Below, piece by piece: positions 1 through 64,000 of a stretch of DNA of 64,000 nucleotides. The stretch lies in IMG/VR virus record IMGVR_UViG_3300020171_000001, positions 93,288-157,287 of that record, one strand, 5' to 3'. A model generated the notes under the pieces. That model had not been told where the DNA came from. It searched no databases and saw nothing but the letters and a program-made list of their open reading frames with translations. The position numbers and the translations under genes were made by a program. Source of the DNA: a virus. Positions within the stretch are counted from its first letter, which is position 1. Every line of letters starts with the position of its first letter.

Positions 1-1
1 G

Positions 2-115
2 GGCTTTCGCATGCCCCTGTACATCTATGAGACGAAGCCTGCTTCTGCTGGCGTAGGCCCCGACGGCTACTCGTTGGAGCTTCTCTATACCATGGAAGAG
101 GACCGGGTGGTCTGA
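2..115 (+). CDS. 3' end of an upstream virion gene (partial; possibly head-tail connector/closure)
   Basis: Open frame GFRMPLYIYETKPAS...MEEDRVV* from the window edge; its TGA overlaps the ATG at 115 (TGATG coupling). Function from position only. Confidence 0.5.
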   Translation, partial: GFRMPLYIYETKPASAGVGPDGYSLELLYTMEEDRVV

Positions 116-897
116 TGGGTTCACAAGCCCGTGTATCCCGGTACCGGCCGCGGCAGCGGCGGCTGCCAGTTCCGCAGCAGCACGCCCGCGCATCCTGGTA
201 CTCCCAGGGCATTGCATCAATGCGAAACATCCTACGAGCCGTGGATAGCCCAGTGGCTTGGTCGGCTATTGCTCGGCCTCGGGCGATGGCCCTCGGGCAG
301 TACGCCGTGTTTGTGACGGCAGCCATGTACTCGGGCATGGCTGATGCCGCGGCGCAAACGGGCCTTGGGACCATCTTCGCCACGCAGGGGAAGGACCAAG
401 GAGCCGTACGGCCTCCGCGGCCACCGTACCAGCCTGGAGAAACGTACCGGAGACTCGCGGGGGCTATCAGCCACGTTGGCGCTCTTGCAACGCCTCCTTC
501 GATAGCTGGGCGATGCCACGTGGGGATCCTCAGTGGGAACGTGGCACCGGATCCCAATCCCAAGTTTCCGCTGGGTACGCCTCTGGAGGTGATTGACGCT
601 GGCGTGAATGGGCCCACGAGGGTCCTGTCATACGACGAAACAGTACGTTCTCGGGCCTACGCCATTATGATGCGGGAGGGCCGCGGCGGATTCGGCACCC
701 GAAAGCCCGACACAGGGCACTTACCGGATGCCCTGGCTGTGCCATCGAGCACAATCACCGTTGTGCGGACCGGAAAGCCCATCTGGGAAACTGCCGCGCG
801 GTCAATTCAGTCCCTGCTGAAGCAGAGCGAAGGGCTCGGCGGGCCGACGAGTGTTGTTGCTACCCTGGTTCGGCAAGCCGCGATGAAGAGACCATAG
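115..897 (+). CDS. putative neck/tail-completion protein (basic)
   Basis: 260-aa Arg-rich ORF coupled to its neighbours, upstream of terminator-like and sheath genes; positional inference. Confidence 0.45.
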   Translation: MGSQARVSRYRPRQRRLPVPQQHARASWYSQGIASMRNILRAVDSPVAWSAIARPRAMALGQYAVFVTAAMYSGMADAAAQTGLGTIFATQGKDQGAVRPPRPPYQPGETYRRLAGAISHVGALATPPSIAGRCHVGILSGNVAPDPNPKFPLGTPLEVIDAGVNGPTRVLSYDETVRSRAYAIMMREGRGGFGTRKPDTGHLPDALAVPSSTITVVRTGKPIWETAARSIQSLLKQSEGLGGPTSVVATLVRQAAMKRP

Positions 898-898
898 G

Positions 899-1906
899 AT
901 GGCCATCCCTACCATTACAGCGGTGTCCCCGAATACCGGCGTGTCACAAGGCGGCGACCTGATCCTCATCACGGGGACCGGATTCCCAACACCGGCCATA
1001 CCGGTGGCTCTACCCACGCCGGATGTCTACCCGTCTGTTTCTGTGATGCTTGGGAGCGCATCGGCAGAGGTCGTCCGGGTCCTGAGCGCCACTGAGTTGA
1101 TTGTTCGTACTCCGGATTACGAGGACAGTGTTCGTGCCTCGGCAGGCGCTGTTGGGGGACCGGTCCCCTACAACGCGTTCCCAGCCGTCGCTGTGGTTCT
1201 GCAGAACTTGGATGCAAACGGCACCCCGGTGCCTGGTGAGAGCGCCACGCTTGCCAGCGGGTTCCAGTTCATTCGGCGGGCCCTGGGCCCCCCGCGATCC
1301 CGCGGTGTCTACAAGCGCATCCAGGACCAGGTCATGGAATGGCTGCGTCGGAATGTCTGCAAGACCGTGTCCACGGGTCGGAATAGCGAATATGCAGACG
1401 GTGCCGAGATCGACGTGCGATTGGCCGCGCTACCGGGCATCGGCGTGGTCTGTGTGTTTGAAGAGGATCCTGGGTGGTCGCAGTTTACCGGGGGGCTTGA
1501 GGAGGTCGTCGATCCGACCGACGCGACCCGGGTACTGGTCTACGACGGCATGAGGGCTCGCCAGGCCCGCGTGAGGCTCTTGTACGCCGGGCAGACCTAC
1601 GACCAGTGCTTGGAACTCAGCGAGGCCCTGGAGGACGCTGTGGAGCGCCAGGGGTACATGGTCATGGATGCAGATCCGGATCTGTACCCCGGAGAGTCTG
1701 ATCGCTACCCGATGTTCTGGGCAGAAACTCCACGAGTGGCCAGTCGCGGCGCAGACACAGACGTGACGCATGGCCACGCTGCGTTGCTGATTCGGGGATT
1801 CCTGCTCATGTCTGATGCGCCACGAGAGCGCGCCTGGACAGTTAGCACCTTCGAAGTCGAGGAAGTTGGCATGGACGGTGGCCCACTTCGTACCACTACG
1901 ACGTAG
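899..1906 (+). CDS. IPT/TIG-domain protein, putative tail terminator
   Basis: N-terminus PTITAVSPNTGVSQGGDLILITGTGF...SATELIVRTP is a typical IPT/TIG Ig-like motif; C-terminal half occupies the tail-terminator position. Confidence 0.6.
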   Translation: MAIPTITAVSPNTGVSQGGDLILITGTGFPTPAIPVALPTPDVYPSVSVMLGSASAEVVRVLSATELIVRTPDYEDSVRASAGAVGGPVPYNAFPAVAVVLQNLDANGTPVPGESATLASGFQFIRRALGPPRSRGVYKRIQDQVMEWLRRNVCKTVSTGRNSEYADGAEIDVRLAALPGIGVVCVFEEDPGWSQFTGGLEEVVDPTDATRVLVYDGMRARQARVRLLYAGQTYDQCLELSEALEDAVERQGYMVMDADPDLYPGESDRYPMFWAETPRVASRGADTDVTHGHAALLIRGFLLMSDAPRERAWTVSTFEVEEVGMDGGPLRTTTT

Positions 1907-2058
1907 GCGCCACAGTGGGTCATACCTGGTAGCGGACCGAGGAGCCACGCATTATCCGGCTTGCGGTCGGGCTCGCAAGACCACGGGCAGGCCATGCAGG
2001 TGCACTGCGTCCCCAGTGCTATTTGCACACGGTGACGCCGGAGTTTACCATCAGGGCA

Positions 2059-2370
2059 ATGATTCGATTGAAGAACCGTGACCGGCGGCCCTTTGCCTTC
2101 AACCTCTACCACTCGGAGGTCTGCGCGGAGACCGGTGCATGCTCGTGCACTTCGGTTGTCGTTGACCTCCCCGGGGGTCTTCGCAGTGCACGTCTGGAGC
2201 CCTTGGGCGTGCGCATCGGAGGATGCCGAGATCCTCATGGGAGCATCAGCGCTCCACTCCCTGACGCCGTGGAACATCTGGGGGCTGTTCGCTCTCGCGT
2301 GCGAGACGGAAGCCTGGAAGTTCTCTCTGGTGGGGGCTACGCTCGGGTAGAAATCATCAAGCCGGAGTAG
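2059..2370 (+). CDS. small hypothetical protein with His/Cys cluster
   Basis: MIRLKNRD...HSEVCAETGACSC; directly before the sheath gene. Confidence 0.55.
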   Translation: MIRLKNRDRRPFAFNLYHSEVCAETGACSCTSVVVDLPGGLRSARLEPLGVRIGGCRDPHGSISAPLPDAVEHLGAVRSRVRDGSLEVLSGGGYARVEIIKPE

Positions 2371-2409
2371 CCGGTCGGCACTGGCAAACACCGGAAAGGA
2401 ATTTCAATC

Positions 2410-4086
2410 ATGGGTCAGGGTAGAAGCCGCATCGACAACAAGTGGGAGAGCAGTACGCTGCGAGGCATGCCCTCGAAAGACTTCGGCGTTCTCCTGGCCT
2501 TGGGCGTCACCGAGTGGGGGCCGGAGGACGTCACTGCGGTGACCTCGTTCGATGACTTCCGTACGAAGTTCGGTCGGTTCCTGACCAGCTACGACCTCGC
2601 GTTGCAGGTCTGGCTCTTCTTCAAGCTGGGCGGGACACGAGCCTACGTCAAGCGGATCTTCCACTACATCGGGCACGGCGTTGGCGACAGCGCTACCCCG
2701 GTGACAGCCGCGCGGGGAACGACCACGCTCTCCACGGCCGGGGGGCTCCCCTACGGTGTGCAGCAGACGCTGCAGGTGGACGGCCTCTACTTTGGGGCTC
2801 TCGCGCTGCGCGTGGAGGTGATCCTGGCGTCAAACGGCTCGACCGAGTATTTCGACCTGAACGTGTACCATCCCGAGTACACGCTCCCGATCGAGCACAT
2901 TCGGAACGTGACCATGGACGAGGCCTCCGTGGACTACGTCGAGGACGTGGTCAACACGTCAGTGCGACGGAGCAGCTACATCACGGTGACCGATCTGTCA
3001 GCGACGGGCACGGCCACACAGCGTCGTCCGGCGGACCTGGTCTCGCCGGTGCCCCTGTCTGGCGGGAATGATGGCCTCGCTGGCCTTGTCGATGCGGACT
3101 ATACGGGCGGACCGACCAACCGGACCGGCCTCTACGCGTTCAATCTGGTCGACGAGGGGAACTTCCTGATCGTCCCGGACAACACGGTCATCGCGACGCA
3201 GAACGCGGCCACCGCGTACTGCCGAGATATCAAACAGGAAAAGGTCGTCTTCATCCCCGATGTCCCGGCTTCGCTGAGCAGTACATCGGCCGTCAACCAC
3301 GTAACTGCGCTCACCAATTCCCGGGCTCGGTCGGGCCTGGATTGGCCACGCATGCGAATTTCGAACCCGAGTAAGGCCATCTACGGGCAAAACGTGGAGA
3401 CCCTGGCCGTCGGTACTTCGGGCGCCAGAGCTGGTCTCTCGGCTGCTCTTGGCAAGGGCGGCGTCTCCGGCGTCGTAGTTCCTCAGAAGATGTGGACGAA
3501 CCCGTCCAACGAGGTCTTCGGCTGGATTGCCGAAGCCGTGGGCCTCGAAGGCTTGGACAGCAAACACGAGGTGCTGGATCCCACCGTGCAGGACCGTGTG
3601 ACGGACTACGGGATCAACCCGGTGCTGGTGGGCAAGCGTGGGACCGACGGTCGCTACGGCGTGTGGTTCAACGACTGCCAGACGGGGGAAGCCACTTCTG
3701 CTGTGGAACTGGGATCCTTCGGCAACCAGGCTGGGCTTTCCCACCTGCGGTACATCTACACGGCCTATCTCCAGCAGCACCGAACGCAGGGAAACACTGA
3801 GATGCGGCGGTTGCAGATCGAGATGGCCCTGAAGACCAGCCTGGGTTCCTGGGCAGCTCTGGGCTGCTTCGCCACGACGGACGCCGCACAAGCGTTTTAC
3901 GTCAACGTGGACGTGGGCGGCCAGAACATCAACAACCCGTTGGTCCAGCGACAGCAGAGGATGATCATCAAGATCGGCATCGCGTTCGCGGACCCGGCCC
4001 GGTTCATGGAGCTGGTCTTCACACGGGACAATCGCGCCGTGGAGAGCTACATGCAGCAGATCACGGCCAGCACGGGCAACGCATAA
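2410..4086 (+). CDS. contractile tail sheath protein
   Basis: GVTEWGP...VTSFDDFRTKFG...FFKLGGTRAYVKRI N-terminus, LSGGNDG, GINP, C-terminal AFYVNVD...N...IGIAFADPARF typical of sheath proteins; RBS GAAAGGA. Confidence 0.92.
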   Translation: MGQGRSRIDNKWESSTLRGMPSKDFGVLLALGVTEWGPEDVTAVTSFDDFRTKFGRFLTSYDLALQVWLFFKLGGTRAYVKRIFHYIGHGVGDSATPVTAARGTTTLSTAGGLPYGVQQTLQVDGLYFGALALRVEVILASNGSTEYFDLNVYHPEYTLPIEHIRNVTMDEASVDYVEDVVNTSVRRSSYITVTDLSATGTATQRRPADLVSPVPLSGGNDGLAGLVDADYTGGPTNRTGLYAFNLVDEGNFLIVPDNTVIATQNAATAYCRDIKQEKVVFIPDVPASLSSTSAVNHVTALTNSRARSGLDWPRMRISNPSKAIYGQNVETLAVGTSGARAGLSAALGKGGVSGVVVPQKMWTNPSNEVFGWIAEAVGLEGLDSKHEVLDPTVQDRVTDYGINPVLVGKRGTDGRYGVWFNDCQTGEATSAVELGSFGNQAGLSHLRYIYTAYLQQHRTQGNTEMRRLQIEMALKTSLGSWAALGCFATTDAAQAFYVNVDVGGQNINNPLVQRQQRMIIKIGIAFADPARFMELVFTRDNRAVESYMQQITASTGNA

Positions 4087-4088
4087 CC

Positions 4089-4107
4089 GAGTCCCTGACG
4101 GGGACTC
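4089..4107 (+). other. intergenic hairpin between sheath and tube (GAGTCCC-tgacg-GGGACTC)
   Basis: 7-bp perfect stem without U-tract; possible mRNA stability or processing element. Confidence 0.45.
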
Positions 4108-4119
4108 CCGGAGCAAGAT

Positions 4120-4605
4120 ATGGCGACCCAGGCACGATCGCGGGAACTGGCAGCCCAGGCGTTCTTCTACATCTTCGATATGGACGGGAACCTGTCCGGG
4201 AAGGTGCGATCGGTCACCGGGGGTGACATCACTTTCGAGATCGCAACGAACCGCGAGGGCGGATCTATCTTCCCCCAGAAGATGGCCACAATCGCGGACA
4301 CCGGTGAGGTCACGCTCCAGCGCGCTGTGCTCCCTTCGGATTCCTCCTTCTACGACTGGCTGCTGGACCAGGCCGATGTTCTGGCAGACATGCCCGTGGG
4401 CTCCGGTCTGCGTGATCCGGACACCCTGCGGGATATCGTCATCGTTGGCGAAGCCCGAGACCGCACGCGCATTCTGCAGTGGACCCTGCACGGCTGCTCG
4501 GTGGCTGGCTACCCCATGTTCCAGTTCGACAACATGGGCGGGGATCTGCTCATCGAGGAACTCCGGATCGTCTATGAATGGCCCGAGGTCGATTTTCTCG
4601 GGTAA
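4120..4605 (+). CDS. tail tube protein (T4 gp19-like)
   Basis: NREGG...K...EVTLQRA...FYDW...RDIVIV...WTL...IEELRIVYE pattern of gp19-family tubes; follows the sheath. Confidence 0.9.
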   Translation: MATQARSRELAAQAFFYIFDMDGNLSGKVRSVTGGDITFEIATNREGGSIFPQKMATIADTGEVTLQRAVLPSDSSFYDWLLDQADVLADMPVGSGLRDPDTLRDIVIVGEARDRTRILQWTLHGCSVAGYPMFQFDNMGGDLLIEELRIVYEWPEVDFLG

Positions 4606-4630
4606 GTTTTCCAGGCATTCCACTAGCCTC

Positions 4631-4666
4631 CAGCCCCAGCCCCAGCCCCAGCCCCAGCCCCAGCCC
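4631..4666. repeat. (CAGCCC)6 tandem repeat
   Basis: Read directly; intergenic after the tube gene. Confidence 0.95.
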
Positions 4667-4785
4667 CCCGTAGAGCCTGTCCTGGTGCCTTTCGTGCCGT
4701 TGTATAGTTTGCCCCCGTAGCACTCCCAGAACTGCGCGGTGCTCCAGCCAACGGGTCGAGGGGGCAGAGTGCCCGCTCGCAGTCC

Positions 4786-4813
4786 TTGACAGGCCTGACA
4801 GGCATGGTAGATT
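4786..4813 (+). promoter_or_regulatory. sigma70-like promoter TTGACA-N16-TAGATT overlapped by TGACAGGCCTGACAGGCATGGTA operator-like motif
   Basis: Consensus -35, extended -10 (TGG-TAGATT), 27 nt before ATG 4840 with GAGGAGG RBS. Confidence 0.65.
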
Positions 4814-4839
4814 GGCACGAATCTGAGGAGGTCGTACCC

Positions 4840-5994
4840 ATGTCTGTCGTTTGCGAGCCATCCGGCCTTGTCCTGAATCTGCGTGCGCTGAGACCCGGAG
4901 ACATCCACGATGTGTTGGAGAGCCTCCGAGGGAGCTCGGGAGCAAGCGCCAGTGGGTCCGCAGATGTCTCAGCCACGCAGCGCATTCAAGAGCGCATGCG
5001 CCGTCGTCGGCAGCAGAAGCAAGGGCACGCGGGCGAGGACATCGACGACATGCCGTCGCAGGGCGCCAAGTTCTACGCCGATTATGGCGGTGGCACCCTG
5101 GTGGGCGAGATTCTGAACCGGCTGCAGCAGCCGCCCTTCGTTCTGGATGCTGGGGCCTACGGCGGGAACCTCGTGCCGGGGCGCCCGGTTGACTTCCGCA
5201 AGTTGCTCATCACGGACGTGGAAAGTGCTGTGTACCGCGTTCGCGAAGCCGCCGGAGTACCCCTGAGCATCCGCCCCAACTGCGGGGCCTGCGGACGACT
5301 CTCACGCGAGTCGCAGGACATCTACGTGTCCGATGTGGAGCACTGGGCATGCTCAGATCGGGGGAAGCATGCCCTGGCTGAGGGGACGCCTGTCGATGTC
5401 GAGGGGCGAGAGTGGATCGTGAGCTTGGTCCCGCCCACGCTGGCTCGGCAGAGTGCTGTGGACCGCATCTTGGCTCTGCCCACCTACCCCGTGAGCTTGC
5501 GCCTGGACACGACCCTCTTGGCGTCCATCGGTGCCGTGATCCCGTACTGCCCCGCAGATGCCGCAGATGCCGCAGACGCTGGCAGGCCCGTGGGGGCTGG
5601 CGGGTCTGAGGACCGCGGAGCATCAGCGGAATCGGGGGGCCCGGCGCCGGCAGCGCCTGCTGCGAAGTCCCCCACGGCCCTGGAGAGGCAAGTGCGGGAG
5701 ATCAGCCTCCTGACCCGCGGGGGGTCTGCTGAGAACTCGGTTGGTGGGCCCGGCAAGGTGCTCACGATGCCCCTGGAGATCATCCAGTGGTGGCGAAACA
5801 TGGACGACTGGGCTCTCCGTGAAGACATCATGGAAGAGGTCAGCGATCTCTGGGGCGGTGTGGACTCAGAGTTCATGTGGACCTGCAAGGTCGACCCCAC
5901 TGTTTGCAGTACGGAACAGCGGGGGATGGTCCCTTTGGATCTTTCGTTTTTCGGCTTGGTGAGCGTGGGTCCGCGCCGCCGCCGGAGGAAGTAG
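4840..5994 (+). CDS. tail assembly chaperone / T4 baseplate-hub-assembly-like protein with zinc ribbons
   Basis: Between tube and tape measure; CGAC and CKVDPTVC Cys pairs; ends ...PLDLSFF; strong RBS at 4840. Confidence 0.7.
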   Translation: MSVVCEPSGLVLNLRALRPGDIHDVLESLRGSSGASASGSADVSATQRIQERMRRRRQQKQGHAGEDIDDMPSQGAKFYADYGGGTLVGEILNRLQQPPFVLDAGAYGGNLVPGRPVDFRKLLITDVESAVYRVREAAGVPLSIRPNCGACGRLSRESQDIYVSDVEHWACSDRGKHALAEGTPVDVEGREWIVSLVPPTLARQSAVDRILALPTYPVSLRLDTTLLASIGAVIPYCPADAADAADAGRPVGAGGSEDRGASAESGGPAPAAPAAKSPTALERQVREISLLTRGGSAENSVGGPGKVLTMPLEIIQWWRNMDDWALREDIMEEVSDLWGGVDSEFMWTCKVDPTVCSTEQRGMVPLDLSFFGLVSVGPRRRRRK

Positions 5995-6338
5995 CCCAAG
6001 CCCGGGAGGACCTCCCGGAGGAACTAGCCTATTTGGCCGAGCATCCGATTCCGCCGAACTGGGTAGACTTCCTGTTCGGGTTCCCCGTGACACGCCTGGG
6101 GTACCTGAATTTGATCCGCGCTCTTATCCAGAACGGCGGGATGACACCAGCGCTTGCCCTGGGGTCTGTTCGGGAGGCCAATGCCATGCCCCTCTCCTTG
6201 GCCACTGAATTGCTGCAGTTGATGTCTCATTCCCTTCAGGACATAATGGACGGTGCCGACTCCCCGCAGGAGACGACGTCTGATGGCCGCCGTCGCACCA
6301 GCATTGTTTCCATGTTCCATGGCGGCGGCAAAGGATAG
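5877..6338 (+). CDS. probable -1 frameshift extension of the tail assembly chaperone
   Basis: -1 frame ORF overlapping the chaperone 3' end and stopping just before the tape measure; slippery G-TTT-TTC at 5946-5952. Confidence 0.55.
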   Translation: MDLQGRPHCLQYGTAGDGPFGSFVFRLGERGSAPPPEEVAQAREDLPEELAYLAEHPIPPNWVDFLFGFPVTRLGYLNLIRALIQNGGMTPALALGSVREANAMPLSLATELLQLMSHSLQDIMDGADSPQETTSDGRRRTSIVSMFHGGGKG

Positions 6339-6346
6339 AGCCTGAC

Positions 6347-9300
6347 GTGGCGCTCATAGCCAACCTCATCTCCCGGCTCACCATCGACATCCGGGTGAAA
6401 CGGGCCACGCTGCAAGTCCAAGCTCTCACGGCATCGCTCGTCGGCTTGGAAGCAGCGATGGGGAACACTGTTGCTTCGCTGTCCTCTGGGGCCCTGGCAT
6501 CGAGTATCGCAGCGGCCACGGGGCGATTCAAGCTTGTCGCGACGACCGCCGCAACCAATTTCAATGCAGCCACTACCGCAATCAACGGAACAACTGCCGC
6601 GCTTCGCAATGCCTCGACGGCCCTGACCGCCACGGGCACCACGATGGGCGGAACTGCCAATCGTGTCCGCGCAGCAGCGGCTGGCGGGAGCACCGTTGGC
6701 ACCGTTGGCACCGTTGGCCGAGGCGGCGGTGCAGGCAAGGGCGGCCTGAACAGGGGCGGTGGCCGCCCGGGGGTGCCGCCCGGGGGCGGATTTGCCGGTG
6801 TTGCAGGTTCCTTCGTGGGCATGCTGGTGGGCGGCTATGCCCTGCAGGGCATCAGTTCGTTTCTGAACCGGTCCATGGAGATGGAAACGGCGCTGGTGCA
6901 GCTCCAGGCCATCACACGGGCCAACACGCAAGAGATGGCTGCCTACGAGAAAAAGATCTTGGAGGTTGCCGGCGCCACGCCCTTTGACCCTGCGCAGATC
7001 GCCGAGGGCATGCTCAAACTCCGGCAAGCAACCGGGTCGAGTAAGGCGGCTCTCGAGCTTCTGGGTGCCACAGCCAATACAGCACTGGCATCGTTCGATA
7101 AACTCTCGCTCCCTGCCGCTGCGGATTTTATCGGGCAGATTTCCAAGTCGTTCGGTGGGACACCGGCCGAGGTCGGCGAACGCGCTCAGAGCATCTATCG
7201 ACTCTCCCTGGCGTCAGGCACGCCCATTGAGCACTTTTCCAAGGTGGCCGGTAAACTCGGTGCTGCGGCCAAACGCGGCGGGCAATCACCGGAGACGATC
7301 TTGCGCATGTTCGCGCTCTCCGCGGGTATGACCGGTGGGGCCAAAGAAGCAGCTACGCAGCTTGAGCGCGTCTCTGGCGAAATAGGCACCCAAGGTGCCA
7401 TTGAGGGCCTGAAACAGATTGGCGTCGTCATCGAGAAGACCGAAGGGGGCATCAAGGACTTCGGAGACATCATCCTCCAGCTCGTAGAACGATGGAAGCA
7501 CAGTCCGGAAATGGCCAAGGCGGCGTTGACCAAGAGCACCGGTGGGATCGACATGACCAAGACGGGCTCGCGTCGCGGGGCAGGGCAGGGCATCGGTGAA
7601 AAGTCGGTTCGCGCGATCCTCTACCCCGTGGTTCGGCTTCTCGAAGGGGTCGGCGGAGTCGGGAAAGGCGCTCAAGCCTGGAACATGCTAGGCGATGAGA
7701 TGAAGAGCACTGTTGACATCATGGCTATCCTCGCTGAGCGCCGACTGAGCACGCTGAACGGGCAGCTGCAGCTCCTGGGAGAAGAGCTGGGCAAGACCGC
7801 GCGAATCGTTGGGGACATCATGGCGCCCTTCGTGCGCAGACTCGCGGGGGACCTGCAGGCCCTCACCGGGCGCTTCCAGGCTGCGTACAAGAACAGCAAG
7901 TTGTTTGCTTGGGCCGTGGACAACGTGGTTGAAGTCCTGGGCAAAGCAGTAGTTGCTTTTTCGGCAATAGCGATGGCCAAGGGTGGCTACGGCCTTGTCA
8001 AGAACGTGGCCGGGTTCACAGGTCTTACGGGGGCCGCGGGCTGGGCTATCGACAGATACAAGAACAGGGGCATGCCTTCAGCAGCTGCGCAAACCCGCGC
8101 CATGGCTATGCGTGGCCCGGTGCCCGCAGTTGCCGCGAATGCTCTTACTGGTGCTGCACTGGGTCAAGCCATGGGCGGTGTGGGGTTTGGCGCGGCTTCA
8201 CTCGGGGGGAAGATAACCGTGGGGGCCCTCGGGTTGGGCTTGGCGCTTATAAAACTGGCGGCTATCGCCGCTGCGCTCTACGTCGCGTTCAAGGCTCTCG
8301 AGTGGGTCGCTGTGAACGTCTGGTCGGTGGCCACCAGGGGCTGGAAAGGGACAGTGCAGAAGAAGCGGGAAGAGAAATGGCACGAGATCATGCGCGGGGA
8401 AGAGACAGGTGTGAAGCTAGCAAGCAATCAGAAATTGATCAAGGTCCTTCAACCCATGTCGGACTCTGACATACAGGCTGTCTCTGCCGAATTCCGGACC
8501 AAGTTCCGCAAGTCCATAGGCGAAGCCTCGCTAGACGAAATGGAATGGCTGGGATGGCGCATCACGAACCACGGCGCGCTCCTGGCCAGAGCTCTGTGGG
8601 CGTCGAACAAGGCCAGTATCGAGATGACCAAGAGCCTGGTGGACCAGGCAAAAGCGACTCATGCTCAGGTTGCCCTCCAGGAGAAGCTCAACACAGCCTA
8701 CGCCTACGGGTTTACGCGGATGAACAAGCTCATGGAGGAGGCCAAGGGCATGGCCTCTTATGTCCCCCCCGAGATAAAGTGGGGTACGCACAAGAAGGGC
8801 GAGGCACTGCTGCAGGCTGCTTTGGGCCGTGGCGACCTCGGGGACGCCGAGCAGCGCCTGGTCATGTCGGCGCTGAACATTGGCCAGCAGATGCAGCCCC
8901 TGGTGGAAAGCTCCGTGGCAGGAAATATAAGCACGGAAGACCATGCTACGCTCACCCGACTGGCGGAACTCTGGCAGATAGCCTTTACGCAACTTGCTCG
9001 TCAGCGCGTGGGCGGATTCTCGCTGGACTTCGCTGGGAAATACGGGGCAGACGTCCTGTCGCAGATCACGGCGATTGGCACGGAGCAAAACCGGCACTAC
9101 AGCCGTGGCCTCGGTGCGCTCACCCACGGGCAGTTCCTGGATCGGGCCAATCCCGCCATGTTCATCCCCGGCTGGGACCAGAGCGCCCTCGGGTACCAGC
9201 CGATACCCGGCTGGTCCGATGTACTCCAGGGGCCGTGGAATCGCCAGTACACCAACCCGACCGTGGATCCCAAGACGGGTCGGCCGATCGGCGCCCGAAC

Positions 9301-9616
9301 GTCTGAGAACGACTATGATTATAATTGGCTGAGTCCCACGAACACGGACTACAGCACTGGGCAGAGCAGACTGCCGCAAGCACAAAAGAGCGAGCGGACG
9401 TCGTTCCTCACGGAGCAATCGGCCTTCATGGAAAGGGCCATGTGCAGGGCTCTGCAAACGGTATTTAAAGTACCTTCCCCGACTGCACGGTCGCTTGCCC
9501 TCGAATGGGAGAACTTGCCCCGTGCTGAGAGCAGCACACCGGCGCCTGCATGGGCCAAAGACCCCATGTCGCGAGCGCAGGATGGGGGCGAATACCACAA
9601 ATGGGGGCCACAGTAA
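6347..9616 (+). CDS. tape measure protein
   Basis: 1089 aa, Ala/Gly-rich and helical; TP901-like core (METALVQLQAIT...ATPFDPAQIAEGMLKL...LGATANTALA); hydrophobic segments; canonical position. Confidence 0.9.
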   Translation: MALIANLISRLTIDIRVKRATLQVQALTASLVGLEAAMGNTVASLSSGALASSIAAATGRFKLVATTAATNFNAATTAINGTTAALRNASTALTATGTTMGGTANRVRAAAAGGSTVGTVGTVGRGGGAGKGGLNRGGGRPGVPPGGGFAGVAGSFVGMLVGGYALQGISSFLNRSMEMETALVQLQAITRANTQEMAAYEKKILEVAGATPFDPAQIAEGMLKLRQATGSSKAALELLGATANTALASFDKLSLPAAADFIGQISKSFGGTPAEVGERAQSIYRLSLASGTPIEHFSKVAGKLGAAAKRGGQSPETILRMFALSAGMTGGAKEAATQLERVSGEIGTQGAIEGLKQIGVVIEKTEGGIKDFGDIILQLVERWKHSPEMAKAALTKSTGGIDMTKTGSRRGAGQGIGEKSVRAILYPVVRLLEGVGGVGKGAQAWNMLGDEMKSTVDIMAILAERRLSTLNGQLQLLGEELGKTARIVGDIMAPFVRRLAGDLQALTGRFQAAYKNSKLFAWAVDNVVEVLGKAVVAFSAIAMAKGGYGLVKNVAGFTGLTGAAGWAIDRYKNRGMPSAAAQTRAMAMRGPVPAVAANALTGAALGQAMGGVGFGAASLGGKITVGALGLGLALIKLAAIAAALYVAFKALEWVAVNVWSVATRGWKGTVQKKREEKWHEIMRGEETGVKLASNQKLIKVLQPMSDSDIQAVSAEFRTKFRKSIGEASLDEMEWLGWRITNHGALLARALWASNKASIEMTKSLVDQAKATHAQVALQEKLNTAYAYGFTRMNKLMEEAKGMASYVPPEIKWGTHKKGEALLQAALGRGDLGDAEQRLVMSALNIGQQMQPLVESSVAGNISTEDHATLTRLAELWQIAFTQLARQRVGGFSLDFAGKYGADVLSQITAIGTEQNRHYSRGLGALTHGQFLDRANPAMFIPGWDQSALGYQPIPGWSDVLQGPWNRQYTNPTVDPKTGRPIGARTSENDYDYNWLSPTNTDYSTGQSRLPQAQKSERTSFLTEQSAFMERAMCRALQTVFKVPSPTARSLALEWENLPRAESSTPAPAWAKDPMSRAQDGGEYHKWGPQ

Positions 9617-10239
9617 TGCCATCAACCTACGCCGTGCAGCCACCGACCCGGGCGCGGAGGCATCTGACGTTCTACGATGTAGATACCCCGTCCAACTACA
9701 TCGTGGTGCCGTACAACCCGGTTGAGTTCTCCGGCAAGATCGAGGCAACTCTCGCCAACCCTCAGGCTGTTGGCTGGACGGGGCCAGCTGTGCAGCACGG
9801 GTCGACCGGAGGCCTGTCGCCCGTTGAGATCCCACTGCGGTTCGACGAGCGCCCGCAGACAGACGCGCGTCGTATGGGCGTTGGAGCTGGGCTATCCTTC
9901 GAAGAAGCCCGCGACTGGCTCACATCTCGGATCTACAGCCCACGGTTGGGGATTGCGCCAGTGCTGGTTACCGTGGTTTGGCCCAACACCGTGTCATTCT
10001 GCGGTGCCATCGGCAGCGTGGGTGTCAACATCACGCGGTGGGACGCCACGCTGAAAGTACGCGATGCCACGATTACCGTGTCCATGCAAGAGATCGTGGA
10101 CGGCTTCCGATCAGCGGCTTCGATCGTGGCCAACGGGTGGGAGTTCGTGCGGTCTCCGGGTACTTCCGGCGGTCAACAACCGAGCATCGGGTTAGACGGG
10201 CACACGGCAGAAGGGGACTTTCCCCCGGAGTTGCCCTGA
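9616..10239 (+). CDS. tail tube initiator (CIS tube-like) protein
   Basis: TAATG-coupled to the tape measure; YNPVEF...PVLVTVVW...ATITVSMQE pattern. Confidence 0.75.
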   Translation: MPSTYAVQPPTRARRHLTFYDVDTPSNYIVVPYNPVEFSGKIEATLANPQAVGWTGPAVQHGSTGGLSPVEIPLRFDERPQTDARRMGVGAGLSFEEARDWLTSRIYSPRLGIAPVLVTVVWPNTVSFCGAIGSVGVNITRWDATLKVRDATITVSMQEIVDGFRSAASIVANGWEFVRSPGTSGGQQPSIGLDGHTAEGDFPPELP

Positions 10240-10622
10240 TGGCTGTAGACACGTCACTGGCGTCTTTCAACCTGGGTGGGCTGTACCGCCACGGGGCCAT
10301 CTACGAGGGAGCCGACGGGCGCTTGTACGTCTCTGTTCCTGAGCGGTTGCCGGCCTTCGACGTGGTGGACGGGCAGTACGCCGCGGTCTACGCTGCCCGG
10401 GGCGGCGGGGAGACTCTGATCGATGTTGCTCTGCTGTACTATCGGGGCACCCTGTCGTCCCCCGTGGACGCATGGGAGGTCCTGGCGCAGTTCCAGGACG
10501 ACCCCCTGGTGGACCCGTTTTGCTACCTGACACGTGGCCGACTCCTGCAAGTGCCTCCGGCGGCCTACTTTGGGGCGTATGCCTACGGGGATTCCTTGCT
10601 GGATGGATCTCCGGAGTTCTGA
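10239..10622 (+). CDS. LysM-like baseplate wedge (gp53/tail X-like)
   Basis: GETLIDVALLYY...WEVLAQFQ...DP...GRLLQVP; TGATG coupling. Confidence 0.75.
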   Translation: MAVDTSLASFNLGGLYRHGAIYEGADGRLYVSVPERLPAFDVVDGQYAAVYAARGGGETLIDVALLYYRGTLSSPVDAWEVLAQFQDDPLVDPFCYLTRGRLLQVPPAAYFGAYAYGDSLLDGSPEF

Positions 10623-10628
10623 GGCGCT

Positions 10629-12119
10629 ATGCCCGTAAGCGAATTCAAGACCTGGAACCCTGTTCTGCACATCCGGACTGTGCAGGGGAATGTCCCCGGT
10701 GAAGAACTGCGAAAGCGGACCCTCAAGCTCGCCTTCGTGAGCCGCCTGCGGGAGTTCGACCATATTGAATGGGAGGTCATGAACCACGATGGGCTCCTGA
10801 CGCAGCCTAGTACTATGGTCGCGGGGATGATCGTGGCCATCAAGCTCGGGTACATCGATCAGACTGCGCCCTGGCGAACCTTCGTGGTCAATCGCATGCG
10901 CGGCGGCGTGGGTGTCTCAGGCCGGGAGTGTGCATCGGTCGGGGATGGGGAGAGCACCATTACGCTGTTTGGCCGTAACCGAAATGCTCGTGGCGGACAG
11001 CCCCGGAGCCCACAGGGGCAATCATGGGAGGCCGGCCGAGGGTCCGCGAGGAAGTGGCCTGAAAAGGACCTCACGGCCAAGGGCAAGGTCCGCAAGCCAC
11101 GGAAGGTGCATCCGTCGACGGGCGACATGGATGCCACTGACATGCTCCTCAACCGGGAGCGATCCGGGGGGCAATCTTCCAAGCCCCGGGTGATCATCGC
11201 GCGGAGCACGTCGAAAGCCGTCATCCAGATTGCCCAGCGTTGGGGCTTCCGAGAGGAGCAGATCCTGGTCGAGAGCACCGGTGATTTCCTCGAAAACATG
11301 ACGGTTCCGGCTGGCCGTTCAGACGCCGAGCACCTGCAGATCCTGGCAAGGGACTACGGTTTTCAGTTCTTCATCGACCACCAGGGCGTGTTCCACTGGC
11401 ATTCCGTGGCCTACGCGCGGGACACGGCAAATGCAGGGCGGCCGGTCGAACAGTTCTTCTACGGAGGGGGTCCTGATATCCTCCGCATAGGCATCGACGC
11501 CGATTTCACATTGCCCTTCGCGCAGTCCATAAAGGTCAGTACAGCCAAACGGAAGGTCCGCGGCGTCCTGGTCCAGAACATGGACGGAGACGCGGCCATC
11601 AAGGCCGTTGGTATCGGGCAAGGCACGATCTCTGATCTGGGCATGGACGGTGGCCCGCGGGCTACGGAGCAATCGCGTCAGCTCGTGAAGCCTTACCATC
11701 TACCAGCTATACCCACGGACTATGGCTCTGCGGTTTGGGAGAGCATCCGCCGCAAGTACATTCGTAAGCTCACGGATGCCTTCAAGCTTACGATCAACTG
11801 TGTTGGCAATCCCAGGCTCCTGGCCGGCAAGATCGTGGAGGTTGCGGGCACCGGCTCAATCTTCGTGGATGGGCCGTGGATGATCGGAGAGGCCCGACAC
11901 ACCATTCAGAACAGCAACAGTATCGTATACGGTACGGATGTCCAACTCCAGCTTGCAGCGCGACCCGCTGGCGGGAAGAAGAGCAAGGGCAAGGTGCGTG
12001 TTGGATCTACGGGGAATCTACGGCTGAATCGGCAGAACAAGACGGATGAACGTGGCACATTCACTGTAGACGGCTACCAATCGACAGGCCGGTCCGTGGC
12101 CGGCGAGGGAGGCAAGTAG
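10629..12119 (+). CDS. baseplate hub protein (gpD/gp27-like)
   Basis: IKLGY, SDAEHLQILARDYGFQFFID, GNPRLLAGKIVEVAG...GPWMIGEARHTI motifs. Confidence 0.85.
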   Translation: MPVSEFKTWNPVLHIRTVQGNVPGEELRKRTLKLAFVSRLREFDHIEWEVMNHDGLLTQPSTMVAGMIVAIKLGYIDQTAPWRTFVVNRMRGGVGVSGRECASVGDGESTITLFGRNRNARGGQPRSPQGQSWEAGRGSARKWPEKDLTAKGKVRKPRKVHPSTGDMDATDMLLNRERSGGQSSKPRVIIARSTSKAVIQIAQRWGFREEQILVESTGDFLENMTVPAGRSDAEHLQILARDYGFQFFIDHQGVFHWHSVAYARDTANAGRPVEQFFYGGGPDILRIGIDADFTLPFAQSIKVSTAKRKVRGVLVQNMDGDAAIKAVGIGQGTISDLGMDGGPRATEQSRQLVKPYHLPAIPTDYGSAVWESIRRKYIRKLTDAFKLTINCVGNPRLLAGKIVEVAGTGSIFVDGPWMIGEARHTIQNSNSIVYGTDVQLQLAARPAGGKKSKGKVRVGSTGNLRLNRQNKTDERGTFTVDGYQSTGRSVAGEGGK

Positions 12120-12125
12120 TCGCCC

Positions 12126-12743
12126 ATGGGCTCGCCAATCCCAGGTTTCGTCACGGGGTTTGTCACCCGGCGGGATGACCCGCAGGGCCTCCACCGGATT
12201 CGTGCTGTGATCCCTGCGCTCCTGGAGCCCGAGACACCGTTCTGGATCTGGCCCGGGAACACACCGGGGGGCGGCGGGCCAAACCAGGGCGCGCTCTACC
12301 CACCGCCGCAGGTCGAAGCGCGTGTCTTGATTATGTTCGAGTATGGGGTTTGGGATACCCCCGATGCCCACGCCGTGTATTTCCCGGGCTACTATGGCCT
12401 GGACGAGGCCACGAAAGAGCCCGAGGGGCCTGCCACGACATATGTTGCGACGACGGCTGACAAGGCGCGGCAGCGCGCCACGATCTGGGAGGACTCGGCC
12501 TTCGCTATCTATGTGGCAAACGAGGACGATGACAAGCGCTTGGTGCTCCTGGCCAAGAAAAGTGGCAATCGCATCGAACTCAATGAGACCAGCGGAACGA
12601 CCAAGACTGGGGCCAAGATCAAGATCATAGCACGGACAGGCCTCTCCCTAGCCGCCGATGGACTAATCGATATCTATGCCAAGCTGGCTGTGCAGATCAT
12701 GAAGCGCCGGGTGCAGACGCTGACCCCAGACAAGGGGATATAG
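12126..12743 (+). CDS. baseplate spike (gpV/gp5 OB-fold)
   Basis: GFVTRRDDPQGLHRIRAVIP...W...PPQVEARVLIMFEYG followed by beta-repeat C-terminus. Confidence 0.85.
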   Translation: MGSPIPGFVTGFVTRRDDPQGLHRIRAVIPALLEPETPFWIWPGNTPGGGGPNQGALYPPPQVEARVLIMFEYGVWDTPDAHAVYFPGYYGLDEATKEPEGPATTYVATTADKARQRATIWEDSAFAIYVANEDDDKRLVLLAKKSGNRIELNETSGTTKTGAKIKIIARTGLSLAADGLIDIYAKLAVQIMKRRVQTLTPDKGI

Positions 12744-12753
12744 GAACTGTCCT

Positions 12754-13671
12754 GTGTCTGATATCGACCTCGCATGCCTGGGCATTCCGCTGCCTGCGCC
12801 CCCGCCGCAGATGGACTTGCCTGGGCTCGGCACGTTGCAGGAGGCGTGGAAGACCCTCGGGGGTATCCCATCTGCCTCAGACATGGTCGCAGAGTTCCTC
12901 AACCAGGCGCAGACCGCGCTGGCCCCGGTCAAGCGCTACTTGGAGATGGTGCAGACCGTCGCAGCCATCGTCGAGTGCATCACGAAGATCCCCGATGCGC
13001 TCATGTCGCTGGACCCGACTGAGCTCCTCGACTGCTTCGAAAAAATCCACAAGGCCGTCATGAAGATCCTGACGTACCTGCCGCCCCTGAGCTACCTGAA
13101 GATGGGCCTGGACCTCTGCTCGTTCTGCATTCAACTCATCGATGGCATCCTTGACCTCTTGCGGGCCATCGACCGCCGCATCCAGGATTACTCGAAGCTC
13201 CTTGAGGAGGCCAAAGCTGCCGGCGACCAGGAGCTGCAGCAGGCCATGTCGTGCGGGGCCTCCGAGCTGCTCCCCGGGATCATCCAGATGGCCGATGCCA
13301 TGCTCTTCATCAAGCCTGCCATCGATACGCTTCTTGAGCCATTGTCTATGGCCCCCGGGGGCGGGTCTCTCGCCACCATCAAGACCCCGCTGGCGCTGGC
13401 CGCGAGCTATGCCCTGAAGGCGAAGGCCCAGATCATGTCTCAGGGCGGCTCGCAGACTCCGCCGCTGCCGCCGTTCCCTCCGTTTACTTTTTCGCCTCCG
13501 GAGCAACCGGACTTCGTACCGTTTCCGCCGCTGGGGTCTCTGCTGTACGCCATGAGCATTCAGCGAGAGCAGCTGGTGTTCATGTACAACTTCTTGGCCA
13601 AGATCCTGGGCGGCGATCTGAAAGACAATGTGCTGTTCGACGCGGTATTCGGGTCCTTCAGCAACTTTTGA
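12754..13671 (+). CDS. helical Pro/Leu-rich hypothetical virion protein
   Basis: 305-aa ORF between spike and gp25 with phage-like codon usage. Confidence 0.7.
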   Translation: MSDIDLACLGIPLPAPPPQMDLPGLGTLQEAWKTLGGIPSASDMVAEFLNQAQTALAPVKRYLEMVQTVAAIVECITKIPDALMSLDPTELLDCFEKIHKAVMKILTYLPPLSYLKMGLDLCSFCIQLIDGILDLLRAIDRRIQDYSKLLEEAKAAGDQELQQAMSCGASELLPGIIQMADAMLFIKPAIDTLLEPLSMAPGGGSLATIKTPLALAASYALKAKAQIMSQGGSQTPPLPPFPPFTFSPPEQPDFVPFPPLGSLLYAMSIQREQLVFMYNFLAKILGGDLKDNVLFDAVFGSFSNF

Positions 13672-13695
13672 TTTCTCGCAGGGTTCTCTGCTAGG

Positions 13696-14181
13696 ATGTC
13701 CGGAATGGGATCGGGCCTGCAAACGCAACGTCTCCTGCCCCCGGGTCTCCGGGCAGAGGCCATTGCTTGGCCCGTGACGTGGGGCAAGGGCGGACTGGAA
13801 CGCGTGCAGGGCGTGGCTCGCATCCGGAGCGCCCTGGAGCACCTGGTCATTACACCGCTGAACGCCTACTGGGTGGACCCAAAGTACGGGAGCCTGTTTC
13901 ATCAGCTCCGCACGCAGGGGATGTCCATCGATGCATCTGGGCAAAGCGGGGGCGGCGCCGGTTCGGGCCTGCAGACCGTGGTTGTTTCGCACTTCATGCA
14001 GCAAGTTGCTATCTATCTACCGGCTGTGGCCGTCCACGGAGTCTCGCCCCGGCCGCAGGCAGACCACCGGCTCGTGATCCACGTCATCTGGACCCTGGCC
14101 ACTGCCCGAGGTCAGGGGTCTTCTGGGACGATGCAGGGGCCAGGTCTCGGAGCCATGGCCCCGCTGAACGTGGTGGTATAG
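13696..14181 (+). CDS. baseplate wedge gp25/GPW-like protein
   Basis: IRSALEHLVITPLNAYWVDPKYGSLFHQL matches the gp25 I..IL.T..GER...P.FGS pattern (divergent). Confidence 0.75.
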   Translation: MSGMGSGLQTQRLLPPGLRAEAIAWPVTWGKGGLERVQGVARIRSALEHLVITPLNAYWVDPKYGSLFHQLRTQGMSIDASGQSGGGAGSGLQTVVVSHFMQQVAIYLPAVAVHGVSPRPQADHRLVIHVIWTLATARGQGSSGTMQGPGLGAMAPLNVVV

Positions 14182-14185
14182 GAAT

Positions 14186-15760
14186 ATGGCCAAACCCCTT
14201 CTGCCCACGCAAGAACTGGATTTCGTCGGGCTCGACCGACAAATGCTCCTGGCGCGACTCCGGTGGAACGCCTCCCAGGCTTTCTCGGGCTGGATAGACT
14301 ACTCCCTGGCGTGCCCGGAGAACGTGATCTTGGAAGCTGAAGCGCTCCTCGGCGCCATGGGCTTCTCGCTCACCAACGAGCGGACTCGGCAACTCACCTT
14401 TGCCACGGTGACTGACCGCTTGATGATGATCCGGAAAGCCGGGCCCCATGGCCTCACACTGTCCTCGGCCACGGCTGCGCAGGTCTCCGGCGTGTTTTCC
14501 CTGCCCGGGGGCGCACTGGCCACGAAGGTGGTGACCGTGACTGCTGGTACTCGGCTCCAGGCTGGACCAGCGCAGTATGAGATGCAGGCCACTGCCACAA
14601 TCTCTATCGGGTCCAACGCGTCGGGCTCGGTCATCCTGGAGAATAGCGAGACGCAGTCCGAGCTTGTTCGGTCCGATGGCTCAGCAGACCAGGTTGTGGG
14701 CCTCTCATCCTACCCCGTAATCGACAGTAGCGTAGTTATCGCGGCGGCAAACGGCACGTATCGAACGACGCGCCCGGACAACGGAATGGCCTACAGGTCT
14801 TTCCTGGAGATGAGCGGGGCTACACTCGGCGCAGTCGTTCGCGTGGATAACGAGGGCCGTGGGTATGTTTTCTTCGGCAATGGCCTCAACGGAGTCATCC
14901 CGCAAGGCAACGTCCAGATCACGTATAAGACCGGCGGGGGGTCCTCTGGCCGTGTGGTCTCTGGGGCCTCCTGGACGTTCCTCGATGCGGTCTACGATGA
15001 GTCTGGAAGCCAAACCACTGTTCTATTCGCCAACCCGGCGGCGTCAACAGGCGGCCTCGACCAGATGTCTGTTGAGGAGGCCCGGGTTCGCTTGCCCATG
15101 CAGATCCGCGTGCGAGAGCGGACTGTCAACGAGGACGATGCGGAGACCACCGCGGAGACCACAGGAGGCATCGTCCGGGCCACGTTGATGACCTCGAACC
15201 ACTCGAAGAGCATCCCTGAGGACACAGGCCGGTTGTACCTCGTTGCCCTCGGAGCGCAGTACGCGGACACCGGGTACTACCCGCCGGCGGCGCCTACGAC
15301 CGCGCAGATCGCCGCGGTGACGGCCAAGATCGCTCGTGGAGGCGAAGCCCCGGTCATCATGGGGGCCCGAGTGACGGTCCACGCGTTCATCGCGCGGACC
15401 GTGAACGTCGCCGTCCGGGTTCACAAGGCAAGCGGCATCTCTGCGACCGCAGCCAAGGCAGCAGTGACCAGTGCGTTGCAGACCCACTTTGCTGTGGCGA
15501 ATAGCAGCGGAACGCCGCTTTACACTGTGGGCTTCGGGCATGAGATGCTCAGCTCCTCCGGCGTGGCGGACTACGAACTCCCATGGTCTGATCTCTTTGG
15601 CGCGATTCGCAGCACGCCGGAGATCCGGAAGATCCCATCAGACCCGCTCAACTTGCTCCTCAACGGCGCACAGGCCAGCGTATTCCTCAAACCCGAGGAG
15701 TTCCCGGTCTTGGGGGCCCTGACCGTGTACGACATGGACACCGGGGGCACCGTGATCTGA
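14186..15760 (+). CDS. baseplate J/gp47-like wedge protein
   Basis: WIDYS, FATVTDR, FGNGLNGVIP, YKTGGG..G, NPAASTGGLD...EEARVRLP...RTVNEDD motifs. Confidence 0.9.
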   Translation: MAKPLLPTQELDFVGLDRQMLLARLRWNASQAFSGWIDYSLACPENVILEAEALLGAMGFSLTNERTRQLTFATVTDRLMMIRKAGPHGLTLSSATAAQVSGVFSLPGGALATKVVTVTAGTRLQAGPAQYEMQATATISIGSNASGSVILENSETQSELVRSDGSADQVVGLSSYPVIDSSVVIAAANGTYRTTRPDNGMAYRSFLEMSGATLGAVVRVDNEGRGYVFFGNGLNGVIPQGNVQITYKTGGGSSGRVVSGASWTFLDAVYDESGSQTTVLFANPAASTGGLDQMSVEEARVRLPMQIRVRERTVNEDDAETTAETTGGIVRATLMTSNHSKSIPEDTGRLYLVALGAQYADTGYYPPAAPTTAQIAAVTAKIARGGEAPVIMGARVTVHAFIARTVNVAVRVHKASGISATAAKAAVTSALQTHFAVANSSGTPLYTVGFGHEMLSSSGVADYELPWSDLFGAIRSTPEIRKIPSDPLNLLLNGAQASVFLKPEEFPVLGALTVYDMDTGGTVI

Positions 15761-16692
15761 TGGAAGTGAAGAACCCATCTTTTGAGATCGCCGGGCTCGG
15801 CCCAGGCCAAGCCCAGGACTGGGCGGAAACCCAGACCGGCCCGGCGGAGGACATCGGTGTCTTCGACGGTGGCGCAGTTCTGGGCTCTGTACCCTTCGAG
15901 TGCTTCGAAGCCGAGTGGGGTGACAACCACCTGTCTGCCTGGGTGCTTACCGCAGCGATGGTTTCCCCGGGTATGTTCGAGTACGGCACCGAACCGCAAG
16001 AGACCTTCGAGACATCGTGGGTCGAACCCGCTGCCCCGACGTCGCCTCCGGTCTGGAACCACCATGCCCGCTGGGGATTCCTGGCTTCGGATCTGGACGC
16101 TGCGCTGTTCGATGTGGGCCTGGGCACGCCAGAGGCCTACGAGGACTTCGAGGCGTACTGGCTCGACAACGACGCAGCGAGCTGGATGTGGCCCGGGGGC
16201 GCGCTGTTCTCGTTCAACACAGAGGCCGGGCCGCGGGGGCCCTTCGCTGTCATCCTCGGCGATACCTTGTCGGTCAGCATAGACGGGGCTCCAGCGGTCA
16301 CCATCACGTTCGTCGCTGGGGCCACGACGGCCGTGGGCATCGCCGCAGCCATCGCTGCGTTGCTTGCCGGATGCCGCGTCTGGAGCACGGCATTGGGGCG
16401 CATCGGACTCGCCTCGAACGCGCCTTGGGGGACCATCCAGGTTACTGGCGGAACGGCCAACGCAGCCTTGCAGTTCCCTACCGGGGCACCGGCGACGTCG
16501 GCCACAGGGAGCTTCGATGTCGGGACACCGGAGAACGGGGAGGACTTCGAAGAGGAGTGGATGGACAACGAGACCTATGATGTTGGCTTCGCCCCGTTCG
16601 GTGGTGGTACACTGGGCTTCGCCCTGTTCGATGGCGGCAGCTTGCCCTATGAGAGCTTTGACGGCGTTGCCTGGACGGAGACCTTCGCGTAG
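15760..16692 (+). CDS. acidic virion protein with ExFE..W repeats
   Basis: Coupled to baseplate J; starts NPSFE; five acidic-aromatic repeats. Confidence 0.7.
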   Translation: MEVKNPSFEIAGLGPGQAQDWAETQTGPAEDIGVFDGGAVLGSVPFECFEAEWGDNHLSAWVLTAAMVSPGMFEYGTEPQETFETSWVEPAAPTSPPVWNHHARWGFLASDLDAALFDVGLGTPEAYEDFEAYWLDNDAASWMWPGGALFSFNTEAGPRGPFAVILGDTLSVSIDGAPAVTITFVAGATTAVGIAAAIAALLAGCRVWSTALGRIGLASNAPWGTIQVTGGTANAALQFPTGAPATSATGSFDVGTPENGEDFEEEWMDNETYDVGFAPFGGGTLGFALFDGGSLPYESFDGVAWTETFA

Positions 16693-16724
16693 CTCGGCTG
16701 GAAAACCTAAAAAGAGAGATCGGC

Positions 16725-17462
16725 ATGTCTCAAGCAGACTGGAAAGACCTGACGGGCACTGCGCTGGACACGGGCAGTATTCGCCGCGGAGTCTCGAGTG
16801 CCTTCGTGGTCCCCAACGGCGGGAGTACGTTCATCTATGGCCTGCGTGCGCTCGTGTCCACGACGGGCGCAGGCGGGAAGTACTGCGACCTCGCCGATTT
16901 CAAGCCCATCGTCGGCGCGAAGAAGGGCGGGTCTGTCTCGGTGGCCATGAAACGGCTTACCAGCGGGATCACATACGCGCCGTTCATCGGCTTGCTCAAG
17001 GGTACTGACCCGGCCACGGCCATCGGGTACTACCTGGGGCTGACCCAGGAGACCTCTTACAAGATCGGCCTGTTCAAGGGGACTCCGGCGACCGGCCTCT
17101 CGGCCAGCGCTGCGAACCTGCTTCCCGGTCGATCGAGCACCGCGACCTACACTGACGTGGGGGACACAGCCGCGGCCTGGCATCACCTCCGGCTCGACGT
17201 TCTGTCCAACCCACACGGCGAAGTGGTCCTCAACGTGTACAAAAACAACCTCGACGCAGTGACCGGCAATCCTGTCACCGCGCCGGTGTGGGAGGCGATC
17301 CCGGGCATCTCGCAGTTCATCGACGACCCACTGGGGTTCTGGAGCGGCAGCGCGCCCCACGAGGACGGCTTCTACGTGGTCTATGGCATGTACACGAACA
17401 ACGGCGCCGGTGAGGCCTGCGCCTTCGACCACGTGGTGGTCCAAAGGCAGATAACCCCGTAA
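16725..17462 (+). CDS. hypothetical virion protein (probable beta-sandwich)
   Basis: WHHLRLDV and FDHVVVQRQ resemble ConA/lectin-like strands; RBS present. Confidence 0.6.
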   Translation: MSQADWKDLTGTALDTGSIRRGVSSAFVVPNGGSTFIYGLRALVSTTGAGGKYCDLADFKPIVGAKKGGSVSVAMKRLTSGITYAPFIGLLKGTDPATAIGYYLGLTQETSYKIGLFKGTPATGLSASAANLLPGRSSTATYTDVGDTAAAWHHLRLDVLSNPHGEVVLNVYKNNLDAVTGNPVTAPVWEAIPGISQFIDDPLGFWSGSAPHEDGFYVVYGMYTNNGAGEACAFDHVVVQRQITP

Positions 17463-17496
17463 AGCCTCCGAGCGGGGCTTAGGCTGGAGCACCAAC

Positions 17497-18321
17497 GTGG
17501 CACACCCGTTGTGGGCGCATCCTGGGACACGCGAGGGGCGCATTGCGCCTGTGCACAGCTCCGCCGCGGTCGGCTCCGGATACTCCTACGGCGTACCCTA
17601 TCTGTACTACGGGAGCTACTACGGGCTGTCCGCGCATGTCTTCTGCCTCGGCCGCGACATCATCCCGTTCTCCCTCCGACGGCTGCAGATTGGCGCCACG
17701 GCGTCTGTGGAGCAGTCCTTCGTCGTCACGACGGTGCACAAGTTCCTCCTGTTCGTCTGGCACATGCGCGTGCCTACCAGCCTCCCGGTGGCCCGCACGC
17801 TGGTCAGCAACGGCTCCGTGTCCTTCGTGGGGGGCTATCAACAGGCCGGGTGCCGCGGGCTCCTCAGCCCTGTCGATGGTCTTTCCGGCGTCATCCTCGA
17901 TGCCCCCGGGGCTCTGTCGCAATTCCAACTCAGCGACTTCGAGCAGTGGTGCACCATCAGCAACGCCACGGACCCGGTGAACGACGGGACGCATCGCATC
18001 GTGTGCCCGTCGCAGGATGGCACCGAGGCCGGGTACTTCGACCGGGCCGTGCTCGAGAACGTGAACCGGATGGGCGTTCCGGCGCCCGACACGGGGTCCA
18101 TGGTCGAGCGCCTGAACGACCCTGCAGTGACTATCCGGGTCCACGGGCTGCGCTGGGTCGCTCGGGCTTACTGTGACTGGGGCGCCGGTTGGCAAGCCCG
18201 TGTGGTGCTCCAGGAGCCCGTGGGTCGCAACCTGATCCGGAGTTCCATGGCCTTGCATGTCTCTCAGTACACGGGGCCTCTGGGCGTCAAGTTCGAGCTG
18301 ATGCTCGAGCGGGCAGAGTGA
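17497..18321 (+). CDS. hypothetical virion protein
   Basis: 274-aa ORF in the tail operon with strong GC3 bias. Confidence 0.6.
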   Translation: MAHPLWAHPGTREGRIAPVHSSAAVGSGYSYGVPYLYYGSYYGLSAHVFCLGRDIIPFSLRRLQIGATASVEQSFVVTTVHKFLLFVWHMRVPTSLPVARTLVSNGSVSFVGGYQQAGCRGLLSPVDGLSGVILDAPGALSQFQLSDFEQWCTISNATDPVNDGTHRIVCPSQDGTEAGYFDRAVLENVNRMGVPAPDTGSMVERLNDPAVTIRVHGLRWVARAYCDWGAGWQARVVLQEPVGRNLIRSSMALHVSQYTGPLGVKFELMLERAE

Positions 18322-18325
18322 GGAA

Positions 18326-20098
18326 ATGGCCGACGACACCCGGGTGACTGTCCCTGCCGTCTACACGGATGAGATCCGCGCGTGGGATCCTGCCGAGGCC
18401 CTGCTGGTGGTCAATCGGATACCCGACGCTGGCGAGACCGGCGTGCCGTGGGATCCGGACATCCGGTTCCAGGTCGTGTGCACCACGGGTAGTCCACTGG
18501 CGGCCGATACGCAGGTCTGGGTTCTTCGCGGGTCCACGGGCACCACTGTTCTGGCCGTGGACATGGCCGCTGGCGGTGTCCAGCCCGGGTACTCGGGGTC
18601 AGCGGCCTACCGGCAGTCCGTGGGCTCCGCGGTCCTTGACGAACTCGACGTGGCCATTGCCCCGGATATTGCGTTCGAGTCCATGGAGGTCGTTGGGATC
18701 CGCATCACGGCGGCGATCGGCGGGCAACCGAGCGAGACCACGAACTACGAATTCACGGTAGCCGACTACAACCATCCGGAGATCACGGAGATCGTCTGGC
18801 TCTCGGCCACACGGGCTCTTGTCCGACTGGACGAGGTGGCCCACGATGATTCGCTGTACCTGCTCTACGCCAAAGGGAACGTCGATATCCAGGGATCCGG
18901 TCATGTAATCGTCCGCGGCGCTTCGGATGAGGCCACGAGTATCTCCGCGGGGATGGCTCTGGAGGTCCGCGGGTCTGGCGCCACCGTCAACAACATGAGC
19001 GGCTTTGTGATCACGGCCACCGGCTCAGGCAACAGCGGGGCCCCGGGCTACCTCGATCTGGCCGGCGACGAGAGCAATACCGTGGAAGACACTGGCGTGG
19101 ATCGGGATAGCCAGGGGATCATTGAGGACCAGCGGGACCTCCGGTGCTCCATTGCCCGTATCGTTTTGACGGCCCGTCTGTCCAGCGAAGGGGCAACTGC
19201 AGAGAGCTACGCGGCGGAGCGCATACAGACCAGCTACGTCCCGCTGGTTCGGCAGATCTCGAAGGTTGCCTCAGAAGACCTCGCTGAGGGCCTCGCCTAC
19301 GGACAATGGCTCTACGTGGACTTCGATGAGCCCCTGTCCTTGGGACGGCTCTACACGCTAGCCTGGACCCTCGGGGACACACTGGGCAACTGGGGCGAGT
19401 CAACGTACATGTTCCAGATGCCACGGTTCGGTGTGGAGGAGGGCATCGATTTTTGGGCAAACGGCATCCAGTCTTCGCGGGACAAGGAAGCCGACCTTCG
19501 GGAGGGCACAGGGGCGCTTCGCCGCCTGTCTGTCATCTTGGGGGATGCGCTCTTGCTCCAGCGCTACTACGCGCAGCAGATGGTCCACCTGGACGACGCC
19601 GGTAAGTGCCCGGATGCCTGGGTCCCCTTCCTGCTCTACGACCGTGGAAACCCGTTCACGTTTGCCACGCAGTCTCTCCGGCTGGGCCGGCGCGTGGCCG
19701 AGTTCCTTCCCGATCTCCTTCGGGCCAAGGGGACAGCGGGGGCCATCGAAGTCTTCATTGCCCGCGTTCTCGGGATCCAGGGGTCCGCTGTGGCCTACTG
19801 GACGGCCGACAATTGGGTTCTGGGGAGCCCTGTCTTGGGTCGCCTGGGGCACACCACAGTGCTGTGCCCGTCGACGGCCTATGAGCGCAACTGCTGGGTG
19901 TTCTACAGCGCGCGTGACGTGACGGACGCAGAGGAGTCTATCATAGTTGAGATCTGCCGCTGGGCAGACCCCTTCAATTTGCACTTCCTGGGGGTCATTG
20001 AGCCCTCTGATGTTCAGGATGGCTCCCTGGTCCCCGGCGGCGGCTACTGGGTCCTGGGGACATCGGTGCTGGGCAGTAGTACAATCCTGTCGCCCTGA
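18326..20098 (+). CDS. Ig-like domain plus P2 gpI-like baseplate protein
   Basis: C-terminal LDDAGKCPDAWVPFLLYDRG...LLRAKGTAGAIE is the gpI/tail_P2_I signature; N-terminal P..GETGVP Ig-like motif. Confidence 0.75.
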   Translation: MADDTRVTVPAVYTDEIRAWDPAEALLVVNRIPDAGETGVPWDPDIRFQVVCTTGSPLAADTQVWVLRGSTGTTVLAVDMAAGGVQPGYSGSAAYRQSVGSAVLDELDVAIAPDIAFESMEVVGIRITAAIGGQPSETTNYEFTVADYNHPEITEIVWLSATRALVRLDEVAHDDSLYLLYAKGNVDIQGSGHVIVRGASDEATSISAGMALEVRGSGATVNNMSGFVITATGSGNSGAPGYLDLAGDESNTVEDTGVDRDSQGIIEDQRDLRCSIARIVLTARLSSEGATAESYAAERIQTSYVPLVRQISKVASEDLAEGLAYGQWLYVDFDEPLSLGRLYTLAWTLGDTLGNWGESTYMFQMPRFGVEEGIDFWANGIQSSRDKEADLREGTGALRRLSVILGDALLLQRYYAQQMVHLDDAGKCPDAWVPFLLYDRGNPFTFATQSLRLGRRVAEFLPDLLRAKGTAGAIEVFIARVLGIQGSAVAYWTADNWVLGSPVLGRLGHTTVLCPSTAYERNCWVFYSARDVTDAEESIIVEICRWADPFNLHFLGVIEPSDVQDGSLVPGGGYWVLGTSVLGSSTILSP

Positions 20099-20120
20099 AA
20101 AGACGGGCTCGAGGTAGCAG

Positions 20121-21953
20121 ATGGACCGATTCGATTTCTACGCAGGGCAGATAGTCACACAGGCCGACCTCGATCAAGCCTTTACCGACTGTGAGGTGTC
20201 CGAGGGGCACCTTGCCACAGACGGCGGTATGATTCAGGTCGACTCGGGCGCATCACCTGGGCCCACGGCCCTCGGCGGCATCCTGTCTGGGCTGGTGATC
20301 AGCGCGTCCGCTGGCGTGGACAAAGCCACTATCACGGCAGGCGTCGCACGCGACGAGACAGGGCGCCGTATCACGCTTCCGTCGGGGGCCACGGTGTCAC
20401 TGACCAAGGCCGGCGCCACGGACGAGGGTGACATCGTGGATGCTCTGCCGGCCTCCGGCGCGAGCATCGCGGCCTCGTGCCCGATCGGGCGGCAGATCGT
20501 GGCATCGCTGTTCATCGTGGCCGACGAGCACCTGTCGCTTCTGGAGCAGGACGAGACCGAAACCTGGGTCTACACTCGGCGGGAGGACTCGTTTCACTTC
20601 ACCGTCGAGATCGGCACGTCCTTCGACCCCGCAGCGGTACCGGATCCGATCGTCGTGTCGGCTCTGGCCAACGGCAAGGTCCTCCTCGCCGACATCCTGC
20701 TGACCAACAACGCAGGAACCATGGTGGCCATAGCCGGGGGCGTCTGCACGTGCGACCGCGATTGGGACCTCCTCGGCGGCAACTACGCCAAGGCGAACGG
20801 GCGGCGCAGCGATGCCATCGCTTTTGAAGGTTCCAATGCCGACTTCCCGCAGCTCGGCTCCGTCAACTACCTGCGAGCGCCCACCGTGCGCAAGGCCCTC
20901 TACGACATGATGGCCATGCTACAGGACAACGCCTCCGGCTTCCCAGGGGCCTACAACGTGGGTGCCATCGCCGAGACCGGCGCCGGCCTGCTCCACGAAG
21001 CCATCGTGGCCAAGACGCTTACCAAGGGCAATGTCTCCGTCCAGCTCCTGGAACTGCTCAACGCCGTCAACACCAAGCTGTCCCGCGGTGGAGACACTAT
21101 CCAGCCCCAGGCGGGTGTAGACGGCCTCGTGCTGGATCCCTCGGTGATGACGGACACGCAAGCCCTCTTGAGCATCCTGTCTCTGAGCAATGCCGGAGCT
21201 GCACCGTTTCTACGTGTCAGTGGCTCTCGCGGCCACCTGTGTTTGCCGCACCCACTGTATGAGGATTTCAACTGGATCGGGCCCGCCGCCGGTTCTCTGA
21301 CGTTCTCTGGAGAAACTGACGAGTGGGGCACCACGGTAATCGGCGGTGGTGGTTCCATCGGCTTGCAAACCAGTGTCCCAGGCGGAGTTCTTATCTTTGT
21401 CACAAGCGGTGGGGCCAACGACGGTATAACCCTGGCCTCGGGCTACAACACAGCGACGGGGGTCTCCCACGGGCGCTGGAACTGCGGCGCTGCGCCTTGG
21501 GCCATCTTCGGAATCCGATTCCGCATTCCGGCTATCGGGTCCATGAATGACCTCAAGCTCAACTTCGGATTGTCTACTTTCGGCGGGAGTAGCTCTGCCA
21601 GTCTACTGTACAACGACGACACGGCAGGCGGCACGCCCAACAAGAACTTGTACATTGTCTGCGCGGACAGCATCGGGGGCAGCGGCGCAGCGCCCCTCGG
21701 AGAGCTATCCCAGGACACCTGGTACACGGCGCGTATCGCTGTGCTAGGGGACACCTCTGTGGTGGGGCAACTCGCAGAAGAGGGGGCAATGCCTGGCCCC
21801 GAGGTCTTCGCCCCGCCCCCCGGGGGTACCATGGCGGATAGCCACTATTCGGCTGTAGCAGGTATCATCGGAACCACAGGCGTGGCTGCACGGACACTGG
21901 AGGTAGACTGGATCTATGCTGCCGATGGCTACCTGCCACCGGACATGAGGTAA
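20121..21953 (+). CDS. putative tail fibre / receptor-binding protein
   Basis: MDRFDFYAGQIVTQADL...GILSGL...ITAGVARDETGRRI baseplate-anchor-type N-terminus; Gly/Thr-rich beta-type C-terminus. Confidence 0.7.
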   Translation: MDRFDFYAGQIVTQADLDQAFTDCEVSEGHLATDGGMIQVDSGASPGPTALGGILSGLVISASAGVDKATITAGVARDETGRRITLPSGATVSLTKAGATDEGDIVDALPASGASIAASCPIGRQIVASLFIVADEHLSLLEQDETETWVYTRREDSFHFTVEIGTSFDPAAVPDPIVVSALANGKVLLADILLTNNAGTMVAIAGGVCTCDRDWDLLGGNYAKANGRRSDAIAFEGSNADFPQLGSVNYLRAPTVRKALYDMMAMLQDNASGFPGAYNVGAIAETGAGLLHEAIVAKTLTKGNVSVQLLELLNAVNTKLSRGGDTIQPQAGVDGLVLDPSVMTDTQALLSILSLSNAGAAPFLRVSGSRGHLCLPHPLYEDFNWIGPAAGSLTFSGETDEWGTTVIGGGGSIGLQTSVPGGVLIFVTSGGANDGITLASGYNTATGVSHGRWNCGAAPWAIFGIRFRIPAIGSMNDLKLNFGLSTFGGSSSASLLYNDDTAGGTPNKNLYIVCADSIGGSGAAPLGELSQDTWYTARIAVLGDTSVVGQLAEEGAMPGPEVFAPPPGGTMADSHYSAVAGIIGTTGVAARTLEVDWIYAADGYLPPDMR

Positions 21954-21957
21954 CGCC

Positions 21958-22236
21958 ATGCCACTGATTGATTGTCGAGTGAGCGTGAAGGAACAGACCC
22001 TGGAGACCCTCCAGGGACTCCGCCAGGGCCCGCGAACGCGCATGAAGTTGGCCTACAAGGACCGGCCGGATCTCACCTTCATCGTCCAGGGAGACCTCCC
22101 GAGCCAGTGCCAGCGTGCCGCGCAGGATGCTGCCCGGCAGCGCTTCGGCCACACGCATGACATCCTGTCCGTGAACATCACTGATGCGCGGGGCCGCGCG
22201 GTTGCCGTGGTCATCAAGCCCCGCGTCGTGGGATAG
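21958..22236 (+). CDS. small hypothetical protein
   Basis: 92 aa with GAGG RBS after the fibre gene. Confidence 0.55.
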   Translation: MPLIDCRVSVKEQTLETLQGLRQGPRTRMKLAYKDRPDLTFIVQGDLPSQCQRAAQDAARQRFGHTHDILSVNITDARGRAVAVVIKPRVVG

Positions 22237-22243
22237 CGGTCCC

Positions 22244-22765
22244 GTGTCCTACGCCTACGCAGCTCTCAAGGTTGCGCTGCAGGCCGCTGCCGACATCCTG
22301 GGGCGTGCAGCGCAGGTTGCTCTTGGGTCTCCCGACGAGGTCGAGTACCCGACGTATGGCCTGTCCCGCGCTACCCGGGACACGGGGCAGATGTGGGCTA
22401 CTGGTGAGTCCCCAGTAGACCTGGTCTTGCAGGGGCTAGGGGCCGAGTTCGACCGGGCGGCCGTGGCCTGGGCCATGGTGAAGACCCAGGCGGCGGGGGT
22501 GCCGCCCACGATTTCGGCACAAAGTCGAATAGCCAACGTGTCCAAGGACGAGGTCAACGACCAGATCACGGTGACGTTCGCTGTCCCGTTTCTTTCCTCA
22601 GAAGGGATCGTCCCTTGGGCCTTCCCCAGCATCGTCGCCGGGTGCCCTCGGCTTGTCGGCATCAATACAGGCCAGATGACCCTCGAGTTCATCGACCCGG
22701 TCACCGGCCTCAAGCTCGGGATCAACAGCCGGAACATCCGGTTGTTTGCCATCGGCGCTGTCTGA
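22244..22765 (+). CDS. tail-fibre-associated protein
   Basis: AVAWAMV...ISAQSRIANVSK...ITVTFAVPF resembles a common fibre C-terminal domain; last + strand gene of the operon. Confidence 0.5.
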   Translation: MSYAYAALKVALQAAADILGRAAQVALGSPDEVEYPTYGLSRATRDTGQMWATGESPVDLVLQGLGAEFDRAAVAWAMVKTQAAGVPPTISAQSRIANVSKDEVNDQITVTFAVPFLSSEGIVPWAFPSIVAGCPRLVGINTGQMTLEFIDPVTGLKLGINSRNIRLFAIGAV

Positions 22766-23227
22766 CCTCGGAGTGCTCTCCGGGGCCCAGGTCAGTTCTG
22801 GGTCCCCGGCGCCACGAACCAGAGCAACGAGCTGCCGTTTGCCCCCCGGCCCCGCCGGGCCCAGCACCACGACGCGCGTCATGGCCACCCAGGCCGTCAA
22901 GATCGGCGGCTCGTCGAATGGCAGGAGCTGGCACAGCGGCGCAGCCTGCGCAAGGGCCTGCGACAGGCCCGGGTGGACGGCAAGACGCAGGTCCCGGTGC
23001 AAGAGACCGAGGAGTTCAAGACGTCGCCAGAGCATGTGGACCCACGCCGTGCCCATGACCAGGGCCTCGGGCGTCTGGATGACCAAGGTCCCATGGGGTA
23101 TACGGAGCACGATGCCCAGGTGAGACTGGTCGCCCACAGCTGATACCTCCCTGAGGCCGCAGGGGAGCTCCAGGGCGCCGAAGTCTTCTGGCGGGGCTCC
23201 AGTATGCTCTATGGGCATGGACGGCAC
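22598..23227 (-). CDS. hypothetical protein
   Basis: 209-aa ORF; 3' end overlaps the convergent tail gene. Confidence 0.45.
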   Translation of the reverse strand: MPSMPIEHTGAPPEDFGALELPCGLREVSAVGDQSHLGIVLRIPHGTLVIQTPEALVMGTAWVHMLWRRLELLGLLHRDLRLAVHPGLSQALAQAAPLCQLLPFDEPPILTAWVAMTRVVVLGPAGPGGKRQLVALVRGAGDPELTWAPESTPRSDSADGKQPDVPAVDPELEAGDRVDELEGHLACIDADKPRAPGDDAGEGPRDDPF

Positions 23228-23634
23228 TTCCAGGCCACGTAGCGCGCTACCAGCGATACAAGCGGCTCAGGCTTCGATGTGCTTCGGAAGGACAGCGCGT
23301 CCCACGGGTACCGCAGGGGGTAGACCTCGCTGAAGCCCGCCTGGTGGCCCATCATCTCTTGGAGCAGACTCAGGCCGTTGGCCCCTTGCGCTACAGCTAC
23401 GTTGAACATACCGAACACGAGCTTGGTACCGGCCAGCGGGTCATGGTTGCCCACGACGCCTGCCCGGTGCTCGCAATCGCCGTGCAGGGTGATATGGCAG
23501 GGGGCGCCTTCTTTGGTTGCGTAGACCACTCGGATGTTCCACCGACGGTCCAGATCGTCTTGCACCGCAAAAGAGCCCACGGTGGTCTGCACAGAATCAA
23601 GCTCAGGCATGGCCCCTGGACGCAGCTCGGACAT
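23209..23634 (-). CDS. hypothetical protein
   Basis: 141-aa ORF downstream of the promoter at 23714-23742. Confidence 0.5.
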   Translation of the reverse strand: MSELRPGAMPELDSVQTTVGSFAVQDDLDRRWNIRVVYATKEGAPCHITLHGDCEHRAGVVGNHDPLAGTKLVFGMFNVAVAQGANGLSLLQEMMGHQAGFSEVYPLRYPWDALSFRSTSKPEPLVSLVARYVAWKCRPCP

Positions 23635-23713
23635 TCAGGGCCTGGAGGGCACCGGGTCCCGTTGGGGAGCTGGACAATGGCAGAGCTGCTGAAGCCAGTG
23701 AGCAGCAACCTGC

Positions 23714-23742
23714 AGTGTCTGCTGGGGGGCCCGACCTGTCAA
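23714..23742 (-). promoter_or_regulatory. sigma70-like promoter TTGACA-N17-GACACT
   Basis: Consensus -35, 17-bp spacer, intergenic. Confidence 0.5.
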
Positions 23743-23744
23743 GT

Positions 23745-24455
23745 TCAAAGGGACCGGCGGTGAATGTCCAGGAAGGGATCCGGGGGGGACACTGCGTGGA
23801 TACGCGTGGCAAGGTCTTGGACGGTTTGCTCCCGGATCTCCGGTGTGTCCCGGTTGGCGCTCCAGGGAACGTCCAGGATCGCTACGCCTTGGCGGCGTAG
23901 GACATCGACCATGAAGTCGATCTCACGGTCCAGGGCCTGTAGGTATTCCAGGGAGACGGCAGACTCGCAGGCTCGACCGGTCTGCTTCTCCATGCGGGAG
24001 ATGATGCGCTCCCGGCAGACCACGGGGGAGGACAGGATCCGGATGCACACGGTGGGCAGCAGCACCATGGTGGTCATGGCCTTGTAAATCGCTTGGTATG
24101 TATCGAACTCCCGCGCCGAGAGCGTGTCCATGGCAAGCTGCAAACGTGCAAAACACGTATCCCCGTAGAAGCTACGGTCGATGAGCGCGAGCCCGTAGCC
24201 CTGCAGTGCATGCCACTGCGCGTGGAGGTGCATGCGGAGCCGGAGTCCGAGCAGGTGAATCTGCATGGTCATGGCCCACCGCTGTGGGTCTGCGTAGAAG
24301 TCCGCCAAGTACGGATTGGCGTTGTTTTGCTCATCTGGCTCTTGGAGCACCAGCGTCTTTGGCCCCAGAGCCTGCCCCAGCTCGGCAACCAGTGTGCTCT
24401 TCCCGCTGCTGATCAGGCCTTCGACGACGATGACCTTGCTACTCCCGATGTGCAT
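23745..24455 (-). CDS. deoxynucleoside kinase (dNK family)
   Basis: VVEGLISSGKST P-loop, EP, YLADFYADPQRWA..MQ, DRSFYGD..FA; GGAGG RBS at 24455. Confidence 0.9.
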   Translation of the reverse strand: MHIGSSKVIVVEGLISSGKSTLVAELGQALGPKTLVLQEPDEQNNANPYLADFYADPQRWAMTMQIHLLGLRLRMHLHAQWHALQGYGLALIDRSFYGDTCFARLQLAMDTLSAREFDTYQAIYKAMTTMVLLPTVCIRILSSPVVCRERIISRMEKQTGRACESAVSLEYLQALDREIDFMVDVLRRQGVAILDVPWSANRDTPEIREQTVQDLATRIHAVSPPDPFLDIHRRSL

Positions 24456-24474
24456 GAGGACCTCCGCTTCCGTT

Positions 24475-26712
24475 TCATTTTGCTTCGTACAGTGATTTCC
24501 CGGTGCTGGGCTCTGCATCGAGGTAGATAGTGCCATAGGCCGTTTCCATGGGCGTGTTGCCGAAGTGCTTCATGAAGACCCTGGCCACGTCCTCGGCATC
24601 GTTCTCCCTCGCTAGGAAGACGGCTTGGTCGTGCCCGTGGAAGATGCAGTGCGCAGAGTTTCCTGGTCTCGCGTCGAGTTCCCACTGCGTCTGGCACATC
24701 TCGGAGGTCACGATCTCCGCGCCTCGGCACTGGATCCTCCAATTCGCAAACTCTGTGACAGGCGGGGGCATGACCGGCGAGTACCTCCGGCGACCGAAGG
24801 GTGGGATCTCCATGAAGCCTTGGCGCTTGACCAGGTCGATCTCTTGCTCGTGCTTCTCGTAGATCTCGTGGAAGAGCCCATGGAAGAGCCCTCGGTGGAT
24901 CTCTCGGACGAGATCCAGGGTCATCATCCGGCGGAGTTCCATGTCAACACGCTTGTTTTCTCGACTGGTACGCCAGATCTTCTCCGGGCCTCCAAGATAG
25001 AAGCCGCAGAACTCCACGTTCTTGGTGACCTTGCGGATTTTGTCTCGCTCCTCCGGCGTCTTCCGCTCCCAGTAGTCCCTGCCAAAGACGTTGACCGCCG
25101 CGAACGTGTGCGGGTCGACCTTCCGGCAGAAGTAGCTCGCTGGTTCCACTTTGCCCTGGATGACCTCGATGAGGGCTTTGCAGTCGGCTGCCCCTGCGTT
25201 CAACCGGAGTTCCAGATTGTTCTTGTCGCTGCCGACCAGGCACCAGCCGGGGGGCGCTTCGAAGAACTTCCTGTCGTCTTCTCGCTGATTTGCGACGTTG
25301 GGAGAACTTGTGAATCGGATGCCCTTCTGGTCAAACGGTTTCCACTTGGTGTACAGGACACGGTGCTCGCCAGTCCCCACGATGGCCGCTGCGTAGGCCC
25401 CGCACACGCGGTTGGTGACGACCTGCATCAGATCTTCAGTCAGGTCCTCCGGGCCGAAGTCCACGTGGTCGATTGGGTTGTTGTTGCGGTCGACGATGTT
25501 GAACGTGCCAAGGTCCGCGAGGCTGCCGCCGGCCTCTTCGACCTTCTTCCGTTCTTCGTCTGGGTCATCCTGGTAGCATGTTGCGTAGGCCTTGCTCTCC
25601 TCATCGAGAGCAACCAACATGGCCACGAACGGGTGCTCGATGTGATCGATGATCGCACGATAGCCTGTGGAGGGATCACCCCGGGCTTTGGTCGTTGCCG
25701 TGGGCACAAGCCCCAGGTTCCAGGGCGCCTGGGCGTACTTGGCGCCGAACAGTGCTTCCTGCTTGTCCGCGGGCTTGCGTGGTGAAAAGTCGGGCCAATC
25801 GAGCCATTCCCGCATGCGCTTGCGCAGGGCCAGCATGAACTTGAGCTTTTCCACGCCCATGGCCCGGCGCTTGACCATGTTGACTGGGATCCCAGTATTC
25901 TCCATGGTCCTGGCCAACTCAGCATAGCTGTTCTGCCAGAAGATGAGTTCGTCGGACATGCCCCGGGCATGGATGTGCTCCGTCAGTCTGGGCACGAGCT
26001 GCACCGTGTAGAGCGCGTCCTTGGCATTGTAGATGAGGAGCTTCCAAGGGTTATGGATTTTGACGCCGAAGCCCTCGTTGGACTTGTACTCCAGCTTCCA
26101 CGGGCCAACCTGCAGATAGGTGTGGCCCATGAATCCGAGGTCATGCGGGATATCCGGTTGGACCAGGTGGTGCAGGCCCATGGTGTCGCAGATTGGCCCG
26201 CGGACCCGGAGACCCTTGCGGTCGAGGACGCCCATGTCGAAGGGTGCGTTCTGGAAGATCTTGGTGATCTGCTCATCGGTCAAGATCTGGCGGAGCAGGA
26301 CCAAGAGCTCGAGTTCCAGGGCCTCGGGTAGCAGTCGGAGGTCGAGCAGAGGGAACGCCACGGCGACGTTATTCGGAGCGCCCTCCGCGATAGCAATGGA
26401 GTGGAGCCTGCATTTGGCATAGTCAAGGGACGTGGATTCCACGTCCACGGCAAGCGCAGGTTTGGCTTGCAGCCAGTAGCGCATCCAGGACTTCGCCGTC
26501 TCGAAGTACGTCATGAAGTCCACGGGGCCCCCCGGGAGCAGGCAGACCAAGTGCTCCTCGTGCTGACGTCCGTGCTCTGACATCTCGTATGCCTTGAGAT
26601 AGTCCATCCGGATGCAGTCTGTGATGGGCTTGATTCCCCGGATGTCTCCGTGCTTGGATTCTGCCGCGGCATGGAAGAAGGACGCGAGGTGGACCGTTGG
26701 AACGACGAGCAT
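24475..26712 (-). CDS. family A DNA polymerase with 3'-5' exonuclease and N-terminal UDG C-terminal fragment
   Basis: Exo I DVES, Exo II QNAPFD, Exo III YNAKD; motif A DKNNLELR, B RKVTKNVEFCGFY, C HDQ; ATG 26712 overlaps the upstream TGA. Confidence 0.92.
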   Translation of the reverse strand: MLVVPTVHLASFFHAAAESKHGDIRGIKPITDCIRMDYLKAYEMSEHGRQHEEHLVCLLPGGPVDFMTYFETAKSWMRYWLQAKPALAVDVESTSLDYAKCRLHSIAIAEGAPNNVAVAFPLLDLRLLPEALELELLVLLRQILTDEQITKIFQNAPFDMGVLDRKGLRVRGPICDTMGLHHLVQPDIPHDLGFMGHTYLQVGPWKLEYKSNEGFGVKIHNPWKLLIYNAKDALYTVQLVPRLTEHIHARGMSDELIFWQNSYAELARTMENTGIPVNMVKRRAMGVEKLKFMLALRKRMREWLDWPDFSPRKPADKQEALFGAKYAQAPWNLGLVPTATTKARGDPSTGYRAIIDHIEHPFVAMLVALDEESKAYATCYQDDPDEERKKVEEAGGSLADLGTFNIVDRNNNPIDHVDFGPEDLTEDLMQVVTNRVCGAYAAAIVGTGEHRVLYTKWKPFDQKGIRFTSSPNVANQREDDRKFFEAPPGWCLVGSDKNNLELRLNAGAADCKALIEVIQGKVEPASYFCRKVDPHTFAAVNVFGRDYWERKTPEERDKIRKVTKNVEFCGFYLGGPEKIWRTSRENKRVDMELRRMMTLDLVREIHRGLFHGLFHEIYEKHEQEIDLVKRQGFMEIPPFGRRRYSPVMPPPVTEFANWRIQCRGAEIVTSEMCQTQWELDARPGNSAHCIFHGHDQAVFLARENDAEDVARVFMKHFGNTPMETAYGTIYLDAEPSTGKSLYEAK

Positions 26713-26927
26713 CAGACACCTGTTCCCGACTCGAGTACCTCGACGGCACGCCGAGCCAACGTGTAGGACCTGAAGCGCTTCAAGCACACCAATGAATGCC
26801 TCCCGTGGGCCCGCAGATGGATAACCCAGCCCCCGCCGGGCTCACGGTCGCAGACTAGGCGGCAGCTGCCATCGGCCAGCGTCTCACGCAAGGCCCGACT
26901 GTCAAAGAGCATGTCCATCGTGTCCAT
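26712..26927 (-). CDS. small hypothetical protein
   Basis: MDTMDMLFD...ESGTGV; TGATG-coupled to the polymerase. Confidence 0.5.
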   Translation of the reverse strand: MDTMDMLFDSRALRETLADGSCRLVCDREPGGGWVIHLRAHGRHSLVCLKRFRSYTLARRAVEVLESGTGV

Positions 26928-27276
26928 TGGGTATGCTTCCTGTGTAGGCTGCGGTCTGCCCAAAGCGCCGTGGGCGCGAGCATCTTCGGGCATCTTCGCA
27001 GGTCTTCGACCGGAGGATGCACTGGACCCCCAGGGGGATGCCAAAGGCTTCGGTCTTCTCGCACCAGGTAGAACATGGCGTGCCGTCTGCGAGAACTCCG
27101 CCTTCTGCGCAACCGAGGCTTTGCAGGTGCTGGCACATCATCGCGCATCCTCCGGTTTGGGACCTGGGCACGACCTCTGTATCTGGTGGGCTTGGCAGGC
27201 ACCCCGCAGAGAGCACGGCGAGAACGCCAGCGAGAGCACCAGCGAGGGCCCCTGCGGCCCCTGCGTGCGCGGCCAT
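26902..27276 (-). CDS. Cys-rich lipoprotein
   Basis: Hydrophobic signal ending in lipobox LSAG-C, eight further Cys; coupled to the peptidase gene. Confidence 0.7.
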   Translation of the reverse strand: MAAHAGAAGALAGALAGVLAVLSAGCLPSPPDTEVVPRSQTGGCAMMCQHLQSLGCAEGGVLADGTPCSTWCEKTEAFGIPLGVQCILRSKTCEDARRCSRPRRFGQTAAYTGSIPNGHDGHAL

Positions 27277-28076
27277 CAACGGCTCCACGCCGGGGCATTG
27301 GACACGACCCAGAAGCCGTGCGAGGGGCCATCCGCGATGATACCCGGAGAGAGATAGCCAAAGCCCCGGTACCCCCAGGCACTGCCGAACCAGTTCTCCA
27401 CGATGAACGCGTGCTGCGACATGTCGTAACCCACGATGACCATGGCGTGGAAGAAATCGGGCTTGTCCACATGCCCGTCTAATCGGCCATGGCGTAGTGG
27501 GTTGAGCATGCTGTAGGCAATCCACGCGTTGCGCATACCGCAGGAGAAAACCACTGGGAGACCGGCCTGGAGCGCCGCGTGAACCGCGGCCACACGGGCT
27601 GCCCCGGTCTTTCGTATGGGCCGAGCGAAGCCCGGGGCCGTGTGAACAAAAGCCCGCTGCAGGACGGCAAGGCTCGGTTCCTCGTGAATGGCCTGAAGAC
27701 GCCAAGGCCAATCGGATTCTGCAGGCACACCGAGTTGCTCGACCACAGACACTGCAGACTCGAGAGAGACGGCAATGTTCCGCCAGGGGTCAGCCGGCGC
27801 GTAGACCTGCCGGGCCACAGTCCAGAGGAACAGCGGAGATGGATTCTCCCAGGCCTCCCCCGCCCGGTGTATCTTGGCCCAGACCTGCATGGCTCGGCAA
27901 AAGGCAAAAGCGACGCATGCCTTGGTGCTCCACTGCTGAATCCGGTCAGGCCCGCAGTGCGCCCGGAAGTCTACCGGGCGTGGATCGATCTCCGGCAGGT
28001 ATGCTTGGCGATCGATGAAGACGCCCATGCGGTCCGGTGCAACAGTGCTCTCCAGCGTAGCTGGCGGCGCGGGCAT
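27276..28076 (-). CDS. papain-like (C1) cysteine peptidase
   Basis: VDFR...Q-WSTKA-C-VAFA, HAMVIVGYD, ENWFGSAWGYRGFGY give Gln, Cys, His, Asn catalytic residues. Confidence 0.88.
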   Translation of the reverse strand: MPAPPATLESTVAPDRMGVFIDRQAYLPEIDPRPVDFRAHCGPDRIQQWSTKACVAFAFCRAMQVWAKIHRAGEAWENPSPLFLWTVARQVYAPADPWRNIAVSLESAVSVVEQLGVPAESDWPWRLQAIHEEPSLAVLQRAFVHTAPGFARPIRKTGAARVAAVHAALQAGLPVVFSCGMRNAWIAYSMLNPLRHGRLDGHVDKPDFFHAMVIVGYDMSQHAFIVENWFGSAWGYRGFGYLSPGIIADGPSHGFWVVSNAPAWSR

Positions 28077-29011
28077 CAGCCTGGCTCCTTGGGTACCAGC
28101 ACGAAGGGCAACTCCGCGCACTGGAAACCCCCAGCACCCGCATGACCGCCGCCCCCGTGCTTCTCGCAGACCCTCGAGAGGTCCACGCTCGGATGCGTGG
28201 TGTAGAGTCGCACGGTCCAGTGGCCGTTAGCCCAACCGAAGGTGCACATGGCGTGGTGCCGTTGCATGTCGAACACGGACTCCAAGACGAGAGAGCCCTT
28301 CTCCGCTGCGTTCATGGCCACGAGCTTCATGCCGTCGAACTCGGTCTCGAAGCTGCACGCCTTGGCCGTCTGCTCGTACTGCAGCATCTGGTACAGATAG
28401 ATGGCTTCGCCGTCCTGACATGTACTCCGGATGTCAGACTCGTCGCTCGCGAAGATCCGCTGCCAGTCCGGGGACTCGGGCATGAACTTGGCCATGCGCA
28501 TGCCGTACTGGAACGCAATCGCGTCGGGGTCTTCGTCGTGCTGCCACACGTCGTACAGGGACAGCAGATGCACGGTGCGCGGTACAGGCTCGTCCGGGAA
28601 GAAGCAGCGCCACGCCAGTTCGCACGCAGCGATTCCCTCCTCCTGGAGTCCGGCCAGTTCGTGCCCGAGTTCGAGGACACCAGCCATGGCCGACCGATGG
28701 TGGTCAATCCAGATCAGATTGCACAAGGCGTCGAGCTTGACCATCTCCTCGACGGGCTCGATGCACCAGTCTACCATGACCACCGTGGTATCTCGGTCGA
28801 CCTTGTCCCACGGGAATGGCTTGCCGTAGTCCATTCCGAGGAGCTGGGCACCTGGGAACTTCCGCAGCGCAATAGCCCCGGCGCAGCGTCCGTCCAGGTC
28901 GCTCCGGTGATACACGATGAGGGTTGCGTTGCCCACGTCTGTGTCCGCTGCGGCCGGTTCGGTAGCCAAGCCTGTGGTGCCCGCGGTGTCCGTTGCATTC
29001 ATGGTCTCCAT
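28076..29011 (-). CDS. DHH/DHHA1 family phosphoesterase
   Basis: YHRSDLDG, MVD, IWIDHH, GGGGHAGAGGF; AAGGAG RBS. Confidence 0.9.
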   Translation of the reverse strand: METMNATDTAGTTGLATEPAAADTDVGNATLIVYHRSDLDGRCAGAIALRKFPGAQLLGMDYGKPFPWDKVDRDTTVVMVDWCIEPVEEMVKLDALCNLIWIDHHRSAMAGVLELGHELAGLQEEGIAACELAWRCFFPDEPVPRTVHLLSLYDVWQHDEDPDAIAFQYGMRMAKFMPESPDWQRIFASDESDIRSTCQDGEAIYLYQMLQYEQTAKACSFETEFDGMKLVAMNAAEKGSLVLESVFDMQRHHAMCTFGWANGHWTVRLYTTHPSVDLSRVCEKHGGGGHAGAGGFQCAELPFVLVPKEPG

Positions 29012-29024
29012 GTTTCTCTGCTCC

Positions 29025-29402
29025 TTACTTGACGAGGATTGTCTGCCGGAAGTCATCGCCGAAGACTCCCCGCAGGGCTACGAACAGCGGCTTGTTGATG
29101 ATGTCAGCCACAGGCTTCTCGTGCTGCGTCTCCCCGAGTTCTCGGGGCAGGCGAAGGCCCTTCTCGGCCATGCTCGCGAGCAACCGGGAGATCCCGCGGG
29201 GTGTGAGGTCGCCGGCGTCGTTCATGCGTTTCAAGAAATGCGCGGGGATCGCCACCTGCTGCATCACCGCTTCAGCGGTTTCAGCAGTTTGGGGCACTCC
29301 GTCTTTCTCGAAGGTGAAGCGGTACCGTGTCTCGACCAGGATCTCCAGGCACTTCTCTCCGACGGCGCTGACAAAGCCACTCTGTCGCTCTTTCTCAAGC
29401 AT
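29025..29402 (-). CDS. hypothetical protein
   Basis: GGAGG RBS, MLEKERQ...; in operon. Confidence 0.55.
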   Translation of the reverse strand: MLEKERQSGFVSAVGEKCLEILVETRYRFTFEKDGVPQTAETAEAVMQQVAIPAHFLKRMNDAGDLTPRGISRLLASMAEKGLRLPRELGETQHEKPVADIINKPLFVALRGVFGDDFRQTILVK

Positions 29403-29518
29403 TGGCTGCCTCCAATTGGCGATGGATTTCCATGGCCAGTACGAATGCGTGGCCCATGACCTTCGTCTCGCAAGCCACAACGTCTTCGTAGGTCATGCCC
29501 AAGCACCGAGCGATCCGG

Positions 29519-29797
29519 TCATGTCAAAATCCCCCCGCGGGCGATGAACATGAGCGGAAACCCGTTAGCATGCGCTGGCATCAGGATCACGAGCGCTGTC
29601 CCATCAGGGAGACCCGCGATCATGTCCTTGCGCTGCTCTGAGAGCACTCGCCGCGTGTCTTCCACCACATCCAACGTCAGGTCGTGCATCTCGAAGTACG
29701 ACTCAGAGACCCCGAGCCAGCGCCCGCGCTGCCCCGTTTCGCCCGTAGCGAACAGGTGGATCTCCATCTTGCAACAGGCGCCCTGCGCGATGATCAT
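29519..29797 (-). CDS. hypothetical protein
   Basis: ATGA-coupled to the DUF1848-like gene. Confidence 0.5.
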   Translation of the reverse strand: MIIAQGACCKMEIHLFATGETGQRGRWLGVSESYFEMHDLTLDVVEDTRRVLSEQRKDMIAGLPDGTALVILMPAHANGFPLMFIARGGILT

Positions 29798-30549
29798 GGG
29801 ACTTCTCCATCGTGCCAGTAGCAATAGAGACATCCGTGGGCGCATGGCCCGTGGCCGGCGAGCAGCTCGTGCTTCCCAGCGATGCAGCCGCAGCCCTCTC
29901 GTCGCCGGTCCTGCCGCCGCGGGTCGCAGACCAGATCCTCATCGTCGGGCTTGAGACTCAGGGCCTCAAGGTCGCGATGGCTCACGCACCCCGGATCGCA
30001 CACGATGCCAGGCTCGCCGCAGACCTCGATGCTTTCAGGCTCAGGCAGGAGGTCTTGCAGGTCACTCAGTGCGTCGATGCGCGTGTCCAGAGGCGCATGG
30101 AAACCATAGGGGAGTGCAGGAGCACCAGCTGCGGCAAGGCGCGCCCGGACATGCTTGTAGTTGTCCAGGAACGAAACCCGGACTCGGTCCCCGACGCGCA
30201 GTCCTGCGAGGCGGATCACACCCTGAGATGCCTGGAGCCAGGGCCTCAGGGGGACGATGGGATCGACCCGGAGCACCGCGCGCTGGCCCCCAAGACGGTC
30301 CCGCAGCGCCTGGTAAGCCTCGAGAGCCACGAGGTGCGCAGGCACACCAGGCTCCAGGGCAGAGCCGCCGTAGCCCGTGATGGTGCTATGGACAATGATG
30401 TTCTCGGGCCAGTCCATCCCAGCGAGCCGGCGGGCGAGCTTGCCTGGGTTCTTCGTGATCAGTATGGCCGGGTGACCGTGCCTGACCCAGGGCTTCCAGC
30501 GCGTGTCGAGAGATGCGTCGCCGCGCTCTGTGATTCCAATGATGGTCAC
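29794..30549 (-). CDS. DUF1848-like (radical-SAM-related) Fe-S protein
   Basis: ITKNP, TITGYG..LEPGVP, LRVDPI, SFLD.Y, GCV and C-terminal RREGCGC...CAHGCLYCY. Confidence 0.8.
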   Translation of the reverse strand: MTIIGITERGDASLDTRWKPWVRHGHPAILITKNPGKLARRLAGMDWPENIIVHSTITGYGGSALEPGVPAHLVALEAYQALRDRLGGQRAVLRVDPIVPLRPWLQASQGVIRLAGLRVGDRVRVSFLDNYKHVRARLAAAGAPALPYGFHAPLDTRIDALSDLQDLLPEPESIEVCGEPGIVCDPGCVSHRDLEALSLKPDDEDLVCDPRRQDRRREGCGCIAGKHELLAGHGPCAHGCLYCYWHDGEVP

Positions 30550-31070
30550 GTGTTGACCTCTTCCCAGAGCTTCTGGAGATCGACAGGGTTGACCGAGCCT
30601 CGGTAGTCGTTGATCTTGCCGCGGTTTCCGGTGAGCGTTTCAAAGGCGAGACGGCCCACGGCCACGACCACGGCTTCGGGGTTCCCCTGGGTCACCGAGA
30701 GGAGCTCGCCGATGAGCCGCCGACGGCATGCCTTGGCCGAGAGCTTCTTGACCAAGTCCAGCCCCAGCGTGGCTCCGCTGGCCAGTAGAACCTTGCGGGG
30801 CTGGCAAAGCGCACAATTCGATGTCCACACCTGCTCCCGGGTGAATCCCGAAGGGTCTCCGCCGTTGGCGCACATGACCCACTGCGCCTTGCCAGTGGCA
30901 CCGACGAAGCCCCTGCCCTCGCGAACCTCACTCGTGCCTGGGCCCTCGCCCACGATGCAGAGCTTGGCCGGGTAGATACCGTCGGGCAAAACCATGCGGT
31001 CTCCGCGCAGCGGGCACAGATGACAATCGGGCTGCACGATCAGCCCGTGGTAGTAGTACGGGGCTGGCAC
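30546..31070 (-). CDS. family-4 uracil-DNA glycosylase, lacking the C-terminal PTxH motif
   Basis: CHLCPL, IVGEGPG..E...GRGFVGATG, SNCALC, ACRRRLIGEL, VVVAVGRLAF, INDYRG; stops before the His motif. Confidence 0.88.
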   Translation of the reverse strand: MPAPYYYHGLIVQPDCHLCPLRGDRMVLPDGIYPAKLCIVGEGPGTSEVREGRGFVGATGKAQWVMCANGGDPSGFTREQVWTSNCALCQPRKVLLASGATLGLDLVKKLSAKACRRRLIGELLSVTQGNPEAVVVAVGRLAFETLTGNRGKINDYRGSVNPVDLQKLWEEVNT

Positions 31071-31598
31071 CTACGGTGTCTCCTCGGGGGGCCTCGTATC
31101 CCAAATGTCTTCTGTGGCCCTTGCCGGCCCCGGATTCATGTACTCCTGCCACGTCCGGTCGAAGAAGTGCCGCCCCCGCGCTTCCTGCGACGGGCCGCCC
31201 ATCGGGAAGTACATGTGGAGGCAACCCGGAACCACGACGTCGGGGCACCCGCCCAGCGCCTGGAGTATCTCCCGGAGCCTTGAGCGGAGTTCCTCTGCGT
31301 AGCTTTCGGGGCGCGCGTGGACCACCAGAGCCAATGGCCCGCAAATGGCCGGTCTGCGCAGAGCCGCGGCCGCAGCCGTGCATAGCATCTTCGTGGTCTC
31401 GCCAGTCCTCCGTCTGGACAAGATAGCGTCGGTCGTTTGCTCGTCGCCGTTTTGCCCGCGCCGTTCCACGGCCTGTCGGATGCCCTCCAGGAACATCTCC
31501 CTCCAGGGCATTAGGCCGAGAGCATCAGCTACACGTTCTGGAGTCCAAACCGGTGCAACAGCGGCAGCAGTTGGATCCACCTCGGAACCTGTTGCCAT
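31071..31598 (-). CDS. hypothetical protein with degenerate P-loop-like motif
   Basis: SRRRTGETTKML resembles RR.GKTT. Confidence 0.5.
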   Translation of the reverse strand: MATGSEVDPTAAAVAPVWTPERVADALGLMPWREMFLEGIRQAVERRGQNGDEQTTDAILSRRRTGETTKMLCTAAAAALRRPAICGPLALVVHARPESYAEELRSRLREILQALGGCPDVVVPGCLHMYFPMGGPSQEARGRHFFDRTWQEYMNPGPARATEDIWDTRPPEETP

Positions 31599-31632
31599 CT
31601 TCAGTCTCCATTCTCGTAGCGAGAAGAATGCG

Positions 31633-31660
31633 GCCAGCCCCCAAGACCGCGGGGGCTGGC
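31633..31660 (-). terminator. 10-bp GC hairpin after the SSB gene (terminator or stabiliser)
   Basis: GCCAGCCCCC-N8-GGGGGCTGGC perfect stem, weak U-tract. Confidence 0.55.
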
Positions 31661-31671
31661 GCATCACTGCG

Positions 31672-32325
31672 TTAGCCCCTCGGCGGCGGGGGCGGGGGCG
31701 GGGGCGGGACCATGCCCTGGGCCGGGGCCGCGGGCGCCGCGGGCGCCGCGGGCGGGGCCGGCGGAGCAGCCGGCTGCGCAGGCGCCATGGGCTGGGCCGG
31801 CGGGGCCGGCGGGGCAGCCTGCGGCATGGCGCTGCCGACCTGCTGCTGGGTCACGTAGGCCCAGGTCTCGTCGGTGTAGGGGAGCCGTGCGTTGACGAAG
31901 TTGTTCGTGCCCTGCTTGTTGGGCACCAGCAGGACGATGTACCGGTAGCCGACGCACACGCCCGCGTCGATCTTGTGCCCGGACGCAGCGAGCTGCTGCA
32001 GGTAGCCGGCCAGGGCCTCCTCGCCGCCCATGCACGCGGACCAGAGGGCTTTGTGGGCCTGCATGTCGCGGGTGTCCCGCTCCTTGTCGCCGGTCTTGCC
32101 GTCCCCGATCATGTCGCTGTAGGGCCGGTCCTTCTTCTCGGTGGTGGCGTTGGGCCCGAGGACGATCTTGGTGCGGTACCGGGTGTACGTCCCGGGGCTG
32201 CTCTTGTACGCCTGCTGCGTGTCCACGTCCGTGACCTCAAGGAGATAGTACCCCTCGGGGTACGCGACGTAGCCACCGGACGGCGTGCTGAGGAACTGAT
32301 TCGGATCGAACGGGAGTTCTTTCAT
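31672..32325 (-). CDS. DUF669-like single-stranded DNA-binding protein
   Basis: FDP...YPEGYYLLEVTDVD...K N-terminus; follows the Sak4-like AAA; very high GC3; Pro/Ala-rich tail. Confidence 0.7.
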   Translation of the reverse strand: MKELPFDPNQFLSTPSGGYVAYPEGYYLLEVTDVDTQQAYKSSPGTYTRYRTKIVLGPNATTEKKDRPYSDMIGDGKTGDKERDTRDMQAHKALWSACMGGEEALAGYLQQLAASGHKIDAGVCVGYRYIVLLVPNKQGTNNFVNARLPYTDETWAYVTQQQVGSAMPQAAPPAPPAQPMAPAQPAAPPAPPAAPAAPAAPAQGMVPPPPPPPPPRG

Positions 32326-32380
32326 ACTGTGTCTCCTGCGGCCTCTTCGGACCGGTTACGGGCCCCATGGACCCCGTGCG

Positions 32381-34495
32381 TTACTCTGACCGACTGGGCA
32401 GAGCAATATGGTTGTAGATACGGTTGTAGACAGCCCGGAAGGTGGGCACCCCTGGGATTTCCGGATCCACCAGTTTGCCTTCCGAGAATGCAAAAGCGAA
32501 TCGGTGTCCTACGCTCCCAATGCTCTTCTCATCAGGGGTCGTCCAGAAGATCGGGCGGGTGACCCGCCGGCCCACAGCACTGCCGAGCGTGATGGCCTCT
32601 TCTTTCAGCTCGGTCTGGATGATCAGGTCTGCGCCGGCCGGCACGTACGTGCGGTTTTGGCCGCTGATCCCCAGCACGATCTTGTCCACCTCGGTTTCGC
32701 CTGTGGGCCGCCCCTGCGCGTTGAGCTTTTCGCGCATGACGGCTTGCTCGTGCCCCACGATGATGCGATTCAGTGGCAGTGCGTTGATCCCCTCCTGGAG
32801 CACCTGGAGGAAGTTGTTGAACTGGCCATAGTCAGCGCGCTCGAACAGAACACCGCCCTGCTCCTGCATGCGTTCGGCCCAGCGCTTCGACGGATCGTTG
32901 CTCTTTCGCCCGAGGCCTTGCAGTCCTGGAGGCGGGCGTGTGTCGCTGAGCATGCTGTATCGGAATGCGATCAGGTCCGTCATCCAGAGCCGCTGGAGGA
33001 ATCCGATGGAGTCCAGTACAACCGTGGCCACGCCCCATGCGAGCCAGTTGGCCTCGATCATCTTGATCGCGTCCAGCAGACAATGCTTTGGCGGATACCC
33101 CGAGATGTTCTCCGCGTCACGCGACGATCCAGAGTAGTAGATGTCGAAGTGCGGTGGCTCCGACCGGTTGAAAACTGGCGGCGGCAGATCCTTGTTCTTC
33201 CACTGGCTCAGGAGGTACTGCGCGATCTGCGGGTAGGTCCCCAGCGCCGCGTTGCCGCCTTCGGCCACGATGTTCAGCACGATGGGCGCCGGCCATTGAT
33301 AGCACCAGGTGGAGTTGTGCACCACGAAGTCATTGGCCACGAAGTTGTGACTGCCGTCTACAGTCAAGTCGTAGACTGTATCGACATGGGTAGGTACCAC
33401 ACTGATGACTCGATCAAAGACAATGGGACCGAGGCGATCCAACTGGGTTTCAGATCCCCGTACCTGGTACAGCGCGGCGCGCACGACCTCTGCCTTGGCG
33501 AGCTTCCCGCCGAAGAAGCCAATCTCGTCGATGAAGCGTAGCACGTTGGCCTTGCTGGAAATAGCCAGATCAGAGCCATAATGCTCACCGCCGCGCAGAC
33601 GTTCTCCGACGATCGAGACGATACCGAAGCGGGAGAGTAGGTGTTGGACCTGCTGGACGAGGCGAGTCGATGTCGAACTATAGCTCACTTGCCCTGTGAT
33701 GTGCACCGATCCGTCGCAGGTGAACAGCCGGTTGAGAAACAGAGCCAGTTTACGCTTCTTGAGACCGAATACGAAGTCCGGGATGAACTTGTCGGGGGAT
33801 CGCAGCCCGTGCAATCCTACCTTCTTGAGGAAGGTGATGATGCTGTTGCGCTTGCCCTTCTTGCCGCGTACCCGGACGTGGGATATTCCCTCCTTGTTGG
33901 TGAACTCCACGCACTCGCCGCCTCTGGCCTCCACCGCGGCTTCGAAGTCCATACGGACCTCTGGATCAGCCTTGGTGAAGACGGGCGAGGAGCTTGGGCC
34001 AAGGGATCCGTCGGCGATGAGATAGGCCAGGATCTTGATCAGCGAGTCGTTGGTCTTGGTGCTGCCGAACATGCTCGGGTATTCGGCAATGATAGCTACA
34101 CGGTCCCCAACACCCAGATCGGAGAGGTCTTTCCAGCCTCCTCGTGTGAGGAACGGATGGTTGCCAGTAGCCTCGATGCTCCGCCCCGTCTGGGTCGTCA
34201 GTCGGTAGAGCTGGGCAGGCTCATGAATTGAATAGCCACTCGGGCGCTGCGGCACAATGACGCTGGCCTCTTTCATGGTGAAGACACTCGCCTCGCTACC
34301 TTCAACCACGTCCTTTATTGTCGTGGGGCGTCCAGTGCCCGGGTCGTACATGATCGTGTCGCCGCTCAGGCACTTCCATGTCTTGGGCGGCCCAAAGATG
34401 AGAACGGAGCACTTCTTCGATGTCTTTGGATCCACCAGGGTGGATTGGTCCACAGATGCCTCGTAGGTCACGGCGTCATTCCATTGCGCGGTCAT
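32381..34495 (-). CDS. AAA_24/Sak4-like recombination ATPase, intein-containing
   Basis: VLIFGPPKTWK|intein|ST Walker A, TVVLDSI Walker B, DYG, IIVGHE; ATGA-coupled to SNF2 gene. Confidence 0.82.
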   Translation of the reverse strand: MTAQWNDAVTYEASVDQSTLVDPKTSKKCSVLIFGPPKTWKCLSGDTIMYDPGTGRPTTIKDVVEGSEASVFTMKEASVIVPQRPSGYSIHEPAQLYRLTTQTGRSIEATGNHPFLTRGGWKDLSDLGVGDRVAIIAEYPSMFGSTKTNDSLIKILAYLIADGSLGPSSSPVFTKADPEVRMDFEAAVEARGGECVEFTNKEGISHVRVRGKKGKRNSIITFLKKVGLHGLRSPDKFIPDFVFGLKKRKLALFLNRLFTCDGSVHITGQVSYSSTSTRLVQQVQHLLSRFGIVSIVGERLRGGEHYGSDLAISSKANVLRFIDEIGFFGGKLAKAEVVRAALYQVRGSETQLDRLGPIVFDRVISVVPTHVDTVYDLTVDGSHNFVANDFVVHNSTWCYQWPAPIVLNIVAEGGNAALGTYPQIAQYLLSQWKNKDLPPPVFNRSEPPHFDIYYSGSSRDAENISGYPPKHCLLDAIKMIEANWLAWGVATVVLDSIGFLQRLWMTDLIAFRYSMLSDTRPPPGLQGLGRKSNDPSKRWAERMQEQGGVLFERADYGQFNNFLQVLQEGINALPLNRIIVGHEQAVMREKLNAQGRPTGETEVDKIVLGISGQNRTYVPAGADLIIQTELKEEAITLGSAVGRRVTRPIFWTTPDEKSIGSVGHRFAFAFSEGKLVDPEIPGVPTFRAVYNRIYNHIALPSRSE
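33314..34372 (-). mobile_element. intein (353 aa) with LAGLIDADG homing endonuclease
   Basis: Starts CLSGDT, block B TGNHPF, LAYLIADG and LFTCDG motifs, ends VYDLTV..HNFVANDFVVHN/S. Confidence 0.95.
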
Positions 34496-36585
34496 GCGTT
34501 CTCCGTTGGGAAGACCTGCCACAGGATCACTCGGTCTTCGTTGTCTTGCACGATGACGGCCCAGCCCTTTCCAGGGCAATACCCGAGGCCGGCGAGCGTG
34601 TCCTCGTCCAGACTCTCGAGACACGCCAGTGCTTCCGGCGGCGCGCCGTGCAACGCCCATTGCTCGGCCGGGACAAGAGGGAAGTCGGTAAGCGGATCCA
34701 CGAGTTCTTCAGTCGGCTCACCCACGGGCACAGGGCCATTCGCGAGTATGGGCGCGTCGCGCACATCACCAGATTCACCAGTGGGACCAGCATGCCCAGT
34801 GGACTCGTCGGCAGACTCAGGGGCCAAGGCCATTCCGGCTTCCCCCATTCCGGGTGCTACAAACGGATCCAGCACTTGAAGATGCTGGATTATGCCGTCC
34901 CAGAGAGCCCCTGCATCCTGCAACAGAGCTGTGTCACCTGCGAGGTCACGTCCTACAGCTTCGTCAGGGCCCAGTCCAAGAACATCGGAGACATCCGATT
35001 CCTTTTCTATGATGCGCTGCAGGATGCGCTCGTCGACTGGGTTGCCGTCCAAGAAAAGGTAGACGGACTCCTTCTCTGTTTCTACGTTGTCGCCCTCAGA
35101 GAGAAGACGGCCTTCTACCTGCAGGTTGGTATCAGGATTCCAGAACGGTGTGACCATCAGCGCAGCCGTGGCTGTCCGCAGGCTGTGGTTGGACACGCCA
35201 ATGCTCCCGGCCGTGCCTACAAGGATCGCATGGTCATAGTCCCCGAGCGCTGCACACACGGCCCAGCGCTTGGCCACCAGCATGCCTCCGTCTACGGGCC
35301 CGAGAATCGACACGGTCTCTGGGGCCGTCTCCCGGAGTTCAGCGGTTAGGACCTTGGCGCTCTCCCGGCGCTCGGTGAAGACGATGACTCGAGCGTGCTG
35401 CGTGGCAAGGGACAAGGCCTCGCGGGCTGCATGACGCACCTTCACAGAGGCCATGGCCGTGATAGCGTGGGTCAACGCGACCAACTTCTCCGGGTATTTC
35501 TGCGTCGACTCTGCACCCGCGCCATTGGCGTTCAGGGAGAGCCGAAAGCCCCCCAGGTTCACGCGGATCTTGGGGTTCTTTGCTTGTCGGGCCTGCGCGG
35601 CTTTGCGCCCGGCGGAAAGGATGGCTTCCTGCAACTCACTGCGCTCAGATCCTGTGAGTACAAGGCGCTTGGCTGTTCGACGGACTCGCGTACCGCCCAA
35701 CGCTGCTGCCGTGCCACGACTGACCTTTAGCGTGCAGCTGTTGATCCGCGCCCGGAGTTCCGCCGTGTTTGTGGCGCCCGTGGGCCGCCAATACACCTGG
35801 CCACCGCGTGACCGGTTCTGCTCGAGCCCCACGTACCGCACTGAGAACTCGTGGGCTGTCCCCCACTGGCCAGGTTGCATACAGTCGAGCTGGGACCAGA
35901 GGTTTTGGCGACCCGTTCGAATCGGCGTCGCCGTCAGCCCGATTCGATAGCGCACCGAAGCCATACCGCTGAGGGCCCGCGACGCGCGGGTGCGCTGCGC
36001 CGCAGGGTTCGCGATGCAGTGGGACTCATCGAAGATAATAACGTAGGGGTGCTGCCCATGGGGCAGTCGCCCGATATCCAGTGTGTTGTCATCCAGGACC
36101 TCGTAGTGCACGAAGGTCCATGTGTTTCCGGGGAGCGACGTGGTAGCTTTTCGCTGGTCCCACGGCACAACGCGGAGGTCGAAGCACCGCGCCGGATCGC
36201 TATTCGGGGCGCACCAAGTATCAAGGGCTTGGAGCGGTCCGACGATCATCCCGGGCTGACCCAGCAAACCCATGCGCCAGATGGCCTGGAGCGACAAAAA
36301 GGTCTTCCCCATGCCGGGCTGGGCATAATAGCTGCAGCCATTGGCTTGGAATCCCAGCGCGTCCAACCCATGGCTGTGGAGAGCTTCAGTCATGAACGAC
36401 ACAGCACGTCGCTGGTACCCCTTGAGTCGGTAGTGCCCGAATGGCGTACGGTCTACGGGGTCTTCGGGGTAGTCCAGAATGCTGCGAAGCGGCATGGTGA
36501 GATCCAGGCAGTTCACCGGGATGCTCTCTCCTCCGCGTGTGACGCGATAGGGTCCGACAATTTTGATTAGCGATTCCAACGCCAA
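34492..36585 (-). CDS. SNF2-family helicase
   Basis: LKGYQ, QPGMGKT, DESH, TATPI...LWSQL, WNP...QVEGR. Confidence 0.88.
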   Translation of the reverse strand: MALESLIKIVGPYRVTRGGESIPVNCLDLTMPLRSILDYPEDPVDRTPFGHYRLKGYQRRAVSFMTEALHSHGLDALGFQANGCSYYAQPGMGKTFLSLQAIWRMGLLGQPGMIVGPLQALDTWCAPNSDPARCFDLRVVPWDQRKATTSLPGNTWTFVHYEVLDDNTLDIGRLPHGQHPYVIIFDESHCIANPAAQRTRASRALSGMASVRYRIGLTATPIRTGRQNLWSQLDCMQPGQWGTAHEFSVRYVGLEQNRSRGGQVYWRPTGATNTAELRARINSCTLKVSRGTAAALGGTRVRRTAKRLVLTGSERSELQEAILSAGRKAAQARQAKNPKIRVNLGGFRLSLNANGAGAESTQKYPEKLVALTHAITAMASVKVRHAAREALSLATQHARVIVFTERRESAKVLTAELRETAPETVSILGPVDGGMLVAKRWAVCAALGDYDHAILVGTAGSIGVSNHSLRTATAALMVTPFWNPDTNLQVEGRLLSEGDNVETEKESVYLFLDGNPVDERILQRIIEKESDVSDVLGLGPDEAVGRDLAGDTALLQDAGALWDGIIQHLQVLDPFVAPGMGEAGMALAPESADESTGHAGPTGESGDVRDAPILANGPVPVGEPTEELVDPLTDFPLVPAEQWALHGAPPEALACLESLDEDTLAGLGYCPGKGWAVIVQDNEDRVILWQVFPTENA

Positions 36586-36587
36586 CC

Positions 36588-36726
36588 TTTGTAGCCTCCG
36601 GAGGCGCGTGCAGTCAATATCTTTTTCGATGGGTTACTCGAACGCTGCGGAATCCCACGGGAAAAATCGCGCAACAGGCATACACCAGACTATTCACTTG
36701 ACGCAGGCCGAACCGGGAAGTAGGCT
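36588..36726. promoter_or_regulatory. divergent promoter pair: TTGACG-N17-TAGGCT (+, 36698-36726) and TTGACT-N18-TACAAA (-, 36588-36617)
   Basis: AT-richer gap between divergent SNF2 and AAA_25 genes. Confidence 0.6.
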
Positions 36727-36788
36727 CGCGCAGATATTTCGGCAGGCCGTGCAAGGCCTAATTTTGCTTTTCTGTGAGGAGCCGCGCC

Positions 36789-37922
36789 ATGGAGATACAC
36801 GGTCTGACTTACCATTCCACACCAGAGATCATCAGCCTCGGCGACCCGCCCGAAGGCCGGTGGATTCTCAAGCCCCTAATTCCTGCGGTGGGAAAGACCA
36901 TCGTATTCGGCGCGCCGAACGACTACAAGACATTTACGATGCTGGATCTCTGCTTGGCCTATGGAAGCAATGGCTCGCTCTTCCAAGAACTTCCGTTGCA
37001 AAAACACGGGCGTGGGCTGTTCATCACGGTCGAGGGCGACGCCTATGACACACGGGATCGGCTCTCCATGCTCTTGCGCGGGCAAGCCAATCTGGACCCG
37101 GGGAAGATCGACCTGTTCTTCGGGCACGAGCCGATCTACCTCAACACGCCGCGTGGGATCCAGATCTTGGGCGAGGTGATCGGCGACATCAAGCCAGGGC
37201 TCGTGGTCCTTGATCCTTTGCGGCACTTCATCCCTGGCTGCGACGAGAACGATGCCACCCGCGTGAGCGCCGTCTGCGAGGGCCTCAACACGCTCCTGCG
37301 CACCCACCGGTTCTCTCTGGTGGTGATCCACCACGCGGGAAAGCGCGGGGATATGCGCGGGTCGTCGGCCTGGGATGGCTGGGCCGACAGCGAAATCCAG
37401 TTCATCGCGGCTCGCAATCAGATCTTGGAGGGGATGGGGGGCCCCTGCGACGTGATCACGATGCGCCAGCGCAAGGTCCGGAACGCGGGGTACTCCGATG
37501 ACTTCTTGCTCGTGCCCTTGATCGATGACAAGACCATGACGGCCTTCTACTCCATCATGGAGGGTCCCATACAGGGGGACACCCCGGTGGCTATCGATGG
37601 TGCTCAACGCATCCTCCACTGGTGGAACATCGAGGGATCCATCGGTGATTGCGCAGGTGGATTCGCCGTAGACAGCGCCCGGCGCGGAGCCAATATCTCG
37701 CCAGAGAAGGCCAAGGCCGGATTGCTGTTCCTGGAGCGCCGTGGGCGCGCCAAGCAGATCAAGATTCTTCGCAGACGCGGGGCCGACGGCTTCGGTAGTT
37801 TTCCCGGGTGGGTTATCGAGGCCTCGACAACAGATCATATCCGTGCGATGCTCTCCGTCATGAAACGGCATATGGCCGCCGACGAACCCCAGGTCGATTG
37901 GGCCGAGGAAGACACGGTGTAG
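36789..37922 (+). CDS. AAA_25 (RepA/SF4-like) helicase without primase domain
   Basis: WILKPLIP...FGAPNDYKT, EG, LVVLDPL, DEND, VIHHAGK...MRGSSA; GAGGAG RBS. Confidence 0.85.
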   Translation: MEIHGLTYHSTPEIISLGDPPEGRWILKPLIPAVGKTIVFGAPNDYKTFTMLDLCLAYGSNGSLFQELPLQKHGRGLFITVEGDAYDTRDRLSMLLRGQANLDPGKIDLFFGHEPIYLNTPRGIQILGEVIGDIKPGLVVLDPLRHFIPGCDENDATRVSAVCEGLNTLLRTHRFSLVVIHHAGKRGDMRGSSAWDGWADSEIQFIAARNQILEGMGGPCDVITMRQRKVRNAGYSDDFLLVPLIDDKTMTAFYSIMEGPIQGDTPVAIDGAQRILHWWNIEGSIGDCAGGFAVDSARRGANISPEKAKAGLLFLERRGRAKQIKILRRRGADGFGSFPGWVIEASTTDHIRAMLSVMKRHMAADEPQVDWAEEDTV

Positions 37923-37927
37923 CACAC

Positions 37928-38197
37928 GTGCTGACCCTGGAAAGCGAAGTTGAGAGCGTCCTGGCCATGCTGTCCACGGACTGGTCCCTGCGTCAACTGT
38001 ACGAGCGTCTCGTGGGCGCCCTGGAAGACCGCGGTATCGTGCCAGGCGCACCAGTGCCTACAGACCGTGACTGGCTTGCTCTCGAGCTTGATGCCGGGGA
38101 GGGGCACATGCGGCCCCTGGCAACGCTCCTGTTCCGCGTGAGGGACTCGCAGCAAAGTTGCCCGCAGTGGGTCCGGCAGATCAAGTCGCGGTTCTAA
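37928..38197 (+). CDS. small hypothetical protein
   Basis: Follows AAA_25; VLTLESEVE... Confidence 0.45.
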   Translation: MLTLESEVESVLAMLSTDWSLRQLYERLVGALEDRGIVPGAPVPTDRDWLALELDAGEGHMRPLATLLFRVRDSQQSCPQWVRQIKSRF

Positions 38198-38342
38198 AGC
38201 CCAGTTCAATAAAAGGCCTGGCGCGGGGGAGAGGGACCCGGCCAGGCTTCCTACAATACCGCGGAGAGGGAGACAGGTACCCCGGAGTCTAGCAAAGGCT
38301 CCTGCGCCATGCAAGAGCTATTGCTTCCAGCTCTGAGCCCGC

Positions 38343-38377
38343 GCAGCCCGCAGCCCGCAGCCCGCAGCCCGCAGCCC
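38343..38377. repeat. (GCAGCCC)5 tandem repeat
   Basis: Read directly; intergenic. Confidence 0.95.
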
Positions 38378-38571
38378 GCGCCAACGAAGGCCCACCCAAA
38401 CCCTCCCCTACGAGACTTACATATGTGAGACACTTTAGCTGGTCTGCGGTAGTGAGACTCGCAACCTGTGGGGCTACCGAGTGGCAGTTTGCGAACTCTT
38501 TCGCGTCTGCAAGCGTGCTCCTGCGGGGTTCGGCAGAGCCCCGATTTTGGCCGGTGGGGGGGCCCTCGCTC

Positions 38572-38650
38572 TATACGGAAACAGCAAAAGTGAACAAATC
38601 TCGACTTATCCACAGGTATTTCTGAATGATTCCGAGACGTTCGAGATTTT
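38572..38650 (+). repeat. left copy of 79-bp inverted repeat, DnaA box TTATCCACA at 38606-38614
   Basis: 77/79 identical to the reverse complement of 45649-45727. Confidence 0.95.
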
Positions 38651-38685
38651 CGTGCGGATCTGTCACACTGTCCCGTGACCACGAA

Positions 38686-41600
38686 TTAGTCCTGTGATTC
38701 CGGATAGCTTGAGATTTTTGCCAGAAGTCGCCAGAAGGGCGAGTCGCGGCAGGACTCGAGCCGTTTGGCCCGCGTCACGATTAGCCGATCTTTCGCCCGG
38801 CTGACTGCCACGTAAAGGATGCGCAGCTCCTCCTCGGCCAGAACCGGGTCTTGTCTCACGCGGCCGCTCGGGAAGACCCCGTACGAGACATTGGCCAGGA
38901 CCACGACAGGGGCTTCCAGGCCCTTCATGCCGTGGCACGTTGCCAGCGTCAGCCGCTCGGTGTCCCCCGCGGCCATGGCCGCTGCGTCGCGCTGCTTCTG
39001 GATGTTGTGCAGGCCCCGAAGGTACTCCACGTGCGTCAGGAGCTCCGTGGCCGTCTCGAAACCCGCGGCGTACTCCAGCAGCTCCTCCAGGACGATGGAC
39101 GCCCCCTCGTCCTCCGAGGCGCTCGACAGGCCCATCTCCTCGGCCATGTGGTCTTCGTACTCGATGACGTCCACGAGCCAGCGCAGGGCCTCGGCCGGCG
39201 CGCGGCCAGCTCGATCCTGTAGTTTGTCCAGGATGTCCCGGAACCGCACGATGCTGCGCCGCTGCGGGTACGCCAGGCTTCCGTGCTCCAGTAAGTCAGA
39301 GAGCAGGTCTCCTGTAGCTCGGCCGGCGGCCTGGGCCTCCGCGACGCCCCGGAAGGCCTTGGCACCGATGTACCGGAAGGGCACGTTGACGATGGCCCGG
39401 AGGCTCGAGCCGTCCGGATCAGCGCCCGTGGCCACTCGCAGGTAGTTGAGCAGGTCTCGGGCCTCCCTGGTGTCAAACAGGAAGCCTCCAGCCAACTTGC
39501 GAAACGGGATGCCCTGCTTTGTGCAGAGGATGGATAGCCAATGCAAGATCCCCGCTGTCCGGGACAGCACCGCGGTGCGCCCGAGGCCTTCCTCCCGTGC
39601 CACCGCGAGGCAGAACTCCAGTTCTTCGCGTCGTCCTGGAAAGCTCCGCATCTCGATTGGCGCTCCAGGCACTCCGCGGATTGGCCGAATGGCACCGGTG
39701 AGATTCCACGGGCGACCCTCAATGACGCGCGAAGCCGTCTCGCAGATGCGGTCCGTCGACCGGTAGTTGTTGGGCAGCGTGTAGACTACTGGCTTGTACT
39801 CGTGCATGAACTGGAGGATCTGCGCGGGGTCTGCCGTGCGCCAGCTGTACAGTGAGTTGTGGACGCAGATCCCGTTGGCATAGTAGCTCGTGGTCTTCGC
39901 CACCTGCAGATCTGCCAGGACCTTCAGGGCGTCGTAGCGCTCCAGGCGGACCACCTCGCGGGTGCAACCCTCCTGCGTCCAGACCTGGCAACCCGGGACG
40001 AGCGAGCCCAGAGGGATTGCCACGATCTTCTCCTTGTTAGGCCCCTGAGCCGCGCTGAGAGCCACTCGAACCGTGCAGTCGATCTCCTCGCAGCGCAGCT
40101 TCACGGCCCTTGAGATGCGAAGGGCCAGATCATGGGCCTCGGCCCCGGAAGACACCTTGACTCGAATAACCCCGGTTCCCCTGCGGCCCTCTCTGGGTGT
40201 GATGCCGAAGTCGCGGAGCAGGGCCTCCCGAACGGCAGGCTGCTGCAAGATCTGGGACTCGCAGACCACCTCCGAGGCATCGTGCTTGTCTCCTCTCGAG
40301 AGGATGACGGAGAGCACAAGGCGATTCGTGACGTAGGTCTGCGGCATGAACGTCGGCCAGTCGAACAGGAGACGGAACGCGGTCAAAACCCTGCGACCGT
40401 TGTCACCGAACTCAGCAAACATCCTGGAGATCTCCTCTTCTCGGACTCGAAGTCCCCGGCCGTAGCGATTGAAGGGCATCGTGGGTACTTGGTAGAGCAA
40501 GGAGAGCCTTGATTCTTCGTAGCCGGCGCTTGCAGACGTCTCGTGGGCGTTAAGGAGCCAGAGCCTGTCCGCGTTTTCGTTCAGAGCGCGAGCGGCTACC
40601 GAGTGCCGCGTCTTGTTCTTTGCCCCCTGGGTTACTCCCAAGCGGAATCCCATGCCCTTGCGATACATCAGGTAGGTATAGAAGCGATCGTTGCTGGCAG
40701 GCATGCACGCGAACACGAGGTGGTCGTTGGAGCCGTCGAGGGCTCGACCGTCTTCCAGGGTGATCCGCGCGTGGTGCATCTTGGTCTGCTGCCCCACATG
40801 CTCTACTACCTGAGGGACGGGCCAGCCCTTGGCGCAGGAGAGAACCTGCATGCCTTGTCGCACCGACCCGAGCACTATGGTTGCATCCTCCGGTCCAGGC
40901 AAAGAGACTTCGGTGCTGTCTGGGTCCAGGCACTGTGCCAGGTCGCTGCACAGCATCAGGTTGTGATCGCGGTCGGTCCCCGGTGCTCCGGAGATAGCAT
41001 CTGGTAGGCCCACGGCCAGCCTCGCGATGGAATGCTGGATGCTGGACGAGTCCTGAGCTTCGTCCACGATGACCACGGACCATTGGGATGCCCACCAGCC
41101 CTGAAGTTCCTGGCTACCCGCCAAGGATTGCCAGAGCCAGCCCTGCGCATCGTCATAGCCGTAGAGACCCAGCTCCCATCTGCGTTCCTCGACTTCGCGG
41201 AAGAACGTGAAGGCGTCTTCCGCCGACATCCCAATGCGTTGGCTAAGCCAGGCTTCTGCAACGTCCATCACGTTCTGTCTTGAGGCTGCCTCGGAGACCT
41301 GAAACGGGTTGCCATGTACATGGAACGGCCCCAGGTTCTTGCACCTGGAGATGAACGTCTCAAGAACCCGGACATCGAGGGCATCCGAGACCTGGATGGC
41401 GCCCTGCCGCCGAAGACGCTTGGCCACGATCTTCATGTGGTAGGGCAACGCACCGCGCTCATCGAAGGCAACTTGCCGCATGCCCTCGGGCCAGATCTTC
41501 TTGATCCGGTGGAAGCACAATGAATGGAAGGTTCGAACCTCCACGCCGGGAACCCCAGCAGACTCCAGTCGGTGCAGGACTTCGCCGCAGGCCGCCCGGG

Positions 41601-41802
41601 TGAAGGTGAGCACCAGAATGTGCTCGGGGCGTACACCGGCGCGCACCAGACGGATGACCCGTGACACCACCGAGCGCGACTTCCCCGAGCCCGGAGCACC
41701 TGCCACGAGCGACGGTCCTAGCCCATGGTCGCGCACAGCCGTCTGGTGCTCGTCGAGCTGGAAAGCAGACGCAGGTTGCGGTTGTAAATTCAGGCTTGAC
41801 AT
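38686..41802 (-). CDS. UvrD/PcrA-like SF1 helicase, intein-containing
   Basis: GAPGSGKS, LTFT, TFHS, VDEAQD, DLAQ|SLYSWR, NYRS, TCHGMKGLE, EELRILYVAVSRAK; AGGAGG RBS. Confidence 0.93.
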   Translation of the reverse strand: MSSLNLQPQPASAFQLDEHQTAVRDHGLGPSLVAGAPGSGKSRSVVSRVIRLVRAGVRPEHILVLTFTRAACGEVLHRLESAGVPGVEVRTFHSLCFHRIKKIWPEGMRQVAFDERGALPYHMKIVAKRLRRQGAIQVSDALDVRVLETFISRCKNLGPFHVHGNPFQVSEAASRQNVMDVAEAWLSQRIGMSAEDAFTFFREVEERRWELGLYGYDDAQGWLWQSLAGSQELQGWWASQWSVVIVDEAQDSSSIQHSIARLAVGLPDAISGAPGTDRDHNLMLCSDLAQCLDPDSTEVSLPGPEDATIVLGSVRQGMQVLSCAKGWPVPQVVEHVGQQTKMHHARITLEDGRALDGSNDHLVFACMPASNDRFYTYLMYRKGMGFRLGVTQGAKNKTRHSVAARALNENADRLWLLNAHETSASAGYEESRLSLLYQVPTMPFNRYGRGLRVREEEISRMFAEFGDNGRRVLTAFRLLFDWPTFMPQTYVTNRLVLSVILSRGDKHDASEVVCESQILQQPAVREALLRDFGITPREGRRGTGVIRVKVSSGAEAHDLALRISRAVKLRCEEIDCTVRVALSAAQGPNKEKIVAIPLGSLVPGCQVWTQEGCTREVVRLERYDALKVLADLQVAKTTSYYANGICVHNSLYSWRTADPAQILQFMHEYKPVVYTLPNNYRSTDRICETASRVIEGRPWNLTGAIRPIRGVPGAPIEMRSFPGRREELEFCLAVAREEGLGRTAVLSRTAGILHWLSILCTKQGIPFRKLAGGFLFDTREARDLLNYLRVATGADPDGSSLRAIVNVPFRYIGAKAFRGVAEAQAAGRATGDLLSDLLEHGSLAYPQRRSIVRFRDILDKLQDRAGRAPAEALRWLVDVIEYEDHMAEEMGLSSASEDEGASIVLEELLEYAAGFETATELLTHVEYLRGLHNIQKQRDAAAMAAGDTERLTLATCHGMKGLEAPVVVLANVSYGVFPSGRVRQDPVLAEEELRILYVAVSRAKDRLIVTRAKRLESCRDSPFWRLLAKISSYPESQD
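39856..40932 (-). mobile_element. intein (359 aa) in UvrD motif III with GIY-YIG-like internal domain
   Basis: Starts CLDPDS, block B SNDHLVF, ends DLQV..TTSYYANGICVHN/S; internal YTYLMY...FRLGVT...R...E. Confidence 0.9.
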
Positions 41803-41899
41803 GGTCCTCCTTGCTAGCATACAATGTCGGATAAGGGGAGATCTGTCTAAAGCGTGGTTGCATGCCTTGCAGGTTAGAGGCTGTCTGCAAAGGCCCGGA

Positions 41900-44218
41900 T
41901 CATGACGGTTCGCTTGCCGCAGTTTCCCCCGTGCCCCCGATCTCAAAGAGATGCTTCAGCATAGCATCCACGATGGACTTCTGGGACACGGCGGCCCATT
42001 TCGGGTTGGGCCCCTCGTAGGCGACAATGGGCGACTTGGGCCGTCCGCTCTCCGTGTCCCCGCCCAGCAGGACATAGAGTAGGCCTGCCTCGCCGTCCGT
42101 GTTCGGTTTCTCTTTCGACCCGATAGCTTCGTGCACCAGCAAGGCCTTCAAGATGCCCGTAGCTGCACGCCGGGCAATGGCCTCGTCCACGCCCTGACCT
42201 GCGTCGCCCCGGAAGAGTTGTTCCACGAAGTCCTCCTCGGGCTCGTTGAACCAGTCGGGGAAGCGCACGCCGCGTTCCTCGGCTATGCCCGGATTGCTCA
42301 TGGTCTGAAACAGCTCACGGAACGACTGAAGCAGAATGCGCCCCAGGGTCTCAGCCCCCTGAGCTTTCAGGGCAGCCGTCGACGCAGCAGCCGGAGCAGG
42401 GGCAAGAGCATCTCCATGTGTGCTTGCCGGCCCGCTCTGGCCCGACAAGGCTGTTGATGCCTTGGTCACCTTCTCGAGGTACGGCGCGCCCTTCTGGAGA
42501 ACTCGCACTTGCCGGTGTTCCTGTTCTTCGTACCGGTCTTCCACGCCGCGCACCGAGTCAAAGTGCCGGGAGCACAGGTCGAAGTAGTCACAGCGGCCCC
42601 AACGCCCCACGCAGTTGGGCGTGCACCGGGGCCACGCGAGGTCAACAGGGGGCAAGTCCTTGCCGCGTTCCCAGGCAACAAGGCCGCGGAGGAGGTCAGT
42701 TGCAGCGGGGACCAGCATGTACTCCCAGGTGTTCCGCACATCGCGAAGGTCTATCGGTGATTCAACACGGACAATGCCCCTGTCTGGGTCCACAGCTTTG
42801 ACGCCGCCGACGTGCACATCGGGCTTCACGCCGATGGTCACCATGGTGGAGGCAAGCTCAGGCTTCGGCTCGCCAGCGATACCGCTCATGCCACCGCCCA
42901 TGACGTAGAGACCGGCGTAGCCCATGAGCTGAAAATCCAGGCCGAAGCCCTCGGTCAGCTCTCGAGTCAGCATGGAAGCCGTCTTCTCGTCGTGGACGAT
43001 CGCTTTGCCCTCGGAGGTCCGGCGCACATCGTCGAGTCGGCCACAGAGCCGTATGCGGAACGAGCCGGTCTTGCCCGGGATCTTGACCGGCGCGGACACA
43101 GCCTCCATCCGGATTTCCGAGGTGATCACGTTGCTCGACGGGCCGTAGTCGAGGTAGCCATACCGCTTGAGTCTGGCACGCAGGACGGCGCGAGCCACAG
43201 ACATCTCCTCGCCGAGTACGCCTGCGCCGGCGTGCTCTTCAACGAATGCCAGCGGGTCATCCGCACGGTCGAGTCCGTAGGTCTTCGCGAAGTGGAGTGC
43301 CGCGTGGTACAGCGTTCCAATCTGGAAGTGCGGGCGAGGAAACCGAGACCGGATGCCTCTGACGTGCGCCAGGTACACACGCCGGCGGCACTGGAGCCAG
43401 TCGATGAGGATGTGCACGTTCACACCCCATGACAGAGATGAGCCCCCCTGCATTCCGGGCATCGTGGACAGGATCTCGGAGACATCCGGCTTCTTCAGCA
43501 CGATGGGCTCAGCACCTCCCGTGATGGACATCAGGAGGTCTTCGAACGTCCCCTTGCTTGCCGTCTGACCGAGTTGCTGTTGGCCAGTGCCAGAAGCCGC
43601 CGTAGGTGCGGCCGCGGCGACGGTGGCAGCGGCCGCCAGTTCTGCGGCGGCTTCGCTGCGCGCCAGGTCCTGCCGGCTCTGCGGCGCCACACCGAGGTCA
43701 CTGGCCATGACCCATTCCGGTGCCTGGGCCCACGGGAGCTGCGTGTAGTAGGCTACCTGCCCGTCAGGGTAGACGTGCTGGCGCTGCACCGTGATGGGCG
43801 GCAGCGCCAGGTCCTCTGGCTGATACCACGTGCTGTTGGCCAGAAGCACAACGGACCCATCCTCGTACATGTGCGTGTGTGTCACATCTGCCGGAGTCCC
43901 GGTGCCGGTTACGGCCGGGCCACGGTACGCCATACGCGCGGCCACGGGCATGGCAGAGAACGGAATGGTCACCAAGAGCACCTCCGAAGCAGCCTCTGGG
44001 CCGCCCACGGCCAATGCTTGACCGTGCATCCGGTGGTATCCTGAGCAGCTTTGCTCCTCGTTGAAGTACTTGTGGCAGTAGCGCTGCACGGTATCGATGC
44101 TCATGCCAATGAGACCCCCTCCGCATGGCAGGAGTTCGATGGTGATACCCGCGACGGGGTTCACACGCACGATCTTGTTGCAGGGGGGCAAATGCGCTCC
44201 CACGTCTTGCTGACTCAT
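41900..44218 (-). CDS. Cas4-like PD-(D/E)XK nuclease with long extensions
   Basis: CRRRVYL, GTLYH, E..., GRLDDV, DEKT, QLMGY, C-terminal C...CDYFDLC Fe-S ligands. Confidence 0.85.
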   Translation of the reverse strand: MSQQDVGAHLPPCNKIVRVNPVAGITIELLPCGGGLIGMSIDTVQRYCHKYFNEEQSCSGYHRMHGQALAVGGPEAASEVLLVTIPFSAMPVAARMAYRGPAVTGTGTPADVTHTHMYEDGSVVLLANSTWYQPEDLALPPITVQRQHVYPDGQVAYYTQLPWAQAPEWVMASDLGVAPQSRQDLARSEAAAELAAAATVAAAAPTAASGTGQQQLGQTASKGTFEDLLMSITGGAEPIVLKKPDVSEILSTMPGMQGGSSLSWGVNVHILIDWLQCRRRVYLAHVRGIRSRFPRPHFQIGTLYHAALHFAKTYGLDRADDPLAFVEEHAGAGVLGEEMSVARAVLRARLKRYGYLDYGPSSNVITSEIRMEAVSAPVKIPGKTGSFRIRLCGRLDDVRRTSEGKAIVHDEKTASMLTRELTEGFGLDFQLMGYAGLYVMGGGMSGIAGEPKPELASTMVTIGVKPDVHVGGVKAVDPDRGIVRVESPIDLRDVRNTWEYMLVPAATDLLRGLVAWERGKDLPPVDLAWPRCTPNCVGRWGRCDYFDLCSRHFDSVRGVEDRYEEQEHRQVRVLQKGAPYLEKVTKASTALSGQSGPASTHGDALAPAPAAASTAALKAQGAETLGRILLQSFRELFQTMSNPGIAEERGVRFPDWFNEPEEDFVEQLFRGDAGQGVDEAIARRAATGILKALLVHEAIGSKEKPNTDGEAGLLYVLLGGDTESGRPKSPIVAYEGPNPKWAAVSQKSIVDAMLKHLFEIGGTGETAASEPS

Positions 44219-44628
44219 GGCTCCCGACTCCTGTCTTTTGAGCCCTGGGGGCTCCCAGTGAGCGCCTTCGCGCGGTAGTTATCTCGGGCCCGGCGCTGCG
44301 CTTTGGCCCGGTACACCGGATCAGTGTTGTACCGATTGCGCTGGGCATCGGTGATGCTTGGCTTGTTGGCCTTGCGGTACCCCCGGGCTCGTTGGGCGTC
44401 GGCGCTCCGCGAGCATTCTTTGCACCGCGGGCGAAAACCATCCTTGGCAGCAGCCATGCGATGGTAGAACTCGTGCGTGCGGGGCTTGTCCTCGCCGCAA
44501 CTCAAACAAGTCTTGCGGGCGACAAGCGCCCCCGAGTCGCTGGGAATCACGGAGGTATTGGCACCGCCCGCGCGTTCTTCGTCCGTGCGCTCGGCATGAC
44601 CGGGGCTCTCTGCTCTCTTATTCTTCAT
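44215..44628 (-). CDS. zinc-finger protein resembling the N-terminal domain of HNH/EndoVII homing endonucleases, no nuclease domain
   Basis: KTCLSCGEDKP..EFY...DG....CKEC followed by a basic helix. Confidence 0.7.
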   Translation of the reverse strand: MKNKRAESPGHAERTDEERAGGANTSVIPSDSGALVARKTCLSCGEDKPRTHEFYHRMAAAKDGFRPRCKECSRSADAQRARGYRKANKPSITDAQRNRYNTDPVYRAKAQRRARDNYRAKALTGSPQGSKDRSREP

Positions 44629-44645
44629 CGTTTGTTTGTCCTTGG

Positions 44646-44697
44646 ATAGTGGCGGAGACCTCGGTGCTCTGTCAACCCTAAAATGACAGGCATGACA
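44646..44697 (-). promoter_or_regulatory. promoter TTGACA-N18-CACTAT with adjacent TGACAGGCATGACA motif (44684-44697)
   Basis: Intergenic, upstream of the zinc-finger/nuclease/UvrD genes. Confidence 0.55.
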
Positions 44698-44700
44698 GGT

Positions 44701-45522
44701 TCACTGGGCCATCCACCACTGCGTCATCCACCGGGTTCCAAACCAGAGCGCGAGCCCAGCCACAGTGAGGGACAGCAAGAGCCAGATGCACCCGGTGTAT
44801 CGGGGTAGGCCCACCGGCAGCTCCTCTGCCTGCGTCTGCCCATGGTCTGGGGCAGGTACACCCCGTGGGCCCCGTGGGCCCCTTGGGCCCCGCGGCGGGT
44901 CGTAGCCGGCTGTTGCAAGCGCGGCCAGCTGCCGAGCACGGTGCGGGCCTGGCGGGACCAGGATCTCGAAACGGGATTTGCCAGCGGGCCTCCGGGCCCC
45001 GCGGCCGCCAGACTGGGCCACGGTGACCGGCGCACCCACTGTCGGGTCGAGGATGACCCAGGAGACAGCCGGGATGTCGACTCCTGTGTTCCAGATGCGT
45101 GTGGCGACCACAGCATGCACTGAGCCCGGTTGACTGGCGATGCGTGCGGCCAAGTCTGCTCGTTCGGCCACCGTAGTGGTTTGCCCGCTAACAGCGACAA
45201 TACGCTCGACTCCAGGCAGTACGGGCAGCAGCGTCTTGGGGCCCGAGTCTGCGTTACCCGAGGTCGGGGCTGAGGACAGAGACTGTTCCGGTGCCAGTGC
45301 CCAGTCCGGCCGGAGTATCGCGACCCGGGCGCGGAGCGCCGTCGTGAGTTTGTGCATCGCAGCAATCGACGGGACTAGGACGAGCCCCGGGCCGCGGCGA
45401 ATGTCCAGGATCCGGGCCAGGGCTTTGTCTACGATCCAGGCTTCGGTGGGGTCCAGTTCCATGCCAGATTCCTGCCCATCGAATACCGCGCCTGTCCAGT
45501 CCACCTGCAGCGCATGAGACAT
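44701..45522 (-). CDS. SF2 helicase C-terminal (RecA2) domain with C-terminal transmembrane-like helix
   Basis: GLVLVPSI (IV), VATRIWNTGVDIP (V), QSGGRGAR (VI); ends CIWLLLSLTVAGLALWFG. Confidence 0.85.
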   Translation of the reverse strand: MSHALQVDWTGAVFDGQESGMELDPTEAWIVDKALARILDIRRGPGLVLVPSIAAMHKLTTALRARVAILRPDWALAPEQSLSSAPTSGNADSGPKTLLPVLPGVERIVAVSGQTTTVAERADLAARIASQPGSVHAVVATRIWNTGVDIPAVSWVILDPTVGAPVTVAQSGGRGARRPAGKSRFEILVPPGPHRARQLAALATAGYDPPRGPRGPRGPRGVPAPDHGQTQAEELPVGLPRYTGCIWLLLSLTVAGLALWFGTRWMTQWWMAQ

Positions 45523-45648
45523 ATGGCGTGCCCCCTTGTAGCTCACGGGTTGATCCATGGGGTTTGCGCGATCAGCAAAAATCTCAATCGATGTGCAATA
45601 TCGTTGAGGAATTCGCGGCAGATCGGCCTATATTTCGTGTTTTCGACA

Positions 45649-45727
45649 AAAATCTCGAACGTCTCAAAATCATTCAGAAATACCTGTGGATAAGTCGAGA
45701 TTTGTTCACTTTTGCTGTTTCCGTATA
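45649..45727 (-). repeat. right copy of 79-bp inverted repeat, DnaA box at 45685-45693
   Basis: Reverse complement of 38572-38650 with 2 mismatches. Confidence 0.95.
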
Positions 45728-45958
45728 AGGCCGGGGCATCTTTTTGGCCATCATCGGGGCCTCTTTGCAAGGGATTGAAGGCCTGAGTAGGGCCCTGTCT
45801 CACGCCATGCGTGAGACACATGAGACATACCCCAGCGTGGTCTGGCGAACTGCAGAAGTTCTCGGTTCTGGCTGCGCTACACCGGCCGATTGGCGCATGC
45901 ACGGAGCACAGCAAATGCCCACGCGCGTCTGCTTCCACGCGCTTGTGCATGTGCACAC

Positions 45959-47059
45959 TCACGCCCCTGTCTCAGCAAAGCCCGAGCCTGAGTCCCGCTC
46001 CACGTCCACGATGCAACCGCCAGACAGGAATCCGGCATCGACCAGCGCCGGCATGGATGCCTGCGCCGGCGTACGAAGTACAGGCCCGGTCAGCGCCACC
46101 ACAGACATGTTTCGCCCGTCCTGCCGACCGGCTGGAGTTGCCGACAGCCCGATGACCATCTGAGCGCGTTGGATGCCCCGCGTGACCCATGCCATGCGCT
46201 GTTCCCCGCCGAGAGTGTGGCACTCGTCAATGAGGACTCCCGTCCAGCCCCCCGGGGGCTCGTCGCCAATCCCCCCGTAGGATACGCAATGCAGCCAGTC
46301 CCAGCCACAGCCACAGTCGCCGATGCCTGTGCCGGCTTCTGCATCAGCTCCGGTGCCCGCCGCCAACTGCAACCGCGGAAGTGCCCTGTGGAGCACCCGG
46401 GCAGTCTGCCGAGCCAGCTCAGCGTTCGGCGCAATGTAAAGCCAGCGCCCGCCCAGAACTCGACGGCCTACCGCCAGAATCGCGGCAGCAACCCACGTCT
46501 TGCCGGCACCGCAGCTGGCAGACAGGATCCCGCGCCCGAAGGGCGCCGAGAAGGCTGACCAGGCCAGATCTGCCTGGTAGGGACGCAATGGAGCATCGGG
46601 GACCGACGCCAGCCTCAAAAGCGCCTGGCGCAGTTCCCACGCGCGTTCTCGGGTCAAGCAACTGGCAACCTGGGGCCCGCCGGCAACACGCAGTACAGGG
46701 CAAATGCGGTCTGTTGATGCCCATGTGAACGCCGAGGACGGAGACACAGCATGGGCCATCCAGGCGACCAAGCCCATGGGCATCGTCTGGTCTGCCGAGC
46801 CCAACCCGGCAGTCCACAGCATGCCCTCCAGGGACTCTTGACATGCCCAGCGCAAGGCTCGCAAGGCCCCGGGTCGCGAAGCAGCACGACCGCGGCTATC
46901 GCGTGCGAGGCGAGACAACCCGCCAGGTGTACGGACTTCTGCATCGCACGCCAGGCGCAGCCAGGTCTCGTAAAACGATTGAGAATCAGGCCCCTCGCAG
47001 ACCCGTGCTCGGGCGTCTCCAAGGCGCATGATTTCCAAACTCACGTAGCGGGTAGACAT
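45959..47059 (-). CDS. SF2 helicase N-terminal (RecA1, DExH) domain, UvsW/XPB-like
   Basis: LRPYQ, SCGAGKT, LYIAPN..LARQ, DECH, GLSATP.R.DG, LVDAGFLS then stop. Confidence 0.85.
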   Translation of the reverse strand: MSTRYVSLEIMRLGDARARVCEGPDSQSFYETWLRLACDAEVRTPGGLSRLARDSRGRAASRPGALRALRWACQESLEGMLWTAGLGSADQTMPMGLVAWMAHAVSPSSAFTWASTDRICPVLRVAGGPQVASCLTRERAWELRQALLRLASVPDAPLRPYQADLAWSAFSAPFGRGILSASCGAGKTWVAAAILAVGRRVLGGRWLYIAPNAELARQTARVLHRALPRLQLAAGTGADAEAGTGIGDCGCGWDWLHCVSYGGIGDEPPGGWTGVLIDECHTLGGEQRMAWVTRGIQRAQMVIGLSATPAGRQDGRNMSVVALTGPVLRTPAQASMPALVDAGFLSGGCIVDVERDSGSGFAETGA

Positions 47060-47082
47060 TGGGGGCTCCTACGCTTACTACT

Positions 47083-47111
47083 TTTACATGACACGTTATC
47101 CATGGTAGTGT
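47083..47111 (+). promoter_or_regulatory. promoter TTTACA-N17-TAGTGT (extended -10) for the terminase locus
   Basis: Divergent gap, 32 nt before ATG 47144. Confidence 0.55.
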
Positions 47112-47143
47112 GTGACCCAGACATCGAAAGCTGACCCTGCGCA

Positions 47144-49009
47144 ATGCCAAAGCTCGAAGAAGGCGTAATTCCGACGAACCAGGAAACCCTCGAGGCTCCT
47201 GACCCCCCAGGGTCCTTGCCGCAGGACCCGACGCTGGCTCCAACGGAGCCAGAAGACGACGGCGAGCCAGCCGAGTCGCTGGATACCGCGGATACCGAGG
47301 CGGGTGCGAGCGCAGTCATTGATCCCCCTGTGTCTCTTGGATTCCGGGATGGCAAGGGCCAGCGATGGGTCCACCGCACTGACATGCAGATGTGGTGGGC
47401 TCGCCGCGAGTCTGAGGGGAACCTCATCAAGACCCTGGACGCAGAGGGCCAGCGCATTCAGCGCACCGCGCCTGTGCGCCTCGACCTCATGGGCCAGCTC
47501 CGAGCAGGGCTCATGGACATCGACTACTCGACGTGCATGGAAACGGATATCTCGCGCAAGCCCAGGCACATGGAGCCCCCGCCGGGCAGAATTGATCCGG
47601 TCCAGGTTCCCGAACTCCGGGGCTCGTGGGCTGCAGCGTGGTCGAGCTATCCGTCCATCAACGGGGTGATCAAGACCACCCAGAAGAAGACAGTGCAGCG
47701 GGTCTACCCTGTGGAGTGGGTTGTTACCTGCGCCGCGCTGCTCGTCCTCATCGAAAAGTTCGAGGGGACGTCCTCCTACGGCCCGGACTACCTGTCGCTT
47801 CCGCCCGTGCGAGGCATCAATCGGTGGTGCACCCTGAACTTTTTTCCGGTGTGGAAGCCGGGCGAATGGACCCCACGGCTGATCATCCATGAAGGCCTGT
47901 TCCACCGCGGGCTCCCGCCGGCTCCGCCGTTCGTCGATGCCCTGCGGGCCATCGGCGTCCTCGACCCGCGCTTGCTCACCCGCGACATGCGATTGACCAT
48001 GGAGGCAGGCAGGGCCTTCGCCATGGAGATGCTTTGGGGCAACGCCCGCAAGGAGGCTATCTTGCCCTTCTTCCTGGAAGACGGGGACCTGGAGCCCAGC
48101 GCTGATCCAGTCCAGGACGCCGTGGGGCAAGTCCAGCGGCAGGTTGCCCAGCGACATCCGCAGGAGAACACCCAGCGACCGAAAACAGCCACCGAGGCCC
48201 GCGCCCGTGCAGAAGCGCAAGCCGCTGCCGAGATCCTCCGAGAGGTCCCAGACACGCCCGCGGGCCCCGCGGCCCCGCTCATCCGTGCCAATGACGGGGG
48301 CAGCGTGGCGAATCTCACCGGGCTCAATCCTCGGCAAGCCGAGGTGGCTCGGAGGTCTGGGGCCATGCCGCCCCTCCCGAAAGAGCATTTCGTCCACCGA
48401 ATCACCACGGGAGACGTGGACCGTTCTGTCCGCGAGGTGGACGCGGCGCACGTCGGTCTGGAGAGCGCCATCCGGATGAGCGATATCATCCTGGGGGCTG
48501 TGGGCCAGACCCTCACGCGCGTCATGGAAGACCCAGAGGCTCTCGCCATCCCTGACGTGATTGACGCCAAGTACCTGAGCAGTCTGACCATGGCCCTCCA
48601 GCGCGCCACGCGTACTCTGGAATCGGCCGTGGCGCTCTCCCGCAAGACCGGCGGCGAGCCAGACCAGACGGTCCTCCACACGCTGCTGCGTGTCGCCAAC
48701 GAGATGACTCCGGCAGAGCGCCAGAGCTACCGGAAGACCGGTGTCCTCCCTGGTCGTCTGCTCACCGGTGGGAGCATCACCAGCGGAGGCGATGCGATAC
48801 GCCTTGAGCCGGCCGAAGCAGAGGTCATCGACGTCGACGTCAAGCCAACGACGGAGAATCCGCTCGAGGCCAGAGCCAGAGCCGGAGCCAAGGTCGGTGG
48901 GCCCATGGCCCCCGCGATGGCGTCCACCAGCACCGGCTCTCCGGGCATACAAGAAGCCGCGGGGACTGTACTGGATAGACTGCGCCGAAAGCCACCCGGA
49001 GTCGGCTAG
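47144..49009 (+). CDS. large hypothetical protein, putative terminase small subunit
   Basis: 621 aa directly before TerL; C-terminal amphipathic helices ending GGEPDQTV resemble TerS oligomerisation regions. Confidence 0.5.
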   Translation: MPKLEEGVIPTNQETLEAPDPPGSLPQDPTLAPTEPEDDGEPAESLDTADTEAGASAVIDPPVSLGFRDGKGQRWVHRTDMQMWWARRESEGNLIKTLDAEGQRIQRTAPVRLDLMGQLRAGLMDIDYSTCMETDISRKPRHMEPPPGRIDPVQVPELRGSWAAAWSSYPSINGVIKTTQKKTVQRVYPVEWVVTCAALLVLIEKFEGTSSYGPDYLSLPPVRGINRWCTLNFFPVWKPGEWTPRLIIHEGLFHRGLPPAPPFVDALRAIGVLDPRLLTRDMRLTMEAGRAFAMEMLWGNARKEAILPFFLEDGDLEPSADPVQDAVGQVQRQVAQRHPQENTQRPKTATEARARAEAQAAAEILREVPDTPAGPAAPLIRANDGGSVANLTGLNPRQAEVARRSGAMPPLPKEHFVHRITTGDVDRSVREVDAAHVGLESAIRMSDIILGAVGQTLTRVMEDPEALAIPDVIDAKYLSSLTMALQRATRTLESAVALSRKTGGEPDQTVLHTLLRVANEMTPAERQSYRKTGVLPGRLLTGGSITSGGDAIRLEPAEAEVIDVDVKPTTENPLEARARAGAKVGGPMAPAMASTSTGSPGIQEAAGTVLDRLRRKPPGVG

Positions 49010-49048
49010 CAAATCAGCCAGCGAAGACAAAGACAGAAGAGAGCCCGC

Positions 49049-51451
49049 ATGCCCGAGTCCGACAGTAAGCCGCCGCGGCAGCAAGCCACGTTCTGGCGCC
49101 GAGAGATGCAGTACCGGAAGGGCCAGGCCGATGCAGCGACCCGGCAAATCCTGGCGCCGCCCGCCGAGCACCGGCTGCTCATGCCCCTCGATGTGATCCC
49201 CAAAGGCGCCACGGCCCCGTCGGCCGATCAGGACTACCTGAAAGACGTTCTGGCTGCGGCTCTGGACATGGAACGGCGTATCGAGGCCGCGCGTCTGTCT
49301 CCACTGGCTCTGATGCAGCTCTGCTTCCGTGCGCCCAACGGCAGTCCGCTCTTCGAAGCTCCGTTCTACAGGGAGTGGGATGAAGCAATTCTCGGCAATC
49401 CCAAGGTGCTCATCGAGGCCGCAAGGGGGACAGGAAAATCGATGTTCATCCTGGCCGCCATCCTCTGGGCCATAGGGAGCGACGTCAACATCCGCATCAA
49501 GCTCGTCGGGGAGAACGACAAGGTTGCGAACAAGCGGCTCTCGGTGCTCCACACCATCCTGGACAACAAGGAGCACATCTATCACAAGATCTTCCCGAAT
49601 GCGAAGAAGACCTCCAGGGGCTCCAAGCGCAAGAACAACGCCAGCCAGATCAACATCGAGAGAGACCTGGATTCGCCGGACCCCACGGTCGAAGCCGTCG
49701 GCGTGACATCCGCGGGCACAGGGAGCCGCGCTGATATTCTTGTCGGTGACGACCTCGTCGGCGCTGCCAACGCCCTGGTCCAACCGGCGAAGCGCACCAT
49801 GATCTTGGAGAAGATCCAAAACGACTGGCTCCCCTCTGTGGTCCCGGAGGGGCTTTGCTGGTTCATCTTTACCGTGTGGACCGAAAACGATGCGTCGAGC
49901 TGGCTCATCGCCAACACGGGCTGGCCCCACATCAAGCACGCGCACGGCACACCGCAGGACCCGTATCACTCGGCCTTTCCGGAGCTCTGGTCGTCGGCTG
50001 TTCTGCGGCGGAAACGGCGGGAGATCGGCGAGGTGGCCTACGCCCGAGCATACCTGTTGCGCCCGCACACCAAGGAGACCGTGGTCGTGCTCCCAGAGCA
50101 CATTCGGACGTGGGACCGCCGGCGTCTTCCACCGGAGAAGATCATCCGGGCGCACATCATCGTGGTAGCCGACCCGGCCTCGGGCAAGGAACTCAAGAAG
50201 GGGTCTCTCGACCCCTCGGGGCTGGCCGTCCTCGCCTACGTCCCCAAGCTCTTGCCAGAAGACACGCAGCAGACACAGCGGTCCCCGGCCGACGGCGGGG
50301 CGCATCTGGGAAGCGCCAACCCGCAAGACCTGCAGGACCTCGATGACGCGAGCATCACTGACCTGGAAGCCGACCCCGATCAGGCCCTCGATGGTCTGCC
50401 ACTCGATGCCCGCGGCGCCAGCAGCGCAGGCACACCTGATTCCCCGGCCATGTTCAATGCCCTCGCTGACCTCGACATCGCCAACATCTATTGGACTGGG
50501 CGCGGCGTCCCCTTCGAGATCTTTGTCATCGAGGCCCTGGAACATTACCTCCCAATGGGGCAGGAACAGGCCGACTTCCTGTGGTGGGTCGCTACGCAGT
50601 TCAATGCCCACTCCATCCTGTGCGAAGCGCAAGGGCTGGCCGACCTCCACCGCTGGATGGAGAACGAGCGGCTGAACTACGCCGGGAAGGTCCTGGGCCG
50701 GGCACCGACCTCGCACGATGAAATCGCACGGTTGTTCGGCCACCGCGGACTCGGGGCCCAGATCCAACCCTTTGGGACCGGCAACATGTCCAAGGGCGAA
50801 CGCCTCATGTCCATCACGCCCTTCCTCAATCTCCCGGCCAATGAGCCGCCAGCCGTGTTCTTCCGGCCGAACACCGTTGAGACGTTCCCCGAGCCCAAGC
50901 TCCTCGTGCATCCGCGCCTCGGCTCCGTCGAGGTTTCGAGGACACTCCGTGAACAGTTCCTGAGCTTTCCAGCCCGCCATGATGACATCCTCGACTGTGT
51001 CACCGCCGGCGTCCTCTGGATCGTGGAGAACCTGGCTCCACGCGACGCCCATGGTGTCTTCCAAGTCGATTCCGAGGCCTCGCGTGGGCTTCAGCACACG
51101 TCCTTCTTCGTGGCGGGCCCCTCGGAGAACCAGGGCTGGGGCCAGAGCCATGGCCAGAACCGCTCACGTCGCGGGGCCCCACTCGACATCGACCCGCAGG
51201 CCCACAACCGTCCGGACCTGGACCACGTCGTCAGCATCAACGCCACCCTCGCCCCAGCCAGCGCTCCAGCCAGCGCTCCAGCATCGGCTGTTCCAACTCT
51301 CCCGTCCCAGGCACCATTCAGTTCAAGCCCGGACTCGTGTCAGCCGGACACCCAGACTTCCAGGGACGGCCGAGGACGCATCATCGGGCACCCCGACGAC
51401 CCGGAGCCCGGCTGGCAAAGCGTCCGCACGTCCAACCGAGATCCTTGGTAG
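49049..51451 (+). CDS. terL: terminase large subunit
   Basis: IEAARGTGKS Walker A, AVGV...TGSRADILVGDDL Walker B, TVW coupling motif, nuclease VVADPA, E, FPARHDDILDC. Confidence 0.92.
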   Translation: MPESDSKPPRQQATFWRREMQYRKGQADAATRQILAPPAEHRLLMPLDVIPKGATAPSADQDYLKDVLAAALDMERRIEAARLSPLALMQLCFRAPNGSPLFEAPFYREWDEAILGNPKVLIEAARGTGKSMFILAAILWAIGSDVNIRIKLVGENDKVANKRLSVLHTILDNKEHIYHKIFPNAKKTSRGSKRKNNASQINIERDLDSPDPTVEAVGVTSAGTGSRADILVGDDLVGAANALVQPAKRTMILEKIQNDWLPSVVPEGLCWFIFTVWTENDASSWLIANTGWPHIKHAHGTPQDPYHSAFPELWSSAVLRRKRREIGEVAYARAYLLRPHTKETVVVLPEHIRTWDRRRLPPEKIIRAHIIVVADPASGKELKKGSLDPSGLAVLAYVPKLLPEDTQQTQRSPADGGAHLGSANPQDLQDLDDASITDLEADPDQALDGLPLDARGASSAGTPDSPAMFNALADLDIANIYWTGRGVPFEIFVIEALEHYLPMGQEQADFLWWVATQFNAHSILCEAQGLADLHRWMENERLNYAGKVLGRAPTSHDEIARLFGHRGLGAQIQPFGTGNMSKGERLMSITPFLNLPANEPPAVFFRPNTVETFPEPKLLVHPRLGSVEVSRTLREQFLSFPARHDDILDCVTAGVLWIVENLAPRDAHGVFQVDSEASRGLQHTSFFVAGPSENQGWGQSHGQNRSRRGAPLDIDPQAHNRPDLDHVVSINATLAPASAPASAPASAVPTLPSQAPFSSSPDSCQPDTQTSRDGRGRIIGHPDDPEPGWQSVRTSNRDPW

Positions 51452-51499
51452 TCGCATCAGTCCAAGCAACCAGCCCCCCCCATCCCATCCCCAGCCCAC

Positions 51500-51907
51500 T
51501 CAGTCATCCGAGAGCACCAGGCAGAAGCTATTGAAGGCAGCATCATGCAACTGGCGCCGTTGCATCTGCTCCAGGTCATCGCGTGCCCCGCCAGCCGAGA
51601 CGTACTCTCGCTCCGCCTGGGCGAGTCGCCGCAGACAATGCTTCACGTAGGATCGCTTCCTGGCCCGCAAGTGTGCCCAAGCCTCCTCCTCCGATCTTGA
51701 CACGAACCGTGTCCCAAACGGTCGCCACGTCAGCCTGAGGCTTCGCAAGACCCCGCCCGTCGGCAGAAGCCACATCCCGCAAGGCGTCACCTTCTCCACG
51801 CGAAACGTGCCGAAGTACACGCCCCCGGCTGTACCCACCTCCGCCCGGTAGAACGTGTCTCCCACGAGAACAGGGCCCCTCGGAGGCGCTACCGGCGTGG
51901 GGTGCAT
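51500..51907 (-). CDS. hypothetical protein
   Basis: FRVEKVTPCGMW...; convergent with terL. Confidence 0.55.
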   Translation of the reverse strand: MHPTPVAPPRGPVLVGDTFYRAEVGTAGGVYFGTFRVEKVTPCGMWLLPTGGVLRSLRLTWRPFGTRFVSRSEEEAWAHLRARKRSYVKHCLRRLAQAEREYVSAGGARDDLEQMQRRQLHDAAFNSFCLVLSDD

Positions 51908-52404
51908 GGCGACTCCATTCTATCTTGCGAGACGGGGCACCGCGGCAGGCTTTGCCAAAAGCGCGGGGGATCCGCCTCTGCGCCCTCCCGCAGCCACATT
52001 CGTCCCAGTTCAGGCTGCAGCGTGCACCGGAGAAACCAGCCGCCCGTGGACCAACCGCCCTCTCGATACCCGTCGCAGTCCCACCAGCCCAGAACGGCAG
52101 TATCATCGGGCGGCGGATTGCTCCAGCACGCGTCTGCTGTTCCAGGCCGCAGCAAAGCACCGGAGCCATCTCCGGCAACCAGAACCGACCGAGGCTCCCA
52201 ATCGAGGAACACCCCGCAGCACATCGGGCGAGTCGAGCCCTGCGCTAGGTAGTACTCGTCGCACCCCAGCAGGTCCACCGTGCAGCCCACGGCCTTCAGG
52301 GCTGCCCGGAACCCACGCAGGTGTGCCTCCGCCAGGTCGTGCTCCCACTGCGTCGTAGCGGCGTTCACAGCAGCCACAGCATCGATGTGCTCAGGTAGCG
52401 GCAT
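51889..52404 (-). CDS. hypothetical Trp/Cys-rich protein
   Basis: GGAGG RBS, 171 aa. Confidence 0.5.
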   Translation of the reverse strand: MPLPEHIDAVAAVNAATTQWEHDLAEAHLRGFRAALKAVGCTVDLLGCDEYYLAQGSTRPMCCGVFLDWEPRSVLVAGDGSGALLRPGTADACWSNPPPDDTAVLGWWDCDGYREGGWSTGGWFLRCTLQPELGRMWLREGAEADPPRFWQSLPRCPVSQDRMESPCTPRR

Positions 52405-52678
52405 TCAGGTCTGTCTCCCTCCGGTCTGGCCTGGCCCGGTCACTCGTCGCAGCAGCACACATTGGGTATCGAGGCGAACCGCGCGAGTTCTTTCTCTGCA
52501 GGCTTCCCTGCGTGCAGCACCGCGACCCAGCCCGGTGCGCCGAACAGCAGCGTGAAGGACATCGGATCGTCCGGTGAGATCTCCCGAAGCACCACGCGGC
52601 CCTTGTACCGATTCTTGATCGCCTTCCAAGAGCACAGGTTGCACGGCGTTCCGATCCCCATGGGCTGGGCCGAAGCGC

Positions 52679-53482
52679 CTACCGCCGCTCGCGGAAACGC
52701 AAGTACGGTAGCAGCTTCCGGCACTCCTCACGTGTGAGTGCTCGCCGCCCCCCGCAGCACGGGCACACCAGTTCCCGCACGGAGTCTGCCAGATGCACCC
52801 GGTAGCCCCGAATCTCTGCGCACCACCGGCACCCTGCGGACCCGCGGCAAGCGGCCCCGTCGGCGGCCCCCGCAGGCCCCGGGAAGACATCGTACGGCGT
52901 GCGCTGGGCAAACACAGCGGGGAGGAGCGGCACGTCGGCTTCCATGCCCAGGCATGTTTGACAGCGCCAGCGCCGGTCAATGCCATCCTCCCCCGCGAAC
53001 ACGTCATTGGTGACCCGGGAGCGGCGTTCCAGCAGCGCCCGGCGCAGGCTCACCGCGGCGATCTCCAAGGGCTGAATCCCCGGCACCCGCGCACGTACCC
53101 GATAGGCGACCTTCCAAGTGCCCGCGTCCCACAACTTCTCCAGTGCGACCACGCCGCTATCCCAGGCCCCAGGCCCAGGACCCGCGTTCTCGCTGGTTCG
53201 CTCGACGCCGGGGACAGACGACTCAAGCGTCCGTGCGGCCGGCGTGGTCAGCAACACATCGAGGTAGCAGTCGGGGTCGCCTGGGCCCCCCACGCAACCG
53301 CCTCGCGGCACAGCGCCCCCCGCGAAGAACACGGGAAGCTTGACTCGGGTCACCTCCGGGGCCTCCGGGTACCGCTGCAGGTCCTCGAGATACCGGATGA
53401 GGAGCCGGTAGACCCCGCCGTCATTGGCCAGATAGCTCGGGCGCAAGCACGCCCAGTCGAGCCCGTGGGTCTCGCGGCCCAT
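52679..53482 (-). CDS. hypothetical protein with C-terminal zinc fingers
   Basis: CQTC, CRWC, CPCC motifs; GGGGAG RBS. Confidence 0.6.
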   Translation of the reverse strand: MGRETHGLDWACLRPSYLANDGGVYRLLIRYLEDLQRYPEAPEVTRVKLPVFFAGGAVPRGGCVGGPGDPDCYLDVLLTTPAARTLESSVPGVERTSENAGPGPGAWDSGVVALEKLWDAGTWKVAYRVRARVPGIQPLEIAAVSLRRALLERRSRVTNDVFAGEDGIDRRWRCQTCLGMEADVPLLPAVFAQRTPYDVFPGPAGAADGAACRGSAGCRWCAEIRGYRVHLADSVRELVCPCCGGRRALTREECRKLLPYLRFRERR

Positions 53483-53516
53483 CAGGACTGCTCCCCAGGA
53501 GCCATCGCCGCCCGGT

Positions 53517-53963
53517 TCACCTTCGCACCATGAACACGAACCGCAGGACCTCGGCCTTGCCCGGTCCGGGGAACACCCGCCCGGCGAGCATCAGCGGCTC
53601 ACCGGGCTTGGAGACCTGCACGATGTTCCAGATGACCCCTGTCGTGAACTGAATGGAGTTGCCCGGGCTCCCGTCCTTGGCCGTCACCATGGCTACTCGA
53701 GCTACGGTCATCTCGGTCCCGTTTAGCATCAGGACCGACAGCGACCCGACCCGGCAGAGCGGCCCGGGCGGCTTCACGAGCTTGGTCGTCTTGCCCACGT
53801 CGTCACTGGTCGCATAAACGTACCAGACGCCGTGGAGCACCGGATCGATATCCAGCCGCTCCTTCAAGGCAGGACCGCTCGCAACTGCCACCTGCGACGT
53901 GCCGCAAGCAACCAGCACGAGTAGCCCACTGAGGCACACGCGAAAGCGCAAAACGTGGTTCAT
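53517..53963 (-). CDS. putative lipoprotein
   Basis: MNHVLRFR plus hydrophobic stretch and LVA-C lipobox; GAGGAGG RBS. Confidence 0.65.
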   Translation of the reverse strand: MNHVLRFRVCLSGLLVLVACGTSQVAVASGPALKERLDIDPVLHGVWYVYATSDDVGKTTKLVKPPGPLCRVGSLSVLMLNGTEMTVARVAMVTAKDGSPGNSIQFTTGVIWNIVQVSKPGEPLMLAGRVFPGPGKAEVLRFVFMVRR

Positions 53964-53994
53964 CGCCGTCCCTCCTCTTGGCTAGCTGGCTTAG

Positions 53995-54597
53995 CTAGCC
54001 GACCTGCGGGTGTTCCCGGGTCTGGAGCCTGCGGAGTCGCCGGCTCCAGCGAATGCCCTCGCTGACCCCCCGGGCCCACGTGTGTATCGCCGCGCGGGTA
54101 CCGAGGTCAGAGGGCTGCGTGATGGCGAGTAGCGCGCAGAGGCTCCCTACGAGGTGCATAGCACGTTCGTTGCGCTCGCGGTCAGGTTCACCTGGTAGCT
54201 CAGCAAGCGGAATAGCCAGGATCTGCTCGCAGAGTGCCATGGCATCCTTGACCATGTCAATACTCGGTCCGTTGCCCACGCGCTGGCGCCGGAGCAACCG
54301 ATTGGCCTCTCGCAAACGCTCATGGAGCATTCGCAGGAAGAACCTCTTATGGCCCAGCGCATCGCGAATTCCATCGGTGTATGGCCCAGCGGCTACAACG
54401 AGCTTGATCTCAGACAGTTCTCCGGCCGTCTTCTCAACCAAGTATACCAGGGCTCCGCGCCACTCCTCCAGTAGGTCGCTTCGCAAGCGCGAACCCAGTA
54501 CCGACGCTCGGCGGTCGATCGCGTCGTCCGCAGATGCTTGGCGTACAGCAGAGATTCCCGGCTCGTCCATCTTCAGCTGATGTCCTTGACGAGCCAC
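53995..54597 (-). CDS. hypothetical helical protein
   Basis: About 190-200 aa ORF in the minus-strand cluster. Confidence 0.5.
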   Translation of the reverse strand: MARQGHQLKMDEPGISAVRQASADDAIDRRASVLGSRLRSDLLEEWRGALVYLVEKTAGELSEIKLVVAAGPYTDGIRDALGHKRFFLRMLHERLREANRLLRRQRVGNGPSIDMVKDAMALCEQILAIPLAELPGEPDRERNERAMHLVGSLCALLAITQPSDLGTRAAIHTWARGVSEGIRWSRRLRRLQTREHPQVG

Positions 54598-55217
54598 TTC
54601 TTGAAGCCGGCCTCGAGCACCTTCCGGGCCAGAGCCGAGCCATCGGCCCCCAGCTTGACGAGCTGGGCAAAGCCCTTGGGAGACACGGTGACCATCCGCT
54701 CGGGCGGCTTGGGTTCTGTCACGGTCATGTCCGGGTGCGCCTCAGGCACCTTGCCCGTCTTCACGAAGGCATCGACGAACCACGTGGCCAGGTCGCCCTT
54801 GAGGGTAACGCTTGGCTCGGTCGTTCCCGCCTCCTTCTCTACGGTGGCGAGGAGCCCGGCGATCTCCGGGACCTCGCTGACCTGCGCGAACAGGCCCACG
54901 TCGGTGATGTTCTTGAAATTGCCTGCGGCGCCCGGCGACGGGATGGTCACGCGGATCCCGCCCTCGCCGCCCGGCCCCATGATGTGGATCCGGGACGACT
55001 TCCAGCCGAGGAAGTCATTGAGCAGCAACCCGGGGATGCCTCCGGAGCCGGTCGCCCGGAGGATTTCCCAGAGCAGATCGTAGAGACTGTGCTCCGCTGC
55101 GTCCCCTGCCTTCTTGGCCGTTTCGATGCCGACGGCAGCTTCTCGTCGCGTTACGACGATGTCTTCCTGCCCAAGAACGCTTAGCGTCCCCTGCTTCTTG
55201 TCTACGAAGGTCTTCAT
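54573..55217 (-). CDS. hypothetical protein
   Basis: MKTFVDKK; AGGAG RBS; high GC3; own promoter. Confidence 0.65.
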   Translation of the reverse strand: MKTFVDKKQGTLSVLGQEDIVVTRREAAVGIETAKKAGDAAEHSLYDLLWEILRATGSGGIPGLLLNDFLGWKSSRIHIMGPGGEGGIRVTIPSPGAAGNFKNITDVGLFAQVSEVPEIAGLLATVEKEAGTTEPSVTLKGDLATWFVDAFVKTGKVPEAHPDMTVTEPKPPERMVTVSPKGFAQLVKLGADGSALARKVLEAGFKKWLVKDIS

Positions 55218-55242
55218 GGGTTGTCTCCTGTCTCCTGTGAGT

Positions 55243-55271
55243 TTGTTAACATGCCATGCCTGGCACGTCAA
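55243..55271 (-). promoter_or_regulatory. promoter TTGACG-N17-TAACAA with TGCCAGGCATGGCA motif in the spacer
   Basis: Intergenic, upstream of 55217. Confidence 0.5.
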
Positions 55272-55354
55272 GGGCCTAATACGGGTGTCCAGGGCGAAAT
55301 CCGAGGAATGAGAGATGAGGAATGGGGAATACAGATTCGCCCGTCGTAGGCCAG

Positions 55355-55753
55355 CTAAGACCGGGTGATGGGCCCGGTTACTTCTTCGAGGACTTCCCAG
55401 GGCTCTCCAGCGTGCCGGACGATGAGGTCACGAACGGTCAATCCGCGGTGGGCCAGGGTCCTGTTCATGCCTTCAAGCGTGCGTTCCGACGATGTAGCGA
55501 TGAGCGAGGCCAATTCCGATGGCTCGTACCCGATCACCAGGGATAGGATCGATGTGCATGCCATGGCCACCCGCAAGGCATGCTCAGGGCCTAGACCCAG
55601 AGACGGGCTCCGGAGCAGGTCCATGACGAGCATGAGAACCTGGGGCTCACGAGCAGCCCCGTCGTCGGCCGGCACCGGTTCACGAGCTGGATTCCAGGGC
55701 TCTTGCACACGCGGTCCGAAGGTACCTTGTCCCCACTTGAACGGGAAGCTCAT
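55355..55753 (-). CDS. hypothetical protein
   Basis: TAATG-coupled to the upstream ORF. Confidence 0.5.
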   Translation of the reverse strand: MSFPFKWGQGTFGPRVQEPWNPAREPVPADDGAAREPQVLMLVMDLLRSPSLGLGPEHALRVAMACTSILSLVIGYEPSELASLIATSSERTLEGMNRTLAHRGLTVRDLIVRHAGEPWEVLEEVTGPITRS

Positions 55754-56316
55754 TAGTTGCTCGCAGTCCGGGGTTCCGTGAATAGCCGCCCGTCGATCGT
55801 GGCACTGGCCCGTGTGCTCTGGACCTCGAGATCCCCGGATTCCAGAGAGCCATCAGCGCTTCGTGTGTAGGGCAAAGTAACCAGCAACCGATCGACCTGT
55901 TCTCCCTGCCCGCGAAGGAGCAGGGCAACGACAAGGGCTTCCTGGCAGTCCGGTTCGTTGGCCAGGGAGCCACCATCCGGAGTCAATGTGTCCTCACCAC
56001 GTTGAACGGTATACGCGTCCATCAGTGCTCCCGCGGCGAGGACTCCGGGGAGCTTCAGGGCGCTCCGAGCAAGACCCATGGCGAAGCTAGCAGCCACGGA
56101 CCCAGTGCCATTCGAATTCGAAGCGAGATCCTCAGGCACGACCATGCAGTCGATGTGCCCTGTGAATTCTATTACCAGGGCGCACACCGGCGGGCTCTCG
56201 TGTTCCTGCTGCATGAAGGCAAACGCTCTCCGTATGAGATCACCGACCAGCTTTGCAACGCGTGGAACCAGATCGGCTGCTTCGGCGCCCAGCAGGCTGT
56301 TGTCCACGTGGGTCAT
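55753..56316 (-). CDS. hypothetical protein
   Basis: ATGA-coupled; ...MDAY...PDCQEALVV. Confidence 0.55.
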   Translation of the reverse strand: MTHVDNSLLGAEAADLVPRVAKLVGDLIRRAFAFMQQEHESPPVCALVIEFTGHIDCMVVPEDLASNSNGTGSVAASFAMGLARSALKLPGVLAAGALMDAYTVQRGEDTLTPDGGSLANEPDCQEALVVALLLRGQGEQVDRLLVTLPYTRSADGSLESGDLEVQSTRASATIDGRLFTEPRTASN

Positions 56317-56747
56317 GCTGGGTCTCCACCGGTGGCATCGGTGCTGATGACATCGATGGCAATGTAGGCTTCGACCCACATGAGGCCCGTGCGCCCGCGA
56401 TTGATGGCTGCGCGCTCATCAACTGTGGCCGCGAGACCCGCTGCCTTGAGCACCGCGCGGGCTCGCACGATGGCCTTTGCCCGCTCGGCCTCTGAGACCC
56501 GGTCGTCCACGCGGGCAACCAGGAGCCGTAGATAGCGGTCTTCCTCGGACCCAGGAGCGAACCCAGATGCAGCCACGGTGCCCCTGAGCACGTCAGCAAC
56601 ACGTTCTCGCGGGCTCATACTCTCATCGTCTTGGTGTACCGGTGACATGGCAAAAATCTCCTTCGGGGTCGGCCCCTCGGACTTGCGCAGCAAAGAGATC
56701 GAGGGGGTTAGGTACCCGGAGTCTTCCGGGTTGTCTCGCTCAGGCAT
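56313..56747 (-). CDS. hypothetical protein
   Basis: Downstream of the promoter at 56808-56836. Confidence 0.45.
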   Translation of the reverse strand: MPERDNPEDSGYLTPSISLLRKSEGPTPKEIFAMSPVHQDDESMSPRERVADVLRGTVAASGFAPGSEEDRYLRLLVARVDDRVSEAERAKAIVRARAVLKAAGLAATVDERAAINRGRTGLMWVEAYIAIDVISTDATGGDPA

Positions 56748-56807
56748 CAGAATACTGTCTCTCTTTCCAGGGCGCAGCGTAAGCCCCCGAAGCTGTCGTG
56801 CAGTACA

Positions 56808-56836
56808 CGTGTAGGCTAACGTGGCATGCCTGTCAA
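56808..56836 (-). promoter_or_regulatory. promoter TTGACA-N17-TACACG overlapped by TGACAGGCATGCCA motif
   Basis: Consensus -35, 17-bp spacer. Confidence 0.55.
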
Positions 56837-56869
56837 GGAGCCCGTTTTGCCGAAAGCATGCGTCGGCGC

Positions 56870-57319
56870 CTAGCGCTTTGTCCACCATTGCTGAGCGAAG
56901 CCATGCCCGCAAGACGCGATCAGGTACGGCTTGCCACGGGCGTCAGTATCGATGTCAGCCAAGGCCACGACCGTCACGAACTCCGCGCATGCCGGGCAAG
57001 GGCCGCGAGCACCGACTTCGGGTTTCGGCCCGTCCCAGCGCGTGCAGCCGCACGCTTCGCATACCCCCTTGATGTACGGCGTGCCCTTCCGCCGGCGTTC
57101 GGTGGACTTGTCCCATCCGCACCACGCGCAGCGTGGCGGTTTTCGTTCTGTGGTGTCACTTGCCACGGGGTCTTTCTCTCCTCCTACTTTAACGTGCCAT
57201 TCGGGTAGCACGACGGTCTCGCTGTCGTAGTCGTACAACAGGCCCAGGGCCTGGGCCACATCCGCCGCGCTCTCGCCCGCCGCCAGCCGGCGCTCGATCT
57301 CGCTCGTGATCTCGTCCAT
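56870..57319 (-). CDS. multi-zinc-ribbon hypothetical protein
   Basis: CAWC, CEAC, CPAC, CGH; AGGAG RBS. Confidence 0.55.
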   Translation of the reverse strand: MDEITSEIERRLAAGESAADVAQALGLLYDYDSETVVLPEWHVKVGGEKDPVASDTTERKPPRCAWCGWDKSTERRRKGTPYIKGVCEACGCTRWDGPKPEVGARGPCPACAEFVTVVALADIDTDARGKPYLIASCGHGFAQQWWTKR

Positions 57320-57354
57320 GTTCTCTCTCCTGTTGGTGCCTTCGCGCCGGTTGC

Positions 57355-57711
57355 CTACTCGCCCTCTCTGGCCGCAGCCAGCGACCGGACATAGTTCGTG
57401 GCCGCGTCGAACACCGCGCAGCCTTCCAGCTCCACAGTCACACTCGTGACCGTGCGCGGCCACTTCGCGCACCACGAGGTGCCCCGCGGCTGCCCGGCGG
57501 GCTCGAAGCCCAACGCCTCGGCCACGGCCAGCACCGTCTGCGCCACCTTACCGGGGGAGCGGACGGCCACAGAGCTGCCATTCCGGGCGTAGTAGTACCA
57601 GCCTGCCTCTCGGCAGGCCGGCCCGGCCACGGCCAGCCGGAGCTGCCGCCAGTCGCCGTTCAGGACGTAGTTGATTACTGCGATGGTTTTTTGCGCGCTG
57701 GTCGTGTCCAT
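57355..57711 (-). CDS. hypothetical protein
   Basis: GAGGAG RBS; high GC3. Confidence 0.6.
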   Translation of the reverse strand: MDTTSAQKTIAVINYVLNGDWRQLRLAVAGPACREAGWYYYARNGSSVAVRSPGKVAQTVLAVAEALGFEPAGQPRGTSWCAKWPRTVTSVTVELEGCAVFDAATNYVRSLAAAREGE

Positions 57712-57747
57712 CGTATCTCCTCTTTGTGGCGTCTCCGCGTCGGTTGC

Positions 57748-58104
57748 CTACTCGTCGTCGTCGGACGGGACGTGCGCCCAGCCGGCGACCGTCTCGCCGG
57801 TCAACAGCCGGCCGGCGTCCCAGTGGTAGCGGGTCACGCTGCCGTCCGTGTTCTCGTACCAGCCGCCAGTCGTCACGGGCTCGCGGGTGTGCGCACGGGG
57901 CGCCTCGGCCGGTGCCGGAGCGAACCACGCCCCGCGCTCCTTGACGCCCGCGTTGACGTTCGTCTCGCGGACAGCCCCGCACGCGCAGGTGTCGATCTGG
58001 CAGATGTTTCCGTGAGCGCGGCGGTTCTCCTCTCTGCAGCCCCGCGCCGTGCTGCGGTAGCCGACGGTACGCGTGGTCTTGATACGGTGTCGGTGCTTTG
58101 CCAT
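57748..58104 (-). CDS. hypothetical protein
   Basis: GAGGAG RBS; CACG motif. Confidence 0.55.
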   Translation of the reverse strand: MAKHRHRIKTTRTVGYRSTARGCREENRRAHGNICQIDTCACGAVRETNVNAGVKERGAWFAPAPAEAPRAHTREPVTTGGWYENTDGSVTRYHWDAGRLLTGETVAGWAHVPSDDDE

Positions 58105-58108
58105 TGTC

Positions 58109-58726
58109 TTACTCCTCGGCCTCCTCGGCCTCCTCCCGCGCTCGCTGCTGCAGGTCTTGCAGGTGCTCGCTGAGCCCTGTCAGCAGGACCCCATCGGCCT
58201 GCGCGGCTTCCTCGATCTCACAGCACAGGACCTCCAGGGCTTCCTCTGACGTCTCGGCAGTGACCAGCCAGTCGTCGCCGATGGCAATCCCCCCCGAAGT
58301 CACGTGCTCGACAGCCTGGAGGTAATCTGCCGCGTCCCAGACCTGCGCCAGGTTGTCAGGGTTAGCCGCTACCGCGTCGAGGTGCCACTCGGCCAGGATC
58401 GATGCGTCCTTGGCCGAATCGGTGAGCCGTCCGACGTGGTTCGAGCCGTCCCACTCAACGGTGTGCCCCGCATGCACGTCGGCCAGCAACAGACGCAACT
58501 CCGAGCCCTCGGTCAGCAGCTCGTCGAGGACCGCGCCCGAGATGAGCGGCGAGATGCTCCAGCGCATCTGCACGCCGTGGTACACCGAGAACGGGATGGC
58601 GTTGCCGATCTCGCCGTTCCAGTCGGCGCGCACGACTCCATCCTCGTCCATCTCGACGAAGGCTGGCTGCTCCTCGAACTGTCCTGGGTATTTGTGGTAC
58701 AGCGGCGCTGTTATCTTCTTGCCCAT
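58109..58726 (-). CDS. acidic hypothetical phage protein
   Basis: AAGGAG RBS; ...EIGNAIPFSVYHG...WDGSNHVGRL. Confidence 0.65.
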   Translation of the reverse strand: MGKKITAPLYHKYPGQFEEQPAFVEMDEDGVVRADWNGEIGNAIPFSVYHGVQMRWSISPLISGAVLDELLTEGSELRLLLADVHAGHTVEWDGSNHVGRLTDSAKDASILAEWHLDAVAANPDNLAQVWDAADYLQAVEHVTSGGIAIGDDWLVTAETSEEALEVLCCEIEEAAQADGVLLTGLSEHLQDLQQRAREEAEEAEE

Positions 58727-58748
58727 GGATTCGGTTCTCCTTTGCTCT

Positions 58749-59777
58749 CTACTTGTCAGCAGTCCATCTCTGCGCCGTGCGGCGCAGGCGGACGCGTTCT
58801 TGTTTCTCGCGTTCGACCCATTCGGCCCACGCGTCAGGGTCTTGCACGCGACGAACCTCCTGGAGGACCAGGTCGCGGAGCACCGTCGGCGGGAGCGCAT
58901 CGAGTTCCCAGGAGGACTCGCCGAATCGCGCAATGTAGTCTGTGGCTCGCGAGTCGGTGATCTTCGCTGGGTTGGGCGGCGGGTTGTACTGCCGAACCTG
59001 CTCCATGTTGAGTGCCACTCGCTTGATCGTAAAGGAGCCCCCGGCAACGCGGCAACCGTAGTCAGCAGCAGCGGACTGGAGCGCGTCCCCATAGCTGGGA
59101 TCGCTCTCGTCGATGGTCTCTGCCTCGCGACCGTTGAGGCCGTCGAGGCCGTCCATCAGCACGCCGTTTCCGGAGCAGTAGAGCGAGAGGCGGTCCCGGA
59201 TATCCCGGGTCATGTCAATCCCCGACGGATCGTGGTCACCGAAGTGCAGGATGGTGGTCGACTGCCCGTCGCCGCTGCGCCAGTACTGCACGATCTTCTC
59301 GGCGGTCTGGTGCATCGTGGATTGCGACATGTAGCCTCTGCAGCAGAGAACCGGTACGCGTAGTGGATCACAGATGTCCTCAAAGATGGCTCCGAGGGCC
59401 TCCTTCTCGACCATTAGCAAGACGCGCTTGGGCTGGTACGCCCACATGTCGAATCGGAACTGGTCTGCGCAGGCCGACAGGATGTCTGCGCCGCTACTCC
59501 ACGAGGCCAGCTTGTGCAGTCGTCGAGTACGATCTACCAGGGAATCCCAGTCGATGAGACCGGCCTGCCGGGCATCCGAGATGATGGACCCGAGGCGGGA
59601 GTATGATTGCTGCGTGTTGGAGATCCAGCCCCGTGACACGAAGCCGTAAAAGAGCTGGCGGAGTGTGACCGAGAGCACCTCATCGTCGCGCAACTCAGAC
59701 AGAATCGTGTTGGCTTGGCCAATCAGTTCTCGGGAAGCTCCCGAGAAGCGCTTCCATTCGTAGCAAATTCTGGCCAT
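58749..59777 (-). CDS. Spo11/topoisomerase VI-A-like wHTH plus TOPRIM protein
   Basis: TLRQLFY, DAR..GLI.W..LVD, VEKEAL, RGYMS, HFGDHDPSG, RVALN, WELDAL. Confidence 0.8.
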   Translation of the reverse strand: MARICYEWKRFSGASRELIGQANTILSELRDDEVLSVTLRQLFYGFVSRGWISNTQQSYSRLGSIISDARQAGLIDWDSLVDRTRRLHKLASWSSGADILSACADQFRFDMWAYQPKRVLLMVEKEALGAIFEDICDPLRVPVLCCRGYMSQSTMHQTAEKIVQYWRSGDGQSTTILHFGDHDPSGIDMTRDIRDRLSLYCSGNGVLMDGLDGLNGREAETIDESDPSYGDALQSAAADYGCRVAGGSFTIKRVALNMEQVRQYNPPPNPAKITDSRATDYIARFGESSWELDALPPTVLRDLVLQEVRRVQDPDAWAEWVEREKQERVRLRRTAQRWTADK

Positions 59778-60262
59778 CAGGTATCCTTTCCCGGCAGGTC
59801 GACAACTTGCCCAATGTGGCGCCGAAACCCATCCAGGATCTCTGCTGCAGTCAGTACACCGTTGCCAGGTGCTGACAGGGGCAAGTTCCACTTCCCGGAG
59901 TACGGGTTGAGTCTGTGCCCGAGCCGTCGGCTCGGGTTGAGCACCGAGCAGGCGCGGTCGCGGTCCCCTGCCCGCAGAGTTAGGTAAACGAACCCGGCTG
60001 ACCGTTCCACGTCCGACCGGGTGGACGAGGACTCTGACAGGTACTTGGCTTCTCTCTCTGGATCCGGCAGTGAGATGAACACTGGCCCAATCATGGTCTC
60101 CGGCACCACGTGGGAGTACATGAACGCCCAGCTGTCCCCCGGCGCAGTCTCCCGGATCCCTACCGGCGTCAGCATCTCCAGGACCCCCTGCCGAACCTCA
60201 GCGGTTCGACGCAGCAGATCCTTCTTGGTCATGGTCATGGCCATGGCCGCGGCCGCGGTCAT
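59777..60262 (-). CDS. hypothetical protein
   Basis: Coupled at both ends; NPYSGKWN motif. Confidence 0.55.
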   Translation of the reverse strand: MTAAAAMAMTMTKKDLLRRTAEVRQGVLEMLTPVGIRETAPGDSWAFMYSHVVPETMIGPVFISLPDPEREAKYLSESSSTRSDVERSAGFVYLTLRAGDRDRACSVLNPSRRLGHRLNPYSGKWNLPLSAPGNGVLTAAEILDGFRRHIGQVVDLPGKDT

Positions 60263-60639
60263 GATCGCTTCATTCCTGCCTTCGTCTCTGCCCGCTCGAT
60301 CTCCTCGTCCAGGGCCTCTTGCACGTCCGGGTCGACATCGAGACCCCGCAAGAACCGGGACACGGCGAGCCACGTGGAGAGCTTGGCCTCAGAGTCCCAA
60401 GGCACCTGGATCACCCAAAAGGAGTCATCTTGCTTCCACAGGATCCGTGGCCGGGACGAGGCTACTAGCCCTGAGATCAGAATGCCGTCTCCTGTCTGCA
60501 TTTGGCAGGAGTTGAACGACTCGAAGTCGGCTACGATCTGCGACAGTACCCGTTGGTTCCCGCAGATGCATCGCAGGTCCGAGGCAATCCAGTCCACGAT
60601 CCGGGACAGCTGGACGGGCCTCAATGCACGATTTGCCAT
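60259..60639 (-). CDS. hypothetical protein
   Basis: 126 aa, coupled. Confidence 0.45.
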   Translation of the reverse strand: MANRALRPVQLSRIVDWIASDLRCICGNQRVLSQIVADFESFNSCQMQTGDGILISGLVASSRPRILWKQDDSFWVIQVPWDSEAKLSTWLAVSRFLRGLDVDPDVQEALDEEIERAETKAGMKRS

Positions 60640-60809
60640 TCTGCTATGATCCGCAGCATCGTCTTGCGTTCTTCGGCGATCCCGGCCCGGCAGTTGTCGT
60701 CGTACTGCGGGTACACTCCAGCATCGATCTGCCGCCGGTACTCATCGATCAGCCGCCGGCAGTGAACTATAGCTCGCAGAGCAGCTTCACGTGAGACGAT
60801 CTGTGACAT
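60621..60809 (-). CDS. small hypothetical protein
   Basis: 62 aa after the clamp gene. Confidence 0.4.
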   Translation of the reverse strand: MSQIVSREAALRAIVHCRRLIDEYRRQIDAGVYPQYDDNCRAGIAEERKTMLRIIAEWQIVH

Positions 60810-60818
60810 CTTCGCTCA

Positions 60819-62426
60819 TCATGGGCGCATCGGCATGACGACCGCGGTGCAATCAAGTCCGCCGCTCACGCCTACGACCAACAGAGGGTCTAACGGCCCA
60901 GTCCAGTGCAGCCCGGCCTTCTTGTCGCAGAGCTTGGACACCTGCGACAAGAATCCGTGATTGATGGAGATGACCGATGGCTCCGATGGGCCACCGAGCA
61001 CCTGGGCAGCACAGCGCACAGATGCCTCGGTGCCTTCGGTATCTGAAGCCGACAAGAGCAAGCCGCTCGAATCGAGGCATAGCGTGCAGCCCTCTACCCG
61101 GTCAAGCGGGCGGATGCACTTGACGATGGCCTTGGCCAGTACAACAGCGTCCATCTCACAGGCAGTATAGCAGGGCTCGTTGCGCATAGAATCCAGTCTG
61201 GGGATGACATGCTCAGTCGGGGGCGGAACGCGCATTTCCACGTCCTTTTGACCCCGGAGAACCCACCGGCCGGTAGCTGCCCACCACGTACCCGGTGTGT
61301 TGCCGCGGTCGGCCGTTTCAGGCTGCTTCTCCTGCCCCGGTACCCAGGCCAACAGGGCCGGACCCGAGTCGAGATTGAGCAGCCGTCGGTAGAAAGCGGC
61401 CAGTGCGCCCGGCAGAAGACCGTGCGTCTCACGCTGGAAGTCGATCCGGCCCGCGTGGCCGACCGGCGCGATGTGCCCGCGGTTCCCATCGGTGGACATG
61501 AAGCTGTAGCGCCCGAAAATCTCCCCAACGGCGATGCCCGTCAGGTGCTGGCGTGAGCTGTCCTGGCTCATGGCCGGTAGTGTAAAGTCCAGGGCAGCGA
61601 GCAGATACTTACGCGAGGTGCCGTCCCATGTGAGCTGGGGGAGACTTGCCACCGCGGGGTCAAGGCCCTCGGGGACTCTTGGATAGTCGTCCGGCAACTG
61701 CGTGCGCAGCTTCACCTGGGCGCCGCCGCAGGTGACTATGAGCGCACCCGGAATGGCACGCCCAGCAGGGACATGGGGTTGGGCCGGAACAAGCAGACTG
61801 CCGTCGTCGGCGTATAGCGCCGGTTGCTCGGTCACCCCCTCTGTCCCGGGCTCGTCAGGCAGCTTCTCCAGTATGACCGACTCTGCCTTCTCAGCCTTGG
61901 AATCCGGCTTGAGCGCCCGTTCCATAGCAACTGCGTCTACGCAGCAGGGCTCGAAGTCAGCGATGCCGGTCAGGTCCAACTTGGCGCATGCGAAGATGCC
62001 GAGATCTGTGAAGTCCACGCGGAGCTGCGCGTCTTCTACACGTAGCAGCACCATGCGCAGGATGGGCACCATCGGGGCACTGCTCTTGAGCAGTCTGGCT
62101 GCTTCTGCCATGACGACGTGCAGATCGCCGCGGTTGACAGTGATGGCTCGAGGCCCCCCCGACCCAGAGCCGGGGGGCAGAGGCCGGTCCGGGGCGGATG
62201 GTTCCGGATCCGGTGGCGGGGGCAGCAAGGGCGATTGTGTGGCTACCTGCACGCGCTCCAGGGATTCTCGGTTGGGGAGTAGCCAGACCCTCTCTTTGCT
62301 GAGCGACAGAGCGCCTGTCTCGATCATTTCAGCACGTAGCATGTCATACTGCGTGCCGAAGAGGATATCCCAGGGAATAACCAAGCCGGCGTTCTTGCGC
62401 CGGGCAACCTCGGTTGCGAAGCTCAT
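60819..62426 (-). CDS. DNA polymerase III beta-clamp (DnaN)-like protein with N-terminal extension
   Basis: PILRMVLL...TDL, DDYP, AMSQDSSRQHLTGI, STDGNR, VIP, INHGFL, terminal VVMPMR. Confidence 0.85.
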   Translation of the reverse strand: MSFATEVARRKNAGLVIPWDILFGTQYDMLRAEMIETGALSLSKERVWLLPNRESLERVQVATQSPLLPPPPDPEPSAPDRPLPPGSGSGGPRAITVNRGDLHVVMAEAARLLKSSAPMVPILRMVLLRVEDAQLRVDFTDLGIFACAKLDLTGIADFEPCCVDAVAMERALKPDSKAEKAESVILEKLPDEPGTEGVTEQPALYADDGSLLVPAQPHVPAGRAIPGALIVTCGGAQVKLRTQLPDDYPRVPEGLDPAVASLPQLTWDGTSRKYLLAALDFTLPAMSQDSSRQHLTGIAVGEIFGRYSFMSTDGNRGHIAPVGHAGRIDFQRETHGLLPGALAAFYRRLLNLDSGPALLAWVPGQEKQPETADRGNTPGTWWAATGRWVLRGQKDVEMRVPPPTEHVIPRLDSMRNEPCYTACEMDAVVLAKAIVKCIRPLDRVEGCTLCLDSSGLLLSASDTEGTEASVRCAAQVLGGPSEPSVISINHGFLSQVSKLCDKKAGLHWTGPLDPLLVVGVSGGLDCTAVVMPMRP

Positions 62427-62674
62427 CGTGCTTCCTCATCAGACTCTCCTGGTGCATCGGGGTCGTTGCCATCGGGGCACAGGTCATCGGGCGCCTGAGC
62501 CTTCAGCTCGATGTCCGGAGTGCAGCCGGCGGCATCCAATCGTGGGTCCCACTCGCGTAGCAACACCACCCTGCGAGCCTCGGTCGCAGAGACGACGCCC
62601 GCGACGTCCCCCTCGGCCAGCACCCGGCGTTCGCCCTCCGGCGTGCCGTAGAACAGTTTGAACAGGTAGCTCAT
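62423..62674 (-). CDS. small hypothetical protein
   Basis: GAGGAG RBS; coupled to the clamp gene. Confidence 0.5.
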   Translation of the reverse strand: MSYLFKLFYGTPEGERRVLAEGDVAGVVSATEARRVVLLREWDPRLDAAGCTPDIELKAQAPDDLCPDGNDPDAPGESDEEAR

Positions 62675-63153
62675 GGTAGTGCTCCTCTCCATCATTTGCT
62701 TCTGAATGCGCCATGATGCGTTCGACGGCTTCCCAGGAAAACTGCGAGTGTCCGCCGCCGTCGAGCCGGGCGACCGCAGCAAAGGGCTGCCGAGTTCCGG
62801 CGAGCACGGCGGGCTCTCCGTCCAGTGTCGCCCCAGACCTCGATGCCAGCGAGATCAGCTCGCGCCGACGAGCTTCGCTCACCTGGAGCGTGGTCTGGTT
62901 CACTGGCTTACCGCGCCCATGAGCAGCACACCGTCCTCGAAGTGGTAGCGTCCCTGCGCCGTCTCCACGTGCCCTCCGCGGCGCAGAACGTCCCCGTGGT
63001 TGTTGCAGAAGATCACCATGCTGGTCGTAGTAACGCAGAACCACGAGCCGTGCTCCCGGGTGATCCGACACCCGCAGCGCGGAGGGATCCCTGCTCCGGA
63101 GCCTACAAGCGCTTCGCAGCGAATGGCCGGTCCCATCGATCTCTTCACCATCG

Positions 63154-63363
63154 CTACACGCATTCCGACAGGTCGAAGACTGCTTCACAGACGGAGCAAC
63201 GGACACGTTCCTCGGTCGTGTTGACCTGCTTCGCATCTGAGAACGCGAATCCATCAGGCTCCAGGTACACCCCGGATGTCTCGAACTCACCGCCTATGAC
63301 CTGCAGGGCAGCGGTCTCCGGCACGGCGCCGCACCGGGGGCAGTCCAGTTTATAATCAGCCAT
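63154..63363 (-). CDS. small zinc-ribbon protein
   Basis: CPRC...CSVC; GGAGG RBS. Confidence 0.55.
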   Translation of the reverse strand: MADYKLDCPRCGAVPETAALQVIGGEFETSGVYLEPDGFAFSDAKQVNTTEERVRCSVCEAVFDLSECV

Positions 63364-63398
63364 CGGTTGCCTCCATCTCTCTACCTTCGTTATTGGGC

Positions 63399-64000
63399 TC
63401 ATCCCTGCCTCCGGGCACCGGAACAGGTAGCCTGTTTGATCATCTCCCAGGCTTCTTGAGCGCGGTCGAACAGCTCATCAATCATTTCCACAGGGAGATC
63501 CATAGACTCGGTCAGGGCGCTGAAGTCGAGGTTGTCCTGCGTCGCCATGATCTCTGCAAGGAGCCGGGGGAACTGCACCTCGTCGCATTCCCATGGGGAA
63601 CGGCCCTTCCACGAGACAGTGTTGTGGTCGCACTCGCCCAGGACAGACAGATCATGGGGGACCGGCTGCTTGATGATCTCATGGAGCTTCAGGGTGTCGT
63701 AGACTTGCCCGCCGAACGGGTAGTTGGCCAGCGCCGGATTGTGCGAAGCATCGGTCTCCGGAGGGCCCTCCGGTTCCCCCTCGTCCGGGTCTTCCCCATC
63801 CACATCGTACATGTCCCCTTCCCCTTCCATGGTAGCCTCGGTGAGAGTCACTTCCTCCTCGCCGTGCATGGCCTCGGGCTGATTGCGCACATCGAACACC
63901 GTGCCGATGTCCAACGTGGAAACCAGCTCCCTGAGCAAGTCCCTGGCCCGCTTCTCGTTCTCTGCCTTGACCCGGCAGACGGCGAGGAGCGTGATGTCAA
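63399..64000 (-). CDS. acidic hypothetical protein (5' partial)
   Basis: Frame stays open to the window edge; ...QFPRLLAEI...SMDL...ELFDRA...WE. Confidence 0.6.
   Translation of the reverse strand, partial: DITLLAVCRVKAENEKRARDLLRELVSTLDIGTVFDVRNQPEAMHGEEEVTLTEATMEGEGDMYDVDGEDPDEGEPEGPPETDASHNPALANYPFGGQVYDTLKLHEIIKQPVPHDLSVLGECDHNTVSWKGRSPWECDEVQFPRLLAEIMATQDNLDFSALTESMDLPVEMIDELFDRAQEAWEMIKQATCSGARRQG

Follow-up and report, generated by a model that had tools for sequence, protein, structure and literature searches.

Two genes on the minus strand of the window, the 64,000-nucleotide stretch of DNA from an uncultured phage analyzed here, hold between them the parts of one uracil-DNA glycosylase (UDG) of family 4. 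The upstream gene (30546..31070) encodes UDG-N, a 174-aa glycosylase piece identified by its Pfam UDG match, alignment to 1L9G, conservation, and an AF2 model; the downstream gene (24475..26712) encodes PolA, a 745-aa protein in which Pfam and AF2 delineate a UDG-C tail, a 3'-5' exonuclease, and a family A polymerase. UDG-C (26569..26712, minus strand) makes up the first ~48 PolA residues and comprises the last β-strand, the His motif, an insertion, and the C-terminal helix of the UDG. UDG-N contains the stacking Phe and the uracil-pocket Asn as well as motif A (GE[AG]PG..E), all of which align to TM0511; motif B (PT.HP[AS]) is not on the same polypeptide and instead occupies PolA residues 5-10.

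UDG-N matches the Pfam UDG family (PF03167, E 6.5e-11) only at profile positions 8-107 of 141; thus, its C-terminal part is absent. The protein ends at residue 174, 16 aa past the YRG at residues 156-158, and is devoid of the last strand, the His motif, and the C-terminal helix of the family-4 fold; a sequence-only reading of this ORF had already proposed that the last strand and the His motif are missing. A short conserved tail, SVNPVDLQKLWEE, closes the protein. The other motifs are in place: CxxC, GEGPG..E (GEGPGTSE in the window), GFVG, SN, two further Cys, and VVVAVG. The 4Fe-4S ligands (C16, C19, C89, and C115) are each kept in 22-25 of 25 relatives, and so are, among 25 relatives, the pocket residues E42 (20/25), E48 (23/25), F55 (22/25), and N85 (24/25). 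Folded alone by AF2, UDG-N reaches a pLDDT of 93.6, forms a C-terminal helix of its own at residues 165-173, and matches family-4 UDGs with a TM by target of about 0.55; because this lone model is confident and includes that helix, UDG-N might be stable, and perhaps even partly active, without PolA.

Where does the rest of the glycosylase reside? PolA begins with MLVVPTVH (N-terminal stretch MLVVPTVHLASFFH...IRMDYLKAY), and its UDG-C segment reads IRMDYLKAYEMSE, with the His motif VVPTVHLAS, which includes His8, followed by a lineage-specific insertion. The PolA start is assigned to the ATG at 26712 because homologues all begin at that point; their N-termini rule out a GTG at 26787. The A of this ATG (26712-26710) is also the last base of the upstream TGA (26714-26712), an overlap that the sequence-only reading had correctly noted. 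Among 28 PolA homologues, whose N-termini are 30-58% identical, every protein begins 2-6 residues ahead of [IV]PT.HPA and none varies at His8; the window's lineage has H-L-A-S instead of H-P-A and then 12-17 extra residues. The catalytic domains lie in the same ORF: in the 770-aa numbering that begins at GTG 26787 (positions counted from ATG 26712 are lower by 25), the exonuclease spans residues 106-271 (DNA_pol_A_exo1, E 2.8e-19) and the polymerase residues 502-766 (DNA_pol_A, E 2e-10). AF2 models PolA alone with an overall pLDDT of 86.6; residues 1-31 stay under 50, and the remainder is confident.

The two pieces complement each other on a known structure. The UDG-N profile lands on residues 16-146 of the Thermotoga maritima UDG 1L9G (E 5e-27) and the PolA N-terminal profile on residues 156-186, at the expected place (E 0.03, weak because the aligned PolA stretch is short); on this 192-residue chain the two stretches lie one after the other, as one would expect if, as suggested earlier, the PolA N-terminus is the missing UDG piece. 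The same junction is seen in single-chain enzymes: the UDG-N part corresponds to residues 48-176 of one fused protein, in which PolA starts from 191 (P0151), and to residues 16-179 of another, in which PolA starts from 199 (P0071). The pieces abut in both, and alignment across the break places the cut in a loop of variable length in fusions. Modeled as a complex, UDG-N and PolA residues 1-60 give ipSAE values of 0.92, 0.93, and 0.92, vs. 0.00 for the best control; of 80 solved complexes, 58 attain the mark set for such models, and among 110 mismatched pairs, 2 do. Between runs, at least 98% of contacts recur, with a partner pLDDT of 68-70; PolA residues 1-10 contact UDG-N residues 134-137 and 160-163 in the model, and motif residues 41-42 and 58-60 lie within the interface. 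This pass partly, and perhaps largely, reflects the model's familiarity with solved intact family-4 UDGs; what it demonstrates is a fit of the pieces to the fold rather than their association in the cell.

The stop codon of UDG-N is followed by 3,833 bp with six clear ORFs, one fewer than the seven genes counted previously, before the PolA ATG. All six are on the minus strand. The start of the first (29794..30549), which encodes a 251-aa DUF1848 protein (Pfam PF08902, E 1.3e-18), overlaps the UDG-N stop; this gene is absent from the spacers of relatives. Two ORFs of 108 aa (29519..29845) and 151 aa (29025..29480) that belong to no family in Pfam and PHROGs are followed by a 326-aa DHH-family phosphoesterase (28076..29056; phrog_4771, E 1.3e-38; Pfam DHH weak, E 1.5e-4) and a 281-aa ORF (27276..28121) whose similarity to Peptidase_C39_2 is weak and falls short of the Pfam cut-off. 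The last, a small ORF (26712..27044) translationally coupled to PolA, is 71 aa long from ATG 26927 or 110 aa from TTG 27044 and has no match in Pfam and PHROGs; its C-terminus resembles the ORF directly upstream of PolA in two relatives (L011 and L007). A conserved third gene between the pieces was considered and rejected: this pre-PolA ORF of the window has counterparts in L011 and L007 only, the ORFs at that position in L001, L002, L006, and L008 being different.

The arrangement is not peculiar to one genome. A truncated UDG-N gene lies upstream of PolA on the same strand in 12 of 12 distinct genomes (the window and 11 relatives), and the survey of relatives suggested by the sequence-only reading thus finds the fragment conserved on both sides, the PolA tail being kept in 28 homologues. 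In each of the 11 relatives, UDG-N ends at a stop of its own after the conserved tail, and a separate, coupled start opens PolA. The spacers, by contrast, vary among the 12 genomes: at the short end, stop and start overlap by 1 nt; at the long end, 3.8 kb lies between them; and their contents are unrelated. Could the multi-gene block have caused the split? In the relative L010, PolA directly follows UDG-N, stop and start overlapping in TAGTG, and the cut is the same; thus, the block is not the cause. The cut predates the block, and the spacer later gathered genes that differ among lineages. The related loci were retrieved by an alignment query, a single-protein query having returned none; among deposited phage genomes there is no close relative, the best identity being 22-31% and no record covering 80% of the query.

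The phylogeny points to where the split came from. The tree was built with FastTree only, its fused members selected for UDG similarity and its split members for PolA similarity. In it, a single clade (support 100) comprises the 22 split PolAs and arises within the fused UDG-PolAs; its sister is a clade of nine fused proteins (support 98); the nearest non-split relatives of UDG-N are likewise fusions. Within this divergent split clade, PolA identity to the window's enzyme goes down to 37%. This is an old gene fission, neither damage nor an excisable insert.

We consider it likely that a phage UDG-PolA fusion underwent an ancient fission inside its family-4 UDG domain, leaving two pieces that dock and rebuild a glycosylase; the earlier idea that an ancestral fusion was split, with both halves kept and reassembling in trans, thereby gains computational support from the nested clade, the co-occurrence in 12 of 12 genomes, the conserved residues, and the complex model. 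The fission point is a surface loop between the post-YRG β-hairpin and the last β-strand; UDG-N (174 aa), made as a separate protein, is short of a strand, of the histidine for the pocket, and of the helix that closes the fold, all three of which are found in the first ~48 residues of the polymerase. The PolA tail, predicted to be disordered alone, would add its strand beside the VVVAVG strand of UDG-N, with the helix on top; in the rebuilt fold, His8 would be a neighbor of GEGPG and GFVG. The glycosylase would then sit, with no covalent link, where single-chain UDG-PolAs carry it and, as in SP15-like enzymes, would scan template DNA for uracil in replication. Because the last strand and the key histidine are on the PolA start, the enzyme is probably whole only when docked on the polymerase; the analysis establishes the anatomy, the conservation, the descent from fusions, and the modeled support for the interface, and from there we infer that the two proteins bind, that the complex is catalytic, and that its catalysis depends on docking. 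A stronger version, in which UDG-N is a natural enzyme switch, catalytically dead until the PolA peptide gives it the strand and the histidine, is an open bet that we would put slightly below even. Were it true, uracil excision would be confined to the replisome, leaving the free glycosylase unable to nick phage or host DNA elsewhere, and the conserved tail of ~45 residues could serve, just as it is encoded in the genome, as a complementation tag.

Other readings of the same locus must be weighed against reassembly into a glycosylase. The pieces may assemble into a DNA-binding, processivity, or base-sensing part of the polymerase that is not a glycosylase: N4-like UDG-PolAs have lost catalytic UDG residues and a processivity role has been suggested for them (Czernecki 2023, PMC10201439), some UDG-N relatives have an altered motif A (e.g., GKCPG, VGDFPD, or VNDGPS), and the window's lineage has HLAS for HPA. 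However, most split members, the window's included, keep what the N4-like enzymes lost, namely, both Glu residues (that of GE.PG and the second one), the stacking Phe, the Asn, all four Fe-S Cys, and the His, which makes a purely structural module unlikely. Alternatively, UDG-N could be an autonomous enzyme or protein, with the UDG-like start of PolA a fusion leftover that has been kept because it now serves PolA, e.g., as a linker or a helix on the exonuclease. The confident lone model of UDG-N, its own conserved C-terminal tail and helix, and a pLDDT of 62-68 for PolA residues 31-50 without a partner are consistent with this notion, but a leftover would not preserve an invariant His and the PT.HPA strand over 28 sequences at 30-58% identity, and PolA residues 1-31 find no confident placement on PolA alone. 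Furthermore, in an exhaustive search, the short proteins among the roughly 30 closest representatives all lack the His motif, so UDG-N has never regained it there, and the virus record, complete at 157 kb, yields no UDG match other than UDG-N; we regard autonomy as very unlikely.

To a third reading, in which the 3.8-kb block is removed from DNA, RNA, or protein (by site-specific deletion through a 7-mer, as an intron, by ribosomal bypass, or by trans-splicing) to give a single-chain UDG-PolA, we give almost no credence. The sequence-only reading had offered removal at the DNA or RNA level as its alternative, pointing to an in-frame GGCTCGG at 30593-30599 and 26751-26757. The repeat does occur in frame at both places, and an intein is present elsewhere in the phage, but the role in excision falls away: the window contains 23 copies of the 7-mer vs. 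23.06 expected, no longer repeats flank the block, and a join through the 7-mer would have to read, ahead of the conserved PolA start, a frame that lies within the neighboring gene. The differing length and content of the spacers across the 11 relatives, in which UDG-N has its own stop and PolA its own coupled start, also speak against removal. An intron is rejected on the basis of Rfam, which over 24000-32000 gives 0 matches at E <= 1, either to introns or to any other RNA family, and a split intein or trans-splicing is rejected because Pfam recognizes an intein domain in neither piece, UDG-N has a tail of just 16 aa, and PolA opens directly with the UDG strand.

How does the split pair compare with known systems? 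Single-chain UDG-PolA fusions are found in SPO1, SP-10, SP-15/YerA41/phiLo, and N4-like cluster 17 (Czernecki 2023, PMC10201439; Missoury 2026, PMC13697223, PDB 9QHS), and the UDG of the SP15-like enzymes is an active, template-scanning glycosylase (PMC13697223). The split clade is nested among such fusions and, like the SP15-like and SPO1-like enzymes, retains the catalytic residues; unlike them, it has no complete UDG and PolA in one ORF, since the cut lies inside the UDG domain, with about 160 residues free, about 45 (including the His motif) on the polymerase, and the genes 0-3.8 kb apart. In free-standing family-4 UDGs (TM0511 1L9G, T. thermophilus 1UI0, and UdgX), one chain carries all the motifs, whereas here the Fe-S Cys, GE.PG, Phe, Asn, and His are complete only jointly. 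The exo/pol gene fission in PolAs of T7-like cyanophages (the S-SBP1 group; PMC10201439) is a parallel in that a phage family A replicase is divided by fission into two genes whose pieces are predicted to reassociate. But the S-SBP1 cut falls between two whole domains, and exo and pol are contiguous in the window's PolA; the present cut runs through one fold and parts an active-site residue from its pocket. Poxvirus E4/D4 and herpesvirus UL2, as cited in PMC13697223, are viral UDGs that act as polymerase subunits in trans. They resemble the arrangement predicted here in placing a glycosylase on a replicative polymerase without a covalent link; they are complete, autonomous folds of another family that bind through a surface, whereas here binding is proposed to complete the fold itself. 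We found no paper describing a UDG split between a free protein and a polymerase, and Yutin 2024 (PMC11348598), checked for a UDG in trans, does not mention UDG.

UDG-PolA fusions have recently been shown to couple uracil removal with replication (PMC13697223). If confirmed, a lineage with a divided glycosylase fold, in which the polymerase has kept an active-site histidine, would be a natural example of a repair enzyme and a replicase complementing each other in a fold, would allow a direct test of whether glycosylase activity needs to be restricted to the replisome, would demonstrate that fission through a domain can stay stable across a divergent clade, and would supply a small natural peptide-protein complementation pair. 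The pair also carries a warning for annotation: these PolAs seem to be UDG-less and these UDGs seem to be truncated, yet both belong together.

UDG-N (ORF 30546-31070, minus strand) is a 174-residue product that matches the Pfam uracil-DNA glycosylase (UDG) profile with E 6.5e-11 but only at positions 8-107 of 141: it carries the CxxC, GEGPG..E, GFVG, SN and VVVAVG motifs and two further Cys, and its C-terminus falls 16 residues past YRG. PolA (24475-26712, minus strand; 745 aa) begins with MLVVPTVHLASFFH at an ATG that shares one base with the preceding TGA, and its exonuclease domain does not begin until about residue 80, counting from ATG 26712. Six ORFs lie in the spacer, in order after UDG-N: DUF1848; 108 aa; 151 aa; DHH phosphoesterase; 281 aa, weakly C39-like; and 71-110 aa. 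This anatomy, together with the finding that UDG-N is the sole UDG match of the whole 157,287-bp record, bears out the sequence-only reading of a family-4 UDG whose His motif resides on the polymerase, except that it counted seven intervening ORFs. The window, with a G+C content of ~63%, is the final 64 kb of this complete virus record, which bears direct terminal repeats; the UDG-N-PolA stretch sits within a minus-strand replication module that also encodes UvrD and SNF2 helicases, an intein-bearing ATPase and a deoxynucleoside kinase.

UDG-N and the PolA N-terminus complement each other. Of the 192-residue Thermotoga maritima family-4 UDG (1L9G/1VK2), residues 16-146, up to RGN, are matched by a profile of UDG-N relatives (E 5e-27), and residues 156-186, which form the last strand, His motif and closing helix, by positions 4-33 of a profile of 28 PolA N-termini; the E value of the latter match, 0.03, is modest because the matched stretch is short. 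The pieces also abut when mapped on single-chain UDG-PolA proteins: UDG-N covers residues 48-176 of P0151 and 16-179 of P0071, and PolA follows from residues 191 and 199, respectively. Alignment of the closest fused proteins across the break reveals ...HGSLHPVDLQ followed by YVVPLFHPAYLLR, with a loop of 0-20 residues separating the two; thus, the cut sits in a loop already variable in length.

About 30 metagenomic PolA clusters, 37-78% identical to the window's enzyme, lack a Pfam UDG domain, and nearly all start M-x(1-5)-[IV]PT.HPA..LR...D...KA, with His8, Asp37 and Ala41 invariant. In a sub-lineage comprising the window, P0003 and P0004, H-L-A-S replaces H-P-A-A and a 12-17-residue insertion directly follows the His motif (window 26650-26700, minus strand; PolA residues 14-30). 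An exhaustive search recovered 902 UDG-N relatives; among the closest ~30 representatives, the His motif was not found in the short proteins (135-212 aa), and fused UDG-PolAs of 750-950 aa enter the match list from about E 1e-19 downward. All 11 further distinct genomes examined encode a truncated UDG-N upstream of PolA on the same strand, each closed by a stop codon of its own and with a conserved tail after YRG. The most compact split form is that of L010, where the UDG-N stop overlaps the PolA GTG by 1 nt (TAGTG, 9985-9995); the PolA ORF of this locus holds a large insertion (1014 codons open), probably an intein. Elsewhere the spacer measures 187 bp (L011), 250 bp (L007), 261 bp (L008), ~560 bp (L022), 660 bp (L021), 806 bp (L009), 1.18 kb (L001), 1.27 kb (L020), 2.2 kb (L002), 3.5 kb (L006) and 3.8 kb (window). 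Its genes vary among genomes (they include ThyX, a Dam methylase and assorted small ORFs); thus, the spacer is a site of gene accumulation, not one mobile cassette. The window's DUF1848 protein and DHH phosphoesterase (phrog_4771, E 1.3e-38; 28076-30549, minus strand) are absent from the relatives' spacers examined. The small ORF translationally coupled to PolA (26712-27044, minus strand) shares a C-terminal F-[RH]-S-Y..A......E motif with counterparts in L011 (about 3690-3871) and L007 (about 9741-9992); the other genomes have unrelated small ORFs upstream of PolA.

Could the 3.8-kb block instead be removed at the DNA, RNA or protein level, via the GGCTCGG 7-mer, an intron or an intein? Inteins do occur elsewhere in this phage and in homologues: a 759-aa replication-module protein (32381-34660, minus strand; Intein_splicing, E 1.3e-19; LAGLIDADG_3, E 1.1e-17) is interrupted by one that carries a LAGLIDADG homing endonuclease, PolA homologues P0005, P0007 and P0029 carry intein PF14890, and UDG-N homologues P0038, P0046, P0050 and P0051 (about 530 aa, matching in two stretches) probably contain inteins. 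At the locus itself, this alternative is not supported: the 7-mer is about as frequent as chance predicts (23 copies versus 23.06 expected), longer repeats flanking the block were not found, an Rfam search gave no match, Pfam intein domains are absent from both UDG-N and PolA, and the proposed join needs a frame that precedes the conserved start of PolA.

In a FastTree phylogeny (653 columns) of 22 split PolAs, 22 fused UDG-PolAs and three bacterial Pol I, the split PolAs form one clade (support 100) nested inside the fused proteins, nine of which are its sister (support 98); this is a fast method, and the sequences were sampled by similarity. On these sequences, one change of state would explain the distribution of split and fused forms. 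The fission of UDG-PolA is real, clade-wide and ancient, and it runs through the UDG fold. The literature describes UDG-PolA fusions, whose UDG domain has a fixed place between exo and pol, and, in T7-like phages, a gene fission that separates exo from pol, reported to be the first split observed among PolAs (PMC10201439). In SP15-like UDG-PolAs the UDG is active and scans template DNA in front of the fork (PMC13697223); the words "split" and "fission" are absent from that paper, and the literature searched gave no account of a UDG fold cut in two.

How would a divided glycosylase work? In family-4 UDGs, the pocket is lined by residues of the E42/E48/F55/N85 type, four Cys hold the Fe-S cluster and the motif-B His stabilizes the leaving uracil. 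Among 25 UDG-N sequences, E42 is kept in 20, E48 in 23, F55 in 22 and N85 in 24, and the four Fe-S Cys in 22-25. Modeled alone, UDG-N (pLDDT 93.6) ends in a helix (165-173) and resembles 1UI0, 1L9G and UdgX over ~150 columns (TM by target ~0.55), and PolA reaches pLDDT 86.6 overall, with residues 1-31 below 50. When a UDG-N alignment was modeled with PolA residues 1-60, three runs gave ipSAE of 0.92, 0.93 and 0.92, and the best of three controls 0.00; the ipSAE mark was attained in 58 of 80 solved complexes, compared with 2 of 110 mismatched pairs. At least 98% of contacts are common to the runs, with a partner pLDDT of 68-70: PolA 1-10 packs against UDG-N 134-137 in the VVVAVG strand and 160-163 in the strand that follows YRG, PolA helix 33-49 contacts 36-37 and 134-136, and the interface includes motif residues 41-42 and 58-60. 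The post-His insertion (PolA residues 14-30) has low confidence in both models. The prediction speaks for the fit of UDG-N and the PolA tail, not for their binding; because intact family-4 UDGs have been solved, the pass may reflect the model's familiarity with the fold. UDG-N may instead be autonomous and the PolA tail a leftover, or the rebuilt module may be non-catalytic; the predicted mechanism, fold complementation on the polymerase, is most likely.

The same phage may hold a second gene in pieces: a helicase at 44701-47059 (minus strand) is apparently spread over an N-half (ResIII/DEAD, 45959-47059) and a C-half (Helicase_C, 44701-45558), and wedged between the halves is a 139-aa ORF (45543-45962) that belongs to no known family, its ends overlapping both. 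A 535-aa ORF (60819-62426, minus strand), whose match to the N-terminal domain of the DNA polymerase III beta clamp is weak and falls below the cut-off (E 8.6e-5), may encode a phage sliding clamp.

Follow-up and report, generated by a model that had tools for sequence, protein, structure and literature searches.

What is the function of two near-identical DNA elements that face each other in mirror image across a 7-kb helicase-nuclease block of an uncultured phage? The pair, here L and R, lies in a 64,000-nt window (positions 93,288 to 157,287 of IMG/VR record IMGVR_UViG_3300020171_000001; coordinates are those of the window unless given as genome positions) of a 157-kb phage genome that is lytic in appearance. 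The two elements are placed as follows:

38538–38725, plus strand: L, full homologous span by alignment (outer block, core and inner blocks), with the element orientation reading on this strand
38562–38653, no strand assigned: L, highly conserved core, an inverted copy of R
45575–45760, minus strand: R, full homologous span by alignment, with the element orientation on this strand, which is the operon sense strand
45646–45737, no strand assigned: R, highly conserved core, one of the two copies in the genome

An inverted, AT-rich pair with a DnaA box inside its arms and similarity continuing outward and inward in blocks of corresponding spacing had been described in an earlier note, and all of these features are present in the sequence. 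An inverted-repeat search recovers the two cores as arms of 92 nt (92% identity), within which 38572–38650 and 45649–45727 are identical at 77/79 bases, the sole differences being CC versus TT at 38632–38633. Both copies have the arms AAATCTCGA and TCGAGATTT surrounding TTATCCACA. The outer block (GCCCCGAT, at 38538 and 45760) and the two inner blocks (CCRCGAATT, at 38679 and 45610, and TTGAGATTTTTGC, at 38709 and 45575) recur at spacings equal to within 1–3 nt, and the 8-mers shared by L and R fall on nearly one diagonal; the likeness of the elements, flanking blocks included, far exceeds chance. BLAST across the whole 157,287-bp genome returned just these two copies, which also represent two of the four lowest-GC 100-bp windows in the genome (GC 0.34 and 0.42, against 0.63 overall) and have a 60-nt exact stretch in common. 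A Logan contig from the source run ends inside both repeats, indicating that the k=31 assembly graph cannot pass them, which does not in itself show an artefact, and the genome ends overlap by 127 bp, suggesting an assembly overlap and a circular assembly.

Each element holds one consensus DnaA box and three copies of a second motif, here X (TYGAGATTT in this phage):

38596–38604, minus strand: X site 1 of L, in inverted orientation at -10 relative to the box, a position shared by relatives
38606–38614, plus strand: predicted DnaA box of L, TTATCCACA, conserved as TT[AG]TCCACAGG
38641–38649, plus strand: X site 2 of L, preceded by a conserved AATGATT block
38709–38717, plus strand: X site 3 of L, at +104 from the box and within the last UvrD codons
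45579–45587, minus strand: X site 3 of R, at +107 from the box
45650–45658, minus strand: X site 2 of R
45685–45693, minus strand: predicted DnaA box of R, TTATCCACA
45695–45703, plus strand: X site 1 of R

Both occurrences of TTATCCACA in the 157,287-bp genome and all six of TYGAGATTT (6/6) fall within L and R. A box scan detected no cluster of weaker DnaA boxes in either element.

The DNA between and around the elements is organized as follows:

36774–37922, plus strand: AAA_25 (RecA-type) helicase (Pfam AAA_25, 1e-21; codon model)
37808–38197, plus strand: small conserved ORF in the interval from the helicase to L (tblastn against the 94-aa ORF of relatives, 37–39%)
38198–38685, no strand assigned: convergent intergenic gap containing L and TGAGACA/GAGAC motifs
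38686–41946, minus strand: UvrD-like helicase, last gene of the operon (Pfam UvrD-helicase and UvrD_C)
41900–44218, minus strand: PD-(D/E)xK (Cas4/AddB-like) nuclease (PHROG exonuclease; PF12705 in homologues)
44215–44628, minus strand: 137-aa zinc-finger protein with an endonuclease VII/HNH-like N-terminus (PHROG matches)
44701–45558, minus strand: C-terminal half of a split SF2 helicase (Helicase_C; phrog_16 positions 478–589)
45523–45958, minus strand: non-coding gap that separates the two helicase halves, containing R and a cluster of TGAGACA motifs
45959–47059, minus strand: N-terminal half of the split SF2 helicase (ResIII and DEAD; phrog_16 positions 268–448)
49049–51451, plus strand: large terminase subunit, TerL (phrog_38, 3e-43)

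The 7 kb between L and R form one minus-strand operon, but the gene picture needs a correction in the surroundings, where the long minus-strand ORFs at 36876–38051 and 47096–51151 are shadow frames and the genuine genes (the AAA_25 helicase, a 621-aa protein and TerL) lie on the plus strand. The C-half probably starts at 45522, the start in the Logan gene table, and the terminase module is 1.4 kb away from R. Within the R gap, the TGAGACA motifs include a perfect 10-bp palindrome (45796–45818), while the L gap contains a (CAGCCCG)5 array (38338–38381). A hairpin followed by a T-run is discernible by eye on the minus strand of the L gap at about 38205–38250, and was not flagged by the scan.

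Using the large terminase subunit as a marker to find related phages, the inverted pair was recovered at the same two places, the gap splitting the SF2 helicase gene and directly after the UvrD stop codon, in this phage and three further lineages: relA (L007; 150 nt, 75%, 7410 nt apart), relB (L032; 65 nt, 80%, 8819 nt apart) and L038 (44 nt, 77%, 4.7 kb apart). At least four lineages carry the pair; in these it begins a short way upstream of the start codon of the C-half and finishes at or just past the UvrD stop, and the orientation of the block is identical. The proteins of these phages share just 25–54% identity, and the 137-aa zinc-finger protein is specific to this lineage, with no homologue in the relatives. 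Downstream of the N-half, a fifth contig (L005) terminates precisely in TTTATCCACAGG, in what looks like a repeat-induced contig break. Copies within a genome are more alike than copies of different genomes, and the longest exact stretch shared by the relA copies is 26 bases.

Inverted repeats bordering a segment of several kb are also the arrangement of the Mu G/Gin, P1 C/Cin and Hin systems, and the earlier note had raised the possibility that recombination flips the 7-kb block, either as a switch or as an amplification device of the 2-micron type. The 60-nt exact stretch in this phage would suit such a device, as would the greater likeness within genomes, which suggests occasional gene conversion. 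Unlike the known systems, there is neither an invertase nor an alternative set of gene ends, the orientation is fixed in four lineages, and the cargo is a single operon that runs on from the gene upstream of it. No tyrosine recombinase was identified in the genome (PF00589), and the single match to PF00239 is an IS607-type TnpA (MerR HTH and resolvase domain) located beside TnpB, 95 kb away. An exchange of gene ends or promoters can be discarded, as the cargo is a co-directional operon in which the first gene is the SF2 C-half and the N-half lies outside; inversion would part the C-half from the N-half and its promoter side, which counts against flipping, as do the short matches between copies in relA (26 exact bases) and L038 (77% over 44 nt). 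On these grounds a DNA-flipping switch is not supported, and we consider it highly improbable; L and R are more probably sites of replication start or of control.

A role at the level of RNA, in which the arms pair to form a processing stem that encloses the operon mRNA, or the lack of any role, with L and R as functionless copies of a small mobile element, seems scarcely credible. If the N-half and everything down to the hairpin at 38.2 kb were transcribed as one molecule, both arms would be present in it as complementary RNA, and the two core differences of this phage would be accommodated as G-U pairs, but across all lineages there is no excess of pair-preserving changes (22 G-U-keeping against 21 A-C and 32 other mismatches), folding is not better than that of shuffled sequence (z +0.4 to -1.3) and Rfam returned no match at E up to 1. 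As for a mobile element, the ends of the conserved span lack terminal inverted repeats and target duplications, and there are two copies per genome at positions fixed in four lineages.

What the relatives retain differs between the two motifs. The 11-mer TT[AG]TCCACAGG is invariant in 7/7 copies from four diverged phages, and the box is the only long exact match between the genomes compared, while X varies by lineage (TYGAGATTT in this phage, TGTTAT[AG]TT and GTTA[CT]ATT in others, with the shape TGnTAnnnT in relA, relB, L038 and L012). Despite the change in sequence, X positions are constant at -10, about +40 and +104 to +107 from the box, and X is likewise restricted to the elements in the relatives (6/6 sites in 30 kb of relA, 5/6 in 22.6 kb of relB and 6/6 in L038). 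That the box stays constant while the neighbouring X co-varies is consistent with a conserved host factor acting together with a fast-evolving phage factor, and lends support to a site read by both. Three lineages (L038, L009 and L012) have no DnaA box; the box-less lineages still keep the pair, and those of L038 and L012 have a 25–33-nt, almost pure AT tract between the X sites.

For the phage factor, the best candidate reader of X appears to be the AAA_25 helicase, by way of its C-terminal domain. The C-terminus matches winged-helix (wHTH) folds at TM 0.54–0.64 and is the faster-evolving part of the protein (28–39% identity among relatives versus 50–65% for the ATPase part), and the gene adjoins L in every lineage for which the sequence covers that side. 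Only three sequences underlie the apparent co-variation between the winged helix and X, which is confounded by phylogeny. The order of helicase gene and then L reproduces the rep-then-ori layout of PICI/SaPI satellites, in which an initiator helicase gene is followed by a non-coding site with two lineage-specific iteron sets around an AT-rich centre (PMC6092414). The satellites differ in that their helicase belongs to another family than AAA_25; in the phage, a small ORF and a convergent junction intervene between the helicase gene and L, and the presumed counterpart of ori contains a DnaA box and recurs as a mirror-image copy 5–9 kb off.

Our preferred explanation, put forward tentatively, is that L and R are iteron-plus-DnaA sites for the initiation or control of replication; we infer both the identity of the binders and replication as the output. 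Each element would be a nucleoprotein assembly site built to a fixed plan: an inverted X; 1 nt on, a DnaA box of high affinity (TT[AG]TCCACAGG); a stretch rich in AT that includes AATGATT; a direct X at about +40; and a further direct X at +104 to +107, which puts ten turns of the helix between it and the box. X would serve as an iteron for a phage-encoded protein, presumably the AAA_25 helicase, with host DnaA occupying the box, and the helicase-initiator and DnaA together would melt the AT-rich centre ahead of helicase loading. L sits 3' of the helicase gene, as in the PICI/SaPI rep-ori modules, and R in what was formerly a single SF2 helicase gene; the mirror pair would provide two start sites of opposite orientation or, alternatively, a single active origin and a partner site that pair by handcuffing or looping. 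Such pairing has parallels in P1 incC/incA, F incB/incC and P4 ori/crr, and P1 oriR incC/incA, F ori2 incB/incC, pSC101 and P4 ori/crr likewise join one or more boxes for host DnaA to binding sites of a protein specific to the replicon. In these replicons, as in the phage, replication genes are flanked by two clusters of sites lying some kb from each other; they differ in that the clusters are direct-repeat arrays rather than mirror-image composites, the Rep genes are known, and control is that of a low-copy plasmid rather than of a 157-kb, lytic-looking phage.

Features typical of an iteron origin that occur at the locus include the consensus box, the repeated X sites and an AT-rich region next to them, while the strand asymmetry at R does not have the polarity of an origin. 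Cumulative (G-C)-(A-T) instead reaches its genome-wide maximum inside the R gap, at window position 45,792, a terminus-like polarity that argues against a classical bidirectional origin, and the origin-type minimum lies about 100 kb off, at 36.5 kb of the genome, close to a large divergent region rich in AT. The proposal of the earlier note that the elements are origins using host DnaA and a phage initiator is supported in part, by the invariant 11-mer, the iteron-like, lineage-varying arm motif and the winged-helix helicase next to L, while the strand asymmetry at R is at odds with it. The single box per element, the box-less lineages and the terminus-like asymmetry at R weigh against a replication role.

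The same asymmetry could reflect polar fork barriers of a terminus region, at which an X-bound protein halts the replicative helicase when it arrives from one direction, the inverted pair keeping fork fusion within this region, as inverted polar sites do in the Tus-Ter and RTP fork traps. The change point falls at 45,879 (support interval 45,644–46,016), and GC skew contrasts sharply between the two halves of one ancestral helicase gene (+0.012 in the C-half versus -0.099 in the N-half), with relA displaying a gradual decay of asymmetry over the bracketed block. In relA, however, the boundary is situated about 1 kb within the block and away from the gap, and in this phage strong skew is limited to an 8-kb island (45.9–53.95 kb) and does not span a whole replichore, such that transcription or another cause is possible. 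A mirror-symmetric pair does not account for a switch at R only, and to our knowledge DnaA does not act as a fork barrier; we regard fork barriers as very unlikely.

Control of gene expression is the main rival reading, if still a doubtful one. R would be the promoter-operator of the C-half/nuclease/UvrD operon and L an auxiliary operator cluster at the operon 3' end, with a phage repressor or activator at X, DnaA as a co-regulator in this subclade and either looping over 5–9 kb or a stop to read-through; the split helicase would place its halves under different control. DnaA is an established transcription factor, and the lambda OL/OR operator clusters, which engage in long-range looping, are similar in that each of the two inverted clusters has three sites for a single phage protein, the clusters bracket a gene block and the sites are absent elsewhere in the genome. 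The operators of lambda act on divergent outward promoters, whereas the genes bracketed here run in one direction and a repressor gene was not found. The bounds of the pair in four lineages, at the C-half start and the UvrD stop, are those of the operon, the strand asymmetry is unlike that of an origin, and the TGnTAnnnT form of X is common to relA, relB, L038 and L012. In L012 and L038 the R copies possess near-consensus sigma-70-type promoters directed in the sense direction toward the C-half (TTGTTA-N17-TATAAT in one, TTGTAT-N17-TATCAT in the other). Their X sites cover the -35 and follow closely on the -10 in an operator-like placement, which suits gene control no less well than replication. 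Among the six copies in the clade that has the box, no promoter of this type is positionally conserved, none scores well in the sense direction in R of this phage, and looping leaves the strict mirror orientation and the strict 104–107-nt internal spacing unexplained.

The DnaA-box inverted modules of T5 appear to be the closest described analogue of L and R. T5 has two inverted, non-coding 131-bp modules, 1.8–4.3 kb apart, with consensus DnaA boxes and conservation in 25 relatives (bioRxiv 10.1101/866236); arranged as IRC-spacer-IRD and IRD'-spacer-IRC', they sit in the terminal repeat and are a candidate injection stop signal (bioRxiv 10.1101/866236; GenBank AY587007 annotation). Both systems have inverted non-coding modules of about 130–190 bp, a few kb apart, with internal inverted arms and a consensus DnaA box in an identical 14-mer (CCTGTGGATAAGTC), kept among relatives and bracketing one transcription unit, which in T5 has promoter P4 on one side and terminators ahead of the other module and can be counted toward gene control. 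The T5 modules differ in containing 2–4 boxes each, in their position among pre-early genes of the terminal repeat, and in the lack of a split helicase or an AAA_25 neighbour; T5 origins map away from the modules.

By analogy, the pair could tether DNA to (membrane-bound) DnaA or mark a genome-end or first-entry region, with the nuclease-helicase genes as early take-over functions. The conserved T5 modules themselves, the common 14-mer and the position of R close to the terminase module, at a terminus- or end-like asymmetry switch, are consistent with this. We consider it very unlikely, as the 127-bp end overlap resembles an assembly overlap, the role of the T5 modules is itself hypothetical, the pair persists in lineages without a DnaA box, and homology to T5, in sequence or in genes, ends with the box.

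A broader and rather unlikely proposition is that these uncultured phages, as a clade, have acquired a mirror-image nucleoprotein device of two sites, in which host DnaA works with a winged-helix helicase that loads itself. The device would split an SF2 helicase gene and bracket an AddAB-like helicase-nuclease operon at a switch in replication polarity, to act as paired unidirectional starts or as a boundary controlling forks or entry akin to the T5 modules. In that case, there would be a first indication that the modules of T5 are part of a broader class open to functional testing.

The window is the final 64 kb of a groundwater virus record (157,287 bp) whose ends overlap by 127 bp in what looks like an assembly overlap. 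The AT-rich inverted elements claimed in the earlier note, here L (38538-38725, plus strand) and R (45575-45760, minus strand), are real: their arms (38562-38653 and 45646-45737) are 92% identical over 92 nt, the core agrees at 77 of 79 bases, with CC versus TT at 38632-38633 as the sole difference, and flanking blocks at matching spacing bring the homologous span to ~185 bp. A search of the rest of the genome left these as the only two copies, and with two copies at fixed places they are not a mobile repeat. Genome-wide, TTATCCACA occurs twice and TYGAGATTT six times, every site lying within L or R, and the elements are two of the genome's four most AT-rich 100-bp windows. The wider motif YGAGAY/TGAGACA peaks in exactly the two intergenic gaps that hold them (densities of 7 and 8 per 400 bp; genome mean, 0.9), with a site arrangement that differs between the gaps outside the homologous 185 bp. 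The surrounding genes were mapped with a codon-usage model and domain searches:

36774-37922, plus strand: AAA_25 helicase
ending at 38197, plus strand: small conserved open reading frame (129 aa), followed by the L gap
38686-41946, minus strand: UvrD-like helicase, in a minus-strand operon
same operon, minus strand: PD-(D/E)xK nuclease with N-terminal zinc-ribbon
same operon, minus strand: 137-aa zinc-finger protein
same operon, minus strand, ending at 45522 or 45558: C-terminal half of an SF2 helicase (C-half)
between C-half and N-half: R gap, 436 bp
45959-47059, minus strand: N-terminal half of the SF2 helicase (N-half)
beyond the N-half: divergent junction, then, on the plus strand, a 621-aa protein and the large terminase subunit (TerL)

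The block that the earlier note placed between the elements (UvrD, nuclease, zinc finger and helicase C-half) is present as one minus-strand operon. L lies in the convergent gap at the 3' end of this operon and R between the helicase halves, which match a single PHROG profile consecutively (positions 268-448 and 478-589). Two long minus-strand open frames of 391 and 1351 aa (36876-38051 and 47096-51151) are shadow frames: codon-position GC and homology assign the real genes of these stretches (AAA_25 helicase, 621-aa protein and TerL) to the opposite, plus strand. A near-consensus sigma-70 pattern, TTGACA-N18-TACAAT (11/12), lies at 41796-41825 (plus strand), antisense near the 5' end of UvrD and just 3' of the nuclease stop (41900). 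The L gap contains a short tandem array, (CAGCCCG)5, at 38338-38381, and a further family of motifs, (G/A)TGAGACA, is concentrated in both gaps in non-homologous arrangements, which account for 7 of the 18 TGAGACA copies in the genome:

38411-38460: (G/A)TGAGACA family
38852-38890: (G/A)TGAGACA family
45515-45521: (G/A)TGAGACA family
45796-45827: (G/A)TGAGACA family
45968: (G/A)TGAGACA family

One copy overlaps the probable start codon of the C-half, and a perfect palindrome, TGTCTCACGC-ATG-GCGTGAGACA (45796-45818), belongs to the same family.

Close relatives were absent from phage blastn and tblastn searches with the L region, C-half and TerL and from IMG/VR searched with the single proteins C-half, UvrD and TerL; the exact 21-mer was absent from other viral and metagenome contigs, and a word-index protein search with C-half, nuclease and N-half returned self-matches only. 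Relatives with proteins 25-54% identical to those of this phage were recovered through an exhaustive TerL search, contig look-ups and a nuclease-alignment scan, and in three uncultured lineages (relA, relB and the L038 lineage) an inverted pair occupies the same places, the conservation that the earlier note had proposed to look for. Gene order is unchanged in relA (loci L006/L007), with a 150-nt pair (75% identity, spaced 7410 nt) whose copies lie directly after UvrD and between the two helicase halves, in a gap of 330 bp. The layout is also unchanged in relB (L032), with a 65-nt pair (80%, spaced 8819 nt). The contigs of relA and relB are 110-114 kb long. In the L038 lineage, N-half, a gap of 260 bp, C-half, nuclease, UvrD (699 aa) and AAA_25 follow one another, and the inverted pair, 4.7 kb apart, lacks a DnaA box. 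A further contig, L005 (53% identity in TerL), stops precisely at TTTATCCACAGG, 190 bp past its N-half gene, in what looks like a repeat-induced contig break similar to that of this phage's own Logan contig. The iteron CCCAGTAAACG, common to contigs L009 and L039, occurs in a helicase gap and, inverted, after UvrD, an arrangement only suggestive of an inverted pair as the contigs are separate. More distant N-half homologues in IMG/VR comprise 18 unsplit genes without boxes, indicating that the helicase split is derived and coincides with the element.

Several local features accompany these loci. A GGCTAC hexamer array lies directly past the N-half stop codon in relA (L007:8277-8325), and the relB matches to N-half and UvrD (L032:6166-8145 and 13435-17307) are each interrupted by ~0.8-1.1 kb, which suggests inteins or other insertions. 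In more distant relatives, the helicase gaps (L012:2993-3170 and L009:4716-4904) are without DnaA boxes; direct repeats of 28-29 nt, particular to each gap, flank a near-pure AT tract, in L012 together with a TTGTTA-N17-TATAAT promoter.

Across an alignment of seven element copies from four phages, TT[AG]TCCACAGG is the sole invariant block and the sole long exact match between genomes. All six complete copies from the box-bearing clade follow a fixed plan, in which X denotes a lineage-specific motif and positions are relative to the DnaA box:

-10: inverted X site
+19: AATGAT
+35 to +45: second X site
+104 to +107: third X site

The motif reads TYGAGATTT in this phage, TGTTAT[AG]TT in relA and GTTA[CT]ATT in relB and the L038 lineage, and is nearly absent outside the two elements, each of which holds three sites, in mirror order; a block AATGAT-N5-GATAG followed by X is shared between lineages. 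Within an element, X sites change in concert whatever their position, which a lineage-specific binding protein can explain and gene conversion between L and R cannot. An invariant box with co-varying X sites is what would be expected, judging from sequence, of a conserved host factor (DnaA) paired with a fast-evolving phage factor. A scan for clustered degenerate DnaA boxes in the vicinity of the elements was negative, as was a search for a phage-encoded DnaA domain IV.

The AAA_25 helicase, whose gene adjoins L in every lineage covering that side, is a candidate reader of X. In an ESM Atlas model (a single-sequence AlphaFold model was unusable; pLDDT 34), residues 266-378 resemble winged-helix DNA-binding domains (TM 0.54-0.64), and between-lineage identity among three sequences is 28-39% in this predicted tail and 50-65% in the ATPase part, a divergence that, for three sequences only, would agree with co-evolution with X. 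For the recombinase or initiator that the earlier note proposed to look for, the genome offers this helicase as a candidate initiator and no invertase. The sole resolvase-domain protein, at first a possible serine invertase, turned out to be an IS607-type TnpA with TnpB, 95 kb away, and no tyrosine recombinase was found in the genome. The insertion sequence lies outside the window at G000:C1:36119-38180 (locus L004:1297-3358):

TnpA, 214 aa: MerR-type HTH and resolvase domain
TnpB, 399 aa, after TnpA: OrfB_IS605 and Cas12f-like TNB

An invertible segment, one half of the interpretation in the earlier note, is not supported, given also the same orientation in four lineages, the at most 26 exact bases shared by the relA copies, and the consequence of a flip, which would sever the operon from the helicase N-half gene preceding it. 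Other explanations were also set aside. Rfam gave no match and folds were not significant, arguing against a known RNA, intron, terminator or stable fold, and a terminator scan of the elements gave a weak 5-bp hairpin only. A 5'/3' RNA panhandle around the operon mRNA was rejected as G-U-compatible changes are not in excess (22 arm changes keep a G-U pair, 21 give A-C and 32 other mismatches). One core frame is open in both copies, but the conserved flanking blocks are out of frame between them, codon-position GC is flat and Pfam gave no match, so the elements are not protein-coding. A Bacteroidota-type -7 motif, considered for X by eye, was dropped, as the genes of this phage use Shine-Dalgarno sites.

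Ranked first, though tentatively, is a role for L and R as sites of replication initiation or control, since a DnaA box and phage iterons flanking an AT-rich centre, next to a helicase with a DNA-binding tail, match iteron origins; this half of the earlier interpretation remains plausible. L and R would then be a pair of start sites in opposite orientation, or one would be an origin and the other its pairing partner. The main rival, itself somewhat unlikely, is an operator pair gating the operon: L and R bracket exactly one transcription unit, and the R copies of L012 and L038 contain near-consensus sigma-70 promoters directed towards the C-half gene, with X sites in operator-like positions, but no sigma-70 promoter is conserved across the six box-bearing copies. 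The two readings are compatible, since in many phages the origin is a promoter.

Strand asymmetry, proposed in the earlier note as a check, does not favor an origin at R. A two-breakpoint GC-skew model that allows for gene strand puts the switches at genome positions 32-36 kb and 139 kb (R-squared 0.47, versus 0.19 for gene strand alone), and at the nucleotide level cumulative (G-C)-(A-T) reaches its genome-wide maximum at window position 45,792, with a change point at 45,879 (support interval, 45,644-46,016) within the R gap and GC skew of +0.012 in the C-half and -0.099 in the N-half. The polarity is terminus-like or end-like, which counts against a simple bidirectional origin and leaves a small probability to two minor alternatives, polar fork barriers and T5-like modules near a genome end. 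Strong skew extends over an 8-kb island (45.9-53.95 kb) covering the terminase genes on both strands; besides TerL and the helicase N-half, the island holds the 621-aa gene and five small genes, and its plus strand is strongly biased (C>G and A>T) regardless of gene strand. A similar island covers the terminase region of relA, where the change is less abrupt and the boundary falls ~1 kb within the block.

Outside the window, the largest divergent intergenic region (G000:C1:29346-29981; GC 0.51) contains the genome's lowest-GC 100-bp window, repeated TTTGCAAA/TTCGCAAA words, A-tracts and ~12 tandem CCGAGCA heptamers. Its position makes this region a candidate for the main origin or for early control: it lies ~6.5 kb from the nucleotide-level origin-type minimum (36.5 kb), 2-6 kb from the gene-level breakpoint (32-36 kb) and close to the change point of AT skew (29.5 kb).

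In phage T5, two inverted DnaA-box modules bracket a pre-early transcription unit in the terminal repeat and are conserved in 25 relatives, with a role in stopping DNA injection that is only hypothetical (bioRxiv 10.1101/866236). Like L and R, these modules are inverted around a transcription unit, and the 14-mer around their DnaA box is identical. The element family is a variant of iteron/DnaA sites and T5-type modules, and L and R provide a second, independent example, in a large virulent-type phage, of an arrangement whose role in T5 has been open since 1987. What had been a single-genome curiosity is a conserved, precisely built family of cis-elements in a phage group that lacks cultured members and has hardly any relatives in databases, and its position within the SF2 helicase split offers a possible reason for the long persistence of that split. 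The predicted partnership places host DnaA at the invariant box and the winged-helix domain of the phage helicase at the lineage-specific sites. Should L and R prove to be origins, origin annotation in uncultured phages would benefit; as DnaA-dependent gates, they would instead show a phage coupling its recombination and repair genes to the replication state of the host.

Follow-up and report, generated by a model that had tools for sequence, protein, structure and literature searches.

Two genes for one helicase

The stretch of DNA analysed here, the 64,000-nucleotide window, comes from an uncultured 157-kb groundwater phage in which an XPB-like helicase is spread over two separate genes, here called N-half and C-half (Table 1). 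The N-half has the ribosome binding site AGGAG 7 nt ahead of its ATG, and its only Pfam matches are ResIII (2.8e-9) and DEAD (1.6e-8). Residues 1-135 form a lineage-specific N-terminal region. The protein carries the motifs LRPYQ, GAGKT, DECH, SAT and RQD; motifs I, Ia, II (DECH) and III and the RED-type motif RQD make up RecA1. After RecA1, the N-half holds the inter-domain linker and the equivalent of the first strand of RecA2, and it ends 21 aa past the sequence LVDAGFLS. Residues G184, G186, K187, T188, D278, E279, H281, S306 and T308 show little or no variation in the alignments. In the widest alignments R312 is invariant and D314 nearly invariant; for Q313, full conservation is confined to a 10-sequence alignment of close relatives. 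AF2 models the RecA1 domain confidently, with a pLDDT below 50 for residues 1-131. XPB is the best solved match of the N-half both by profile (6p4f, E 8e-18) and by fold; the N-terminal part of the N-half profile did not align to XPB, so that a DRD-like (damage-recognition) domain in the poorly modelled residues 1-131 is at most putative.

Table 1. Position and strand of the helicase genes, their neighbours and the features of the spacer (window coordinates)
Feature	Coordinates	Strand	Remarks
Helicase N-half gene	45959..47059	(-)	366 aa; ORF call, Pfam, phrog profile, XPB match
Non-coding spacer between the helicase genes	45523..45958	(.)	436 bp
Inverted repeat, right arm	45646..45737	(.)	92 nt, in the spacer
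Helicase C-half gene	44701..45522	(-)	RecA2 with motifs IV, V and VI (arginine fingers)
(PRG)4 low-complexity linker	44860..44895	(-)	C-half residues 210-221
Hydrophobic tail-anchor-like segment CIWLLLSLTVAGLALWFG	44737..44790	(-)	C-half residues 245-262, 18 residues
HNH/endonuclease-VII-like gene	44215..44628	(-)	137 aa; between C-half and exonuclease
PD-(D/E)XK (Cas4/RecB-like) exonuclease	41900..44218	(-)	772 aa; follows the split helicase in every related locus
UvrD-like helicase	38686..41946	(-)	1086 aa; last conserved member of the syntenic block
Inverted repeat, left arm	38562..38653	(.)	Flanked by the 3' ends of an AAA_25 ATPase gene (plus strand) and the UvrD-like gene (minus strand)

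The open reading frame of the C-half spans 44701-45558, and its likely start is the ATG at 45522, preceded at a distance of 8 nt by the ribosome binding site AAGGGGG (45528-45534), which gives a protein of 273 aa. Its only Pfam match is Helicase_C (7.4e-6), and no other Helicase_C match was found anywhere in the whole genome. Motif V reads VATRIWNTGVDIP and motif VI QSGGRGARR; W144, G147, D149, P151, Q170, R174 and R177 are invariant in the C-half alignments, and the protein includes a lineage-specific insertion of 33 aa. The RecA2 domain is confidently modelled by AF2, and a fold search with it matches RecA2 domains. Both halves match the profile phrog_16 ('DNA helicase') at consecutive parts, 268-448 and then 478-589. 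The two RecA domains lie on separate polypeptides, as the N-half stop codon at 45959-45961 is followed first by a 436-bp gap in which every frame is closed by stops and then by a new ribosome binding site and ATG. Over the whole stretch, Logan contigs of the probable source run give a coverage of ~60-70x with zero variants, and parts of both helicase genes and of the gap are also covered by a run from another study. The layout of the reading frames, the assignment of the motifs, the separate ATG and ribosome binding site of the C-half, and a gap of about 440 bp holding the right inverted repeat had all been read from the sequence in a preliminary description, and ORF and Pfam checks bear them out; its view that the catalytic motifs of both halves are intact agrees with the alignments with relatives.

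The N-half is also the first gene of a leftward replication/recombination block. Among its other members, the HNH/endonuclease-VII-like gene was found by tblastn in no related locus, and the UvrD-like helicase contains an insertion with intein-like ends, at about residues 340-695, which relatives lack. In total, two genes neighbouring the split helicase carry intein-like insertions.

The spacer and its inverted repeat

The half of the spacer nearer the C-half gene is AT-rich, with a minimum of 33% GC over 60 nt compared to 63% for the window, and is one of the three 200-nt stretches with the least GC in the genome. The two repeat arms are 92% identical over 92 nt, lie 6,992 nt apart and have no further copy in the 157-kb genome. 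A perfect DnaA box, TTATCCACA, is found on the minus strand of the right arm at 45685-45693, flanked by 9-nt inverted arms (AAATCTCGA, 45650-45658, and TCGAGATTT, 45695-45703) that are 36 nt apart; the left arm carries the only other perfect DnaA box of the genome. The gap of one distant relative (L004) shares ACTTATCCACAGnTATTT, the DnaA box plus flanking bases, with the arms of the window. In general, the gaps of the split loci are 10-19 GC points below their own loci and contain non-random inverted repeats. Judged by these shared properties, the spacer may be a conserved regulatory or origin-like feature; the origin-like part of this proposal is weak, because the DnaA box is perfect in just two of eight gaps (a further gap has it with a single mismatch). 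More likely, the feature was already present in the gap and the left arm arose from it as a secondary copy, in which case part of the spacer, the DnaA box and the short inverted arms, would have been copied once, inverted, to a site 7 kb away.

Rfam detected no intron or known RNA in the window between 38000 and 47500 or in seven related loci, and a scan for sigma-70 promoters gave nothing above shuffled sequences. Cumulative GC skew forms a broad plateau at 119-139 kb with a downturn near the right arm; this was rejected as evidence for an origin, as gene orientation explains it equally. A frame of 139 codons in the gap (45543-45962), for which no homologue was found, was rejected as coding. 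This frame and a 79-codon frame at the left arm share peptide sequence only across the repeat, and three of the four differences between them are synonymous; these are too few to call the frame coding, so it is treated as non-coding.

The 92-nt arms are inverted-repeat flanks like those of an invertible segment of the Gin/Cin/Hin type, and inversion of the enclosed block had been suggested to uncouple the two halves. No evidence of inversion was found, and an inverted C-half would retain its own ribosome binding site and the same upstream repeat, so that this suggestion gains no support. A scan of neighbouring ORFs matched no recombinase family. Logan unitigs end at the repeat, which makes the orientation of the block unreadable from contigs.

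The split is shared by a large clade of phages

Among the 150 best representatives of clusters at 50% identity, 100 consist of the N-half only and end 0-41 aa past query residue 350; among representatives with E <= 1e-10, this ending is seen in 80 of 82. Three of the N-half-only proteins (P0028, P0069 and P0073) end there too, even though their motif II is interrupted by an intein-like insertion. Eight related loci, seven of them distinct, are all split, and in each of them the C-half begins at a start of its own that matches the window in position. The order N-half, AT-rich gap, C-half, PD-(D/E)XK exonuclease and UvrD-like helicase is conserved in all related loci, with gene order and tails read in the 8 loci and in 9 extra C-halves. 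The relatives are 30-38% identical, a divergence at which synonymous sites are saturated, and their gaps (101-371 bp, compared to 436 bp in the window) are unrelated in sequence and show no sign of the window repeat, yet the proteins are cut at the same residue position.

As distant relatives that do not have the repeat share the cut position, the cut long predates the repeat pair. By this comparison the repeat did not cause the split, which is the lesson for the window and contradicts the preliminary description, in which the repeat element had split the SF2 helicase. The same description had proposed conservation of the split point in homologues as a check, and here the cut recurs in 100 of the 150 best cluster representatives and in all related loci. 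N-half-only stops, locus order and tails shared among the relatives indicate, at the level of sequence, that the split is old and under maintaining selection and that it probably arose once. In an unrooted tree of RecA1, one bipartition with a support of 0.98 places all 49 fused forms together with only three short ones. One split is preferred over one fusion as the reading of this unrooted tree, since SF2 helicases are in general single chains.

Every catalytic motif is intact in both halves, and the C-half has its own ribosome binding site and start at the start position of its relatives. These observations are hard to reconcile with a recent disruption, in which a mobile repeat would have inserted into a once-continuous helicase gene and left halves that decay or are open by accident. 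Such an event would fit the arm of a two-copy repeat in the gap, the GC content of this repeat, which is below that of its surroundings, and the HNH homing-type gene just downstream. The identical cut in 100 cluster representatives and in eight of eight related loci with unrelated gaps argues against it, as do the restriction of the repeat to two copies and the failure to see a target-site duplication. By these comparisons the disruption is largely refuted, and we regard it as extremely improbable. An interruption of the MITE or IS-like kind was likewise rejected, with 2 repeat copies in 157 kb and relatives interrupted at the same point without the repeat.

A tblastn search of each half against 50,697 phage records gave no match at E <= 1e-3, and single-protein scans of IMG/VR found no relative. 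A word-indexed search with the C-half alone returned none, and a C-half profile was needed to find matches. An alignment-profile scan of 185,579 species genomes found no relative and hence offers no clue to a prophage or host. In the literature, we found no published account of a split or tail-anchored phage SF2 helicase.

A predicted membrane anchor on the C-half

The (PRG)4 linker sits in a low-confidence AF2 stretch of ~35 residues between the RecA2 domain and the tail of the C-half. The hydrophobic segment behind it has an Arg on its N-terminal side and is followed by 11 Trp-rich residues that reach to the C-terminus, and AF2 predicts a helix at residues 242-272 with a pLDDT of ~97. The best 19-residue Kyte-Doolittle mean of the C-half is 1.89, for the segment starting at residue 244 of 273, and the top three such segments all lie in the tail; the best 19-residue mean of the N-half is 1.38. 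The customary threshold for a membrane span is 1.6. Sequence, hydropathy and AF2 thus agree with the initial description of a (PRG)4 linker and a hydrophobic, Trp-flanked C-terminal helix. A terminal hydrophobic segment of ~18-25 residues is present in 16 of 16 other C-half rows (15 of them distinct), and the tail sequences of the relatives are dissimilar despite the shared hydrophobicity.

From hydropathy and AF2, on which the membrane-span reading is based, the tail is most likely a membrane anchor, formed by a single hydrophobic segment at the C-terminus. It may instead be an oligomerisation or docking helix of a two-subunit helicase, for example one that contacts the N-half, the nuclease or a protein of the virion or replisome. 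The wide divergence of the tail sequences among relatives would allow this, some tails are low in hydropathy (19-residue mean of 0.98 in L023, 17-residue mean of 1.36 in P0156), AF2 yields just a helix, and no further membrane protein is evident in the gene block. Tail anchors are usually marked by a location at the extreme C-terminus, a disordered linker before it, a length of 18-25 residues, flanking Trp or Tyr and basic residues on the N-terminal side. The position and length of the tail, its flanking Trp/Tyr and its basic residues on the N-terminal side correspond to these marks, and the value of 1.89 in the window protein exceeds the customary threshold. Moreover, the retention of hydrophobicity without that of sequence is unlike a specific protein contact. 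A docking helix is hence unlikely, if still worth considering.

Proposed assembly of the two halves

SF2 motors are textbook single chains with the ATP site between two RecA domains. The two genes of the phage likely encode two subunits of one XPB-like SF2 DNA translocase/helicase that has been split since before the radiation of the clade, has a membrane-anchored C-half, and acts with the adjacent nuclease and helicase. The conservation of split and tail across the clade argues for a working heterodimer. The heterodimer put forward in the preliminary description gains from the same findings, as the two-gene helicase with intact motifs and the tail of the RecA2 half are both conserved across a large phage clade.

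In the heterodimer, the N-half would give RecA1, with the ATP-binding motifs I and II, motif III and the RQD/RED DNA-wedge motif, as well as the first strand of RecA2, while the C-half would give the remainder of RecA2, including the arginine fingers of motif VI. The ATPase site may form only upon docking of the halves, which is probably aided by the N-half, whose donated strand would complement RecA2, and the position of the cut, the site of the XPB thumb (ThM), would be one that tolerates interruption. The C-terminal anchor behind the flexible linker would keep the C-half at the inner membrane, on its cytoplasmic face, so that the assembled motor would work on phage DNA at the membrane. It may act there with the PD-(D/E)XK exonuclease and the UvrD-like helicase in replication-coupled recombination or end processing.

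The halves may also act apart or with other partners and not as one motor. The long AT-rich gap with its repeats could house a promoter or terminator and so give the two genes a different timing. A RecA1 without the motif VI arginines or a RecA2 without a P-loop has no known activity alone; the two genes are adjacent in eight of eight loci, and the genome offers no other Helicase_C partner, which makes separate action very unlikely.

Inteins are common in the family and in the genome (motif II of three relatives and two neighbouring genes, all of them intein-like), and the N-half tail contains a Cys (GGCIVDV), so that mechanisms that would rejoin the products as a single chain were considered, namely a split intein, an intron within the gap and translational bypass. 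Rejoining is hardly credible in view of the following: neither half has a Pfam match to Hint or intein families at E <= 0.1; the tails past the last strand comprise just 0-41 aa, are variable and have no conserved Cys or Ser; the heads of the C-halves align as helicase and have no HN+Cys/Ser/Thr junction; Rfam finds no intron or other RNA in the gaps of the window and of seven related loci; and the gaps, of 101-436 nt, are unrelated in sequence and have stops in all frames, each C-half having its own ribosome binding site.

A further proposal extends the two-subunit motor to the spacer. TFIIH-bound XPB melts promoters, and by analogy the AT-rich spacer might be a replication origin where the membrane-fixed two-piece translocase assembles, pumps duplex and melts the origin by torsion; the two-piece state would then be a switch that makes firing depend on the membrane and on when the C-half is synthesised. 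We consider this quite unlikely.

The two-subunit, membrane-anchored motor would have several implications. At least about 100 sequence clusters of uncultured phages keep the motor cut at the hinge, with one half apparently tied to the membrane. The split helicase would provide a natural system to study the assembly of a helicase cleft in trans, and it points to membrane-linked DNA transactions in a phage group without a cultured member. There is also a risk for annotation, as the two genes are easily labelled a truncated helicase or a pseudogene.

Comparison with known helicases and split enzymes

The closest solved relatives of the split helicase are XPB/Rad25/Ssl2 proteins (StXPB, 5tnu and 6p4f; AfXPB, 2fwr; XPB of TFIIH). 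In StXPB, ThM comprises residues 258-299 and the RED motif is formed by R205, D206 and D207 (PMC7672443). The profile match of the N-half ends at about StXPB residue 245, close before ThM, which places the cut at the site of the thumb insertion of XPB. The RED-type motif is found in the same place, as R312-Q313-D314 (RQD) in the phage and as RDD in StXPB (PMC7672443). While XPB has a ThM, the phage C-half has no thumb-sized domain, only ~40 residues with one helix before motif IV. The phage helicase consists of two polypeptides and XPB of one, and the predicted C-terminal tail anchor is found only in the phage. As with archaeal XPB-Bax1, a nuclease gene adjoins the helicase gene, the phage nuclease being PD-(D/E)XK/Cas4-like.

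With the single-chain phage helicases of PHROG 16, such as Bacillus phage SPO1 gp19.5, the split helicase shares phrog_16 and a location in the replication module. SPO1 gp19.5, in contrast, lacks a hydrophobic tail and is annotated as one open gene, of ~530 aa by coordinates. P0093 finds its best cultured-phage matches, at ~30% identity, in SPO1-like helicases; it is one of five fused metagenomic relatives (P0093, P0096, P0109, P0113 and P0118) of the same helicase family, with ResIII and Helicase_C. These five are single chains of 450-542 aa with a hydrophobic segment at the extreme C-terminus, and of all fused forms on the tree, three of the five lie closest to the window protein. These tail-bearing fused relatives suggest that the tail anchor may be older than the split.

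In Aeromonas phage Aeh1, nrdA is cut by mobE, the intervening DNA being a homing endonuclease gene. This enzyme and the T4 topoisomerase gp39/gp60 resemble the phage helicase in being encoded by two genes, with presumed reassembly. Unlike it, they are not SF2 motors, and the spacer of the phage helicase is non-coding and its split clade-wide. Membrane organisers of phage replication are known from phi29 (p16.7 and p1), and the SF2 helicase NS3 of HCV is tethered to the membrane via NS4A. The likeness to these is one of function only, as membrane-tethered replication or translocation machinery, with no homology. The anchor is on a non-enzymatic DNA-binding protein in phi29 and on a cofactor in HCV, whereas in the phage helicase it is predicted on the RecA2 half.

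Two adjacent genes encode the helicase

The preliminary description held that an SF2 helicase is encoded here in two genes, the second with its own ATG and ribosome binding site. Both points are borne out by the open reading frames, the Pfam domains and a profile comparison. The RecA1 half (N-half) matches ResIII/DEAD only and terminates at a TGA 21 residues beyond the sequence LVDAGFLS, and the RecA2 half (C-half) matches Helicase_C only. A single PHROG helicase profile (986 positions) is matched by both halves, consecutively, at positions 268-448 and 478-589. The frame of the C-half is open over 44701-45558; the start given in the table was chosen because of the preceding AAGGGGG and the equivalent start in relatives. 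As Helicase_C is matched nowhere in the 157-kb genome except by the C-half, there is no other candidate partner for the N-half.

Features of the helicase region (window positions)
Feature	Position	Strand	Details
Second intein-bearing gene of the replication block	32381-34660	-	759 aa; Intein_splicing and LAGLIDADG_3 (Pfam)
AAA_25 (RepA/DnaB-like RecA-type ATPase) ORF	36774-37922	+	382 aa; converges on UvrD-like gene
ORF overlapping AAA_25 ORF	36876-38051	-	
CGCAGCC units	38340-38385		short tandem run
Inverted repeat, left arm	38562-38653		between 3' ends of the plus-strand AAA_25 ATPase gene and the UvrD-like gene
UvrD-like helicase	38686-41946	-	1086 aa; ~355-residue insertion, roughly residues 340-695
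PD-(D/E)XK exonuclease	41900-44218		
HNH/endonuclease-VII-like gene, free-standing	44215-44628	-	137 aa; between C-half and exonuclease
Helicase C-half	44701-45522	-	273 aa; ATG at 45522, AAGGGGG 8 nt before
Inverted repeat, right arm	45646-45737		92 nt, 92%; inside the 436-bp gap
Helicase N-half	45959-47059	-	366 aa; AGGAG 7 nt before ATG

Both halves belong to the leftward (minus-strand) replication/recombination block, which begins immediately left of a region with a plus-strand 621-aa ORF and the large terminase gene. The virus record comprises 157,287 bp with direct terminal repeats, the window being its last 64 kb, and most of the sequencing runs containing this stretch are groundwater metagenomes. 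In the probable source run, Logan contigs span the stretch at 60-70x with zero variants, and those of a run from a second study reach parts of both helicase genes and of the gap between them, differing in the covered parts only by an in-frame 6-nt deletion and two non-synonymous changes. An assembly artefact as the cause of the split is thus ruled out by contigs from two studies. The strain variant in the second study (run X2, window 46231-46419) has its deletion at 46341 and its non-synonymous changes at 46309 and 46350, all within a loop that is rich in Gly, Ala and Cys, specific to the lineage and located between motifs Ia and II of the N-half.

Age and spread of the split

Related loci were examined from JGI metagenomes (six) and IMG/VR (two), seven of the eight being distinct; they have 46-65% GC and 29-38% identity. 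In every one the N-half gene comes first, 101-371 bp of non-coding DNA separate it from the C-half gene, which has a start of its own, and a PD-(D/E)XK exonuclease of 737-788 aa and a UvrD-like helicase follow, as in the window. Nine additional proteins of 221-257 aa, with Helicase_C only, came from a search with a C-half profile.

A full HMMER search with the N-half against 1.84 billion cluster representatives gave 260 matches. Among the best 150 of these, 100 are N-half-only proteins, and the matches with E <= 1e-10 are almost all of this type (80 of 82). The 100 proteins, 90 of which have Met first, end 0-41 residues past the position matching query residue 350; in the alignment all stop a few residues after a conserved 'LE..G.L..G.V' strand, and the fused homologues P0059 and P0076 continue into RecA2. 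The stop point is unchanged in P0028, P0069 and P0073, whose motif II is interrupted exactly between DEC and H by a large insertion resembling an intein. In the N-half homologue P0068, a large insertion of another kind is located close to motif I.

The helicase had been described as split by the repeat element, a view that is not supported, the relatives being cut at the same point. Recent disruption or decay is contradicted by this same-point cut in 100 representatives and in the related loci. Rejoining by a split intein is contradicted by the data on the halves and the relatives, and intron rejoining and translational bypass each by those on the gap and the relatives. In a FastTree phylogeny of the RecA1 core (145 sequences, 201 columns), one bipartition with a support of 0.98 gathers all 49 fused proteins and only 3 short ones on one side, which points to a single event. 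As SF2 helicases are in general single chains, we infer a split rather than a fusion. Judged from these sequence comparisons, the split is old and clade-wide.

Relation to XPB

The best solved-structure match of the N-half profile is archaeal XPBII (6p4f, 5tnu; E about 8e-18), with eukaryotic XPB/Rad25 next, and Foldseek with the AF2 model also ranked XPB first. An R-Q-D after motif III in the phage family aligns with the RED motif of XPB (R205/D206/D207 in StXPB; PMC7672443). Since the N-half profile alignment ends at about StXPB residue 245 and the StXPB thumb (ThM) comprises residues 258-299 (PMC7672443), the split point maps to the site of the inserted domain of XPB, after the first strand of HD2 and before its remainder. 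In contrast to XPB, the phage C-half retains no thumb-sized domain, with only about 40 residues and one modelled helix (AF2) before motif IV. A DRD cannot be claimed in the N-half, as its first 131 residues are poorly modelled by AF2 and common to the homologue P0002 only. The phage helicase is therefore XPB-like, not an XPB orthologue. Among cultured phages it comes closest to single-chain helicases, for example SPO1 gp19.5, a protein that lacks the tail. The literature searched yielded no published account of a split, membrane-tailed phage helicase.

Hydrophobic tail and proposed mechanism

The membrane-anchor-like tail ascribed to the C-half is confirmed. It consists of a hydrophobic, Trp-flanked segment, accompanied by a (PRG)4 run, and contains the best 19-residue Kyte-Doolittle mean of the protein (1.89), with no comparable segment elsewhere in either half. 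In the AF2 model, built on a 16-sequence alignment, the RecA2 domain is confident, the linker after it has low confidence, and residues 242-272 form a terminal helix with a pLDDT of ~97. The extreme C-terminus is likewise a hydrophobic segment of ~18-25 residues in all 16 other C-half sequences (15 distinct), in most cases with Trp or Tyr beside it, and the tail sequences are not alignable with one another. Because a tail is also present in 5 of the 49 fused relatives, among them the three that are closest to the window protein on the tree, the anchor probably predates the split.

ATP hydrolysis should require both proteins, since motifs I and II belong to the N-half and the arginines of motif VI to the C-half. 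By adding its leftover strand to the RecA2 sheet in trans, the N-half probably completes that sheet and holds the pair together. A tail anchor that places the motor at the cytoplasmic side would be consistent with the flexible Pro/Arg/Gly linker, with the basic residues that precede the hydrophobic segment and with the short Trp-rich end that follows it. The two genes that always accompany the pair, encoding a Cas4/RecB-like nuclease and the UvrD-like helicase, suggest a role in recombination-dependent replication or end processing at the membrane. The putative heterodimeric, membrane-tethered helicase proposed earlier gains support from the conservation of the split, the gene order and the tail.

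The gap and the inverted repeat

The 92-nt repeat occurs in the genome only as the two arms. In the probable source run the block between them is a 7,096-nt unitig whose ends match the repeat in opposite orientation, and the repeat core has collapsed into a 60-nt node of roughly double depth; which way round the block lies can therefore not be read from contigs. It is recorded in the orientation that matches the gene order of all relatives, and the neighbouring ORFs scanned gave no match to a recombinase family. Inversion was proposed to uncouple the halves, which does not follow, because the inverted C-half would keep its ribosome binding site, the proximal spacer and an identical repeat upstream. 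An inversion switch at this locus is not supported.

In the loci compared, the architecture of the gap is conserved and its sequence not. Its GC lies 10-19 points under that of its locus in all 8 loci. Inverted repeats unlikely by chance are found in several gaps (window, L004, L026 and L028; arms 9-19 nt, spacers 27-36 nt). The repeats in the gaps of the relatives (L004 6538-6769; L026 5626-5683; L028 5592-5638; L023 5705-5836) are inverted or direct, with arms of 10-19 nt and spacers of 27-34 nt in three, and the L023 gap has a 15-nt motif in three copies.

Perfect DnaA boxes (TTATCCACA) occur only twice in the 157-kb genome, once per repeat arm, the chance expectation being, as we estimate from base composition, ~0.4. 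Each box sits between 9-nt inverted arms 36 nt apart, and the arm motif (GAGATTTTTG) has a third copy about 70 nt inward in both repeat arms, a layout resembling iterons plus a DnaA box. The L004 gap, from a phage of 46% GC whose helicase is only 34% identical to that of the window, shares a perfect DnaA box and its flanks (ACTTATCCACAGnTATTT) with the window arms; the L027 gap has a box with one mismatch. The low GC, the inverted repeats and the DnaA boxes, including that of L004, mark the gap as a putative conserved regulatory or origin-like region, which may be an origin, operator/promoter or terminator. A sigma-70 scan was no better than shuffles, and GC skew was uninformative on an origin. 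The right arm is the likelier resident copy and the left arm the secondary one. Just left of the latter, in the convergent intergenic region, lies the run of CGCAGCC units.

Neighbouring genes

The HNH/endonuclease-VII-like gene, which overlaps the exonuclease start by 4 nt, is likely a homing-endonuclease insertion: tblastn found none in the related loci, and the C-half and exonuclease genes abut in L003 and L004. The insertion in the UvrD-like helicase starts with a Cys after ...SDLAQ and ends in ...VHN, followed by Ser, and thus looks like an intein. It is exactly skipped in tblastn to the relatives L003, L024 and L028; Pfam gave no flag. Of the overlapping pair of ORFs further left, the plus-strand AAA_25 ORF is probably the real gene, as the minus-strand ORF has no family match.
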